Shown here: piece after piece, positions 1-39,348 of the stretch
Position numbering within the stretch: position 1 is the first letter of the stretch
How the letters are laid out: every line of letters begins with the position of its first letter
NCBI GenBank assembly: GCA_050737335.1
Contig: JBOHXA010000516.1
Coordinates: forward strand, 1-39,348
DNA: 39,348 nt
Reading direction: 5' to 3'
Source: Limisphaerales bacterium
GTDB lineage: Bacteria; Verrucomicrobiota; Verrucomicrobiia; Limisphaerales; UBA11358
Made by a program: the position numbers and the translations under genes
The notes under the pieces: generated by a model
What the model was told of the DNA's origin: nothing
Database searches by the model: none
Seen by the model: the letters and a program-made list of their open reading frames with translations, nothing else

Positions 1-1
1 T

Positions 2-1051
2 CTCAGAACGCTTTATCCGGATGTTCAACGGGCAACGGACTATTCATTCATGCTCAATGGCATTGGGCTGGACGCGGTGGTGATTTCCACTTCGGTGAAG
101 TGGCATTTTCCGATGGCCAAAGCCAGTCTGCTGGCTGGAAAACATACCTTTATCGAAAAGCCGATGGCCAGTTCATCGGCCGAATGCGAGGAATTGATCG
201 CCATCGCGGAAAAGCAAGGAGTGATCCTGATGACCGGCCATACGTTTCTGTATTCGCCGGTGGTACGAAAGATCAAGGAAATTGTTGAACAAGGAGATAT
301 TGGGGACATCCGATACATTTGCGCGCGCCGGCTGAACCTGGGTCTGTTTCAAAAGGACATCAACGTGGCCTGGGACCTGGCGCCGCACGACATTTCGATC
401 ATTCAACATATCATGGGCGAGCCGCCGATCGAGATCAACTGCCGCGGGTGCGCCCACATCACGCCCGGCATCGAAGACGTGACCATGATATGCCTGTCCT
501 TTCCGAAACAGCGCACGGCGATCATTCACAATAGCTGGCTTGACCCGCGCAAAATTCGCGAAATGACGATTGTGGGGAGCAAACGGATGATCGTGTATGA
601 CGACGTGGCGCCGCTGGAGAAAATCCGCGTATTTGACGCGCGCGTGGAGACGCCGCCGCACTACGACACGTTCGCTGAATTTCAATACGCCTATCACTAT
701 GGCGACGTGTATGTGCCGTATGTCAAGCAGGAGGAACCGCTCCGAAGCGAATGCCAGCATTTTCTGGATTGCATTAAAAACGGGACCCCACCGTTATCGG
801 ACGGCAAGAACGGATTGGAGCTGGTACGAATCCTGGAAGCGTCATCGAGGTCCCTGAAGCTGGGCGGGGCGCCTGTAAATTTCCATCCGGAAAAGGATTC
901 GATGGAAGAAGAAGAGGATCACCGCGATGAAATTGCAAAGAAGAGGAATGGCAAGCGAATTCCTGTGGCCCGGTTGACTTCGCGAAAACGCGCGGTCAAA
1001 TTGATCCAAAAGATCGCGCGCCCGACGGCGCCGGAACTATTTCCGCAATGA
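2..1051 (+). CDS. Gfo/Idh/MocA-family NAD-dependent sugar-nucleotide oxidoreductase (WbpB-like), 5' end cut by window edge
   Basis: The frame is open from nt 2 (LRTLYPDVQRATDYSF precedes the first Met at 50), so the N-terminal Rossmann part lies upstream. Family-typical motifs: LDAVVISTS, AGKHTFIEKPMA, GDIGDIRY. The stop overlaps the next start (ATGA at 1048-1051). A charged C-terminal tail of about 55 aa is atypical. Confidence 0.8.
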   Translation, partial: LRTLYPDVQRATDYSFMLNGIGLDAVVISTSVKWHFPMAKASLLAGKHTFIEKPMASSSAECEELIAIAEKQGVILMTGHTFLYSPVVRKIKEIVEQGDIGDIRYICARRLNLGLFQKDINVAWDLAPHDISIIQHIMGEPPIEINCRGCAHITPGIEDVTMICLSFPKQRTAIIHNSWLDPRKIREMTIVGSKRMIVYDDVAPLEKIRVFDARVETPPHYDTFAEFQYAYHYGDVYVPYVKQEEPLRSECQHFLDCIKNGTPPLSDGKNGLELVRILEASSRSLKLGGAPVNFHPEKDSMEEEEDHRDEIAKKRNGKRIPVARLTSRKRAVKLIQKIARPTAPELFPQ

Positions 1052-1572
1052 GCGCGAAAGAGGAACCGACGCGTTTCCTGGCCGTTGGGGCGCGAATGGG
1101 CCGAAACGTCCGCATTTACGATTTTGCAAACATTTACGGCTGCGAAATTGGCGACGACGTAAGAATTGGGGCATTTGTCGAGATTCAGAAAGGCTCCAGG
1201 ATTGGGAACCGGTGTAAAATCTCAAGTCATTCGTTTATATGCGAAGGCGTGACTCTGGAGGACGAAGTTTTCGTGGGCCATCACGTTGTATTTACGAATG
1301 ATCTTTATCCCCGCGCCACCAATGAGGAAGGACAGTTGCAGAGCGAGAGGGATTGGCAATGTATCCCGACATTAGTCAAACGCGGGGCGTCCATTGGATC
1401 GGGGGCTGTCTTGCTTTGTGGAATCACCGTGGGCGAGGGCGCGATCATCGGGGCGGGAAGCGTTGTGACAAAGGACGTAGCACCCGGCGCCATTGTGGCG
1501 GGCAATCCCGCGCGGCCAATGAGAGCCGTCAAAGAGGTTTTGCATCCTGAAGTATTGAGCACCGAGCATTGA
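1048..1572 (+). CDS. Left-handed beta-helix (hexapeptide repeat) sugar N-acetyltransferase, WbpD/WlbB-like
   Basis: 174 aa with imperfect hexapeptide repeats (VRIGAFVEI, SRIGNRCKI, ASIGSGAVL, ITVGEGAIIGAGSVV) and an AGNPAR motif near the C terminus. It is translationally coupled (ATGA) to the upstream oxidoreductase. Confidence 0.8.
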   Translation: MSAKEEPTRFLAVGARMGRNVRIYDFANIYGCEIGDDVRIGAFVEIQKGSRIGNRCKISSHSFICEGVTLEDEVFVGHHVVFTNDLYPRATNEEGQLQSERDWQCIPTLVKRGASIGSGAVLLCGITVGEGAIIGAGSVVTKDVAPGAIVAGNPARPMRAVKEVLHPEVLSTEH

Positions 1573-1573
1573 G

Positions 1574-2692
1574 TTGGACCTTGTGATAGCTGAAAACGTC
1601 ATCAGCCCGGCGGTATCCATTCCGTTTTCCCGTGAGCGACGCTTTTCGCGCGCGGGCGGCGTGCAATGGACAAATCCAATTGCACATCCCGATTGGGACG
1701 AACAGATCGCCAGGCACAATGAGGGGCTGTCATTTTTTCATACCGCCGCATGGGCGCAAGTGTTGACAGAGACGTACGGATTTGAGCCGGTTTACTTCGT
1801 CAAAGAAGAATCGGGAGCGGTTCAATCCGTGCTACCGTTGATGGAAATCAAGAGCGCCCTGACGGGAGCGCGGGGGGTCGCGTTGCCCTTTACCGACACG
1901 TGCGAGCCTCTCTGCCAGGACAAGGCGGCTTTCCCCGAACTGTTCCGAAACGCAGTTGAATTGGCACAGGCCCGTGGGTGGAAATACCTGGAGTTTCGCG
2001 GCGGTGAATGTTTTTTCAACGGCAGGGCGCCCTCGCTTACCTTTTACCGGCACCGTGTGGAGATACCCCGGGACGAGGAGGCATTTTTTGGGAAATTAAA
2101 AAATGCAGGGCGACGGGCCATTCGGAAGGCCGAAAAGAGCGGGGTCCACGTGGAGATATCGCGAGCTTTCACCTCCGTTAAACAGTATTACGTGCTGCAC
2201 TGTAAATCGCGACGACGGCACGGGTTGCCGCCACAGCCATTTTATTTCTTCAAAAATATCCAACGGCACATTTTATCAAAGGGCCTTGGCTTCGTAGCGC
2301 TGGCGCGCTGGCGCGATGTCCCGGTGGCGGGGGCGATATTTTTTCACTCAGGAGACAAGGGGATTTATAAGTTTGGAGCGTCGGACGAGGCCTTTCAACA
2401 TGTGCGGGCCAATAATCTGTTGTTCCGGGAAGCGATTGGCTGGTTTTCGAGGAACGGGATCAAAGAATTGGATTTAGGGCGGACATCCCTGGCGAACGAG
2501 GGCTTACGCCGTTTTAAGCTGGGTTGGAATGCCCGGGAAGAGATTACGGGCTATTTTCGATTTTGTCCGTGGCAAAAAAGGTTTGTTCCCATGCGGGAGG
2601 AGGGTTACGGCTGGCACAACTTGGTGTTCAAGACGTTGCCGCTGGCGGCGTCGAGGCTGGCCGGCGAAATACTGTACCGGCACTGGGCCTGA
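1574..2692 (+). CDS. FemAB-related GNAT-fold protein (PEP-CTERM-system-associated FemAB-like family type)
   Basis: 372 aa. HTAAWAQVL, RRAIRKAEKSGVHVE, IYKFGASD and LGRTS..GLRRFKLGW match the FemAB/Acetyltransf_6 pattern. The start is uncertain: TTG at 1574 (1 nt after the upstream stop) or GTG at 1583. There is no nearby in-frame ATG. Confidence 0.7.
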   Translation: MDLVIAENVISPAVSIPFSRERRFSRAGGVQWTNPIAHPDWDEQIARHNEGLSFFHTAAWAQVLTETYGFEPVYFVKEESGAVQSVLPLMEIKSALTGARGVALPFTDTCEPLCQDKAAFPELFRNAVELAQARGWKYLEFRGGECFFNGRAPSLTFYRHRVEIPRDEEAFFGKLKNAGRRAIRKAEKSGVHVEISRAFTSVKQYYVLHCKSRRRHGLPPQPFYFFKNIQRHILSKGLGFVALARWRDVPVAGAIFFHSGDKGIYKFGASDEAFQHVRANNLLFREAIGWFSRNGIKELDLGRTSLANEGLRRFKLGWNAREEITGYFRFCPWQKRFVPMREEGYGWHNLVFKTLPLAASRLAGEILYRHWA

Positions 2693-2761
2693 CCGCGGAA
2701 GATACCGGCATTTAATGAGGCGACAGGGAAAAGCTTAGCAAATAGAAACACAGGAGCACAA

Positions 2762-4981
2762 ATGAAGACGTCAAATTACGATCAAAACACGGACCCGCCG
2801 GCAATGACGCCCGGGGACATTTATTTCATCCTTTTCCGCCACAAATGGAAGATCATTTTACTATCGCTAGCGGGCATCGCCGCGGCCGCGGCGTATTGGT
2901 GGTTCTATCCCCCGCCCTACCAGTCAGAGGCGCGGTTATTCATCCGCTGGGTTGAAGAAGTCCACCCTATAAACACCCAGAAAAATGCGCAGGTGACTTC
3001 GCCCGATGCCCTGGGCCAAAGCATCATCAATTCCGAAATGGAAGTATTGTCGAGCTTCGATCTGGCCAGGGAAGCGGCCAAGGACATTGGGCCTAAGAAG
3101 ATTTTGGCCAAATATGGAGGCGGCAATGATCCGATTGCGGCGGCCGAGATCATCAAAAAGAACCTGGTCGTAGAGGCGCCGAAGCAAGATAGCGTGATTC
3201 ATTTGATTTACAGCGACGCGGACCCGACGGTAGTCCAGCCGGTTTTAACTGAAATCATCAACGATTACTTGAACAAGTACATACAAGTGCATGAATCGAG
3301 CATGTCAGATGACTACCTGTCGCAGGAGACGGCGCAATTGCGCTCGCAAATTGACGAAACTGAAGATGAATTGCGCACGGCCAAAGCGGGCGCGGGAATT
3401 ATATCGGTTCCCGACGCGGAAAAATCGTACACGGCCGAAATTGGATGGATCACAACGCAGTTAATCGAGGCGAAGGCTGATTTGGCGGCCGAGCAGAGCG
3501 ACTTGAAAGCGCAACCGGAGGAGGAACAGACGAACCTCGCCGCGGCAACGCCGGGTCTGAATGTTCCAGAAGGCCGCATCGAAGAATACCGGCGGGTTTG
3601 CGCCAGGCTCGACTATCTTCAAAATCAGCAAAGCCAATACTACACCCAGCTAGGATATACGGATGAAAACCGGCTGGTGCAGGAGACGCAATTACAAATT
3701 GCACAAACGAAATGGCTCAAACAGAATTTAGAGGAACGGTATCCGGATTTGGTGGGGACTTATGAGCCGGCGACTCCAGGACAAAGCGCCAGCGCCGGGG
3801 GCGGCGAAGCGGATCGGCTGGCGCCGGCTTCGCTTCTGGCAAAAATTGACGTTTTGAAGCAGGAGTTGACGCAATTGCAATCGGAAGCGGTGAAGGTGGA
3901 CACGGCGGAATCGAAAATAGCGGACCTACAACGCCGCGACGATATGCTGGAAGCCAACTACCAAAATTTCGCCAGCAGCCTTGAGCAGGCGCGCATAGAG
4001 GAAACGCTCGGACCCGGGCGCGTTTCAAACATCAACACCGTGGAATCGCCGACACCTCCGTACAAGAACCTTTCAAAACAAATCAAGGCGATGGTCATGA
4101 TGATAGGCGGCGGGATTTTGGCGGGGTTGGCGTGGGCTTTCTTTATTGAATTCTACCTGGACACGTCCGTGCGGCGGACAAAGGAAATCGAATCACAGTT
4201 GAAACTGCCGCTGTTGATTTCGATTCCGGACATTAGCCGCAATGGGCACCGGCGGCTGATCCAGGCCGCCGAACGCCGGCAATTGCAATTTCAGAATCCG
4301 GATGGAGAGATTGACGGGACGTCCGGAATTCTATCGTGGGAAACCAGCAGTTGCCTGAACCCGTTTTATGACGCGTTACGGGACAAGCTGGTGAACTACT
4401 TCGAAAACGCCAGAACGATTGTCCAACCCAAGCTGATAACGGTGACCGGAACGGAAAAGGGCTGCGGGGTCAGCGCCATAGCGGCCGGGGTGGCAACGTC
4501 GCTGGCCGAAACGGGAGAGCGCGTATTGCTGGTGGACATGAAATTGGAACATGGGGTGGCGCAACAGTTCTTCCTGGGGCGGCCCTGTTGCGGGCTGGAT
4601 GAAGCGCTGGCACTGGAGACGCGGGACTCGGCGCTGGTCCAGGAGAACCTGTACGTGGTGACAGCGGGATCACCCGACGAACGGTTCCAGCGCATTTTGC
4701 CCCGGTTATTCGTGTCATTGCTGCCGAGGATACGCTCGAGTGATTACGGCTATATCATTTTTGACATGCCGCCGGTAAGCCAAACGAGCATCACATCGCG
4801 CCTGGCCGGGTTCATGGATATGGTATTGCTGGTGATCCAGTCGGAAAAGACACACCTGGACGCCGCGCAGCAGGCCATCGCGCTGCTGGCGCATTCCAAG
4901 ACCAAGATTGGCGTGGTTTTGAACAAGACACGCAAATATATACCGGAGCGTCTGCACCGGGAAACGTTAACGGACTTCTAA
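2762..4981 (+). CDS. Polysaccharide co-polymerase (GumC/Wzz type) fused to a degenerate BY-kinase/MinD-like P-loop domain
   Basis: 739 aa. N-terminal TM (WKIILLSLAGIAAAAAYWWF), a long coiled-coil periplasmic region, and a second TM (MVMMIGGGILAGLAWAFFIEF). The C-terminal domain has LITVTGTEKGCGVSA (Walker A position), VLLVDMK and IIFDMPPV. AGGAG sits at 2752-2756, 5 nt before the ATG. Confidence 0.8.
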   Translation: MKTSNYDQNTDPPAMTPGDIYFILFRHKWKIILLSLAGIAAAAAYWWFYPPPYQSEARLFIRWVEEVHPINTQKNAQVTSPDALGQSIINSEMEVLSSFDLAREAAKDIGPKKILAKYGGGNDPIAAAEIIKKNLVVEAPKQDSVIHLIYSDADPTVVQPVLTEIINDYLNKYIQVHESSMSDDYLSQETAQLRSQIDETEDELRTAKAGAGIISVPDAEKSYTAEIGWITTQLIEAKADLAAEQSDLKAQPEEEQTNLAAATPGLNVPEGRIEEYRRVCARLDYLQNQQSQYYTQLGYTDENRLVQETQLQIAQTKWLKQNLEERYPDLVGTYEPATPGQSASAGGGEADRLAPASLLAKIDVLKQELTQLQSEAVKVDTAESKIADLQRRDDMLEANYQNFASSLEQARIEETLGPGRVSNINTVESPTPPYKNLSKQIKAMVMMIGGGILAGLAWAFFIEFYLDTSVRRTKEIESQLKLPLLISIPDISRNGHRRLIQAAERRQLQFQNPDGEIDGTSGILSWETSSCLNPFYDALRDKLVNYFENARTIVQPKLITVTGTEKGCGVSAIAAGVATSLAETGERVLLVDMKLEHGVAQQFFLGRPCCGLDEALALETRDSALVQENLYVVTAGSPDERFQRILPRLFVSLLPRIRSSDYGYIIFDMPPVSQTSITSRLAGFMDMVLLVIQSEKTHLDAAQQAIALLAHSKTKIGVVLNKTRKYIPERLHRETLTDF

Positions 4982-5055
4982 GATTGCATTCGTCACCGGG
5001 CGGCGCGGTCTTCAGCCTGTTGCTGAGATCTCGCCGCCCACACTTGACCCCTTTT

Positions 5056-7344
5056 ATGCCCGCATCTGTTTTGAGCAACCGGATCTATTACCGGTTCAAG
5101 CCTTATTTGCCGTGGCGCCTGCGGATGGGGATGCGCCGTCTCGTGGCCCGGCGGAAACGGGACGCGTTCAGAAACGTTTGGCCGATCAATGAAGCCGCGG
5201 GGCGCATTCCCGACAACTGGCGGGGCTGGCCGGATAAAAAGAAATTTGCGCTTGTCCTGACGCACGACGTGGAGGGAGCCGGCGGACTGGCCAAATGCCT
5301 ACGCCTGATGGAACTGGAACGCCGGCTCGGGTTTCGGTCGTCCTTTAATTTCATTCCGGAAGGCAACTACACGGCGCCTTCAGAGCTGCGAAATTTGCTC
5401 GTTGAAGGCGGGTTCGAGGTAGGTGTCCATGACTTGCGCCACGACGGAAAGCTATACTGGCGCAGGAATAATTTCATGGAGAGCGCGCGGAGTATCAACC
5501 GGTACCTGGAAAGCTGGAATGCGAGCGGTTTTCGGGCTGCGTTCATGCTTCACGATCGGGAACGCTTGCATCATTTGAACATCCAGTACGATGCCTCGAC
5601 ATTCGACACGGATCCGTTTGAGCCGCAACCCGATGGTGTGAACACCATTTTTCCGTTTTGGATTTCCGATGGAAACGGAGGGGGCTATGTGGAATTGCCT
5701 TATACGCTGCCGCAGGACTCGACACTCTACCTGGTACTGGATGAAAAATCGCCGGAGATTTGGAAAACGAAGCTGGATTGGATTGTGCAGCGAGGAGGCA
5801 TGGCTTTGCTAAACGTGCATCCGGATTACTTGGGGTTTAGCGAAGACCGTGAGGCGTGCGAATATCCGGCCGTCTGGTATGAAGATTTTCTTTTGCACAT
5901 CAGAGAGCAATACGCGGGCGAATTTTGGAACCCATTGCCGAAGGAAATGGCGCGTTGGTTCAAGCAGAACTATCGTCCCGCAAAAGCGGCCGCTCCGGCC
6001 TATTATTTCAATGGCGCCAACGGGCATCATCGAAAACGGACGATGCAGGAAGTGAACGCCGCGGTGGTATTATACTCGTACTACGCGTCCGACCCGCGGC
6101 CGCGGAGGGAGGCCGAGGTGTTAAGCCAGGCCGGGGCGGAAGTGGACGTCATATGTCTTCGGAAAGACCATTCTGAACGGGCGTATGAAAAGATTGACGG
6201 TGTCAATGTCTATCGCATTCCCTTAAAGCGCCGCCGCGGAGGCAAGTTGACGTACATCTTTCAATATGCGTGCTTTTTAGCGGCGTCATTTTCCCTTATG
6301 GCGGTTTGGAGCCTCCGGAAGCGTTATCGGCTGGTTCATGTACACAACATGCCTGACTTCCTGGTATTCAGCGGCCTGATCCCGCGATTGCGCGGAGCGA
6401 AAATCATTCTGGATTTGCACGATCCCATGCCGGAGCTATTTCGCAGCATTTATCATCTGCAGGAAAACCATGTTATTGTCCGCTGGCTGAAGAAAATGGA
6501 ACGTAACAGCATCGGCTTCGCTGACCTGATCATTACTCCGAATATTGCATTCAAGGAACTGTTTAAGGCACGAAGCTGTCCGCCGAACAAAATCCAGACC
6601 GTGATGAATTCGCCGGAGGCGGCCATTTTCAACACGCCAGAAGGAACGCGCACAAACGGGCACAATGGGGTGGAACCAGTTGGCGACCGGCCGGTGGGTG
6701 GCAAAACCTTCCGGCTTATGTACCATGGTTTAATTGTGGAACGGCACGGTTTGGATCTTGCGGTGGATGCGCTTGCCAGGTTGAGGCAGAGGATTCCCCG
6801 CGTAGAACTCCACCTTTATGGCGAGCATACGGACTATTTGGATAAAATCCTTGATCTGGCCTGGCAATTGAATGTGGGCAGCGCAATTCACTTCCACGGC
6901 TTTAAAACACTGCACGAAATCGCGGAGGACATTCTCAAAGCAGACCTGGGAATCGTGCCGAACCGTCTGACTGTGTTTACGCAGATCAATTTTCCGACGC
7001 GAATCTTTGAGTATCTCGCAATGAACAAACCGGTCATCGTCCCACGGACGCGGGGAATCGGCGATTATTTCAATGAGAATGAAATCCTGTTTTTCGAGCC
7101 GGACAATGTAAACGACCTGGCGGCCCGCATTGAATGGGCATACGAGCATCCGACAGAATTGCGCCGCCTCACCGAGAGCGGACGCAGAGTTTATGAAAAA
7201 AACCGCTGGGAACTGGAGCAGGACAAATTCCTAGGAATGGTCGGTAATTTAATAAAGAAGCCGGCGCCGGCGGCGGCTGAAACGGAAAGTCTTTTGCTGA
7301 ACGGTGAGAAAGCCCATTCCCGCCCTGCCCTTCACAGAACATAA
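5056..7344 (+). CDS. Bifunctional-looking protein: N-terminal polysaccharide deacetylase-like (CE4/NodB-like) domain fused to a C-terminal GT4 glycosyltransferase
   Basis: The N-terminal half has VLTHDVEG and VGVHDLRHDG, which resemble NodB motif 1 (Asp) and motif 2 (HxxxH). The C-terminal half has GT4 features (HVHNMPDF, LMYHGLIVERHGLD, FPTRIFEYLAMNKPVIVPRTRG). I chose the ATG at 5056; the track ORF begins at a TTG at 4984 with an implausible leader. Confidence 0.7.
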   Translation: MPASVLSNRIYYRFKPYLPWRLRMGMRRLVARRKRDAFRNVWPINEAAGRIPDNWRGWPDKKKFALVLTHDVEGAGGLAKCLRLMELERRLGFRSSFNFIPEGNYTAPSELRNLLVEGGFEVGVHDLRHDGKLYWRRNNFMESARSINRYLESWNASGFRAAFMLHDRERLHHLNIQYDASTFDTDPFEPQPDGVNTIFPFWISDGNGGGYVELPYTLPQDSTLYLVLDEKSPEIWKTKLDWIVQRGGMALLNVHPDYLGFSEDREACEYPAVWYEDFLLHIREQYAGEFWNPLPKEMARWFKQNYRPAKAAAPAYYFNGANGHHRKRTMQEVNAAVVLYSYYASDPRPRREAEVLSQAGAEVDVICLRKDHSERAYEKIDGVNVYRIPLKRRRGGKLTYIFQYACFLAASFSLMAVWSLRKRYRLVHVHNMPDFLVFSGLIPRLRGAKIILDLHDPMPELFRSIYHLQENHVIVRWLKKMERNSIGFADLIITPNIAFKELFKARSCPPNKIQTVMNSPEAAIFNTPEGTRTNGHNGVEPVGDRPVGGKTFRLMYHGLIVERHGLDLAVDALARLRQRIPRVELHLYGEHTDYLDKILDLAWQLNVGSAIHFHGFKTLHEIAEDILKADLGIVPNRLTVFTQINFPTRIFEYLAMNKPVIVPRTRGIGDYFNENEILFFEPDNVNDLAARIEWAYEHPTELRRLTESGRRVYEKNRWELEQDKFLGMVGNLIKKPAPAAAETESLLLNGEKAHSRPALHRT

Positions 7345-7414
7345 AGTCTCTTGATATCGCACCTTGAATGGCTGCCTGAATTGCGCCTGTCAAAAAGTCA
7401 TTTATCCGCGGACA

Positions 7415-8431
7415 ATGCAACCTCTTGTTTCCATCCTTATTTGCGCGTTTAACGCTGAAAAGACAATAGCGGAAACGCTTCAATCCGCTGTGGCACAGAC
7501 CTGGCCCCGGACCGAGATCATCGTCGCCAATGACGGTTCCATAGATCGAACCGAGGAGATCGTGCGTCAATTCAAGCGGGTGACTCTGGTGTCGGCGAAG
7601 CACGAAGGATTTTCGGCGACCCAAAATCGAGCCTTCCAAAATTCGCACGGGGACTATATCCAATACCTGGACTCTGATGATCTGCTGGCGCCTGATAAAA
7701 TTGAGCGGCAGATGGCCGCCCTCGTGAAGAGAGGGAATCCGCGGTTGCTGGCGATTTCACCATGGGCCTATTTTTACCATCGCACCCGGAACGCGCGATT
7801 CGTCCATAATTCGCTTTGCCGGGATTTGTCCCCGGCGGAGTACTTCATGCGAAAGATGAGCGAAGGGGTTTTCATGCAGAACGCCAGCTGGCTGGTAAAA
7901 CGAGAGATGGTTGAGGAGGCCGGCCCATGGGACATGACTCTTAACTATGATCACGACGGGGAATTTTTTTCCCGCGTCCTTCTGGCTTCAGAGGGCACAT
8001 GTTTTGTGCCTGGAACGGGCATTTACTATCGGAAGACCGGATCAAGCAGCATCAGCGTCATTGGCAATTCGAATAAGAAGAAAGAGTCGCTTCTGGTGTC
8101 GATGAAATTGCACGTAAAATATCTTTTGTCGATCGAGGACTCTACAAGGACGCGGGCCGCGAGCGTGAAGTATTTTCAAAACTGGTATGACATTTTTTAC
8201 TTAAGCCGGCCCGATCTGTCCGCCGAATTGGAATCATTGGCTGTTTCATTGGGAGGGCGGCTTGTTCCCCCGCGGTTGGCCTGGAAATACGCGTGGATTG
8301 AGAAACTGTGCGGCTGGAAAACCGCGCATGCGATTCGTATGAAGTACAACCGAATCAAGAGTGACACACTCAGGGCCTGGGACCATGCGATGCTTCAATT
8401 TGAAAGGCGGCCCGCGGCCAACGTCAATTAG
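7415..8431 (+). CDS. GT2-family glycosyltransferase
   Basis: VSILICAFNAEKTI, IVANDGSIDRT and YLDSDD (DxD) motifs. I chose the start at MQPLVSIL rather than the track start at 7364. It is a paralogue of 21601-22629. Confidence 0.8.
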   Translation: MQPLVSILICAFNAEKTIAETLQSAVAQTWPRTEIIVANDGSIDRTEEIVRQFKRVTLVSAKHEGFSATQNRAFQNSHGDYIQYLDSDDLLAPDKIERQMAALVKRGNPRLLAISPWAYFYHRTRNARFVHNSLCRDLSPAEYFMRKMSEGVFMQNASWLVKREMVEEAGPWDMTLNYDHDGEFFSRVLLASEGTCFVPGTGIYYRKTGSSSISVIGNSNKKKESLLVSMKLHVKYLLSIEDSTRTRAASVKYFQNWYDIFYLSRPDLSAELESLAVSLGGRLVPPRLAWKYAWIEKLCGWKTAHAIRMKYNRIKSDTLRAWDHAMLQFERRPAANVN

Positions 8432-8468
8432 CCGTCCTTTTTTCACCGGATCAAAACCCAATCTCATC

Positions 8469-9875
8469 ATGCCTTCATCACTGGCGTTAGCGCTGACCCT
8501 TGGATTTATTGTCCTGCTGTTCGTCCGGGACATTCGGGAAAAGGCGAAGGTAACGAACGCGCTATGGATTCCATTTTTGTGGATCGCAGTATGCGGCGGC
8601 GGCTCGCGTTATTTTTCCCAATGGCTGGATATGTTCGGCCTTCACGTCGGGGCCATTTCGGTTGAAGATGGGAGTCCTGTGGACGCGGCGTTTAATGGGG
8701 CGTTGATATTGGGCGGGCTGCTGGTTTTGCACAAGCGACGGGTAATGGTTCTGGAATTTGTCCGGAACAACCGGTGGTTAACGATCTATCTGGCATATTG
8801 TCTTCTGGCCATCACGTGGTCTGACTATCCATTTGTTTCGGCCAAGCGCTGGGTGAAGCTGCTTGGCGATCCGGTAATGGCCCTGGTTGTCCTCACCGAG
8901 CCGGAGCCGAGCGAGGCACTGATCCGCACGATGAAACGATGCGCGTACGTCATGCTTCCTCTTTCGATCCTGTTCATCAAATACTTTCCCGTCCTGGGGC
9001 GCACGTTTGATGAATGGAGCGGCGCACCACAAAACACCGGGGTGGCCACCAACAAAAATGAGCTTGGATTCGACTGTTGGATCCTTGGAGCGGTCATGTT
9101 CTGGCATTTATTACAGGTGCTGCGATGGGAACGGGGACGAGCGCGACGGGATGAATTGATATTGTGCGCCGCGCTGATCGCGATGGATTTATGGCTGTTG
9201 AAAGACGCGCATAGCGCGTCATCGCTGGTTGCCTTTGTCCTGGCGGCGGGAGTGATGCTTTTTCTGGGGATGCGATGGGTTCGCAGGCGAAGCGTGGGCT
9301 TCTATATCATCGCCGGCGCGGCGGCGGCCGCAGTGGCATTGTTTGGATTTGGACTCACTGATACCGTTATTCATCTTCTGGGGCGAAATGACACTTTGAC
9401 AGGGAGAACGGAGATATGGCGGGCGCTCTGGCATTGGAACATCAATCCGATCATTGGAACGGGCTATGAAGGATTTTGGCTGGGAGCCCGGCGGCTGGCC
9501 GTCCAGCAAAATGTATTGTCGTTTCTCAACGAAGCGCACAATGGCTATTTAGAAACCTATCTCAACCTTGGCTACATTGGAGTGGGGATTACCGCCGCGG
9601 TGCTTCTGGCCACATACGGAAAGGCACGGCGGGAATTGTTTCGCAATTTTGAATTTGGACGGTTTCGCCTGGCTTATCTCATCGCCTTCATTGTGTATAA
9701 CTGGACCGAGGCGGCCTTCCGTATGAATTGCTTCCCATTTTTTATGTTTTTCGTCGTAGCGATAGATTATGCGAAGCGGCGGGTTCCGCTGAGGCAGGCG
9801 GTCGGCGCCGACGCGGAGTTATTCGGTGAAAGGGCTGTGTTCGTTACTTCAAATTCGCAACTGCTTTGGCCATAG
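8469..9875 (+). CDS. Wzy_C / O-antigen ligase-like polytopic membrane protein (polymerase or exosortase-associated O-glycosylation ligase type)
   Basis: About 10 hydrophobic segments. The NEAHNGYLETYLNLGYIGVG motif is typical of the O-antigen ligase/polymerase domain. I chose the start at MPSSLALALTLGF (8469); the track ORF start at 8361 overlaps the upstream gene. Confidence 0.7.
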   Translation: MPSSLALALTLGFIVLLFVRDIREKAKVTNALWIPFLWIAVCGGGSRYFSQWLDMFGLHVGAISVEDGSPVDAAFNGALILGGLLVLHKRRVMVLEFVRNNRWLTIYLAYCLLAITWSDYPFVSAKRWVKLLGDPVMALVVLTEPEPSEALIRTMKRCAYVMLPLSILFIKYFPVLGRTFDEWSGAPQNTGVATNKNELGFDCWILGAVMFWHLLQVLRWERGRARRDELILCAALIAMDLWLLKDAHSASSLVAFVLAAGVMLFLGMRWVRRRSVGFYIIAGAAAAAVALFGFGLTDTVIHLLGRNDTLTGRTEIWRALWHWNINPIIGTGYEGFWLGARRLAVQQNVLSFLNEAHNGYLETYLNLGYIGVGITAAVLLATYGKARRELFRNFEFGRFRLAYLIAFIVYNWTEAAFRMNCFPFFMFFVVAIDYAKRRVPLRQAVGADAELFGERAVFVTSNSQLLWP

Positions 9876-9940
9876 CTTGACAGGATCAGAGATTCGTTTG
9901 ACAAAAAGAAGCCATAGTTTGGATTGGATGGGTGTTGTTA

Positions 9941-11623
9941 ATGAAAACCAGCGTTAATGCCGTTCTAAGCGGGATGATCCTGGCAACGGTTCTGACTTCG
10001 GGGGCTCGCAGCGACGCCAAGGTCATAACCGCCGCGAGTTGCGCCTTTGCCGATGTGAACAATGCTGTTGCGCAGGCGTCCGCCGGAGATGTGGTGCAAT
10101 TGCCGCCCGGGACGAATTGGTGGAGTCAGACTTTGAATTTGTACGGTGTTTCGCTGGTGGGATCGGGTACCAATTCGACCGTACTGATTGATGAAGAGAA
10201 CCGGTCCGTCAGCGCGCAAATGATCAATCTTCATGCCGAAGCGGGACATTTCACTGAAATCTGCGACATTCAGTTTGAGGGCGGGGTGACCAACACCAGT
10301 ATCAATTACTATGGCGCCATCGCGGTTTATGGCTCCAGCGGCTCATCCTGGCGAATTGACCATAATGCTTTCAACCTGTTATACGCCAAGAATATTTGCA
10401 CTGAGGGAAATTCATGGAGCTGTATTGATAACAATACGTTTTACGAGAGAACAATCTCCGTGGAGGATAATAGCTACCTGGCCGTGGACCCTGCGAATCT
10501 TTCGATTGCGGACACCGAAGGGGATGGCTCGTGGGCATCGCCGCCCACGTATGGCCTTAATAGCACGAATGTCCTTTATGTGGAAAACAATTATTTCACA
10601 AATGAAACGGCTTACGTTGCGAGCGTGGGAGCCTGTGACGGGGAAGGCGGGGCGCGGATCGTGTTTCGCCACAATACGGTCATGAATGACATGTTCAACA
10701 ATCATGGCACCGAAACCGGAGGACGCAATCGCAGTGAACGCAGTTTTGAGATTTACGACAACACGTTCATCTGTTCCCCGTCGGCGGCTTTTTATCCACT
10801 TTTTTCCGCAGCCATGATTCGCGGGGGCTCAGGCGTCATCTTCAGCAATACGCTTAGCGGGTACACTTCACTGGCGACGCTTCGCAACTACCGCTATAAT
10901 TACGCGTATTGCGGGACATGGTATCCATTCTGCGGGGCCAACGGGACGAACTCGTGGGATTCAAACAGTCCAACAATCTATTTGACCGGAACCAGCGCGG
11001 GGCCAAACGGAGCGAATTATCTTCAGGTTTCCGGGGCAAATTGGACTCCGAACCAGTGGGTTGGTTATACCGTGATGGATATGAGCAACCAGGAATTTTC
11101 AGTGGTGGTCAGCAATAACGTCAACACGATCTATTACATGGGCGGGGCCGGGAGCACACCGAGCATTGTCCCAGCGGTTGCAACCTTCAACAATGGCGAT
11201 CCCTTTCGGATTTGCCTGGTGTACGCGGCGTTGGATCAACCCGGACGCGGGTCGGGGGATTTACTGGTGGATGACGGCCAGAATCCTGTCACTGGAAATT
11301 TGATAACGATAGATACCGTGACCGGCCTTTCGGCGTGGCCGCGGGAAGTGTTGGAACCGATCTATACCTGGGGCAATACCTCGAATGGCGGGCCGATAGA
11401 ACTCACCAGTGATTACCCGACGCTCCAGTTGAATCGCGATTTTTATAATGAAACTCCGAAGCCTGGTTACACGCCGTACCCTTATCCCAGCCCGCTGGAG
11501 TCCGAAACGTTCGCCACCAATGGCATAACCGGCGGCGGCGGAGGCTCGACGAACGGGCCGCCCTCAACGAATGGGCCGGGGCCGCTTCCACCGACGCATA
11601 TTCACCAGATAAATAATCCGTAA
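9941..11623 (+). CDS. Secreted right-handed parallel beta-helix protein (pectate-lyase-fold; candidate polysaccharide lyase/hydrolase/epimerase)
   Basis: Signal-peptide-like N terminus (MKTSVNAVLSGMILATVLTSGARSDA). Recurring N-rich turn motifs (IDHNAF, IDNNTF, VENNYF, RHNTV, YDNTF) are typical of PbH1 repeats. The tail is Gly/Pro-rich (GGGGGSTNGPPSTNGPGPLPP). The enzymatic activity is not determinable by eye. Confidence 0.55.
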   Translation: MKTSVNAVLSGMILATVLTSGARSDAKVITAASCAFADVNNAVAQASAGDVVQLPPGTNWWSQTLNLYGVSLVGSGTNSTVLIDEENRSVSAQMINLHAEAGHFTEICDIQFEGGVTNTSINYYGAIAVYGSSGSSWRIDHNAFNLLYAKNICTEGNSWSCIDNNTFYERTISVEDNSYLAVDPANLSIADTEGDGSWASPPTYGLNSTNVLYVENNYFTNETAYVASVGACDGEGGARIVFRHNTVMNDMFNNHGTETGGRNRSERSFEIYDNTFICSPSAAFYPLFSAAMIRGGSGVIFSNTLSGYTSLATLRNYRYNYAYCGTWYPFCGANGTNSWDSNSPTIYLTGTSAGPNGANYLQVSGANWTPNQWVGYTVMDMSNQEFSVVVSNNVNTIYYMGGAGSTPSIVPAVATFNNGDPFRICLVYAALDQPGRGSGDLLVDDGQNPVTGNLITIDTVTGLSAWPREVLEPIYTWGNTSNGGPIELTSDYPTLQLNRDFYNETPKPGYTPYPYPSPLESETFATNGITGGGGGSTNGPPSTNGPGPLPPTHIHQINNP

Positions 11624-11629
11624 CAAGCC

Positions 11630-12394
11630 ATGGCTCAATTGATTTACAGACTGAAAAAGAAGATTCATCCGCCGTTGCCGCTATTCCGGCTTCTCAACCG
11701 CAGCAAGGAGCAGTTTCAATGTCCCATTTGCGATTACGTGGGACCTTTTGCCGATGTGGACAACTTCGGAGGCCTGAGGAAGCACGCGGAGTGTCCCAAA
11801 TGCGGGGCGCGGGAACGGCACCGAGTGCAATATCTGGTGCTGACCGAACTTTTTAAGACCATGGACACCTCGCGTTTGACGATGCTGCATTTTGCGCCTG
11901 AACCGTTCTTCCGGTCCTTTTTATCGAGCCGTTTCGGCCTTTATGAGACCGCGGACCTTTGCATGAAGCACGTCACTTACCAGGCGGACCTGTTAAACCT
12001 TCCATTTGAAGCCGAGACGTATGACTTCGTATTTGCATCCCACGTCCTCGAACATATACAGAACGATACAAGGGCGCTGCGGGAGATTCGGCGGATTTTA
12101 AAGCCAAACGGCATCGCCGTTCTGCCTGTGCCGGTGGTCTGTGATAAAACTGTCGAATATAGCCAAGCGAATCCGAACGAAGCATATCATTTCCGCGCCC
12201 CGGGGCTTGATTATTTTCAAAAGTACGAGAGCTATTTTGATCGGGTACGCGTGTATTCGTCTGAATCACTGCCGGAAAAGCACCAAACATATATTTACGA
12301 AGATAGAAGCAAATGGCCGACGCGGGAGTGTCCATTGCGTCCACCCATGGCCGGCGAGAGACACTCGGACTTTGTGCCGGTTTGCCATGCCTGA
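11630..12394 (+). CDS. Class I SAM-dependent methyltransferase with N-terminal Cys4 zinc ribbon
   Basis: CPICDY..(21 aa)..CPKCGARERHR gives a CxxC-CxxC ribbon. FVFASHVLEHIQND and LKPNGIAVLPVP resemble the Methyltransf_11 core. Confidence 0.7.
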   Translation: MAQLIYRLKKKIHPPLPLFRLLNRSKEQFQCPICDYVGPFADVDNFGGLRKHAECPKCGARERHRVQYLVLTELFKTMDTSRLTMLHFAPEPFFRSFLSSRFGLYETADLCMKHVTYQADLLNLPFEAETYDFVFASHVLEHIQNDTRALREIRRILKPNGIAVLPVPVVCDKTVEYSQANPNEAYHFRAPGLDYFQKYESYFDRVRVYSSESLPEKHQTYIYEDRSKWPTRECPLRPPMAGERHSDFVPVCHA

Positions 12395-12422
12395 ACGGGA
12401 GTCGTGAAGGGAAGGAAAAGAA

Positions 12423-13343
12423 ATGAAATACGTCTTGCTTACGTCCGCGCGAAACGAGGAAGCCCATATTCAAAAAACGATTGAATCAGTCGTGAGGCAA
12501 AGCCAACTGCCCGAACATTGGGTGATCGTAGATGACGGCTCGGTGGACCGGACGGCGGAGATCGTTGAGGATTATGTGGGGCGATTCCCGTGGATTTCAC
12601 TGATCCGGCGGGTGAATCGGCCCAACCGGGATTTCGGGGGAAAGGCAGACGCCGTGAACCGCGGGTTCAAATTCCTGGAAACAGTGGAATTCGACGTGGT
12701 TGGAAACGTGGATGCGGACATTTCGTTTGAGCCGGATTTAATGGAGTTTTTAATGCGGCAATTTGCCGCCGACGGCCAATTGGGCGTGGCGGGCGCGCCT
12801 TATATTGAGGGGAACTTTGATTCAGCGCGCGATAGTTTCGAAGGTGAGAATTTTGTGGCCGGACAACTGCAGCTCTTTCGCCGTCAATGCTTTGAAGAGA
12901 TTGGCGGATACACAAAAAGCCGCGCCGGCGGAGTGGATTGGATCGCCGTGATGAGCGCGCGGATAAAAGGCTGGAAAGCGCGGTCGTTCGCTGAGAAGCG
13001 GTTCATCCATCATCGCATGATGAGCACCGCCGAACGTGGCATGCTTGCGGCCCATTTTTCGTATGGACAAAAGGATTATTATCTAGGCGGCTCGCCCATT
13101 TGGGAAGTTTTCCGCGTGGTTTTTCGCGCGATGAAATCTCCCTATTTCATCGGAGCCGCGGCGATGTTATGCGGTTATTGCCATGGGGCAATAACGCGAA
13201 TGGAGCGGCCGGTTTCGGCCGAGCTGATGCGATTTCACCGTCACAATCAGCTCAATAAATTGAAAGCGATCATTAAATCTTTGCTGCGGTTTAAGAAGGT
13301 GGACAATTTCCGCCTGGAAACCGGGCAAACCAAATTCTCTTGA
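12423..13343 (+). CDS. GT2-family glycosyltransferase
   Basis: LLTSARNEEAHIQKTIESV, VIVDDGSVDRT and VDADI motifs. A purine-rich RBS (GAAGGAAAAG) lies upstream. Confidence 0.75.
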   Translation: MKYVLLTSARNEEAHIQKTIESVVRQSQLPEHWVIVDDGSVDRTAEIVEDYVGRFPWISLIRRVNRPNRDFGGKADAVNRGFKFLETVEFDVVGNVDADISFEPDLMEFLMRQFAADGQLGVAGAPYIEGNFDSARDSFEGENFVAGQLQLFRRQCFEEIGGYTKSRAGGVDWIAVMSARIKGWKARSFAEKRFIHHRMMSTAERGMLAAHFSYGQKDYYLGGSPIWEVFRVVFRAMKSPYFIGAAAMLCGYCHGAITRMERPVSAELMRFHRHNQLNKLKAIIKSLLRFKKVDNFRLETGQTKFS

Positions 13344-13354
13344 GCCGTTCAACC

Positions 13355-14218
13355 ATGACAAAACCGTCATATAGAATTGGCCTGGCAACGGACTTTAATT
13401 CGAGCAACCTCGCCGCGCTGCTCCGAAGGAGCCGTGATGCCGAGGTCCATTGCGTAGAGACGCCGTACGGCCAATTGACCCGGTTGCTGTCGGAACCGAA
13501 CGATCCTTTCTGGAAAGAGGCGGGCGAGGCCGTATTGCTCTGGAGCTTGCCCCAACTGGCGATTCCGACATTCCAAAAGGTTATCCGGTTCGAGGAATTT
13601 TCCGTGGACGAACTGCTGGAGCAGGTGAAATCATTTTGCGGACAGATTGAAAAAATCCCCGCGGAAGTGTCAACGCTGCTTTTGCCTTCCTGGATAATGC
13701 CGTGGGCGTCACGGGGACTGGGACCATTGGATTTGAGCAGCGTGAGTGGCGTGGCGAATGTGCTGGGCCGGATGAACCAAAGACTTGTTGAACATTTTCG
13801 GAGCCAAACACGGATCGTGCTGCTTGATGCTACTCGCTGGCTTGGTTCCTTGCGCCGGCGCGAGGCGTGCCCTGAGCAAATCGAAGAAATCAGGACCGGA
13901 ATCAAACCGGCTGAGTGGGTCAAAGCGCCTGATGGCATCTCATTGCTTCTGGAACTGAAATCAGGCCAAAGCCAAACCATCAGAACGATCTTCCGGGACA
14001 CGATGGAAAACGGCGCCGCGTCGGAGAATACTTTTGCCGGGGCGGGGGTCATTCATTGGGTGAAAGCGACATTGCGCCGTTATTTTTGCGAAATTCGGGA
14101 CAATTATGTCATGGGCAAAAGATTTTCAGAAGACCGCGACCGAGGCACCGGCCTTCCAGGCAGCGGTCTTCCCGGCGGCAACTTTCCCGGCAGCGGTCTT
14201 CCGGCAAGCGCACGATAA
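13355..14218 (+). CDS. Hypothetical protein; N-terminal ~170 aa resembles the N-terminal domain of FkbH-like/HAD-IIIC proteins, with no HAD domain present
   Basis: YRIGLATDFNSSNLAALL...YGQLTRLL..PNDPFW...AVLLWSL matches the pattern (K/R)IxLLSNFT...GxxQ...D.V.L.L seen at the start of FkbH-like proteins. I saw no DLDNTLW-type motif in any frame downstream. The C-terminal half has no recognisable motif but keeps purine-first codon periodicity. The tail is a G/P/S repeat. ATG at 13355 chosen (the track TTG at 13340 overlaps the upstream stop). Confidence 0.5.
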   Translation: MTKPSYRIGLATDFNSSNLAALLRRSRDAEVHCVETPYGQLTRLLSEPNDPFWKEAGEAVLLWSLPQLAIPTFQKVIRFEEFSVDELLEQVKSFCGQIEKIPAEVSTLLLPSWIMPWASRGLGPLDLSSVSGVANVLGRMNQRLVEHFRSQTRIVLLDATRWLGSLRRREACPEQIEEIRTGIKPAEWVKAPDGISLLLELKSGQSQTIRTIFRDTMENGAASENTFAGAGVIHWVKATLRRYFCEIRDNYVMGKRFSEDRDRGTGLPGSGLPGGNFPGSGLPASAR

Positions 14219-14298
14219 AACCTCTTTTCGGTCAAGCGATCATTTCTTCAAATTTCGGCAAACAGACAAACGTTTCAGAATTCTCACAATTCTCACTT

Positions 14299-15567
14299 AT
14301 GCGCACATTGGCTCACTCAACCGCCGTACAGACGGCTTTGGAGAATTTCTCAGCCTGGCTGGGAGATTTTGGCGAAGTCTCCTATGATCATCAATCGTTT
14401 TTTGCCGGGCCAGTGGGGCGGGCGGCAAAATCATTTTATTACCGACACAAAACGGTGGGAGCAGCCGTAGTGGCGCCGATGGTCTTTTGCGAGGCATTTT
14501 TTCCCGCGGCCCGCCAATGGTTTCATCATCCGATGCGGCTGCCGATCGCCGATGCTCATTATGCGATGGGTTTTGCCTGGCTCTTTGAGGCGACCGGCAA
14601 CGAGTTTTATCTTCAAAAGGCGATGCATTTTCTGGAAGTCCTGCGAAAGACCCGCTGCCCGGCATTCAAGGAATTTAGCTGGGGCTACCCTTTTGATTGG
14701 ATGACGCAGGCAGGGCCCATTCGAGCGGGCACACCGTTGATTACCACCACACCGTACGTTTTTGAGGCGTTCATGCAGGTCGAACAATTGCGTCCGCACT
14801 TGAAATGGCGCCGCATTCTCGAATCCATCGCGCGGCATATCCGGTCAGACTATAAAGACTTCAAGGTTTCCGACAAGGCTATGAGCTGTTCCTACACGCC
14901 GTACGGGAAGGTGGGAGTGGTGAATGCTTCGGCATATAGAGCATTTGCGCTCACCAGCGCGGCCAAATTCTTTAATGACGACCGTTTTCTTGAAGCGAGC
15001 CTGCCAAACTTTAATTTCGTGCTGGAATCTCAAAACCCGGACGGTTCCTGGCCATACGCCATGGATGGCAAACGCGGGTTCGTGGATCACTTTCACACCT
15101 GCTTTGTCATGAAGTCTCTCGCAAAAATTTACCTGCTTACAGGAAACGAGGATTGCATGAAAGCCCTCGACCGTGGGGTCGAGTTTTATACGCAGAATCT
15201 TTTTTCAGAGGACGGGATGCCCAGGCCGTTTGCAAAAGCTCCGCGCCTGACGGTGTATCAGCACGAATTATATGACTGCGCCGAATGCATCAATCTATGC
15301 CTCCTGTTAAGAAAATACTTTCCACAACTCGAAAAAACTTTGGAAGGGGTCACAGCCGGGATTTTGAACCACTGGGTCAAAGCCGATGGTTCATTTCGTT
15401 CCCGGCAACTGATGTTTGGCTGGGACAACGTGCCGATGCACCGTTGGGGACAATCGCAAATGTTCCGGAGTCTGGCGCTTTACTTGTACGAAGCGCAGGC
15501 GACGGACTCCCAAGTTTATGAAAACCTCAATTCCAAATTCTATGTGCGGGATCTGCGGGCAGCTTAA
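14299..15567 (+). CDS. Uncharacterised protein with alpha/alpha-toroid (prenyltransferase/terpenoid-cyclase-like repeat) features
   Basis: ESQNPDGSWPY, VDHFHTCFVMKSLAKIYLLTG and NASAYRAFALTSAAKFF resemble (alpha/alpha)6-barrel repeat motifs. ATG at 14299 chosen, because the 81 aa upstream in the track ORF are R/S-rich junk. The 3' end overlaps asnB by 26 nt. Confidence 0.5.
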   Translation: MRTLAHSTAVQTALENFSAWLGDFGEVSYDHQSFFAGPVGRAAKSFYYRHKTVGAAVVAPMVFCEAFFPAARQWFHHPMRLPIADAHYAMGFAWLFEATGNEFYLQKAMHFLEVLRKTRCPAFKEFSWGYPFDWMTQAGPIRAGTPLITTTPYVFEAFMQVEQLRPHLKWRRILESIARHIRSDYKDFKVSDKAMSCSYTPYGKVGVVNASAYRAFALTSAAKFFNDDRFLEASLPNFNFVLESQNPDGSWPYAMDGKRGFVDHFHTCFVMKSLAKIYLLTGNEDCMKALDRGVEFYTQNLFSEDGMPRPFAKAPRLTVYQHELYDCAECINLCLLLRKYFPQLEKTLEGVTAGILNHWVKADGSFRSRQLMFGWDNVPMHRWGQSQMFRSLALYLYEAQATDSQVYENLNSKFYVRDLRAA

Positions 15568-17446
15568 TTTTGAAAGGACCGAGCCGGTGAATCCTGAAAC
15601 GATTCACCGAATGTCGCGCTCGATGCTCCACCGCGGGCCTGACGACGAAGGCGATTTTATTTCCGGGCCGATCGGCCTGGGCTTCCGGCGCCTGTCCATT
15701 ATTGATCTGGCTGGCGGCCGCCAACCGATGTCGGACGCAGAAGGCACCGTGCAGGTGGTGTTTAACGGAGAAATTTACAACTTTCGCGAGTTGCGCCGGG
15801 ACCTGGAATCCCGCGGGCATAAATTCCGAACCCGTTCTGACACCGAAGTGATCGTCCACGGTTATAAGCAATGGGGCACGGGGGTATTTAACCGGTTGAA
15901 CGGGATGTTTGGGGTTGCCATTTGGGACGCGAGGGACCGGCGGCTGGTTTTGGCGCGCGACGCCATGGGGATCAAACTGATTTATTACACGGTCGAAAAT
16001 GGCCAATTAACCTTTGGCTCCGAGATCCGCCCCGTCCTGGCGGCCCGAACTTCGAAGCCCGAAATTTCGCCCGCGGCGGCGGCCCTTTTCCTGCGCTTTC
16101 GCTATACGCCCTCGCCGCAGACGATTTTCAAAGGGATAAAAAAGCTGGCCGCGGGCACGATGCTAATCGTTGAAGGCGGTGTTTGCCGGGAACAGCGTTG
16201 GTATGATTTCAGCCCGTCTCCTTTTCCCGAGACCATGAAAGATTCGGAAGCGGCGGAGGAGCTGTTGGACCTGTATCGTCGGTCAGTCCGCCGCCACCTG
16301 TGCGCCGATGTGCCAGTGGGGATTCTCCTGAGTGGCGGCCTGGATTCGGCATTGCTGCTGGCACTGATGAACGAGCACGGACGTCATTGGCCGGCATACA
16401 CGGCCGGTTATGGGAAGGGATTCGCGGATGACGAACTGCAAACGGCGGCGCTTTCGGCATTACGGATGGGAGCGCGACACGTAGCGGTGAAATTGGACCA
16501 GAATGAATTCGAGAGATCGCTTCCGAAGATTGTGGAATTACTTGAGGAACCCGTCGCCAGTTCGTCCATTGTGCCGATGTATCATGTTTGCAAGCGCGCA
16601 AGGGAGGACGTAAAAGTAGCGTTGATCGGACAAGGCCCGGACGAACTTTTTGGCGGGTATAACCGGCACCTGGGCGTCCATTATGGAAACTTGTGGCGGC
16701 GAATGCCGCGACCCTTGCGGTCGCGAGTGAGTTCAGCGATATTACGCCTGCCACGAAACGAGACTTTAAAGCGCGGCGTCCAATCGCTCTCGGTCGAAGA
16801 CCGGGTGGCCCGGTACGAAAGTATTTTCTCGTTGCATCCGGCTCAAATGGTCAAGGACCTTTTTCGCCCTGAATTTTCTCTAAATGGCGACAGCGAGTTA
16901 TCCCACTATCTTGAACCCATTGTGCCGCAAATGGAACGGACCGATGAGTTGGGCGGCTTTCAACTGATGGAGATTCGTTCGTCGCTGCCCGATGAGTTGC
17001 TGATGTACGCGGATAAGCTCTCGATGGCGCACAGCCTGGAGGCGCGAGTTCCCTACCTGGACCGTCCTGTGGTTGAATTCGTTCAACGGCTTGGCGCCAA
17101 TCAAAAAATCCGTTACGGCATCCGCAAATGGCTGCACCGGCGCATCTGTTTCAAAATGCTTCCCCGCTCGATTCTGTTTCGCAAGAAACGTGGCTTTGCG
17201 GTCAACGTGGTGGACGACTGGTTCGACACGCGTCGAGACGGTATGTTTTCGCAAATGCTGCTGGACCAGGACTCGCTCATCTATGAACAATTGAGGCCTG
17301 AGCCTGTGCGCGCGCTTCTGGACCAGCATCGTGCCCGCCGCCAGGACAATCACAAACTGCTGTTCAGCCTGGTGATGTTCGAACAATGGCTGCGATGCAT
17401 CCGCTCGCAACAAAACAATAACTTCGCCGGGGCGCTTGCCGCTTAA
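15542..17446 (+). CDS. asnB: Asparagine synthase (glutamine-hydrolysing) family amidotransferase, canonical
   Basis: Begins MCGICG (N-terminal nucleophile Cys). Also has HRGPDD, RRLSIIDL, NGEIYN, SDTEV and the PP-loop SGGLDSALLLAL. The start must be this Met because Cys2 has to become the N terminus. Confidence 0.9.
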   Translation: MCGICGQLNFERTEPVNPETIHRMSRSMLHRGPDDEGDFISGPIGLGFRRLSIIDLAGGRQPMSDAEGTVQVVFNGEIYNFRELRRDLESRGHKFRTRSDTEVIVHGYKQWGTGVFNRLNGMFGVAIWDARDRRLVLARDAMGIKLIYYTVENGQLTFGSEIRPVLAARTSKPEISPAAAALFLRFRYTPSPQTIFKGIKKLAAGTMLIVEGGVCREQRWYDFSPSPFPETMKDSEAAEELLDLYRRSVRRHLCADVPVGILLSGGLDSALLLALMNEHGRHWPAYTAGYGKGFADDELQTAALSALRMGARHVAVKLDQNEFERSLPKIVELLEEPVASSSIVPMYHVCKRAREDVKVALIGQGPDELFGGYNRHLGVHYGNLWRRMPRPLRSRVSSAILRLPRNETLKRGVQSLSVEDRVARYESIFSLHPAQMVKDLFRPEFSLNGDSELSHYLEPIVPQMERTDELGGFQLMEIRSSLPDELLMYADKLSMAHSLEARVPYLDRPVVEFVQRLGANQKIRYGIRKWLHRRICFKMLPRSILFRKKRGFAVNVVDDWFDTRRDGMFSQMLLDQDSLIYEQLRPEPVRALLDQHRARRQDNHKLLFSLVMFEQWLRCIRSQQNNNFAGALAA

Positions 17447-17450
17447 TTCC

Positions 17451-18446
17451 ATGTCTGCTAATTCCATCTCATTGCCCAATGGCCTTGCCGAAATCCGCGT
17501 TAAGGGTAAAACCACCCTCGTCCCGTCGGTAACCATCGAGGGGCGAACCGTCATTGTCACGGGCAAGTGGCTCAAGCTGGCGTCTATTCGTGACGAAATT
17601 GTTGTGGAGGGAGAATTGGTGAAAGATCCGGTCTTATTTACCGGGAAATTGAGAAACAGCGAACTGAAGGCCGATGTTTTTACATTTTTTCAAAGACCGC
17701 CCGATGTCTCGCCCAGGTTCAACTTTCATTTCGAATGGAACAATTACGCCGCGATTCCCATCGCCACATTCGAAAAATGGTGGGAATCCGTGCCGCAGGA
17801 AACCCGAAAAAATGTCAGGCGCGCCGCCAAACGCGGAGTCGTTGTCAAACTTGCTCCATTCGACGACCAACTGGCGCGGGGCATTCATAAGCTGTGCAAC
17901 GAGACGCCGGTCCGCCAGGGCAAGCCATTTTGGCACTTTGGAAAGGATTTTGAGACGGTCAAACGTGAACACGCGACCTATTTGGAACGGAGCGACTTCA
18001 TTGCCGCATACGTCAAGGACGAACTCATTGGATTTATCAAAATGGTTCATGTGGACCGCGTCGCTTTCATTCTTCACATATTGGCGGCGAACGCGCACTA
18101 CGACAAACGACCCATTAACGCGCTCATTGCCAAGGCTGTGGAAATGTGCGCGCTTAAAGGAGTTGGATATTTTGTGTATGACCAATATACCTACGGCAAG
18201 AAGACGCGCAGTTCCCTGGTCGAGCTCAAACGGCGAAATGGTTTCGAGCCGGTCAGCTTTCCACGCTACTACGTGCCATTGACGTGGAAAGGCAAAATCA
18301 TCGTCGCACTGCGCCTGTACCGGGGGGCCGTGGGGCTTTTGCCGGCGCCGCTATTAAAGATCGCCATCGCCGCCCGGGACCGGGTGTACGAAAAAAAGGC
18401 GAGGTCCATATTGCCCAACTCCGGATGTGACCCACAGAACAAGTGA
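17451..18446 (+). CDS. GNAT-fold protein of FemAB/Acetyltransf_6-like type (second copy in the locus)
   Basis: WWESVPQETRKNVRRAAKRGVVVK parallels RRAIRKAEKSGVHVE of 1574-2692. FIAAYVKDELIGFIKMV and LIAKAVEMCALKGVGYFVYD fit a GNAT core. The ATG is 5 nt after the asnB stop. Confidence 0.6.
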   Translation: MSANSISLPNGLAEIRVKGKTTLVPSVTIEGRTVIVTGKWLKLASIRDEIVVEGELVKDPVLFTGKLRNSELKADVFTFFQRPPDVSPRFNFHFEWNNYAAIPIATFEKWWESVPQETRKNVRRAAKRGVVVKLAPFDDQLARGIHKLCNETPVRQGKPFWHFGKDFETVKREHATYLERSDFIAAYVKDELIGFIKMVHVDRVAFILHILAANAHYDKRPINALIAKAVEMCALKGVGYFVYDQYTYGKKTRSSLVELKRRNGFEPVSFPRYYVPLTWKGKIIVALRLYRGAVGLLPAPLLKIAIAARDRVYEKKARSILPNSGCDPQNK

Positions 18447-18459
18447 CCCGATCATTTTT

Positions 18460-18535
18460 GCCGGTGTAGCTCAACGTCAGAGCGGCTGATCTGTAATCAG
18501 CAGGTTGGAGCGTTCAATTCCTCCCGCCGGCTCCA
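18460..18535 (+). tRNA. tRNA-Thr(UGU)-like gene with non-canonical D loop, anticodon loop and T stem; CCA encoded
   Basis: Hand-folded cloverleaf. Acceptor GCCGGTG/CGCCGGC; D stem GCTC/GAGC with loop AACGTCA; anticodon stem GCTGA/TCAGC with loop TCTGTAA (TGT at 18492-18494). Variable loop AGGTT; T loop TTCAATT closed by G-C; T stem GGAG(C)G/CCTCC; discriminator T; CCA. Most of the sequence is cross-checked against the antisense track ORF 18477-18677. Confidence 0.7.
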
Positions 18536-18563
18536 ATTTCAATAAACCCGTCAATCGCCAAGT

Positions 18564-20360
18564 ATGCCTGGAATTGCTGGAATCATTTCTCACGATGCCG
18601 CGGCCGGTCGCCGCGCCAGCGCGGGACAAATGGTGGCGAGTATGCTGACCGAAAAATTTTATAAATCGGCTACGCAATGCGTGCCCGAATTGGGAGTATC
18701 GGCCGGTTGCGTATGGCTGGAAGGTTCGAACGATGGGATTTTTTCAGACGAAAGCAGCGCTATTCTGCTGGTTTTCCATGGGGAATGCTTTATCGATTCT
18801 GAATTGGCAACGGGCGATACAATCATCCGTCTCTATAAAGCGGAAGGCCTGCAATTTCCAAAAAGACTCAATGGCCTTTTTTGCGGTCTGCTCATTGACA
18901 GGGCCGCTGGCGATATAATCCTGTTCAATGATCGCTACGGCATGCAACGGATTTATATTCATTCGGAAAACGGACAGGTTTATTTCGCAAGCGAGGCCAA
19001 GGCGTTGCTTCGGGTCCTGCCGGGATTACGACAGTTTAATCTGGGCGGCCTGACGGATTTTTTGACATTCGGCTGCATCCTGAATTGGAAAACGCTGTTT
19101 CGGGGAATTGAGATCATGCCTGGGGGCTCGGTCTGGACTTTCGGAAACGGCAAAGCGCGTAAAGAAAGTTATTTTTCGGCCCAAACGTGGGAATCGCAAC
19201 CGCCATTGCCGCCGGCGGAATTTCAGGATCGTTTCCAAGAAATCTTCAAACATATTTTGCCGCGCTATTTCAAATGTCAACCGAGTCAATCGCGAGTGGG
19301 GATTGCGCTGACCGGCGGCCTGGATACGCGGATGATCATGGCCTGCCGACCGCGAAACAACGGTCATAGCACCTGCTACACCTTTACCGGCAACAATGGC
19401 CGGACTCTGGATGACAAAATCGCCGCCCGTGTCGCGGCTGCTTCGAATTTTGAGCACAGCCTGTTGCGCCTGGATGACGGTTTCTTTTCAAACTTCAGAT
19501 ATCACGCGGACATGACCGTGTATGCCACCGACGGTTGCGCGGGCATTTTTAACGCTCATGAGCTCTATCTCAACCGCAAGGCCAGGGACGTTGCGCCGGT
19601 GCGTCTGACTGGAAATTTTGGCAGCGAAATTTTGCGCGGTGTTTCGACGTTTAAGCCGCTTCCCCTGGCGCCCGAGCTTTTGAATGAAGATTGGAGACCG
19701 CGCGTCAACGCTTGCAAAGCATCATGGTCCCACGAGAGCGCAAATCCCGTTACGTTTGCCGCATTCAAGGAAGTCCCCTGGCACTTATACGGCAACCTCG
19801 CGGCGGGCCGCTCTCAATTGATATTCCGCAGCCCCTATCTGGACAATGATCTGGTTGCGCTGGCATTTCAATCGCCCGAGCAGTGCCGGGGGTCCTCCCT
19901 GCCCTGCCTCAATCTGGTCCGCGCCAATGATACGAGTTTGAGCGAAATTCCGACGGACCAGGGTTTCGCGGGGCGGAATTCGGGCTTGGGATTTGTCACG
20001 CGGCGGGCCTTTGCCGGCGTGACGTGCAAACTCGATTATTACACCACCGCCGGGCTACCCGGGCCGCTGTCGCCATTCAATTCGATTTTCAAGCCGGTCG
20101 CCGAAAAATTGAAAATTGCGGGCATGCACAAATTTTTGCGCTACAGCAGCTGGTTCCGGGGTGAACTGGCGCCATATGTTCGGGATGTTCTGGCCGCCCC
20201 AAGCGTTCGCGGCACTGGCATTTGGAACCCCGAATTTATTGACCGGATGGCGTCAGATCACATGAGTGGGCGGCGTGATTATTCCGCCGAAATTAACGTT
20301 GTGATGACAATCGAAGCAATCGAACGATTGTTTTTTCGCGATCGGTTGCCAGGGGCCTGA
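18564..20360 (+). CDS. Asparagine-synthase-family protein lacking the glutaminase nucleophile (MPGIAG instead of MCGICG); PP-loop domain retained
   Basis: The N terminus is MPGIAGII. HRGPD, RLxIxD and NGEIYN are absent or replaced (HGECFI). LNGLFCGLLIDR and YFASEAKALL keep the Ntn fold. The PP-loop variant is LTGGLDTRMIMA. Confidence 0.8.
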   Translation: MPGIAGIISHDAAAGRRASAGQMVASMLTEKFYKSATQCVPELGVSAGCVWLEGSNDGIFSDESSAILLVFHGECFIDSELATGDTIIRLYKAEGLQFPKRLNGLFCGLLIDRAAGDIILFNDRYGMQRIYIHSENGQVYFASEAKALLRVLPGLRQFNLGGLTDFLTFGCILNWKTLFRGIEIMPGGSVWTFGNGKARKESYFSAQTWESQPPLPPAEFQDRFQEIFKHILPRYFKCQPSQSRVGIALTGGLDTRMIMACRPRNNGHSTCYTFTGNNGRTLDDKIAARVAAASNFEHSLLRLDDGFFSNFRYHADMTVYATDGCAGIFNAHELYLNRKARDVAPVRLTGNFGSEILRGVSTFKPLPLAPELLNEDWRPRVNACKASWSHESANPVTFAAFKEVPWHLYGNLAAGRSQLIFRSPYLDNDLVALAFQSPEQCRGSSLPCLNLVRANDTSLSEIPTDQGFAGRNSGLGFVTRRAFAGVTCKLDYYTTAGLPGPLSPFNSIFKPVAEKLKIAGMHKFLRYSSWFRGELAPYVRDVLAAPSVRGTGIWNPEFIDRMASDHMSGRRDYSAEINVVMTIEAIERLFFRDRLPGA

Positions 20361-20366
20361 ACGACG

Positions 20367-21638
20367 ATGAAAAGAAACGATACAGTTGATGCGCAAGTCA
20401 GTGTGCTGACGGGTGGAAAGGACTGCCATTATACTTTTGGCCTGGTCACGGCTCTGGCGGCCCGGGGGCTTAAAATTGAATTGATCGGGGGCGATGATTT
20501 CGAGGAGGCGGGATGGGCGCTGCCACCGGATATAAAACTGATCAATTTGCGGGGAGACGGGAATTTGAGGGCAAGCCTTTTGAAAAAGATCAGGCGGGTG
20601 CTCATTTATTACGTCCGCTTGCTTCTATACGCGGCGACTGCGCGTCCGAAAGTTTTTCACATTCTATGGAACAGCAAGTTTGAATTATTCGACCGGACAA
20701 TATTGATGGTGTTTTACAGGCTATTGGGCAAGAAAATCGCGTTAACAGCGCATAACGTGAACGCCGGCGAACGCGACGGCGCTGATGGCTTTATCAACCG
20801 TGTTTCGTTGCGCGCCCAGTACCGCCTTTGCGATGCGATTTTTGCCCATACCAATAAAATGAAAGCCCAGTTAGTTTCCGATTTCGGCGTGGCGGATGAA
20901 AAGATTTTCTTAATTCCATTTGGAATTAACAATGCAGTTCCCCAAACGGAATTGAACCGGGAAAACGCGCGTCAACGCCTGGGTTTGCAGGCCGAGCATA
21001 AAGTCATTTTGTTTTTCGGAAATGTCGCGCCGTACAAGGGACTGCATTATCTGGTCGAAGCATTCGAGTCAATTGCCATGGAGGAGACACAGGCGCGATT
21101 GGTCATCGCAGGACGGCCCAAAGGGCCTCCGGAATACTGGAAACGGATTTGCGCCGATCTGGAGAATAAACCCTGGCGAGGCCGGGTAAGCCAAACCATG
21201 GACTTTATACCCGATAGCGATATTGAGATTTATTTCAAAGCGGCCGACGTCCTGGTCATGCCATACGTGCATATTTTTCAAAGCGGCATACTGTTCCTGG
21301 CGTATAGTTTCGGACTCCCGGTCATTGCGACCGATGTGGGGTCATTAAAAGAGGACATTGTAGAGGGACAAACCGGTTTTACCTGCCAGCCGGAAAACGG
21401 GGCCGCCCTGGCGGAATGCATTCGCGCGTATTTCCGAAGCGACCTCTATCGGCAGCTGGAGACGCGGCGTTCCGAAATCATACATTTTGCGGGAGAAAAA
21501 CACTCCTGGAAGCAAGTAGCAACCACCACCACCAAAGCCTATTCCCAGATCATGAGCGAAAAGAGAGACCCGGGGCTTGTATCGAAAATGGATAAACACG
21601 ATGAAGCCCTTAGTTTCGATTCTCACTCCGGCTTATAA
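20367..21638 (+). CDS. GT4-family glycosyltransferase
   Basis: GNVAPYKGL and MPYVHIFQSGILFLAYSFGLPVIATDVGSLKEDIVEGQTGF form an EX7E-type C-terminal motif region. The 3' end overlaps the next gene by 38 nt. Confidence 0.8.
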   Translation: MKRNDTVDAQVSVLTGGKDCHYTFGLVTALAARGLKIELIGGDDFEEAGWALPPDIKLINLRGDGNLRASLLKKIRRVLIYYVRLLLYAATARPKVFHILWNSKFELFDRTILMVFYRLLGKKIALTAHNVNAGERDGADGFINRVSLRAQYRLCDAIFAHTNKMKAQLVSDFGVADEKIFLIPFGINNAVPQTELNRENARQRLGLQAEHKVILFFGNVAPYKGLHYLVEAFESIAMEETQARLVIAGRPKGPPEYWKRICADLENKPWRGRVSQTMDFIPDSDIEIYFKAADVLVMPYVHIFQSGILFLAYSFGLPVIATDVGSLKEDIVEGQTGFTCQPENGAALAECIRAYFRSDLYRQLETRRSEIIHFAGEKHSWKQVATTTTKAYSQIMSEKRDPGLVSKMDKHDEALSFDSHSGL

Positions 21639-22629
21639 TGCTGAAACATGGATCTCCGATGCGATTAATTCGGCGCTACGCCAAACCTGGCCGCGCAAGG
21701 AAATTATTGTCGTGGATGACGGTTCCACCGATGGGACACTCGCCGTCGCGTCACAATTCTCAAAGGACGGCGTCAGCGTGGTTTCCCAAAGGAACAGGGG
21801 CGCCTCCGCGGCGCGGAACCACGCCTATTCCTTATGCCATGGCGATTATATTCAGTGGCTTGATGCGGACGATATATTGGCGCCGGACAAGATTTCACGA
21901 CAAATGGAATTTGTGGAATGGGTCAAAAATCCCCGCCTGCTCTTCTCGTCCGAATGGGGAAGGTTCCGCTATCGGACCCGAAATGCGGTATTTAATTCGA
22001 CCGTTCTTTGGCAGAGCTTGCCGCCGGTCGAATGGCTTCTGCGGAAAATGGCATTGAATGTGTGGATGCAACCCGGAAGCTGGCTGGTCAGCCGGGAACT
22101 CGCCGAGGCGGCGCAACAGTGGGACGAACGCCTCTCGTTTGACGATGACGGAGAATATTTTTGCAGGGTCATTTCCAGAAGCCAGGGGGTGCCATTCGTG
22201 CGCGGCGCCAAAACCTTTTATCGGGTTAGCGGCCCTGAAAGTTTGAGCACCGTTGATAATTCAGCGAAAAAAAAGGACTCAGCCTGGCTGTCCATCCAGC
22301 TGCAAATCCAATCCCTACGGCAGCTTGAGGACAGCGAGCGCACGCGTAACGCAGCCGTGAAGTTTTTGCAGACATGGTTCACGATGTTCGATCCGTATCG
22401 GATGGACATCGTCGAAGAAATGCTGGAACTGGCGCAGGCCCTGGGCGGCGAAGTCCATCGTCCGCGGCTGGTCGAGGCACTGCGTTGGAAATGGGCGTGG
22501 CTGGAAGGCATTTTTGGACGTCGCGCCGCGTATTGGGCACAGAAAAGTCTTCCTAAATTCAAATACGACACACTTTGCGCCGCGCGGTTGTGCATGGAAA
22601 AAACATTGTATCAGCTTGGGTACGAATAA
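21601..22629 (+). CDS. GT2-family glycosyltransferase (paralogue of 7415-8431)
   Basis: VSILTPAYNAETWI, IVVDDGSTDGT and WLDADD motifs. It is collinear with 7415-8431 along the whole length (GDYIQxLDxDDxLAPDKIxRQM, NPRLL, RTRNA, DxDGE(F/Y)F, KKK, EDSxRTR). Confidence 0.8.
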   Translation: MKPLVSILTPAYNAETWISDAINSALRQTWPRKEIIVVDDGSTDGTLAVASQFSKDGVSVVSQRNRGASAARNHAYSLCHGDYIQWLDADDILAPDKISRQMEFVEWVKNPRLLFSSEWGRFRYRTRNAVFNSTVLWQSLPPVEWLLRKMALNVWMQPGSWLVSRELAEAAQQWDERLSFDDDGEYFCRVISRSQGVPFVRGAKTFYRVSGPESLSTVDNSAKKKDSAWLSIQLQIQSLRQLEDSERTRNAAVKFLQTWFTMFDPYRMDIVEEMLELAQALGGEVHRPRLVEALRWKWAWLEGIFGRRAAYWAQKSLPKFKYDTLCAARLCMEKTLYQLGYE

Positions 22630-22637
22630 TACAAAGA

Positions 22638-23456
22638 ATGAACGCGACTTTAGTCATCGAAGCGGGTCACACTGAACGCCAATACTGGCGCGACCTTTGG
22701 AGGTTTCGTGAGCTGTTTTACCTTCTGGCCTGGCGCGATTTCCTGATTCGCTACAAGCAAACGGCTGTCGGGATCGCCTGGGCGCTCATTCGCCCGCTTT
22801 TAATGGTGCTGGCGGTCACACTGGTGGCAAAAGCGGGTAAGATGGCGACTGGCGGCGCGCCGTATGCCCTTTTTGCCTTTTGCGGTCTGCTGCCATGGCA
22901 ATTCTTCTCGGCGGCCATGTCTGAAAGCGGCAACAGCCTCGTCAATAATTCCAATCTGATATCAAAGATTTATTTTCCGCGACTGGTCGTTCCGGCCAGC
23001 AGCGTCATCGTCAGTTTCACCGATTTTCTCGTCGCCGCCGCTTTTCTGGTTCCGTTGATGTTTTACTATCACCTCGCGCCCCCGCGCCAAATCCTCTTTC
23101 TGCCGCTCTTTGTGTTACTGAACTTTGCCCTGGCCATTGGCGCGGGATGCTGGATCGCGGCCCTGACTGTCAAATATCGAGATTTTCGGTTTATCGTGCC
23201 GTTCATCGTTCAATTCGGCATGTTTGTTTCGGGCGTTTTCCCCATCACAAAGCACTCGCATGAAATGATACGCCTCGTTTTCTCAATCAATCCCACGGTC
23301 GGCATCATTGATGGCTTTCGTTGGTGCATCCTGGGAGGCGGCAACTCCGTGCAAGCTTCCGAACTGGTTCTATCATCTGTTGTCACGGCGTTGCTCCTGC
23401 TGAGCGGTGTGCGCTATTTCCGAAAAACCGAGCGCTCGTTCGCGGATATCATTTAG
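22638..23456 (+). CDS. wzm: ABC-2 type polysaccharide export permease
   Basis: YWRDLWRFRELFYLLAWRDFLIRYKQT is the characteristic N-terminal motif of Wzm/KpsM/TagG permeases, followed by about 6 hydrophobic segments. ATG at 22638 chosen. Confidence 0.85.
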   Translation: MNATLVIEAGHTERQYWRDLWRFRELFYLLAWRDFLIRYKQTAVGIAWALIRPLLMVLAVTLVAKAGKMATGGAPYALFAFCGLLPWQFFSAAMSESGNSLVNNSNLISKIYFPRLVVPASSVIVSFTDFLVAAAFLVPLMFYYHLAPPRQILFLPLFVLLNFALAIGAGCWIAALTVKYRDFRFIVPFIVQFGMFVSGVFPITKHSHEMIRLVFSINPTVGIIDGFRWCILGGGNSVQASELVLSSVVTALLLLSGVRYFRKTERSFADII

Positions 23457-23471
23457 AGGCCACTCACTTAA

Positions 23472-24818
23472 ATGATTATGTCTCAATCCGACACAGTTAT
23501 TGCCGTCCGAAACCTTTCGAAATGTTATTCGATCGGCCATCTCAATTACGCAAGCGACAGCAGCATGAGATACAATCCGCCCGGTCTGCGCCATGCTGTT
23601 GAATTCATGGTGCGGAACCCGCTGGCTTGGTGGAAAAACAGAAAAGTCCGGCAAGAAAATTTTTGTGCGCTTAAAGATGTTTCATTTGAAGTGAATGCCG
23701 GCGAGGTCGTGGCCGTAATTGGGCGCAACGGCGCGGGCAAATCCACGTTATTGAAAATTTTAAGCCGCATCACCGAGCCGACCAAGGGGCGCATTGAAAT
23801 CACGGGCCGCGTGGCCAGCCTGCTTGAAGTGGGCACTGGATTCCACGCTGAATTGACCGGACGGGAAAACATTTTTCTCAACGGGGCGATCCTGGGAATG
23901 ACTCGCGCGGAAATCAAGCGGAAGTTTGACGCGATTGTGGCCTTCTCTGAAGTGGAAAAATTCCTCGACACGCCCGTCAAACGCTTCTCCAGCGGCATGT
24001 ACGTGCGGCTCGCCTTTGCCGTGGCCGCGCATCTCGAACCTGAAATTTTGATTGTGGATGAGGTTCTGGCGGTCGGCGACAGCGCGTTTCAAAAGAAATG
24101 TCTTGGCAAGATGCAGGAAGTATCCCGAAACCAGGGCCGCACGGTGTTGTTTGTCAGTCACAACATGTCCGCCGTGCTGCAATTGACGACACGCGCTGTT
24201 GTGCTGGATAAAGGCTGTGTGATTTTTAATGGTCCGACTGAAAAGGCCGTCGAGGAATATGCCGGGGCCATCGGCAACGATTCCACGGTGTTTTTTCCCG
24301 TCGAAAACGCGCCGCGGAAATATGCGGGCACCGGCGCCATGCGTCTTTTGTCGTTTCGCTTTGACCGGGCGCTGCCCATTTTTTCGGCCAACGAGGACTT
24401 TCATTTTATCGCCCGGGTCCGCGCAAACGAAACTGTGCCATCCATTCGCTTTAGCATGACGGTTTTCTCACCTGAAGGCGTTCCCATCGGCACCTGCTTC
24501 GGCGCAGAGCGGCCCGGCATGCGGCACGGTGAAGAAATGGAATTTGAAATTTCCATTGCCCGGCCGCGCCTGGCGCATGGCCGCTATTGCTGCGGAGTGT
24601 CCATTGGCAAAGGCGATCATCGGGTGGGCATGGTGGATTTTGACACGGTCCTGGACACGCTGCCCTTCGAAGTTCGTCCTGAAGAAGGGGACGGCGGAAC
24701 TATTGCCGAATGGTCCAGAGGCTGGGGGTCGGTGATTCTACCGGACTTAAAATGCCGGCCGGCGCTGGCCGCGGCATCGGAAGCCATGACGGACAACGTT
24801 GAAATGCTTCCCGCCTAA
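23472..24818 (+). CDS. wzt: Polysaccharide ABC exporter ATP-binding protein with C-terminal Wzt_C-like carbohydrate-binding domain
   Basis: Walker A GRNGAGKST, signature FSSGMYVRLAF, Walker B ILIVDEVLAVGD, H-loop VSHN. An extra ~190 aa beta-rich C-terminal domain is present (RLLSFRF...FHFIARV...FSMTVFSPEG...YCCGVSIG). Confidence 0.85.
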   Translation: MIMSQSDTVIAVRNLSKCYSIGHLNYASDSSMRYNPPGLRHAVEFMVRNPLAWWKNRKVRQENFCALKDVSFEVNAGEVVAVIGRNGAGKSTLLKILSRITEPTKGRIEITGRVASLLEVGTGFHAELTGRENIFLNGAILGMTRAEIKRKFDAIVAFSEVEKFLDTPVKRFSSGMYVRLAFAVAAHLEPEILIVDEVLAVGDSAFQKKCLGKMQEVSRNQGRTVLFVSHNMSAVLQLTTRAVVLDKGCVIFNGPTEKAVEEYAGAIGNDSTVFFPVENAPRKYAGTGAMRLLSFRFDRALPIFSANEDFHFIARVRANETVPSIRFSMTVFSPEGVPIGTCFGAERPGMRHGEEMEFEISIARPRLAHGRYCCGVSIGKGDHRVGMVDFDTVLDTLPFEVRPEEGDGGTIAEWSRGWGSVILPDLKCRPALAAASEAMTDNVEMLPA

Positions 24819-24820
24819 TT

Positions 24821-25789
24821 ATGGGAAACCATCATTCACTGGCTATTGTCATTCCCGCCTACAAGGCATCCTACTTGCGCGAGGTCCTGGCGTCTGTGGC
24901 GGGCCAATCCTGCCGGAACTTCCAACTTTACGTTGGGGATGACGCCAGTCCCGAGAACATTCGGAAGATCGTCCAGGAGTTTTCAGATAAAATCCCGCTC
25001 CACTATCACCGGTTTGAGAAAAACCTCGGCGCCACTTCGCTTGCGGAACATTGGCGGCGATGCATCGGTTTAAGTCACGAACCGTGGATCTGGCTGTTTT
25101 CAGACGACGATCTTATGGATGAAGGGTGTGTCGCAGCCTTCTACCGGGAAATTCTCGCCACTTCGGGCCGCCACGACTTATACCGATTTAACACTTGTTC
25201 GATTGATGGAGACGGCCGTCTCATCTCTGAGAATCCCGCGCATCCTCAAAATGAGACGGGCCCGGATTTTCTCGTCTCCCGGCTGCGCGGCGGCCGGACC
25301 AGTACGGCCCAAGAATTGATTTTTTCCCGCGCCGCCTGGGAGTCGGCGGGTGGATTCCCTGATTTTCCCCTGGGCTGGGCATCCGATGACGCTTTTATCG
25401 CAACGCTCGGTTCATACAAGCCCATTCGTGTGGTGCCGGGACCGCGGTTGAAATGGAGGCTTAGCGGAAAAAATATATCCACCGACAATTCGTTCGCCAT
25501 GGCGATCCAAAAATTTCAGGCGTGCCGCAAATTTGTGGAATGGGCGACGGATTTTCTGAAGCAAAATCCGCCCGGTGACGGGCCTTTGACCAACGGCGAA
25601 ATGGCTATGTTGCTGGAGGATTGGTTCTTCATGCAAATGATTTGCCGGCGCCAATTAATGAGTTTTCGCTCGAGCCTGGCCGTGGACACTCTGGCCGCGT
25701 CTGTCTGGCGGCGCCCTCGAGGGTACGGATTTTTGAAGACGATGAAGTTTAATTGGAATCTCGCCTGCGACAAAGCGTTGAACCGATGA
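24821..25789 (+). CDS. GT2-family glycosyltransferase
   Basis: LAIVIPAYKASYL, YVGDDASPENI and LFSDDD motifs. Confidence 0.7.
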   Translation: MGNHHSLAIVIPAYKASYLREVLASVAGQSCRNFQLYVGDDASPENIRKIVQEFSDKIPLHYHRFEKNLGATSLAEHWRRCIGLSHEPWIWLFSDDDLMDEGCVAAFYREILATSGRHDLYRFNTCSIDGDGRLISENPAHPQNETGPDFLVSRLRGGRTSTAQELIFSRAAWESAGGFPDFPLGWASDDAFIATLGSYKPIRVVPGPRLKWRLSGKNISTDNSFAMAIQKFQACRKFVEWATDFLKQNPPGDGPLTNGEMAMLLEDWFFMQMICRRQLMSFRSSLAVDTLAASVWRRPRGYGFLKTMKFNWNLACDKALNR

Positions 25790-27018
25790 AGAAGATTCTT
25801 TTCATTACAGGACACGAGCTGAACGCGCTGGACTACGGCTCGGTGCTGCGCGCCCGCAATATTGCCCGGATTCTTTCCCGGCACGGCGAGGTCCGTGTTC
25901 TCCTGGGCAGCCGTTACCATGATGTGCTTCAAAAGGCAAAGCCTTCCCAGGCAGGCTTTGAATTGGCGGGGACGGTTCGATTCTGGCCTGACGGGTATTC
26001 GTTGCCTGGCCGCATATGGGCGGCACTGCATGGGGGTTTTTTGGACATGGAAAACTACCAGGCCAGGCTCCAGGACAGGTCGCGCGTGCAGGCCCTGATC
26101 TCTCAACATGACCTGGTATGGGTACACGGCTTGGAAACTGCCAATGCCTTTGGCATCTGGCAATGGCCAAAAAGCGTGCTGGACGTTGACGATATTCCAA
26201 GCAGTGTTTACCGATTGCGCCTGTCTCAGCCCGGTTCCATTCGCGGCAAATATTTTAACTGGAAGCAAATGATATTGTGGCGCCGCAATGAAAAGCGCCT
26301 GCGATGGCGTTTCGACGCGATTTGTGTGTGCAGCGAGCCAGACAGGGAAAAATTGGGCCGCGAAAAAGTGTTCGTACTGCCAAACGCATTCGAACCGCCG
26401 GCAATACCCGCCCCGCGGCATCCGGCGACGCCTCCACAAATTGGATTTGTCGGCACCTTTGTCTATTGGGCCAATTGCGAGGGAGTTCAGTGGTTTATTG
26501 ACAAGGTCTGGCCGCTTATTCTCAACCGATTTCCTCAAGCCCGATTGCGTTTGGCCGGCGAACGGAGTGGAAATTTGTTTAAAGGCCGGAATATCGAGGC
26601 ATTGGGATGGGTCAAAGACATGCAAAACGAGATGGCTAATTGGTCCCTGGCTATCGTGCCGGTACTTGCCGGGGGCGGCACACGAATCAAGATTCTCGAG
26701 GCGTTTAGCCGAAAATGCCCGGTCGTTTCGACATCCGTCGGCTGCTTCGGTCACGATGTCGAAAATGAGCGTGAACTGATGGTGGCCGACACGCCGGAAG
26801 ATTTCGCAACGAGGTGCGTGCGCCTCCTGGAGAATCCGTCCGAGGCGGCGCGATTGGCCGACAATGGGTGGATTCAATTTTCAAAGACCGCGACCTGGGA
26901 ATCACAATCCGGCCGCGTCGCGGAAATTGTCGCGAACGTTTGCGGCTCCCAGTCGCATCCGAACGACACGGACGCGGCGCCAACATGGAAACTCATACCC
27001 AAAACGATCTCAACATGA
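25786..27018 (+). CDS. GT4-family glycosyltransferase
   Basis: MKKILFITGHEL at the N terminus. The C-terminal region is VPVLAGGGTRIKILEAFSRKCPVVSTSVGCFGHDV. ATGA overlap with the upstream stop. The 453-aa antisense ORF is a shadow. Confidence 0.8.
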   Translation: MKKILFITGHELNALDYGSVLRARNIARILSRHGEVRVLLGSRYHDVLQKAKPSQAGFELAGTVRFWPDGYSLPGRIWAALHGGFLDMENYQARLQDRSRVQALISQHDLVWVHGLETANAFGIWQWPKSVLDVDDIPSSVYRLRLSQPGSIRGKYFNWKQMILWRRNEKRLRWRFDAICVCSEPDREKLGREKVFVLPNAFEPPAIPAPRHPATPPQIGFVGTFVYWANCEGVQWFIDKVWPLILNRFPQARLRLAGERSGNLFKGRNIEALGWVKDMQNEMANWSLAIVPVLAGGGTRIKILEAFSRKCPVVSTSVGCFGHDVENERELMVADTPEDFATRCVRLLENPSEAARLADNGWIQFSKTATWESQSGRVAEIVANVCGSQSHPNDTDAAPTWKLIPKTIST

Positions 27019-28013
27019 TTGTGACTGCCATTCCAACACCGACCGCTCCGCATTCATCCGGCTCCGCTCCCGTTGTTTCGGTGGTAATTCCGGCGTACAA
27101 CCGCGCTCATTGTATTACCGCGACAGTAGAAAGCGCATTGGCGCAGACGTTCAAGGACCTGGAAATTATCGCGGTTGACGATGGCTCGTCGGACGGCACC
27201 AGTTCGGTCCTGGCACAATTTGGCAGCCGTATTCGGCTGATCCAGCAGGACAATCGCGGCGTCAGTTCGGCCCGCAATACCGGAGTGCGGGCTGCCCGCG
27301 GAAAATGGATCGCCTTTTTGGACTCGGACGATCATTGGCACCCGAAGAAACTGGAGCGGCAAATCGCGGCCTTGCAAAAGTTCAACGGCAAAATTTGTTT
27401 CACGCGATGCATCAACCAACAGGGCGAGATATTGCGCGACATTGACTTTCTGCCGGCGAGGCCTCAGGAGCCGCAGGTCCTTTACGTTCAAGACGCTGTG
27501 GATTCGGTATGCCTCTCGCCACGCCATCCCCTGGTGCAAACAATGGTTGCCGAGAGGACGTTCCTGGAAATGGCCGGTTTGTTTGACGAATCCTTTCATG
27601 CGGCGGAAGACGCGGAGTTAATTTTCCGGCTGTCCTTTTTCTCAGGTTTCCTTTATGTGGACCAGCCGCTGGTCACGATTTTTGAGGGCACGGACAATAG
27701 CCTGACGTTTTCAAACAACCTGGATTTCCAGGCACGTCGAACCCAATCTTATTTACGCCTTATGGCTGAAATGTATTGGAGGCTTGCCGACACATCGCCT
27801 GAAAAGGTTTCAGTCATGCGCCAGCGCCTGGGTTATTTTATCTCGCGCCGTGCGGAAATAGCGTGCGCCGCCGGGCAATCGGCGGTGGCCCGGACGCTGG
27901 CACAGGATGGAATTCGTCTGGCCAGGAGTATCCGCGACTTCGCGAGGTGCGCCGGGGTTTTGATTTGGCCCGGGCTAATCCGCAGCCGGGCGCGAAAGAA
28001 ATGGGTTTGCTAG
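27015..28013 (+). CDS. GT2-family glycosyltransferase
   Basis: VSVVIPAYNRAHCI, IAVDDGSSDGT and FLDSDD motifs. The start is either the ATG at 27015 (ATGA overlap with the upstream stop, chosen) or the ATG at 26985. Confidence 0.75.
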   Translation: MIVTAIPTPTAPHSSGSAPVVSVVIPAYNRAHCITATVESALAQTFKDLEIIAVDDGSSDGTSSVLAQFGSRIRLIQQDNRGVSSARNTGVRAARGKWIAFLDSDDHWHPKKLERQIAALQKFNGKICFTRCINQQGEILRDIDFLPARPQEPQVLYVQDAVDSVCLSPRHPLVQTMVAERTFLEMAGLFDESFHAAEDAELIFRLSFFSGFLYVDQPLVTIFEGTDNSLTFSNNLDFQARRTQSYLRLMAEMYWRLADTSPEKVSVMRQRLGYFISRRAEIACAAGQSAVARTLAQDGIRLARSIRDFARCAGVLIWPGLIRSRARKKWVC

Positions 28014-28082
28014 ACTTGTTAGGTTAGTTCCTGATCGTTTCTTCCCGAAAAGTCGAATGAACCATTGCACTTAGAGGAATTT

Positions 28083-29054
28083 ATGGTATTGGTCGTAGGG
28101 GCAGGAACGTATATTGGCCGGATTTTTTGCGCTGAATTGCGCCGGCGGGGCCATGATTACCTGCTGCCGCGAGACCGGGATTATTTTCATTTTCATTCAT
28201 TATTCGACTGTATTCGAAAGACAAAGCCTCAATTTCTTATAAATGCCGCCAGTCATGTCGGCGCAAACATGGAAGCATGCCCTCTCGCCCGCGAAGAAGT
28301 GTTGCGAACCAACACGATCCTGCCGCGGTTCATTTCGCAGGTTTGTCTCATGACCAATACGCCGTGGGGTCACGTTTCCTCGTGCGGAATCTTTTCAGGC
28401 GCAAAGATCGTCGTTGCCACGGGCGTGTTCGTCGAGAAAAGGTTGAGACGCATGGAACTGTTGAAAATGTTGTGCGAATGCCCCGGGAAATTGCGGGGGT
28501 TCACCGAATCCGATGAGCCGAACTTTTCATTCCGGGCCGCTCCCTGCAATTTTTTGAGCGGCACCGCCGCGCTGGCCGAGGAGGCCGTCCGCGGCATCGG
28601 ACGCAATTACGTCTGGCGGCTGGGGCGGCCCTTTAACGAACGAGATGAGCCGGAAAACCTTTTGCATCAGTTGCAGAGGTCTGACAAAATTTTCGACGGC
28701 GTCAATCCCGCGTCACACACGGACGATTTTGCGCGGGCCTGCATTGATCTTTGGGAACGAAATGCGCCGTATGGGATCTACAACGTTACGAATCCGGGCG
28801 TAGTGACAACGCGGCAAACGGTGGAAATGATTCAGAGGGTTCTCAAGCCCGGGCGCTACTTCGACTTTTTGCAGGACGATACTAAATACCACAGCCAGGG
28901 AAACGGTGTGCCGGTTGCCGATTGCATCCTGGACGCGTCCAAATTGCTCGCCACGGGGGTATCCATGCGCCCGCTGCCTGAAGCTCTCGAGGACGCTCTA
29001 AAGAGCTGGCGGAGAGAAAGTTTTCACGACGAATGGAACCGAGCCGCCGCATAA
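28083..29054 (+). CDS. Extended-SDR / RmlD-like sugar-nucleotide reductase/epimerase homologue, possibly catalytically degenerate
   Basis: Rossmann motif VLVVGAGTYIGRIF, plus FLINAAS and YNVTNPG. The expected YxxxK region reads NFLSGTAALAEE by my manual alignment. Confidence 0.55.
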   Translation: MVLVVGAGTYIGRIFCAELRRRGHDYLLPRDRDYFHFHSLFDCIRKTKPQFLINAASHVGANMEACPLAREEVLRTNTILPRFISQVCLMTNTPWGHVSSCGIFSGAKIVVATGVFVEKRLRRMELLKMLCECPGKLRGFTESDEPNFSFRAAPCNFLSGTAALAEEAVRGIGRNYVWRLGRPFNERDEPENLLHQLQRSDKIFDGVNPASHTDDFARACIDLWERNAPYGIYNVTNPGVVTTRQTVEMIQRVLKPGRYFDFLQDDTKYHSQGNGVPVADCILDASKLLATGVSMRPLPEALEDALKSWRRESFHDEWNRAAA

Positions 29055-29055
29055 G

Positions 29056-30369
29056 ATGAAATTCAAAACAACGACGGCTTTCCCGCCCCTTAAAAGGTAT
29101 TTCCTGCCGCCGCTCCTGGGTTTTTTTATTCTGAGCGCGAGAGCCAGGGGACAACAGGAAACGGTTCAGCCGCTTGCTCCGCCGGTCGAGTCCACCTCGC
29201 AACTAGCCATGACCAACAGCTTCCAATTGTTTCCAATCCACGCAGTCCCTGCGCCGCCGCAACCCTATGAACCTTTTCAATGGGACCGGTTCATTGTGCG
29301 CCCGCACATGGATTACCAATTCACCAAGGCTTACCATCTCCTTGCCGCGCCGAGCAACCAGGTAGATACAACGATCCAAAGGGTTTCTCCGGGTTTATTA
29401 TTTGATCTCGGCCCGCATTGGGCACTGGACTATACCCTTTCCCTTGCCTGGTATTCCAACACCAATTTCGGCACAGAGGTTGACCATTCTATCACCTTAA
29501 CGGGCCAAACAGTGTATGGGGACTGGAACCTGGGATTTTTACAATCTGTCCTTTTGACCCGCTCCCCGCTCATTGAATTCGGCGGTCAAACCTACCAGGA
29601 CTATTTTAACACTTCGGTCACGGGCCACCATGAGGATAATCAATATGTCTCCGAGGACCTTGACCTTAACCAAAACATTCAGATTTTTCCCGGCGGCGGT
29701 TTCGAAGACATGAGCTCCTGGTCCACGGTGGACTGGTTAAATTATCAGCCACAGTCCCATTTCAATATCGGCATAAGCCCCGGCCTGGGGTATAATGACG
29801 CCGTTTACGGTCCCGACTCCGCGTTCGAGCAGGCCCAGACACGGGTGAATTGGCGACTGACGGACATCCTAAGCGTCCAATTGTCCGCCGGCGTTGTTGA
29901 AACCGAATTTCTTGGCAGCGAAGGCAACGGCAATTTGTTCAGCCCCATTTACAGCGGCACCCTTGATTTTAAACCGTTTTCTCAAACCGAAATCTCTGTT
30001 TTTGCAAGCCGTTATTCGTCACCCTCGATGCTGGTGGATGAATACGCCGAGGGATCAACCGTCGGATGCTCGATCGGTCAGCGGTTACTTGGACAATTCT
30101 ACGTTGGCGCCCAGGCCTCTTACAGCGACCAAAAGTATATTGGCACCGCTATCGCCGTCATCCCGATTAGTCCGACGGTGGACGTGATTGAACGCCTCAA
30201 CGAAGGTCGCCAGGACAAATATTACACTTTTTCCGCCCGCCTGGGCCATTCGTTCCTCCAACGTGGCAATATTTCCGTCTTTTACCAATACAGCGGCGAC
30301 AGTTCCTCGGTAAGTGGATACAGCTTTGCCGGCAACCAATTTGGCGGAGAAGTCAGTTATAGCTTTTGA
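29056..30369 (+). CDS. Outer-membrane beta-barrel protein (PEP-CTERM-locus associated porin-like)
   Basis: Signal-like N terminus. Alternating hydrophobic/polar strands rich in Y/G/S/N/Q. The C terminus GGEVSYSF ends in Phe, as in OMP beta-signals. Confidence 0.65.
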   Translation: MKFKTTTAFPPLKRYFLPPLLGFFILSARARGQQETVQPLAPPVESTSQLAMTNSFQLFPIHAVPAPPQPYEPFQWDRFIVRPHMDYQFTKAYHLLAAPSNQVDTTIQRVSPGLLFDLGPHWALDYTLSLAWYSNTNFGTEVDHSITLTGQTVYGDWNLGFLQSVLLTRSPLIEFGGQTYQDYFNTSVTGHHEDNQYVSEDLDLNQNIQIFPGGGFEDMSSWSTVDWLNYQPQSHFNIGISPGLGYNDAVYGPDSAFEQAQTRVNWRLTDILSVQLSAGVVETEFLGSEGNGNLFSPIYSGTLDFKPFSQTEISVFASRYSSPSMLVDEYAEGSTVGCSIGQRLLGQFYVGAQASYSDQKYIGTAIAVIPISPTVDVIERLNEGRQDKYYTFSARLGHSFLQRGNISVFYQYSGDSSSVSGYSFAGNQFGGEVSYSF

Positions 30370-30376
30370 AAAATCC

Positions 30377-31333
30377 ATGTCGGTCAAAGAGATCAAGTTG
30401 GAGTCAGAAAAGAGCAGCCTCGTTTTGAAAGCTGAGCGCTCTTGCGAGAGGATTAATAAATCGCGGCTAAGTTTCTTTTTTCTGGCCGCGGCCCTGCTCA
30501 CGCTCGTATTTTCCGGGCCGCTCTATCATCTGCTGCAACTGGCGACCCGCGATGATTTATATACGGATATACCGTTGGTGCCAATGCTGACTTTGTACCT
30601 CATCTGGCTGCGCCGCCAAAGGATGCCCCGTTCTTTTCGACCCGCGAGCCTTCCGGGTGCGTTGCTTTCCCTGGCCGGCCTGTTGCTACTGGCAGTGTGG
30701 TGGATTGCTTCCCATCAAACTTCACAGGCGTTGGAAAATGATCTGGCCGCAAATATTCTTGCGTTCCTGCTGTTGTTGACTGGCATTTGCTTCGTTTTCC
30801 TTGGTAAAGCCTTTATGCGCGTGTATGCCTGTCCAATAGCGCTGCTGGCTTTCACCATTCCATTTCCCACGGTTTTGCGCCAGTGGATCGAGACACTATT
30901 GCAGCACGGTTCGGCCACATTTGCCACTCTATTCTTTCACATTGCAGGCGCTCCAGTCACACGCGAGGGACTGAATTTCCGATTGTCGGACATGGTCATA
31001 CAAGTGGCGCCCGAGTGCAGCGGCATCCATTCGACAGTCGTATTGGTTATCGTCAGCATCGTGGGCGGCTGGCTGTTTCTGCGTTCCAAGTGGAAGCGGA
31101 CAACACTGGTGCTGGCCGCAATACTTCTGGGGTTTATTCGAAACGGGTTCAGGATCTTCGTCATCGCCGAGCTTTGCATGTCCGACGGCCCGCAAATGAT
31201 TAACTCCCCAATCCATCGGCACGGTGGGCCGCTCTTCTTTGCCTTGTCACTGATCCCCTTCTTTTTCCTGTTGCTTTATCTCCGAAAGACAGAGGGACCA
31301 AACCGTGAACCGTCAACCAGACAATCGTTATGA
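30377..31333 (+). CDS. Exosortase (EpsH/XrtA-like transpeptidase)
   Basis: Polytopic membrane protein with the three exosortase signature regions: VAPECSGIHS (Cys), IRNGFRIF (Arg) and IHRHGGPLFF (His). ATGA overlap with prsT. Subtype not assignable by eye. Confidence 0.85.
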   Translation: MSVKEIKLESEKSSLVLKAERSCERINKSRLSFFFLAAALLTLVFSGPLYHLLQLATRDDLYTDIPLVPMLTLYLIWLRRQRMPRSFRPASLPGALLSLAGLLLLAVWWIASHQTSQALENDLAANILAFLLLLTGICFVFLGKAFMRVYACPIALLAFTIPFPTVLRQWIETLLQHGSATFATLFFHIAGAPVTREGLNFRLSDMVIQVAPECSGIHSTVVLVIVSIVGGWLFLRSKWKRTTLVLAAILLGFIRNGFRIFVIAELCMSDGPQMINSPIHRHGGPLFFALSLIPFFFLLLYLRKTEGPNREPSTRQSL

Positions 31334-34300
31334 AAAAGCACCAAATTTTTCCAGTTCTCGTCGCCGCTTGCCTTGGCGGTCTCGCCCTCGCGGGATGCTC
31401 GCAACGGGCAAAAACCCATTACAGTCTTCAACGCGCCAATGCCATGTTTGAGTCCGGACAATTTGACCGGGCCGAAAGCGAATACCTCAACGTTTTGCGG
31501 GCCGATCCCCGGAACGCTCAAGCCATTGGCCGCCTGGGCCTTATCTATTATAATGAGGGCCGCTTCCAAAAGGCGGCGCCGTACCTTTACAAAGGAAGCG
31601 AAATGTCATCCAGCAATCTCGAACTGCGGGTCAAGCTGGGCATTATCTGCCTTGCAATCGGAGACCGCAAGGAGGCCCATGACCAGGCCGCATTTGTCCT
31701 CAAAAACAACCCGGCCAACAGCGAGGCGCCGGTGCTGTTGGCGCAATCGGCCGCGCAGGGTCAATTCGCCAGCCTGAAACAACAATTCAATGGCCTCATC
31801 GCCCAGGGTGACAGCGCCCCATTGGAAACGGCATTGGGCATTTTGGCGTCCCGGCAGGACCATGTGAAGGACGCGTTAGAGAAATTCCAGCGCGCGCTCA
31901 ACCTCAAATCGCAATTTGCACCAGCCTACGACGCCCTTGCCAACACTTATTTGCAGATCCACCAGGTGAAAAAGGCGGCGGATGCGTTCAAGGCCGCGTC
32001 CGAATGCGCGTCCATAACCTCCCCATTGCAAACGGAGTACGGCCAGTTCGAAATTCAAACCGGCAATTCCAGAGTCGCCGAAGGATTTTTCAATGCTCTC
32101 ACGCAAAAAGTTCCCGATTATATGCCCGCCTGGCTTGGCCTGGCCGAAGTCGCGCTCGATGAAAGGAAATTTGACGATTCGGCAGCGGCATTGAAAAGAG
32201 TCCTCGACAGTGATCCGCAAAATGCGGATGCCTTGGTGCTTAAAGCAAGACTTGAGCTGGCGCAGGGCCACACGGACGATGCCATCGCTGAACTGGAACA
32301 TCTCGTCAAAACCTTTCCCAGGGCGCCCCACATGCACTATCAACTGGCTCTTGCCTATATTATGGGAGAAAAAACAGACAAGGCTATTAACCAATTGCAT
32401 GAAACCCTTGACCTGAACCCTGATTTTGCCCAGCCGGCTATCCTCCTCGCCCAACTTGACGTTCAAAGAGGGGACGTGGAATCGGCCCTCGCTTTACTTA
32501 AGCCATTAGTTGCGCGCCACCCCGATATGATTGACGCCAAACTGCTGCTGGCAGACGTTTATCGGCTTCAAAAGGATTTCAATGACGCGCTCGCCATTTA
32601 TCAGCAGCTCGAAAGAACATATCCCAAAGATCCGAAGATCCCGCTCCTGGCCGGTTCCGCCTGCGTTCAGCAATTGAAAGAGGACGCGGCCCGCGTCCAA
32701 TTTAACCGCGCTTTGCAAGTGGATCCGGGGAATGTCAGCGCCCAGGAGGAATTAGCGCAATTGGACATGGTTGACAAAAATTTCGATGCGGCGGAGCAAC
32801 GGGTACAAAACCTGATTGCGAAAAATCCGGGCCAGGCGCCGTTGCAGATTCTTTTGGCGAAGATTTTTCTCGACCGCGGCCAGACCAATCGGGCTGAAGA
32901 GGCCTTGTCAAAAGCCGCCACCCTTCCCGACGGGCTGCAGGCAAATTTTATCCTCGCACAGCTATATTTTAATGTCAAACAGGACAAAGACGCCCTCGAC
33001 ACCCTTAACGTCGCCATCACAAAGGAACCGCGCAATCCCTCGCTGCTCATGTTAGCCGCGGAGATTCAAAGTGACCAAAGGGATTACGTCAACGCCGCGG
33101 CCACTTATGAGAAATTGCTCGCAGTGAGTCCGCAGTATAGCCCGGCGCTCAACAATCTTGCGTGGCTCTATTCGGACCATCTTGGCGACCTGGCCAAGGC
33201 CTACGCTCTGGCCCAACGGGCCCGGCAACTGCTTCCGAACGATCCTTCGACCGCCGATACCCTCGGATGGATTCTCTTTAAACGTGGCGACTATACGTCC
33301 GCTCTAAGTCTGTTTCAACAAAGCGCCGGCGGGTTGCCGGGCAATCCCGAAGTGCAGTTTCATCTTGGTCTCACATATTACATGCTGGACAACGAGGATT
33401 CCGCGCGCCAGCAGCTTCAAAATGCGCTTTCGCTCACAGCCCCGTTCGCCGACCGAATTGGATGCCAGAAGTATTTGAACATTCTCAATATTGACCCGAC
33501 AGGCGCGGATAGCGCGGCCCGTGAAATCCTCGAAAAGCAATTTTCCGAACAGCCGGCGGACCCAATTGCCTTTAGCCGCCTCGAGGCGATTTATCGGCGC
33601 GACAACAACGCAGCCAAAGCGGCTGAACTGTGCCACACTGCCCTGAAGGCAAATCCGAAGAATGCCAAAGCCATGGTCCTTCTCGCGCAACTGTGTGAAA
33701 CCCAGGACCGTCAGAAAGCATTGGAATTGGCAAAATCCGCGTATCAACTCTCGCCCAACGATGCCGACGTTTGCTCCACGCTGGGGCGCCTGGCGTTTCT
33801 TACGGGTGACGATCAGTGGGCGTTTACCCTTCTTGACGAAGCGTCCCAAGACCAGCCCACAAATGGGCAAACGCTTTTTGATCTGGCAAATGCCGCCTTC
33901 TGCCTCGGAAAAGTGTCCGAAGCGCAAACTGACATGCAAAACGCGATGCAATCGGGGCTTTCCCGGGTTCAGGCCGTTCGAGCCAAAAATTTCCTGGACA
34001 TGATCACAATGGGCAAAAATCCCCGGCAAGCTGGCGCAAGCCATGCAGATATCCAAAGTATCGTGGCTTCCGAGCCGGACGATGCTGCCGCGCTGTATGC
34101 GCAGGCCGTGGCCGATAGTGAAAACAATGATGCCGCGGGCGCAGAAGGCGCCTACGAAAAATTACTCGCGCGCCATCCAAATTGTTCCATCGCCTGCAAG
34201 AATCTCGCTATTCTGTATGCGCAAACCCTGGCGGATCCCGCCAAGGCCTATCCGGTGGCCCTGAAGGCTCGAGAGGCATTCCCTGATGATCCCCGGGTCG

Positions 34301-34539
34301 CGCGCGCTCTGGCAATGGTTCTCTTCCGCAAAGGTGATTATGACGGCGCCGCGAACCTGTTCAACAGCGTTTCCAATTCTCCAGGAGCGGATGCCCGGCT
34401 GTTTTATTGCCTGGGAATTTGCGAGTACCATTTGAAAAATTTTCTTGAGACCAAAACGTCGCTCGAGCGGGCATTGAATTTGAACCTTTCAGGCCAGGAA
34501 GCCGCCGATGCGCGCCAAACCCTGTCGGAGTTGCATTGA
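31330..34539 (+). CDS. prsT: PEP-CTERM-system TPR-repeat lipoprotein (PrsT-like)
   Basis: Lipobox LALAGC after MKKHQIFPVLVAACLGG, then about 1000 aa of TPR-like repeats (recurrent A..Y...L..dP.n..A...LA). Confidence 0.8.
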   Translation: MKKHQIFPVLVAACLGGLALAGCSQRAKTHYSLQRANAMFESGQFDRAESEYLNVLRADPRNAQAIGRLGLIYYNEGRFQKAAPYLYKGSEMSSSNLELRVKLGIICLAIGDRKEAHDQAAFVLKNNPANSEAPVLLAQSAAQGQFASLKQQFNGLIAQGDSAPLETALGILASRQDHVKDALEKFQRALNLKSQFAPAYDALANTYLQIHQVKKAADAFKAASECASITSPLQTEYGQFEIQTGNSRVAEGFFNALTQKVPDYMPAWLGLAEVALDERKFDDSAAALKRVLDSDPQNADALVLKARLELAQGHTDDAIAELEHLVKTFPRAPHMHYQLALAYIMGEKTDKAINQLHETLDLNPDFAQPAILLAQLDVQRGDVESALALLKPLVARHPDMIDAKLLLADVYRLQKDFNDALAIYQQLERTYPKDPKIPLLAGSACVQQLKEDAARVQFNRALQVDPGNVSAQEELAQLDMVDKNFDAAEQRVQNLIAKNPGQAPLQILLAKIFLDRGQTNRAEEALSKAATLPDGLQANFILAQLYFNVKQDKDALDTLNVAITKEPRNPSLLMLAAEIQSDQRDYVNAAATYEKLLAVSPQYSPALNNLAWLYSDHLGDLAKAYALAQRARQLLPNDPSTADTLGWILFKRGDYTSALSLFQQSAGGLPGNPEVQFHLGLTYYMLDNEDSARQQLQNALSLTAPFADRIGCQKYLNILNIDPTGADSAAREILEKQFSEQPADPIAFSRLEAIYRRDNNAAKAAELCHTALKANPKNAKAMVLLAQLCETQDRQKALELAKSAYQLSPNDADVCSTLGRLAFLTGDDQWAFTLLDEASQDQPTNGQTLFDLANAAFCLGKVSEAQTDMQNAMQSGLSRVQAVRAKNFLDMITMGKNPRQAGASHADIQSIVASEPDDAAALYAQAVADSENNDAAGAEGAYEKLLARHPNCSIACKNLAILYAQTLADPAKAYPVALKAREAFPDDPRVARALAMVLFRKGDYDGAANLFNSVSNSPGADARLFYCLGICEYHLKNFLETKTSLERALNLNLSGQEAADARQTLSELH

Positions 34540-34716
34540 CCACGCGCCAGAGGCCCGCAAATGACGCATTTAGCACTAAAATTGTCGGCCATTTTTACAT
34601 AATGGAAACCGGACCTTTCGCTTGGAAATACATAGCAATTGTTATCTATTTAGAAACGCGTCGGAAAAACTTACGGTTTGATCCTTCCTTGGCCGCCAAT
34701 TCCCGCACGAAATCGC

Positions 34717-34732
34717 TGGCACTGCCGATGCT
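34717..34732 (+). promoter_or_regulatory. Candidate sigma54 (-24/-12) promoter for the PEP-CTERM gene
   Basis: TGGCAC-tgccg-ATGCT versus the consensus TGGCAC-N5-TTGCW, with GG and GC correctly spaced. It lies 55 nt upstream of the ATG at 34788. A sigma54-dependent activator gene (prsR-like) lies downstream. Confidence 0.6.
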
Positions 34733-34787
34733 ATGAAGAAAAACTGACGATTGCAAAATACAAGGAGTTAAAAAGGAAAGCAAAAAT

Positions 34788-35402
34788 ATGAAAAGGAAAT
34801 GGTTAGTAATTGTGGCGGCCGTAGCGGCCGTCTGTGGGGTGGCGGGGATTGCCCAAGCCGTCCCGATCTCGGGCAATATCACATTCGTTGGCGGGGTTGG
34901 ACTGAACAGTTCTTCCGCGGCAACGGCCACGGAGGTAACAGCCTGGACCGGCTTCGGCGGATCCGGCAGTCCATATGTGGAGAGCGCGGACGGAAGTTTT
35001 GCCGGAATTAAGCCCGGCACCGCGGCGACCTTCTCGTCTCCATGGTTCTTCGACTCGGCTGGAGTGGCTGACCTCTGGAGCGTTGGCGGCTATACGTTTG
35101 ACCTGACTTCGTCGAAGGTTGCCTATCAGGGCACAACCCTCGAAGACGGAGTGCCCATCGGGAGCGCCGTCGTGGAGGGCATCGGCGCGATTAGCGGCAA
35201 TGGTGAAACTCCCGAGGCAATGACCTGGAGCTTCTCGATCAATGATCCAGGAGCCGCGGGCGCGAGCGGGCTCGTCTTCTCATTCCAGGTCGCGGATGGA
35301 ACGGTGAGCACGTCGGCTGTCCCGGATGGCGGCACCACCGCCATGATGCTCGGTCTGGGCATCCTTGGACTCGGTCTCATCAAGAAGCAGATGTTCGCCT
35401 GA
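34788..35402 (+). CDS. PEP-CTERM sorting-domain protein (VPDGG variant)
   Basis: Signal peptide MKRKWLVIVAAVAAVCGVAGIAQA. The C terminus VPDGGTTAMMLGLGILGLGLIKKQMFA gives motif + TM helix + basic residues. Confidence 0.85.
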   Translation: MKRKWLVIVAAVAAVCGVAGIAQAVPISGNITFVGGVGLNSSSAATATEVTAWTGFGGSGSPYVESADGSFAGIKPGTAATFSSPWFFDSAGVADLWSVGGYTFDLTSSKVAYQGTTLEDGVPIGSAVVEGIGAISGNGETPEAMTWSFSINDPGAAGASGLVFSFQVADGTVSTSAVPDGGTTAMMLGLGILGLGLIKKQMFA

Positions 35403-35423
35403 GCGAACCGACATCGGTAACGG

Positions 35424-35466
35424 AATTTTTGGGCGGATTTACTCCGCCCAAAAATTGTCTCTTTTT
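35424..35466 (+). terminator. Rho-independent terminator-like hairpin after the PEP-CTERM gene
   Basis: Perfect 14-bp stem AATTTTTGGGCGGA / TCCGCCCAAAAATT with loop TTTAC, followed by GTCTCTTTTT. The A/T-flanked GC core would also work bidirectionally. Confidence 0.6.
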
Positions 35467-35490
35467 CCCGGCCCCACATTCCCCCCACGC

Positions 35491-37614
35491 ATGCATATTG
35501 CGGCTTTCATTGCCTTTTCCGCCGCGCTCTTCAGCGCGGCTTTGGCGTTCATTGTCGCCTGGCGCGGCCACGGAACGGCCCATCGGTCTTTTGCCGCCGG
35601 CATGTTTGCCCTGGCGGTCGAAAGCCTTTTCAACGGCCTCGCAACTCTGGCCGTTTTGCCTGAAGAACAGGTTTTTTGGGAACAATGTCGCCTTGTGACA
35701 ATGTCCTTTTTGCCAGGAACATGGCTCTTTTTCAGTTTGAGCTATGGGCGCGGAAACCATCGGGAATTTCTGCGGCGATGGCGCCTGGTTTTGATTGCGG
35801 CATTTTTGGTCCCCATCGGCCTTGCCGTCTTGTTTCAGGCCAGACTCATTTCAGAGATCAATCTGGCCAACGGGAACAGGATTTTCGTCCTGCGTGAAGT
35901 CGGTGTTGTGATCAACCTGGTTTTTCTGGCCGGCGCCGTTCTGGTTCTGATGAATCTGGAAAGAACGTTTCGTTCCGCTGTCGGCACGATGCGCTGGCGA
36001 ATCAAATTCATGATCGTTGGATTGGGCGTCCTTTTTGCCGTTCGTTGCTATGGCGCCAGCCAGGCGCTTTTATTTCATGCCGTGGATCTTTCACTGCAAA
36101 TCCTCAACGGGATCGCTTTAATTGCCGCATGCGGCCTCATAGCACGCTGCCTGTTTCGCACCGGCCATTTTGACGTGGACATTTTTCCATCGCATTCTCT
36201 TCTCCAGAACTCCCTCACGGCCCTCCTGGCCGGCGTCTATCTGCTTGTTATCGGCATTTTTGCCAACGTAGTCGCCTTCCTGGGAGGAGACAATGCGTTC
36301 GCGGCCAAAGCGTTTTTCGTTCTCATCGCCCTGGTATTGCTCACGGTTTTGCTCCTGTCTGACCGGATGCGTCTGTGGTCCGCCCGCTTTGTGAGCCGGC
36401 ACTTTCAGCGCCCGCAATATGATTACCGGGACCTCTGGCGCAAATTCACCGAAAGCACGGCGTCCTGCGTCAGCGCGAGTGAATTGGCCCAGGCCACCGT
36501 CAAATTCACGGCAAATATTTTCCGTGTCTTGTCTGTCACAATATGGCTCGTGGATGAAAACGGCGAGCAACTGGAATTTGCCGCCTCGACCTCTCTCTCA
36601 AGTCCCAAGAAAGGCACTTTAGCTCTGAACAAAGATGAAGTCCGTGAATTGTTGACGGCGCTTAGGGATCAATCCAACCCCTTTGATATTGACCTTTCCC
36701 GCGAAAAACCCGCCGCCACGCTCAAAAAAATCCACCCCGCCGAATTTACGAAAGGCGGTCGTCGCGTGTGCGCCCCTTTGGCCGTGGCCGGACAAATGCT
36801 GGGCCTGATTATTCTGGGCGACCGCATCGGCGCCATTCCCTTTTCAGGCCAGGACCTGGATTTGCTCAAATGTATCGCCGACGAAATTGCCGCCAGCCTG
36901 TTAAATGTCCAGCTTTCAAAAAAATTGCTGCAAGCCAAGGAATTGGAAGCCTTTCAAACGATGTCCGCGTTCTTTGTCCATGATTTAAAAAATGCGGCGT
37001 CCACGCTCAATCTCATGCTCAAGAACCTGCCGGTGCATTTCGCGGACCCCAGATTCCGGGAAGACGCCTTGCGCGGCATTTCCAAATCCGTGACGCACAT
37101 CAATCGCCTGATCGAACGCCTGACCCTTCTGCGGCACGAATTGAAGATATCGCCCGCGGAAGGTGACTTGAACGACTGGCTATCCAGGTCCCTTGTGGAA
37201 TTCGAAAGGAGCTCTGGGGCTGCCCTGGTCAAAGAACTCGAGCCATTGCCAAAAGTCTCTTTCGACCGCGAACAATTGCTAAAAGTCCTGACCAACCTCG
37301 CCCTGAACGCGAGAGAAGCTTCTCCGCCAAACGGAACGATTCATATCGCCACCAGCCAAATCAATGGCTGGGCCGTTCTCTCCGTCTCAGACAATGGATG
37401 CGGCATGGACAGCGAGTTCCTCAATCGCTCGCTGTTCCGTCCGTTCCGAACGACCAAAAAGAATGGCATCGGCATTGGGATGTTCCAAAGCAAAATGATC
37501 ATCGAGGCGCATCGCGGCAAAATTGAAGTCCAAAGCCAGACTGGCAAAGGCACCACATTTCGAATCTTTTTGCCCGTCCATAATTACCATGAATCCGACC
37601 CTACTCATTGTTGA
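35491..37614 (+). CDS. prsK: PEP-CTERM-system sensor histidine kinase (PrsK-like): polytopic N-terminal domain, GAF-like region, HisKA, HATPase_c
   Basis: About 8-10 hydrophobic segments. H box FFVHDLKNAAS, N box LALNAREA, G boxes DNGCGMD and GIGIGM, then GKGTTF. ATG at 35491 chosen. Confidence 0.8.
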   Translation: MHIAAFIAFSAALFSAALAFIVAWRGHGTAHRSFAAGMFALAVESLFNGLATLAVLPEEQVFWEQCRLVTMSFLPGTWLFFSLSYGRGNHREFLRRWRLVLIAAFLVPIGLAVLFQARLISEINLANGNRIFVLREVGVVINLVFLAGAVLVLMNLERTFRSAVGTMRWRIKFMIVGLGVLFAVRCYGASQALLFHAVDLSLQILNGIALIAACGLIARCLFRTGHFDVDIFPSHSLLQNSLTALLAGVYLLVIGIFANVVAFLGGDNAFAAKAFFVLIALVLLTVLLLSDRMRLWSARFVSRHFQRPQYDYRDLWRKFTESTASCVSASELAQATVKFTANIFRVLSVTIWLVDENGEQLEFAASTSLSSPKKGTLALNKDEVRELLTALRDQSNPFDIDLSREKPAATLKKIHPAEFTKGGRRVCAPLAVAGQMLGLIILGDRIGAIPFSGQDLDLLKCIADEIAASLLNVQLSKKLLQAKELEAFQTMSAFFVHDLKNAASTLNLMLKNLPVHFADPRFREDALRGISKSVTHINRLIERLTLLRHELKISPAEGDLNDWLSRSLVEFERSSGAALVKELEPLPKVSFDREQLLKVLTNLALNAREASPPNGTIHIATSQINGWAVLSVSDNGCGMDSEFLNRSLFRPFRTTKKNGIGIGMFQSKMIIEAHRGKIEVQSQTGKGTTFRIFLPVHNYHESDPTHC

Positions 37615-38983
37615 CGACGACGAGGAAATTCGCGCGCAAATGAAATGGGCGCTCTCTGGCGACTATGACATTGTCCTGGCCGCTGATCGCGCCTCTGCCG
37701 TCGAAGTCTTTCGCGCTGAAAAACCCGCCGCCGTCCTGCTCGACCTTGGCTTGCCCCCCAATCCTGGCACGCCGGAAGAAGGGCTGGGCGCCTTGTCAGA
37801 TATTCTCGCGGCGGACCGTTTCGTCAAGGTTGTCGTCATCACCGGTCAAAACGAAAAGGAAATCGCGCTTCGCGCCATTGGCGGCGGGGCTTACGATTTC
37901 CTGTGCAAACCCATCGAGATGGATGAATTAAACCATCTGTTAAAGCGGTGCTTTCACGTGTCGAAACTCGAAAAGCAATTTTCGGAACTCCAAAACCTGA
38001 CCGGTAACAGCGATTCTTTCGAAGGAATTCTCGGGAACAGCGCGAGGATGCAACCGATTTTCGAAATGATCCGCAAAGTTGCAACCACAGACGCGCCGGT
38101 GCTGATATTAGGTGAAAGTGGAACCGGAAAAGAAATGGTGGCACGCGCAATCCATAAAAAGAGTGACCGCCAGAAAGGCCCATTCGTGGCCATCAACTGT
38201 GGCGCCATTCCGGAAAACCTTCTGGAAAGCGAGCTGTTCGGGCATGAGCGCGGCGCTTTTACAGGCGCGCATGTCCAGCGCCCGGGACGCATCGAAACAG
38301 CCAACGGCGGGACGCTCTTTTTGGATGAGATTGGAGAGATGCCGCCCACTCTGCAAGTCAAGTTGCTTCGGTTTTTGCAGGATCAAACCATCGAGCGGGT
38401 TGGCGGGCGCGAGGAAATCCAGGTCAATACCCGGGTCATTGCGGCGACCAATGCTGACCTGAAGAAAAACATGGCGTCGGGCGTTTTTCGCGAAGATTTG
38501 TTTTATCGCCTCGCCGTCGTCCAACTTTTCTTGCCTCCTTTGCGCGAGCGGGACGATGACATTCTTTTGCTCGCAAAATTTTTCCTTCATCATTTCGCAA
38601 CAGACGCCGCCAAGGACGGCCTGGCCTTTGACACCGATGCGCTACGCGCCTTGACCAAGCATCCCTGGCCCGGCAACGTGCGTGAACTGGAAAACTGCGT
38701 GCGCCGCGCAGTAATCCTCGCCGAAGGCAAACGTGTAAGCGCGCGTGACCTCGAACTGAAGGCCGGGGACATTGATATCAATGGCGCTGTGACCATTCGA
38801 GACGCGCGCGAGGCCGTCGAGCGCCAAATGATTCAGCAGGCGCTACGCAAATACTCCGGCAAAATTGCCCCGGCCGCCGCGGAACTCGGCCTAAGCCGCC
38901 CCACAATTTATGAGCTGATGGACAAGCTCGGCATTGCCCGTCACGGCGCCGAGCTTGCCAAAAGCGGAAAGAATGGATCTTAG
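37589..38983 (+). CDS. prsR: Sigma54-dependent response regulator (PrsR-like, NtrC family)
   Basis: Receiver domain (LLIVDDDEEI, LLDLGLPP). AAA+ domain with GESGTGKE, ESELFGHERGAFTGA (GAFTGA loop) and LFLDEIGEM. C-terminal Fis-type HTH (AAAELGLSRPTIYELMDKLGI). Overlaps prsK by 26 nt. Confidence 0.85.
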   Translation: MNPTLLIVDDDEEIRAQMKWALSGDYDIVLAADRASAVEVFRAEKPAAVLLDLGLPPNPGTPEEGLGALSDILAADRFVKVVVITGQNEKEIALRAIGGGAYDFLCKPIEMDELNHLLKRCFHVSKLEKQFSELQNLTGNSDSFEGILGNSARMQPIFEMIRKVATTDAPVLILGESGTGKEMVARAIHKKSDRQKGPFVAINCGAIPENLLESELFGHERGAFTGAHVQRPGRIETANGGTLFLDEIGEMPPTLQVKLLRFLQDQTIERVGGREEIQVNTRVIAATNADLKKNMASGVFREDLFYRLAVVQLFLPPLRERDDDILLLAKFFLHHFATDAAKDGLAFDTDALRALTKHPWPGNVRELENCVRRAVILAEGKRVSARDLELKAGDIDINGAVTIRDAREAVERQMIQQALRKYSGKIAPAAAELGLSRPTIYELMDKLGIARHGAELAKSGKNGS

Positions 38984-38988
38984 CTTGA

Positions 38989-39077
38989 AGGACATGCACC
39001 CCACCTGTCAGTTCGGCGCGCAATGTACGCGCAATCGAAACATGGCCGGAGGCCAACGCAACTGACAGGTAGGGTGC
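38989..39077. repeat. Hairpin element copy 1 (18-nt arms 38996-39013 / 39060-39077)
   Basis: GCACCCCACCTGTCAGTT pairs with AACTGACAGGTAGGGTGC, with one C-A mismatch on the + strand. The 46-nt loop contains the sub-hairpin GCGCGCAATGTACGCGC. Confidence 0.7.
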
Positions 39078-39148
39078 CTGCCTTTTATCCGGTTCCGGGA
39101 TCACTGATCCCCCAAGGGCGCAAACCAACTCAATCACTGGAATGGTCC

Positions 39149-39238
39149 AGGACACGCACCCCGCCTGCCAGTCCGAACGCAAAGGCCGCGACGTCAAAGA
39201 GCCTGAACGTTCAGCTAACTGACTGACAGGCAGGGCGC
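39149..39238. repeat. Hairpin element copy 2 (18-nt arms 39156-39173 / 39221-39238)
   Basis: GCACCCCGCCTGCCAGTC pairs with GACTGACAGGCAGGGCGC, with three A-C/C-A mismatches on the + strand. The 5' arm plus leader is 23/27 identical to copy 1, 160 nt upstream. The loop contains the palindrome CTGAACGTTCAG. Confidence 0.7.
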
Positions 39239-39255
39239 GCGTCTTGCAACAAACC

Positions 39256-39348
39256 TTACCTTAAAAATGCCTCGTGCAACCCGCCATCAACCGTAATGAT
39301 TTGTCCGGTTGTCTTGCTTAAGCGCTGCGAAACCAGAAGAAAATACGC
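39256..39348 (-). CDS. 3' end of a short-chain dehydrogenase/reductase-like gene (partial, runs off window)
   Basis: The reverse-strand translation AYFLLVSQRLSKTTGQIITVDGGLHEAFLR-stop matches the typical SDR C terminus (..FL.S....TGQ.I.VDGG). Only 30 codons are visible. Confidence 0.5.
   Translation of the reverse strand, partial: AYFLLVSQRLSKTTGQIITVDGGLHEAFLR

Follow-up and report, generated by a model that had tools for sequence, protein, structure and literature searches.

A non-canonical tRNA(Thr)-like gene beside a predicted aminoacyl-tRNA-dependent transferase gene suggests non-translational tRNA use in bacterial polysaccharide loci

Why would a bacterial polysaccharide locus carry a non-canonical tRNA gene tightly packed between two protein-coding genes? 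This question is raised by a 39,348-nucleotide stretch of DNA from a Limisphaerales bacterium (Verrucomicrobiota; contig JBOHXA010000516.1 of assembly GCA_050737335.1), which we analysed as a whole and refer to as the window. A preliminary description had placed here a gene for an AsnB-type amidotransferase, an open reading frame (ORF X, or simply X), a tRNA gene and a gene for an AsnB-like protein without the catalytic Cys (AsnL), and we found all four elements on the + strand at the coordinates claimed for them. These and the other features that bear on the question are as follows:

50..1572, + strand: WbpB-like UDP-GlcNAc 3-dehydrogenase-type oxidoreductase (NF040723, 1e-40) and hexapeptide N-acetyltransferase (NeuD/PglB/VioB-type, 1e-20)
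1574..2692, + strand: Fem-like gene of the PEP-CTERM-associated FemAB type (TIGR03019, 9e-35; PF13480; PF02388)
12423..13343, + strand: GT2 glycosyltransferase (PF00535)
14299..15567, + strand: U503, no assigned function (start codon uncertain, set at MRTLAHS)
15542..17446, + strand: AsnB-type amidotransferase, glutamine-dependent (MCGICG start; GATase_7 and Asn_synthase domains)
17451..18446, + strand: ORF X, 331 aa, predicted aminoacyl-tRNA-dependent transferase (tandem-GNAT Fem/MprF/Sbb17-like fold)
18460..18535, + strand: tRNA(Thr)-like gene, non-canonical (ARAGORN; Rfam RF00005, 52.1 bits)
18564..20360, + strand: AsnL, Cys-less AsnB-family, predicted ATP-dependent carboxylate-adenylating amide ligase (weak GATase_7 and Asn_synthase matches)
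22575..24818, + strand: Wzm/Wzt glycan ABC exporter (PF01061, PF00005, PF14524)
30314..31333, + strand: exosortase, EpsH family (PF09721, 1.3e-44)

The tRNA, which is the single tRNA in the whole window (ARAGORN and Rfam), lies 13 nt downstream of X and 28 nt upstream of AsnL, and neither gap holds a promoter or terminator signal above chance. The wider locus is marked by the exosortase gene, which together with the glycan-pathway neighbours bears out the exosortase/polysaccharide setting first proposed; among these neighbours, Wzt has a C-terminal carbohydrate-binding domain. PEP-CTERM-type regulators are also found within the window.

The tRNA had been described as non-canonical, and a search for its co-occurrence with X in other genomes had been proposed. 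We ran this search on 80 X loci, each fetched with up to 6 kb on either side of X, all sources being MAGs or metagenome contigs. A tRNA directly followed X on its strand in 69 of the ~78 informative genome loci, and AsnL lay downstream of the tRNA in ~68/80 genome loci and in 44/47 metagenome loci, with the tRNA exactly between X and AsnL in ~85% of loci. The order X-tRNA-AsnL recurred in loci labelled Verrucomicrobiota, Acidobacteriota, Alphaproteobacteria and Nitrospirae, and across phyla the genes flanking the tRNA kept their order and strand. For the reverse test, an independent metagenome scan was seeded on the tRNA 3′ end and tRNAs preceded by 1 kb or more of sequence were counted: X was upstream of every X-type tRNA (63/63) and of none of the canonical tRNA-Thr(CGU) genes that share the same 3′ end (0/12). 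The X-tRNA linkage is thus far beyond chance and extends across phyla. Three MAGs with two X loci each carry two such tRNAs. The linked tRNA was missing in ~10% of loci (L033, L037, L040, L041, L049, L051, L060, L066, L202 and L203), so that X apparently can also use a tRNA whose gene lies elsewhere. Five loci have X and the tRNA without AsnL (L044, L048, L054, L059 and L073), indicating that X is the primary partner of the tRNA; in two of them (L059 and L073) the tRNA is on the strand opposite to X, and the reading frame of X extends through the tRNA in some Acidobacterial loci. The conserved core consists of X and the tRNA, followed in most cases by the Cys-less AsnL.

ORF X from the window matched no Pfam or NCBIfam model, FemAB reaching only E = 0.23, and among its 5224 homologues every one bearing a source name is labelled 'hypothetical'. 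In contrast, when an AlphaFold (AF2) model of X (pLDDT 75, moderate confidence) was compared with the PDB using Foldseek, the top 10 matches were all aminoacyl-tRNA-dependent transferases (Sbb17/Sba18, MprF/aaPGS, FemX), with E-values of 2e-11 to 1e-9 and TM-scores of 0.48-0.55, whereas generic (CoA-dependent) tandem GNATs scored below them (TM 0.30-0.41). Pfam searches of 40 diverse family members gave weak matches to PF13480 (12/40; best 1.7e-6), PF02388 FemAB (6/40; best 2e-4) and LPG_synthase_C (1/40). The label 'FemAB-like' given to X earlier is therefore backed by structure and by the weak matches in diverse members, but not by the window sequence, and the transferase fold suggested with it is borne out by the structural search. 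From this model we predict that X is an aminoacyl-tRNA-dependent transferase of the Fem/MprF/Sbb17 fold; that its acyl donor is an aminoacyl-tRNA we infer from the conserved adjacency of the tRNA gene. We consider it moderately likely, judging from sequence comparisons and predicted structures, that X, the tRNA and AsnL make up a conserved module which, without the ribosome, links an amino acid (in most cases threonine) to an intermediate of the polysaccharide pathway.

The genes that accompany X speak to the acceptor. Homologues of the GT2 glycosyltransferase were present in 55/80 X loci, across phyla, and homologues of U503, which has no NCBIfam family and yields in Pfam a sub-threshold Pec_lyase match alone, in 40/80; the WbpB-like oxidoreductase and the hexapeptide N-acetyltransferase had homologues in 26 and 18 X loci, respectively. 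The surroundings of X further include glycosyltransferases, Wzy_C, Wzm/Wzt, amino-sugar genes of the WbpB/DegT/WbpD type and a YdjC-type deacetylase-GT2 fusion. Since the YdjC-type fusion and the WbpB/DegT/WbpD-type genes are conserved nearby, these neighbours point to a free amine on a sugar as the acceptor at least as much as to the amidated uronates proposed at first, and in the window the amino-sugar genes at 50..1572 could supply this amine. The same genes bear on a different possibility, namely that aminoacyl-tRNA is used but that the target is a membrane lipid (the case of MprF) or, as for L/F-transferase or Fem enzymes, a protein, for instance one processed by the exosortase. MprF/aaPGS enzymes are among the best fold matches of X, the single LPG_synthase_C match is in line with a lipid target, and an exosortase and PEP-CTERM-type regulators are encoded in the window. 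However, the partners kept across phyla are glycosyltransferases, the YdjC fusion, amino-sugar genes, Wzy_C and Wzm/Wzt, X with its 331 aa has no MprF-like transmembrane flippase domain, and a homologue of the window's exosortase was found in none of the 80 X loci (up to 6 kb on either side), so that we regard a lipid or protein target as unlikely.

We next consider the two AsnB-family proteins. AsnL starts with MPGIAGI, of which M1-P2-G3-I4 is invariant in 28 homologues, and is without the N-terminal catalytic Cys (MCG...) of glutamine-hydrolysing AsnB; because Pro replaces this Cys, AsnL cannot hydrolyse glutamine. The PP-loop TGGLDT is invariant in the family, and Foldseek matched the AsnL model to TsnB9, AsnB, beta-lactam synthetase and carbapenam synthetase (E 6e-15 to 1e-11 for the first three). 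By analogy with known Cys-less AsnB ligases, its chemistry is probably ATP-dependent carboxylate adenylation followed by amide formation. The upstream AsnB (15542-17446) scored 471 bits with the XrtA/PEP-CTERM amidotransferase model TIGR03108, below the cutoff of 816.9, but it passed the generic asparagine synthase model TIGR01536 (441 vs 267 bits). The idea that X and the tRNA are bracketed by two AsnB enzymes as a unit did not hold across loci: a glutamine-dependent AsnB lies directly upstream of X solely in Verrucomicrobia-type loci, and is a lineage-specific neighbour outside the conserved core.

AsnL might itself be a direct user of the tRNA. In such a PEARL-like relay, it would adenylate a carboxylate (e.g., of a uronate), the alpha-amine of Thr-tRNA would attack to form N-acyl-Thr-tRNA, and X would transfer the product to an amine. 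This would suit the position of the tRNA exactly between both genes in most loci and the presence in AsnL of an ATP site with no ammonia source, and a private tRNA would shield the N-acylated intermediate from translation factors and peptidyl-tRNA hydrolase. Against it, we know of no AsnB-family enzyme that uses aminoacyl-tRNA, and alphaproteobacterial-type loci have X and the tRNA without AsnL; we find the relay doubtful. To a similarly small degree we entertain the reading of the tRNA as a carrier, in which AsnL would adenylate a carboxylate, of a sugar or of another compound, and join it to the Thr-tRNA amine, and X would move the N-acyl-threonyl group to a sugar amine, giving threonine-bridged polysaccharides. 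If true, this would mean cross-linked or branched exopolysaccharides, built with a peptidoglycan-like logic on a private, translation-invisible tRNA.

The reading that we favour, attachment of an amino acid by X from its linked tRNA, calls for a tRNA that can be charged. ARAGORN called the window tRNA as Thr(UGU) and put the anticodon at position 33; the Rfam score of this tRNA is above the gathering threshold (29 bits). In addition to the anticodon UGU it has C33, U73 and an encoded CCA, its D loop (AACGUCA) is without G18G19 and its T stem contains a bulged C. It so departs from canonical elongator tRNAs in U33, in G18G19 and in the uninterrupted 5-bp T stem. In an alignment of 59 X-linked sequences, 99.4% of the cells of the cloverleaf were paired and 11 pairs were changed on both sides. 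G1-C72, C2-G71 and U73 were invariant (59/59), G35 and U36 were each kept in 53/59 and CCA was encoded in 57/59, while position 33 was other than U in 17/59 (29%), position 34 was U, C or A, the D-loop GG was present in just 11/59, and a bulged pyrimidine was found in the T stem of all 59, with covarying flanking pairs. Rfam scores were 42-58 bits for X-linked tRNAs vs 67-73 for canonical ones. The ThrRS identity elements of E. coli and T. thermophilus are G1-C72, C2-G71 and the anticodon bases G35 and U36. The X-linked family has both acceptor pairs throughout and G35 and U36 in most members, and its acceptor stem differs from that of the co-sampled canonical tRNA-Thr(CGU) solely at pair 6-67. 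Charging by ThrRS would fit because these elements and U73 are kept (for a general statement on tRNA-Thr identity elements for bacterial ThrRS, see PMC9976931). Threonine, the amino acid named in the preliminary description, is thus the likeliest one, on identity elements that come from other bacteria. The anticodon varies among close relatives and is NCC in a few lineages. As positions 33 and 34 vary, G18G19 is usually lost and the T-stem bulge is universal, the X-linked tRNA looks like a non-proteogenic adaptor and not like a decoding tRNA.

Two readings would have the tRNA serve neither X nor AsnL as a donor. In the first, the tRNA-like element would act in cis as an RNA, either a site of RNase P/Z processing (punctuation) or a regulatory decoy, that separates or tunes X and AsnL expression and is never aminoacylated, as its intra-operon position with gaps of 13 and 28 nt, the X frame that crosses it in some Acidobacterial loci and the loci that retain X and AsnL without it might suggest. 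We think this very improbable: punctuation needs no invariant 7-bp acceptor stem, U73 or encoded CCA, G35 and U36 are held while positions 32-34 drift, and the element stays beside X where AsnL is absent, even in L059 and L073, where it cannot process the operon mRNA because it is on the opposite strand. Just as remote is an ordinary housekeeping tRNA-Thr that sits in polysaccharide loci by chance, e.g., as a site where an island integrates or a bldA-like local decoding supply, for although the element passes the Rfam threshold and has a Thr anticodon, an encoded CCA and an acceptor stem almost that of canonical tRNA-Thr(CGU), this reading is contradicted by the order and strand conserved on both flanks across phyla, the reverse association (63/63 vs 0/12), the frequent non-U33, A34 variants, loss of G18G19 and universal T-stem bulge, the anticodon differences between close relatives (NCC included), the copy number that tracks X loci per MAG, and the lack of ACA codon enrichment in the module genes.

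How, then, might the amino acid be attached? In the scheme we propose, the tRNA would be a diverged tRNA-Thr paralogue that has kept what ThrRS needs (the top of the acceptor stem, G35, U36 and the encoded CCA) and would have lost features used by EF-Tu and the ribosome through the changes at positions 33 and 34, at G18G19 and in the T stem. It would be co-transcribed with the genes that use it, then excised from the operon transcript and presumably charged by the housekeeping ThrRS. X, judging from its fold, linkage and neighbours, would pass the threonyl group from this dedicated tRNA to a sugar nucleophile; the likeliest acceptor would be a free amine offered by a sugar, either deacetylated or of the 3-amino kind, within a nucleotide- or lipid-linked precursor. 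AsnL, with its ATP pyrophosphatase site kept, might then adenylate a carboxylate to form a second amide with an amine of the same substituent, e.g., the alpha-amine of threonine; this AsnL step is the weakest part of the scheme. In the few lineages with an NCC anticodon, glycine would probably be donated instead.

These observations suggest that soil bacteria have a private tRNA, used outside translation, for adding an amino acid to a sugar polymer of their surface. We found no published description of an X-tRNA-AsnL module in the literature, and to our knowledge no non-proteogenic tRNA is encoded beside its enzyme. The module would represent a second, independent and very widespread lineage of non-proteogenic tRNAs, with instances in metagenomes that number in the thousands and come from phyla dominant in soil, and would offer a testable route to amino-acid-decorated polysaccharides, the enzymology of which is so far poorly defined. 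It would also provide a natural orthogonal tRNA scaffold that a housekeeping synthetase charges but that is probably kept off the ribosome, and it flags a systematic annotation error, in that X-linked tRNA genes are labelled as ordinary tRNA-Thr.

That Fem-fold enzymes use aminoacyl-tRNA without the ribosome is itself already known. In staphylococci, non-proteogenic tRNA-Gly isoacceptors serve FmhB/FemA/FemB in making the pentaglycine bridge of peptidoglycan, and such tRNAs are reported to have been detected so far solely in S. aureus and S. epidermidis (PMC7826273). Like these, the X-linked tRNA appears to be a paralogue that keeps synthetase identity, has oddities in the D and T arms and would serve a Fem-fold transferase outside translation. 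Unlike them, it is Thr-type, is embedded beside the transferase gene with an AsnB-like ligase as additional partner, and occurs in polysaccharide rather than peptidoglycan loci under the four phylum- and class-level labels given above; its deviation consists of the T-stem bulge, G19 loss and free positions 33/34, whereas that of the staphylococcal tRNAs is a UGY T-loop. The best structural matches to X are Sbb17 and Sba18 (PDB 9wqw, 9wqy; E 2e-11, TM about 0.53-0.61), streptothricin-type aminoacyl-tRNA-dependent peptide synthases, the latter entry showing Sba18 with streptothrisamine bound; they have 13-14% sequence identity to X and belong to secondary-metabolite clusters, in which we know of no linked tRNA gene, whereas X belongs to glycan assembly and export loci. 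MprF/aaPGS (DUF2156 catalytic domain) has the tandem-GNAT aminoacyl-tRNA transferase fold in common with X, but X is without the membrane flippase domain, and its neighbours included no lipid-synthesis genes. The second FemAB-related gene reported at 1574 is real (TIGR03019, 120 bits, below the 260 cutoff; PF13480; PF02388), and proteins of the PEP-CTERM/XrtA FemAB family (TIGR03019) are, like X, Fem-like GNAT proteins of exosortase/EPS loci; a short basic helix motif is common to X and the window's TIGR03019-like protein (RKN.RRA.KRGV vs grrairkaeksgv). However, this gene (1574-2692) has no adjacent tRNA, the TIGR03019 model does not match X, and hhalign of the two window proteins was non-significant (probability 2.4%). 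X is a separate family, and the tRNA linkage, which had been put forward as evidence on the PEP-CTERM FemAB family, therefore says nothing direct about it. Finally, AsnL resembles beta-lactam synthetase, carbapenam synthetase, lasso-peptide cyclases and TsnB9 in its two-domain fold and PP-loop, and is set apart from these known Cys-less AsnB ligases by its invariant N-terminal Met-Pro-Gly-Ile and by the strict linkage of its gene to those of a tRNA and a Fem-fold enzyme.

The window, a complete 39,348-bp MAG contig of a Limisphaerales bacterium (Verrucomicrobiota), contains all four elements that the preliminary description had listed, all on the plus strand: an AsnB, an ORF (X), a tRNA and a second, AsnB-like gene without the N-terminal Cys (AsnL). 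These, and the other genes of the window that bear on them, are:

15542-17446, +, glutamine-dependent AsnB (MCGICG start; GATase_7 and Asn_synthase domains)
17451-18446, +, ORF X (331 aa)
18460-18535, +, tRNA (ARAGORN Thr(UGU); Rfam 52.1 bits, threshold 29)
18564-20360, +, AsnL (MPGIAGI start in place of MCG)
50-1572, WbpB-like oxidoreductase and hexapeptide acetyltransferase
1574-2692, TIGR03019-like FemAB gene
30314-31333, exosortase (PF09721, 1.3e-44)
also in the window: Wzm/Wzt (Wzt with a Wzt_C domain), Wzz/tyrosine-kinase, several GT2 and GT4 glycosyltransferases, a Wzy_C protein, a large TPR protein and a 7TM histidine kinase

ORF X encodes a protein that matches NCBI protein ACREFR_13800 at 100% identity, and the AsnB scored 471 bits against TIGR03108, under the cutoff of 816.9, while passing TIGR01536. 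Only 13 nt separate X from the tRNA and 28 nt separate the tRNA from AsnL, and promoter- or terminator-like sites in this stretch did not exceed shuffled expectation, which is consistent with a single transcript for X, tRNA and AsnL. Taken as a whole, the window is a polysaccharide locus, in which Wzm/Wzt stand beside the Wzy_C and Wzz/tyrosine-kinase genes, so that two export logics occur together. The Wzt ATPase (23472-24818) carries its carbohydrate-binding Wzt_C domain (PF14524) at the C-terminus; in ABC-transporter-dependent O-antigen systems this domain reads the chain-terminating cap, and the cap read here could be an aminoacyl substituent. Two conserved proteins (13340-14218 and 14056-15567) have no NCBIfam family, and their ORFs overlap as listed, with uncertain true start codons. 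For the second of the two, U503, the sole Pfam signal was a sub-threshold match to Pec_lyase (alpha/alpha toroid).

The coupling of X to its tRNA is strict. Searching with X patterns in a single genome for each GTDB species yielded 80 loci in MAGs labeled Verrucomicrobiota, Acidobacteriota, Alphaproteobacteria (Methylocella, Beijerinckiaceae, Hyphomicrobium), Nitrospirae and others, labels that can be wrong. Using ARAGORN and a family covariance model, we located a tRNA immediately following X in 69 of the 80 loci; 2 of the 11 negative loci end right after X, and the tRNA is on the opposite strand in two loci (L059, L073). Where no linked tRNA was detected (about 10% of loci), the family covariance model and inspection of the intergenic DNA indicated that it is truly absent. 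A tblastn search with all window proteins revealed that the order X, tRNA, AsnL is kept in about 68 of the 80 loci, and that the glutamine-dependent AsnB is upstream only in Verrucomicrobia-type loci. AsnL is missing beside X and the tRNA in five loci (L044, L048, L054, L059, L073), and in a few others the tRNA is missing while X and AsnL are present (L037, L040, L041, L202, L203), indicating that X and the tRNA form the core and that AsnL is a very frequent third partner. In the opposite direction, metagenomes were scanned with the 3' 24 nt of the tRNA as the sole seed. This returned 120 stretches, 84 of which carried an X-type tRNA, with X upstream on the same strand in every case that had at least 1 kb of upstream sequence (63/63) and AsnL downstream in 44 of the 47 with enough downstream sequence. 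A further 25 were canonical tRNA-Thr(CGU) sharing that 3' end, with X in 0 of the 12 that had enough flank, and X was beside none of the 11 partial copies or other sequences. Conservation of the linkage in relatives, the check that the preliminary description had asked for, was thus borne out in both scans.

Several loci depart from the common layout. A variant architecture, mostly labeled Alphaproteobacteria (L044, L048, L051, L054, L059, L073), consists of GT4-like, U503-like, GT2 and X genes without AsnL, and its tRNA is further off, on the opposite strand (L059, L073) or absent (L051). Tandem duplicates of the X-linked tRNA, both copies between X and AsnL, occur in L006 (7012-7087/7202-7277) and L034 (7015-7090/7178-7253). 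The reading frame of X extends to or across the tRNA gene in many Acidobacterial loci: in L045 the X frame spans 5947-7002 and the tRNA 6920-6994, with the stop codon 6 nt past the CCA, so that excision of the tRNA would cut the X mRNA ahead of its stop codon. Similar near-zero or negative gaps were seen in L039, L042, L078, L080, L102, L154 and L161.

We then aligned 59 genome-derived tRNA sequences. The alignment is a cloverleaf in which 99.4% of the cells are paired and both sides have changed in 11 of 21 pairs, with pairing and covariation far above shuffled and slid controls. Pairs G1-C72, C2-G71, G4-C69 and G5-C68 are present in 59/59, as are U73, U54, U55 and A58; U6-G67 is present in 54/59, an encoded CCA in 57/59, and anticodon G35 and U36 in 53/59 each. 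Position 33 varies (U 42, C 13, A 4; C in the window), as does position 34 (U 28, C 24, A 5). Position 19 is G in only 12/59, and just 11/59 have a GG at any point of the D loop. An unpaired pyrimidine separates T-stem pairs 52-62 and 53-61 in all members, with covariation of the three outer T-stem pairs around it, and the variable region is 4 nt in most. Under the general Rfam tRNA model, X-linked members score 42-58 bits, whereas canonical tRNAs that came from the same scans score 67-73. Compared with the co-sampled canonical tRNA-Thr(CGU) (acceptor stem GCCGGCG/CGCCGGC, U73, D-loop GG, U33, no bulge), the X-linked tRNA looks like a diverged tRNA-Thr paralogue. Bacterial ThrRS recognizes its tRNA by the uppermost acceptor pairs and by positions 35 and 36 of the anticodon, as known from the identity sets of E. 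coli and T. thermophilus. The identity elements of ThrRS are stated in general terms elsewhere (PMC9976931). Judged from its conserved positions, the X-linked tRNA appears to keep what ThrRS reads and to relax what the ribosome and EF-Tu need.

A few lineages carry an NCC (Gly-type) anticodon (L027, L029, L032, L044, L073), and the acceptor stem of the L032 tRNA also has G3-C70, as in tRNA-Gly; together, these features of L032 suggest a switch of amino acid. The L073 tRNA has G at position 33 and a UCC anticodon. In X, Pro115 (window numbering, motif LPQETRKN) is present in 63/64 non-NCC loci and is replaced in four of the five NCC loci, by Ser (3) or Asp (1), counts that ignore kinship; X may be co-evolving with the tRNA or with amino-acid identity.

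A role in decoding is argued against by several observations. Anticodons vary among close relatives, with UGU, CGU and AGU on near-identical tRNA bodies, and A34 is unusual for bacterial tRNA-Thr; two X-type tRNAs are present in each of three MAGs that have two X loci; ACA codons make up 0-13% in module genes versus 19% elsewhere in the window; and there are the NCC lineages. Local supply of a decoding tRNA in the manner of bldA was rejected because Thr codon usage of the module is unremarkable. Nor is the tRNA likely to be an integration site, since partial tRNA-Thr 3' halves of the kind typical of att sites were only of the canonical type and never beside X. Such tRNA-Thr(CGU) halves adjoin unrelated sequence in L081, L089, L110, L122, L129, L131, L139, L156 and L171, and look like remnants of elements integrated into housekeeping tRNA-Thr.

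The window X protein had no significant match to Pfam, NCBIfam or PDB sequences (FemAB only at E = 0.23), and its assignment came from structure and family-wide scans only. A structure predicted with AlphaFold2 from 25 homologues (pLDDT 75, pTM 0.68) was searched against the PDB, and the ten best matches were all aminoacyl-tRNA-dependent transferases (E 2e-11 to 1e-9, TM 0.48-0.55), namely Sbb17/Sba18, MprF/alanyl- and lysyl-PG synthases and FemX. Sbb17/Sba18 are labeled 'aminoacyl-tRNA-dependent peptide synthase' in the PDB, one entry with streptothrisamine bound. CoA-dependent tandem GNATs (VipF, MAB_4324) reached TM 0.30-0.41. When 40 diverse members were scanned singly, weak Pfam matches were to PF13480 (12, best 1.7e-6), PF02388 FemAB (6), LPG_synthase_C (1) and generic Acetyltransf_1 (8). 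The family comprises 5224 clusters at 90% identity and 1042 representatives at 50% identity (E <= 1e-3 for both); every named cluster is 'hypothetical', a search for a cultured host among cluster members returned metagenome-derived entries only, and a plasmid search gave no match. Between window X and the FemAB-like protein at 1574, hhalign detected no significant relationship. The earlier label 'Fem-like' holds for the fold and probably for ancestry, not for membership in the PEP-CTERM FemAB family TIGR03019; X is a separate unannotated family.

In AsnL, the Met-Pro-Gly-Ile start (18564-18575) stands where the Ntn catalytic Cys normally is. M1-P2-G3-I4 and the TGGLDT PP-loop are invariant in 28 homologues, and this conservation is so strict at the Ntn site that it suggests a role of its own for the proline rather than mere loss of function. 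A model (pLDDT 71) matches TsnB9, AsnB, beta-lactam synthetase and carbapenam synthetase; with the motifs, this points to an AsnB-fold adenylating enzyme without canonical release of ammonia from glutamine. By analogy with these enzymes, AsnL should join an adenylated carboxylate to a substrate-borne amine as an amide.

Across phyla, the partners of X in the 80 loci include a GT2 homologue of 12423-13343 (55), U503 (40), Wzy_C (32), a WbpB-like oxidoreductase (26) and an acetyltransferase (18). Immediately upstream of X in 28 Acidobacterial loci is a YdjC-type deacetylase fused to GT2 (e.g., L063 4071-5951), which could make a free sugar amine that X acylates, and one distant locus has a DegT aminotransferase. 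The recurring neighbors are predicted to make or expose sugar amines. Given these neighbors and the match to streptothrisamine-bound Sba18, the most economical acceptor would be the free amine of a sugar carried on a nucleotide or a lipid. ThrRS would charge the X-linked tRNA, which would be kept out of translation; X would move the threonyl group to the glycan intermediate, and AsnL would make a second amide. A uronate amide formed through AsnL, as first proposed, is a possible alternative. We consider it improbable that the tRNA serves as a carrier, with Thr-tRNA receiving a carboxylate on its amine through AsnL and X passing on the N-acyl-threonyl unit.

A literature search reaching only a minority of subscription journals gave no account of a Fem-like gene linked to a tRNA within EPS or O-antigen loci, and the terms 'polysaccharide', 'dedicated' and 'tRNA gene' are absent from a 2026 review on enzymes of natural product biosynthesis that depend on aa-tRNA. 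The kind of chemistry is already known; what is new is the combination of a private tRNA embedded in an operon, a new transferase family and an AsnB-like partner in a glycan context. Non-proteogenic tRNA-Gly is described as known to date from S. aureus and S. epidermidis only (PMC7826273), and the X-linked tRNA appears to follow the same logic as this staphylococcal tRNA.

Follow-up and report, generated by a model that had tools for sequence, protein, structure and literature searches.

A non-canonical tRNA-Thr gene behind a predicted aminoacyl-tRNA transferase gene in an exopolysaccharide operon: a probable dedicated tRNA

The locus and its genes

The window, that is, the whole stretch of 39,348 nucleotides analysed here, is an entire 39-kb contig of a metagenome-assembled genome (MAG) of a Limisphaerales bacterium. 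Judged by its gene content (Table 1), the locus context is exosortase/exopolysaccharide (EPS). ARAGORN finds a single tRNA in the whole window, a tRNA-Thr(tgt) on the forward strand, which lies between an open reading frame here called gene X and a gene for an AsnB-like protein. An XrtC-like exosortase gene belongs to the same gene array and lies 12 kb beyond the tRNA on its downstream side, a distance that the 10-kb flanks retrieved for other loci rarely reach.

Table 1. Features of the window, with the evidence for each assignment
Feature	Position	Strand	Evidence or remark
UDP-GlcNAc 3-dehydrogenase-like gene	50-1051		adjoins FemAB-family gene
LbH acetyltransferase gene	1048-1572		adjoins FemAB-family gene
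FemAB-family (XrtA/PEP-CTERM-associated type) protein	1574..2692	+	TIGR03019 120 bits (cut-off 260); Acetyltransf_6 and FemAB above gathering score
Glutamine-hydrolysing AsnB-type amidotransferase	15416..17446	+	TIGR01536 441 bits (above cut-off), TIGR03108 471 bits
Gene X, tandem-GNAT protein, predicted aminoacyl-tRNA-dependent transferase	17436..18446	+	AF2 model, Foldseek, hhalign, synteny
Non-canonical tRNA-Thr(UGU), encoded CCA	18460..18535	+	ARAGORN, Rfam RF00005, family covariance model R1, family covariation
tRNA: acceptor stem	18460-18466 / 18525-18531
tRNA: D loop, GG-less	18473-18479
tRNA: C33	18491
tRNA: anticodon TGT	18492-18494
tRNA: bulged C	18511
tRNA: discriminator U	18532
AsnB-like protein without catalytic Cys, intact PP-loop	18564..20360	+	Pfam GATase_7 and Asn_synthase; NCBIfam all far below cut-off
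Exosortase, XrtC-like type	30314..31333	+	TIGR04151 258 bits, TIGR02602 above cut-off
PrsT	31330-34539		downstream of exosortase gene
VPDSG-CTERM protein	34788-35402		downstream of exosortase gene
PrsK	35365-37614		downstream of exosortase gene
Sigma-54 response-regulator-type activator, PrsR-like	37523-38983		last gene in array

The tRNA gene consists, in its 5' half, of GCCGGTG / TA / GCTC / AACGTCA / GAGC / G / GCTGA / TCTGTAA / TCAGC and continues with AGGTT / GGAG-C-G / TTCAATT / C-CTCC / CGCCGGC / T / CCA. A preliminary description had taken it for a tRNA-Thr(UGU)-like gene in which the acceptor, D, anticodon and T stems all form, and the general tools agree: ARAGORN makes the same call, RF00005 scores 52.1 bits over positions 18460..18532 (E 1.6e-8, against a gathering score of 29), and the ViennaRNA fold, at -28.3 kcal/mol (z = -2.3), is again this cloverleaf. 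A covariance model of the tRNA family described below (R1) scores the gene at 92.3 bits. The RF00005 scoring proposed in the preliminary description also sets it against a canonical tRNA-Gly in another locus (L058), which reaches 69.7 bits; the X-linked tRNAs as a group score 42-54 bits, 16-28 bits lower than this reference.

Three departures from the canonical form had been described, and all are real in this copy. The 7-nt D loop AACGTCA has a single G, so that the G18-G19 pair, which canonically pairs with U55/C56, is missing (G18 is kept and G19 lost); position 33 is C, where elongators almost always have U; and the T stem is irregular, with an extra unpaired C between pairs 52-62 and 53-61 that the RF00005 alignment accommodates as one nucleotide (c) inserted on the 5' side of the stem. 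The discriminator U and the encoded CCA can be read directly from the sequence. The gene also carries G1-C72, C2-G71, G4-C69, G5-C68, G35 and U36.

The spacings given earlier are exact, the tRNA starting 13 nt past the upstream stop (18446) and ending 28 nt ahead of the next ATG (18564). Its reported lack of a promoter or terminator of its own likewise holds, as no promoter- or terminator-like sites adjoin the gene and their counts do not exceed those in shuffled sequence. A genomic-island boundary or integration site is ruled out by the same-strand operon on both sides and by the conservation of the position across phyla.

The AsnB-like protein immediately downstream begins with MPGIAGII, and the proline at position 2 is found in 65 of 66 homologues, so the N-terminal cysteine of glutamine-hydrolysing AsnB is absent. 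Its PP-loop, TGGLDTR at residues 250-256, corresponds to the SGGxDS pattern; LTGGLD[TS]R is invariant, and T250, G252, D254 and R256 are unchanged in 66 sequences. These features suggest that it is probably an ATP-dependent adenylating amide ligase. The gene directly follows the tRNA in 67 of 86 informative metagenome loci and in most genome loci. The second AsnB-type gene, upstream of X, is of the glutamine-hydrolysing type, probably starts at an MCGICG motif near 15542, and is kept at this place in Verrucomicrobiota-type loci (L001-L037). The FemAB-family protein at the start of the window is a candidate second aminoacyl-tRNA user in the same operon.

A conserved pair of gene X and tRNA

Gene X and the tRNA occur together well beyond this contig. 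When loci are collected by X, 71 of 80 reference-genome loci (GTDB species) have a tRNA of the same family directly behind X and in the same orientation, a set that spans Verrucomicrobiota, Acidobacteriota, Rokubacteria, Nitrospirae and others. The reverse test started from metagenome loci that were found through the T-arm/acceptor signature alone; of the 108 with 500 bp or more of upstream sequence, 106-107 have X directly upstream of the tRNA. The sole locus with the tRNA and without X is L105, in which the upstream ORF (404 aa) has no Pfam match and no similarity to X. The family covariance model, like ARAGORN, finds no tRNA in the remaining nine genome loci; two of these are truncated by contig ends, four also lack the AsnB-like gene, and seven are informative cases of X without a tRNA.

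In some MAGs two X-tRNA cassettes carry different tRNAs (L002/L022, L001/L025, L004/L027). In 29 of 74 loci the frame of X stays open up to the first nucleotide of the tRNA, so translation of X and processing of the tRNA must interfere there. An earlier description of such cassettes was found neither in the full-text literature, as far as its incomplete coverage extends, nor in a 2026 review of aminoacyl-tRNA-dependent enzymes. The X-tRNA cassette, which sits within exopolysaccharide operons, is apparently undescribed and widespread in soil bacteria.

A sister subfamily of X, X2, comprises at least 416 proteins, and in nine of nine loci its gene is followed by a Ser-like class II tRNA. The anticodon arm of these tRNAs is a variable plain hairpin with GCAA and similar loops and has no anticodon loop, and the SerRS determinants are retained. 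Because SerRS ignores the anticodon (PMC9976931), the absence of an anticodon is consistent with charging by this enzyme.

Variation and selection in the tRNA family

The features that set the window tRNA apart are not equally shared by its relatives. As a set, the three departures hold for the window copy, and across the family the T-stem bulge alone is universal: an extra unpaired pyrimidine stands between 52-62 and 53-61 in 74 of 74 members. About 80-88% of copies lack G19 (no GG in 65/74 and 82/103). C33 occurs in a minority, 15 of 73 genome copies, with a non-U33 in 19 of 102 metagenome copies, and C33 and U33 alternate among near-identical relatives. The base at position 34 can be U, C or A but is never G, so that the anticodon at the same place in related loci can be CGU or AGU. 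Position 37 is a pyrimidine in 13 of 102 metagenome copies.

Other parts of the molecule are held firmly. Across the family 99.3% of pair cells are paired, with compensatory changes at 8 pairs (matched by none of 500 shuffles), and the acceptor pairs 1-72, 2-71, 4-69, 5-68 and 7-66 are invariant in the family alignment. Bacterial threonine determinants listed in Table 1 of PMC9976931 are G1-C72, C2-G71, G4-C69, G5-C68, G35 and U36, with G34 listed too. The four ThrRS acceptor pairs are unchanged in 51 of 51 aligned members, and G35 and U36 are retained in 93-97% of copies (69/73; 99/102). U73 is present in all 74 family members and an encoded CCA in 63 of them. Rare copies have C35 and C36; in two of them G3-C70 is present as well and, together with U73, completes the bacterial glycine identity set (PMC9976931). 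Judged by these identity elements, a few family copies have switched to glycine identity.

The altered elbow without G19, the bulged T stem and the drift at positions 33, 34 and 37 are in keeping with a tRNA released from decoding selection. By analogy with the staphylococcal tRNAs discussed below, X may recognise the tRNA by the same features, which may also separate it from EF-Tu and the ribosome.

Protein X belongs to a separate tandem-GNAT family

The open reading frame of X opens at a TTG (17436), and its likely start is the ATG at 17451, which gives a protein of 331 aa, the length that NCBI lists under ACREFR_13800. This adjoining unannotated ORF, the partner enzyme, had been overlooked in the preliminary description. 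X has no match in Pfam (E <= 0.01) or NCBIfam (E <= 1e-5), and none to FemAB PF02388, Acetyltransf_6 PF13480, DUF2156, the GNAT HMMs or TIGR03019 in particular. BLASTP against the FemAB-like protein of the window and phmmer against the PDB return nothing significant, and the X family profile gives weak GNAT matches among PDB sequences at E 0.1. More than 5220 homologues, each labelled 'hypothetical', fall into about 1,370 clusters when grouped at 50% identity.

Structure prediction places X more precisely. An AF2 model built from an alignment of 56 sequences including X2 has a pLDDT of 90.1 and a pTM of 0.84, compared with a pLDDT of 58 for an earlier, poor model from 21 close homologues. The top Foldseek matches of the final model in the PDB are Sba18/Sbb17 (E 1e-10, TM about 0.62-0.63); FemX aligns over ~320 columns (E 1e-9, TM 0.54), and MprF, A-PGS, L-PGS and FemA come next, with probability 1.00 throughout. 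At the profile level, hhalign relates X to the family of the locus FemAB-like protein (E 2.4e-4, probability 44%), and X aligns to the C-terminal GNAT domain of the TIGR03019-type family. A conserved basic helix at residues 121-133 (R124, K125, R128, R129, K132, R133, of which R124, R128 and K132 are invariant or nearly so) is matched in the alignment by the helix RRAIRKAEK from the Fem-like family.

By its fold, X is predicted to be an aminoacyl-tRNA transferase, and because no Fem, DUF2156 or GNAT HMM matches it, it represents a separate new family with a shared tandem-GNAT fold. A comparison of X proteins with glycine-type and threonine-type tRNA partners reveals no clean co-substitution; a few positions are biased (F112Y, P120S), with 5 glycine-type loci in the comparison.

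Proposed function and alternative explanations

The preferred reading, which we consider likely, is that X uses its own Thr-tRNA to aminoacylate an exopolysaccharide precursor rather than protein. The tRNA would be transcribed within the long exopolysaccharide operon and then excised from the transcript. Ordinary cellular ThrRS would charge it with threonine, as the conserved bacterial threonine identity elements suggest, and X would move the threonyl group from the tRNA to a nucleophile of the exopolysaccharide pathway, for which an amino sugar in a precursor linked to a nucleotide or a lipid appears the likeliest candidate. More speculatively, the Cys-less AsnB-like enzyme would probably form a further ATP-dependent amide bond on that unit; one example would be a bond from the newly added residue, through its free alpha-amine, to a carboxylate such as that of a uronic acid. 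The suggestion in the preliminary description that the tRNA is a dedicated one thus gains strong comparative backing from the synteny with X, the fold of X, the retained ThrRS determinants, the drift at 33, 34 and 37, and the tRNAs of X2.

By analogy we infer that the tRNA may be excluded from translation and may bind EF-Tu weakly. In an additive model (PMC3239215, Table 2), its EF-Tu-tuning pairs, G49-C65, G50-C64 and A51-U63, differ from the reference by about +0.7 kcal/mol in the weaker direction. Because this weakening is mild, exclusion from EF-Tu would need the bulge or the elbow, neither of which the additive model covers. A canonical tRNA-Thr(UGU) is assumed elsewhere in the genome; some UGU isoacceptor must decode, because ACA makes up 18% of the threonine codons of the operon. 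Indirect signs of such a coexisting isoacceptor are the CGU or AGU found in relatives of the gene and the pairs of cassettes in some MAGs. The ACA frequency, together with the wobble base that varies among relatives, also makes a rare-codon control of the bldA type unlikely.

That the gene is instead an ordinary translational tRNA-Thr(UGU) inside an operon, perhaps for decoding ACA, with its oddities being tolerated lineage variation, seems very improbable. ARAGORN and Rfam both call it tRNA-Thr, the latter well above threshold; its anticodon loop has 7 nt, and A37, a T loop with T54-U55-C56, CCA and the threonine identity elements are all present; and ACA is a common codon. The loop, A37 and score speak against strict dedication, and partial decoding could occur. 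Lineage variation of a translational tRNA would nevertheless leave the same position between the same genes across phyla (71/80; 106-107/108) to be accounted for, together with a wobble base that is free among U, C and A and is never G, the commonest base at this place in threonine anticodons. In bacteria, A34 is normally confined to tRNA-Arg. The non-U at position 33 in ~20% of copies, the pyrimidine at position 37 in ~13%, the universal T-stem bulge, the glycine identity of some copies, the presence of two cassettes in some MAGs and the anticodon-less tRNAs of X2 point the same way. Somewhat less improbable is a tRNA-like RNA element with no donor role, acting either as RNase P/RNase Z punctuation between the messages of X and the AsnB-like protein or as a sensor or decoy element regulating the operon by binding ThrRS or uncharged-tRNA sensors. 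Its embedding in the transcript and the loci in which X runs on into the tRNA would suit such an element. A processing signal, however, needs neither G35-U36, the ThrRS acceptor pairs and U73 nor the encoded CCA, and this explanation leaves without reason the coherent shift of some copies to the glycine set, the aminoacyl-tRNA transferase fold of the neighbouring protein, and the Ser-like tRNA of X2 with its SerRS determinants.

The conservation of X, tRNA and AsnB-like gene as a unit would also be explained if the tRNA were a carrier for a non-standard unit, which the Cys-less AsnB-like enzyme builds by loading an adenylated acid or by N-acylating tRNA-bound threonine, and which X then transfers. 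The enzyme keeps its adenylation site and has an invariant proline in place of the glutaminase cysteine, and amino-acid transformations on tRNA have precedents in GatCAB, SelA and SepCysS (PMC2330236). Two observations make this arrangement unlikely: identity sets for three housekeeping synthetases (Thr, Gly and Ser) are kept, which points to loading by ordinary aminoacyl-tRNA synthetases, and X-tRNA pairs occur without an adjacent AsnB-like gene in 13 of 86 metagenome loci as well as in L058 and L064. We know of no AsnB-family enzyme that acts on tRNA.

The preferred reading, in which X takes threonine from its own tRNA, admits an extension to the exosortase, to which we give a modest chance at best. 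A private non-decoding tRNA would set a single amino acid with a free alpha-amine (Thr, Ser or Gly) on the exopolysaccharide, and this amine would be either the exosortase nucleophile for PEP-CTERM/VPDSG-CTERM proteins or the site of an AsnB-like cross-link to uronic acids. If the exosortase version were true, the system would mirror, in Gram-negative bacteria, the staphylococcal one in which FemXAB and dedicated tRNAGly supply the pentaglycine bridge that sortase uses; the long-sought exosortase acceptor would be named, and the cassette may bear on that acceptor.

Comparison with known systems

Dedicated non-translational tRNAs are textbook knowledge for Staphylococcus alone. There, the non-proteogenic tRNAGly species NP1-3 serve FmhB, FemA and FemB (PMC7826273; PMC3239215), and oddities of their D and T arms are read by the transferase and weaken translational use (PMC7826273; PMC3239215). 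The X-linked tRNAs resemble them as extra tRNA paralogues that would be charged by a housekeeping synthetase and used by a Fem-type GNAT protein for a cell-envelope polymer; both have idiosyncratic D and T arms and retain a valid anticodon. The staphylococcal tRNAs, in contrast, occur in one genus and among other tRNA genes, whereas the cassette tRNAs lie directly behind the enzyme gene in several Gram-negative soil phyla. Glycine is the only amino acid in Staphylococcus, while threonine, serine or glycine is indicated here, and the polymer is peptidoglycan there as against an exopolysaccharide/exosortase context here. The structural hallmarks differ too, with weak 49-65 and 51-63 pairs in the staphylococcal tRNAs and a T-stem bulge with G19 loss in the cassette tRNAs.

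The closest structural matches of X, Sba18 and Sbb17, belong with Orf11 to the aminoacyl-tRNA-dependent peptide synthases of streptothricin-type antibiotics (PDB 9wqy, 9wqx, 9wqw; summarised in PMC12945691, citing Maruyama et al. 2016). They share with X the tandem-GNAT fold and a similar size at ~14-15% identity. Orf11 aminoacylates an amino-sugar amine from Gly-tRNA, as the same review outlines (PMC12945691), and so sets a direct precedent for a sugar as acceptor. Unlike X, these enzymes act in actinomycete secondary metabolism; by the account in the review they use ordinary cellular tRNAGly, and it reports no tRNA gene in their clusters (PMC12945691).

MprF and the aminoacyl-PG synthases (DUF2156) are likewise tandem-GNAT aminoacyl-tRNA transferases, acting on a cell-envelope component, and 9goe, 4v35, 4v36 and 5vrv are strong fold matches of X. 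In this group the acceptor is a lipid, a membrane flippase domain is fused to the enzyme and the donor is ordinary Lys- or Ala-tRNA, whereas X is soluble and stand-alone and has its own tRNA. The pseudo-tRNA tRNA-Other of Bacillus cereus is non-translational and affects cell-wall and antibiotic phenotypes (PMC3399842). It differs from the present case as a regulator that flanks a genomic island and has no link to a transferase gene, the tRNA described here lying inside a biosynthetic operon.

These comparisons suggest that the dedicated-tRNA principle extends widely through Verrucomicrobiota, Acidobacteriota and other abundant phyla of the soil. What would be new is a hard-wired gene cassette of enzyme and tRNA, in at least three amino-acid flavours and serving exopolysaccharide rather than peptidoglycan, and, if the assignment is true, a new aminoacyl-tRNA transferase family. 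The cassettes offer a natural experiment that separates charging from decoding features, the Thr type retaining G35-U36 and the Ser type having no anticodon. They also predict amino-acid-decorated polysaccharides, which can be tested chemically. On this reading, annotation pipelines miscount the cassette tRNAs as translational isoacceptors, and they miss the Ser-type genes entirely.

The TIGR03019 FemAB family is Fem-type and, like X, is linked by genome context to exosortase/EPS loci, a link already made for that family. X is separate from it, with no match to TIGR03019, Pfam FemAB or Acetyltransf_6. The literature searched describes no tRNA partner for TIGR03019 proteins, and ARAGORN finds no tRNA behind the TIGR03019-type gene of the window (1574-2692). 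In one locus of the collection (L101), a TIGR03019-family member is followed by an odd tRNA-Asn-like gene.

The tRNA gene and its surroundings

The only tRNA that ARAGORN calls in the 39-kb window is a tRNA-Thr(tgt) that matches the general Rfam tRNA model RF00005 (18460..18532; 52.1 bits, E 1.6e-8; gathering score 29). Read directly, its parts are GCCGGTG-TA-GCTC-AACGTCA-GAGC-G from the start to the D arm, GCTGA-TCTGTAA-TCAGC-AGGTT for the anticodon arm and variable region, and GGAG(C)G-TTCAATT-C CTCC-CGCCGGC-T-CCA from the T arm to the 3' end. The tRNA strand alone folds to the same cloverleaf. The tRNA is real and structurally deviant, and the irregularities reported in the preliminary description hold on rereading: a 7-nt D loop with one G (G19 is missing), C at position 33, an extra unpaired C in the T stem, discriminator U73 and a gene-encoded CCA. 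The bulged C is base 18511, and the RF00005 alignment likewise has to insert one base on the 5' side of the T stem. The spacing first described, 13 nt from the upstream stop and 28 nt to the next ATG, is correct, and no site resembling a promoter or terminator adjoins the gene. ACA codons are common in the operon.

The window is one long plus-strand gene array, an exosortase/exopolysaccharide locus of a Limisphaerales (Verrucomicrobiota) MAG. UDP-GlcNAc 3-dehydrogenase-like, LbH N-acetyltransferase and FemAB-family genes are grouped as in a 3-amino-sugar pathway. This arrangement points to another step in the operon that depends on aminoacyl-tRNA, and offers an amino sugar as candidate acceptor. 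Conceivably, the aminoacyl modification is linked to the anchoring of proteins by the exosortase encoded further along the array. The conserved ORF unk503 (~500 aa) travels with AsnB and X, the gene directly upstream of the tRNA, in most Verrucomicrobiota-type loci; it has no firm family and a sub-threshold Pec_lyase match only.

Features of the window and of the comparison loci (L numbers)
Locus	Feature	Position	Strand	Remark
Window	3-amino-sugar-type gene group	50-2692	+	
Window	FemAB-family protein (TIGR03019-like)	1574-2692	+	among sugar-modifying genes
Window	Wzc-like chain-length regulator, many glycosyltransferases, Wzy-like polymerase		+	
Window	unk503	14056-15567	+	
Window	True AsnB-type amidotransferase	15416-17446	+	
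Window	X	17436-18446	+	unannotated, 336 aa
Window	tRNA-Thr(tgt)	18460-18535	+	
Window	AsnB-like protein	18564-20360	+	starts MPGIAGII instead of MCG...
Window	Conserved AsnB-like N-terminus	18564-18590	+	homologues in L001-L200
Window	Wzm/Wzt exporter		+	listed after AsnB-like gene
Window	XrtC-like exosortase, PrsT-like TPR protein, VPDSG-CTERM sorting-signal protein, PrsK/PrsR two-component regulators	30314-38983	+	
L040	X2 and its tRNA	8934-9949		
L201	X2 and its tRNA	4001-5028		
L203	X2 and its tRNA	4001-5004		
L204	X2 and its tRNA	4001-4970		
L205	X2 and its tRNA	4001-5076		
L206-L209	X2 and its tRNA			
L028	Gly-anticodon tRNA	10947-11021		
L031	Gly-anticodon tRNA	1930-2006		
L042	Gly-anticodon tRNA	2267-2341		
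L047	Gly-anticodon tRNA	10981-11055		
L058	Gly-anticodon tRNA	11266-11339		
L006	Tandem tRNAs	11027-11292		~115 nt apart, identical
L044	Tandem tRNAs	11003-11241		~90 nt apart, one D-loop base different
L069	X without stop before tRNA	10978		
L030	X without stop before tRNA	10949		
L036	X without stop before tRNA	4030		
L105	tRNA not preceded by X	3997-5335		
L101	FemAB-family ORF	2512-3504		stored reversed; tRNA orientation
L101	tRNA-Asn(GUU)-like gene	3498-3572		stored reversed; tRNA orientation
L183	'tRNA-Trp(cca)' (ARAGORN)	10032-10106		tRNA orientation

Linkage of the tRNA and X

More than 5,220 proteins are homologous to X, every one unnamed and without a Pfam domain, and the X superfamily forms ~1,370 clusters at 50% identity. 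Eighty loci were taken via X from species-representative genomes of Verrucomicrobiota, Acidobacteriota, Rokubacteria, Nitrospirae and others. ARAGORN places a same-strand tRNA just after X in 71 of the 80; a family covariance model found no tRNA in the remaining nine, two of which are cut by contig ends. The tRNA starts within ~60 nt of the X stop, or before that stop, in 63 of 74 measured pairs. In the reverse direction, the tRNA signature alone (bulged T arm and 3' acceptor strand) was searched against metagenome contigs, giving at least 120 loci; 108 of those listed have at least 500 bp upstream. X lies directly upstream in 106 of these 108, with one further overlap artefact, and L105 is the only locus among the matches listed that truly lacks X upstream of the tRNA. 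The linkage is obligate in both search directions. The 404-aa ORF that precedes the tRNA in L105 neither resembles X nor matches Pfam; beyond it come a Wzx-like flippase and a glycosyltransferase.

Where metagenome loci have enough downstream sequence (86 among the matches listed), 67 show an AsnB-like gene after the tRNA. The conserved core is therefore X, the tRNA and usually the AsnB-like gene. Several MAGs carry two such cassettes with different tRNAs, and tandem tRNA copies occur in two loci.

The X frame has no stop before the tRNA start in 29 of 74 genome loci; its stop lies inside the tRNA (e.g. U8-A9-G10 = TAG) or past it. Cutting out the tRNA would thus deprive the X message of its stop codon, and X translation and tRNA maturation may compete in these loci. 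The window copy, with its 13-nt gap, is not of this type.

Predicted fold of X

Sequence methods alone (Pfam, NCBIfam, BLASTP against the window's FemAB-like protein, and phmmer and profile searches against the PDB) gave no assignment of X. A confident AlphaFold2 model built from a 56-sequence alignment covering X and its sister subfamily X2 (pLDDT 90.1, pTM 0.84) shows an aminoacyl-tRNA-transferase fold. Its best Foldseek matches in the PDB are the aminoacyl-tRNA-dependent peptide synthases Sba18/Sbb17 (E 1e-10, TM 0.62-0.63), followed by Weissella FemX (E 1e-9, TM 0.54 over ~320 columns) and then MprF, A-PGS, L-PGS and FemA. These matches are tandem-GNAT enzymes using aminoacyl-tRNA; an earlier, poorer model gave the identical ranking. 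Independently of the model, an X profile aligns with the C-terminal GNAT domain of the loci's FemAB-like family (E 2.4e-4, 179 columns, probability 44%), pairing the conserved basic helix of X (TRKNVRRAAKRGV) with a Fem helix. Since X matches no family HMM, it represents a separate, new family that shares the fold rather than an established member of Fem. Orf11, a homologue of Sba18/Sbb17, uses Gly-tRNA to aminoacylate an amino sugar (PMC12945691), which gives a carbohydrate acceptor a precedent.

Conserved and drifting positions in the Thr-type tRNA

Among the 74 X-linked genome tRNAs (67 distinct), all have discriminator U and the T-stem bulge, 68-69 share the acceptor stem GCCGGTG/CGCCGGC, 65 have a D loop without GG and 63 encode CCA. 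An alignment of 51 sequences has 99.3% of its pair cells paired, with compensatory double changes at eight pairs, mostly in the anticodon and T stems; none of 500 shuffles reached the observed values. Pairs 1-72, 2-71, 4-69, 5-68 and 7-66 are invariant. G35 and U36 are kept in 69 of 73 genome copies and 99 of 102 metagenome copies among the matches listed. Together, the frozen acceptor pairs, G35 and U36 make up the set of threonine identity elements that experiments have defined for bacteria (PMC9976931, Table 1).

Across the genome and listed metagenome copies, G is absent from position 34, where U, C and A all occur, and ~20% have C or A at position 33. A pyrimidine stands at position 37 in 13 of the 102 listed metagenome copies, and one family copy has an 8-nt loop. 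The C33 of the window copy alternates with U33 among near-identical relatives, and is a sign of relaxed constraint and no hallmark of the family. The X-linked tRNAs score 42-54 bits with RF00005, compared with 69.7 bits for a canonical tRNA-Gly in L058. Across these alignments, synthetase determinants are conserved while decoding positions drift.

Ser-like and Gly-type tRNAs

X2 (at least 416 unannotated proteins of ~292 aa) is represented in L040 by a shorter paralogue upstream of the main X, with a 93-nt class II tRNA after it. A Ser-like class II tRNA of 91-98 nt follows X2 in all nine loci examined. These tRNAs have the acceptor stem GGAGAGG/CCTCTCC, G73, a long variable arm and, in eight of nine, an encoded CCA, features that SerRS reads. 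Their "anticodon arm" varies: it is a 7-8-bp hairpin with a GCAA, GTCA, T-rich or similar loop; serine identity is independent of the anticodon (PMC9976931). The consensus fold has 10 compensatory pairs. ARAGORN misses these tRNAs at times, and they fall below the Rfam threshold for both the tRNA and tRNA-Sec models.

A few X-linked tRNAs carry C35 C36 (Gly anticodon) instead of G35 U36 (Thr). In L042 and L047, pair 3-70 is also changed to G-C, and C35 C36, G3-C70 and U73 complete the bacterial glycine identity set (PMC9976931). The L058 copy has a 6-nt loop. The X proteins of these Gly-anticodon loci show no clean matching substitution.

The AsnB-like partner

The N-terminal catalytic Cys of AsnB is replaced by Pro in 65 of 66 AsnB-like homologues, within a conserved N-terminus M-P-G-I-x-G-I, so the protein cannot hydrolyse glutamine. 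The PP-loop L-T-G-G-x-D-[TS]-R is invariant in all 66, and the protein is predicted still to adenylate a carboxylate. The proline would become the N-terminal residue once Met is removed.

A proposed enzyme-tRNA cassette

Each tRNA retains what its synthetase requires while the remainder decays. This coherent pattern is the strongest indirect evidence that the X- and X2-linked RNAs are charged but non-decoding. We propose that ThrRS charges the X-linked tRNA and that X would transfer Thr to a precursor of the exopolysaccharide. The changes in the elbow and T stem may bar the tRNA from EF-Tu and the ribosome, mark it for X, or both; by an additive EF-Tu model (PMC3239215), its T-stem pairs are only ~0.7 kcal/mol weaker than the reference. 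More speculatively, the AsnB-like enzyme might join a carboxylate to the amine so introduced.

An ordinary translational tRNA is very unlikely given the linkage to X, the selection pattern and the sister subfamily X2 with its Ser-like tRNAs. A pure processing or regulatory tRNA-like element gains from the loci in which no X stop precedes the tRNA, because tRNA processing must there interact with X translation, but it leaves the conserved identity sets and the nature of X unexplained. X-tRNA pairs that exist without an AsnB-like gene make it less likely that the tRNA is a carrier on which the AsnB-like enzyme modifies the bound residue.

The proposed transfer of Thr by X is closest in function to the staphylococcal non-proteogenic tRNAGly species used by FmhB/FemA/FemB (PMC7826273), and in structure X is closest to Sba18/Sbb17 and FemX. 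No description of enzyme-tRNA cassettes of the X type was found in the literature searched, including a 2026 review. Apparently new here are the gene-level pairing of enzyme and tRNA in a cassette, the transferase family of X, the setting in exopolysaccharide/exosortase loci of Gram-negative soil phyla, and the Thr, Ser and Gly variants, including an anticodon-less Ser type.

Other unusual tRNAs occur in these loci. In L101, a genuine FemAB-family ORF (hhalign against the locus Fem-like family 97.6%, E 2.7e-12) has a tRNA-Asn(GUU)-like gene, with U37 and G73, right behind it. The two lie upstream of an ordinary X-tRNA-AsnB-like cassette, at a distance of 1 kb, and may be a third enzyme-tRNA pairing. 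In L183, a tRNA with a poorly paired anticodon stem and U73 sits within the polysaccharide operon itself, flanked by two GT4 glycosyltransferase genes.
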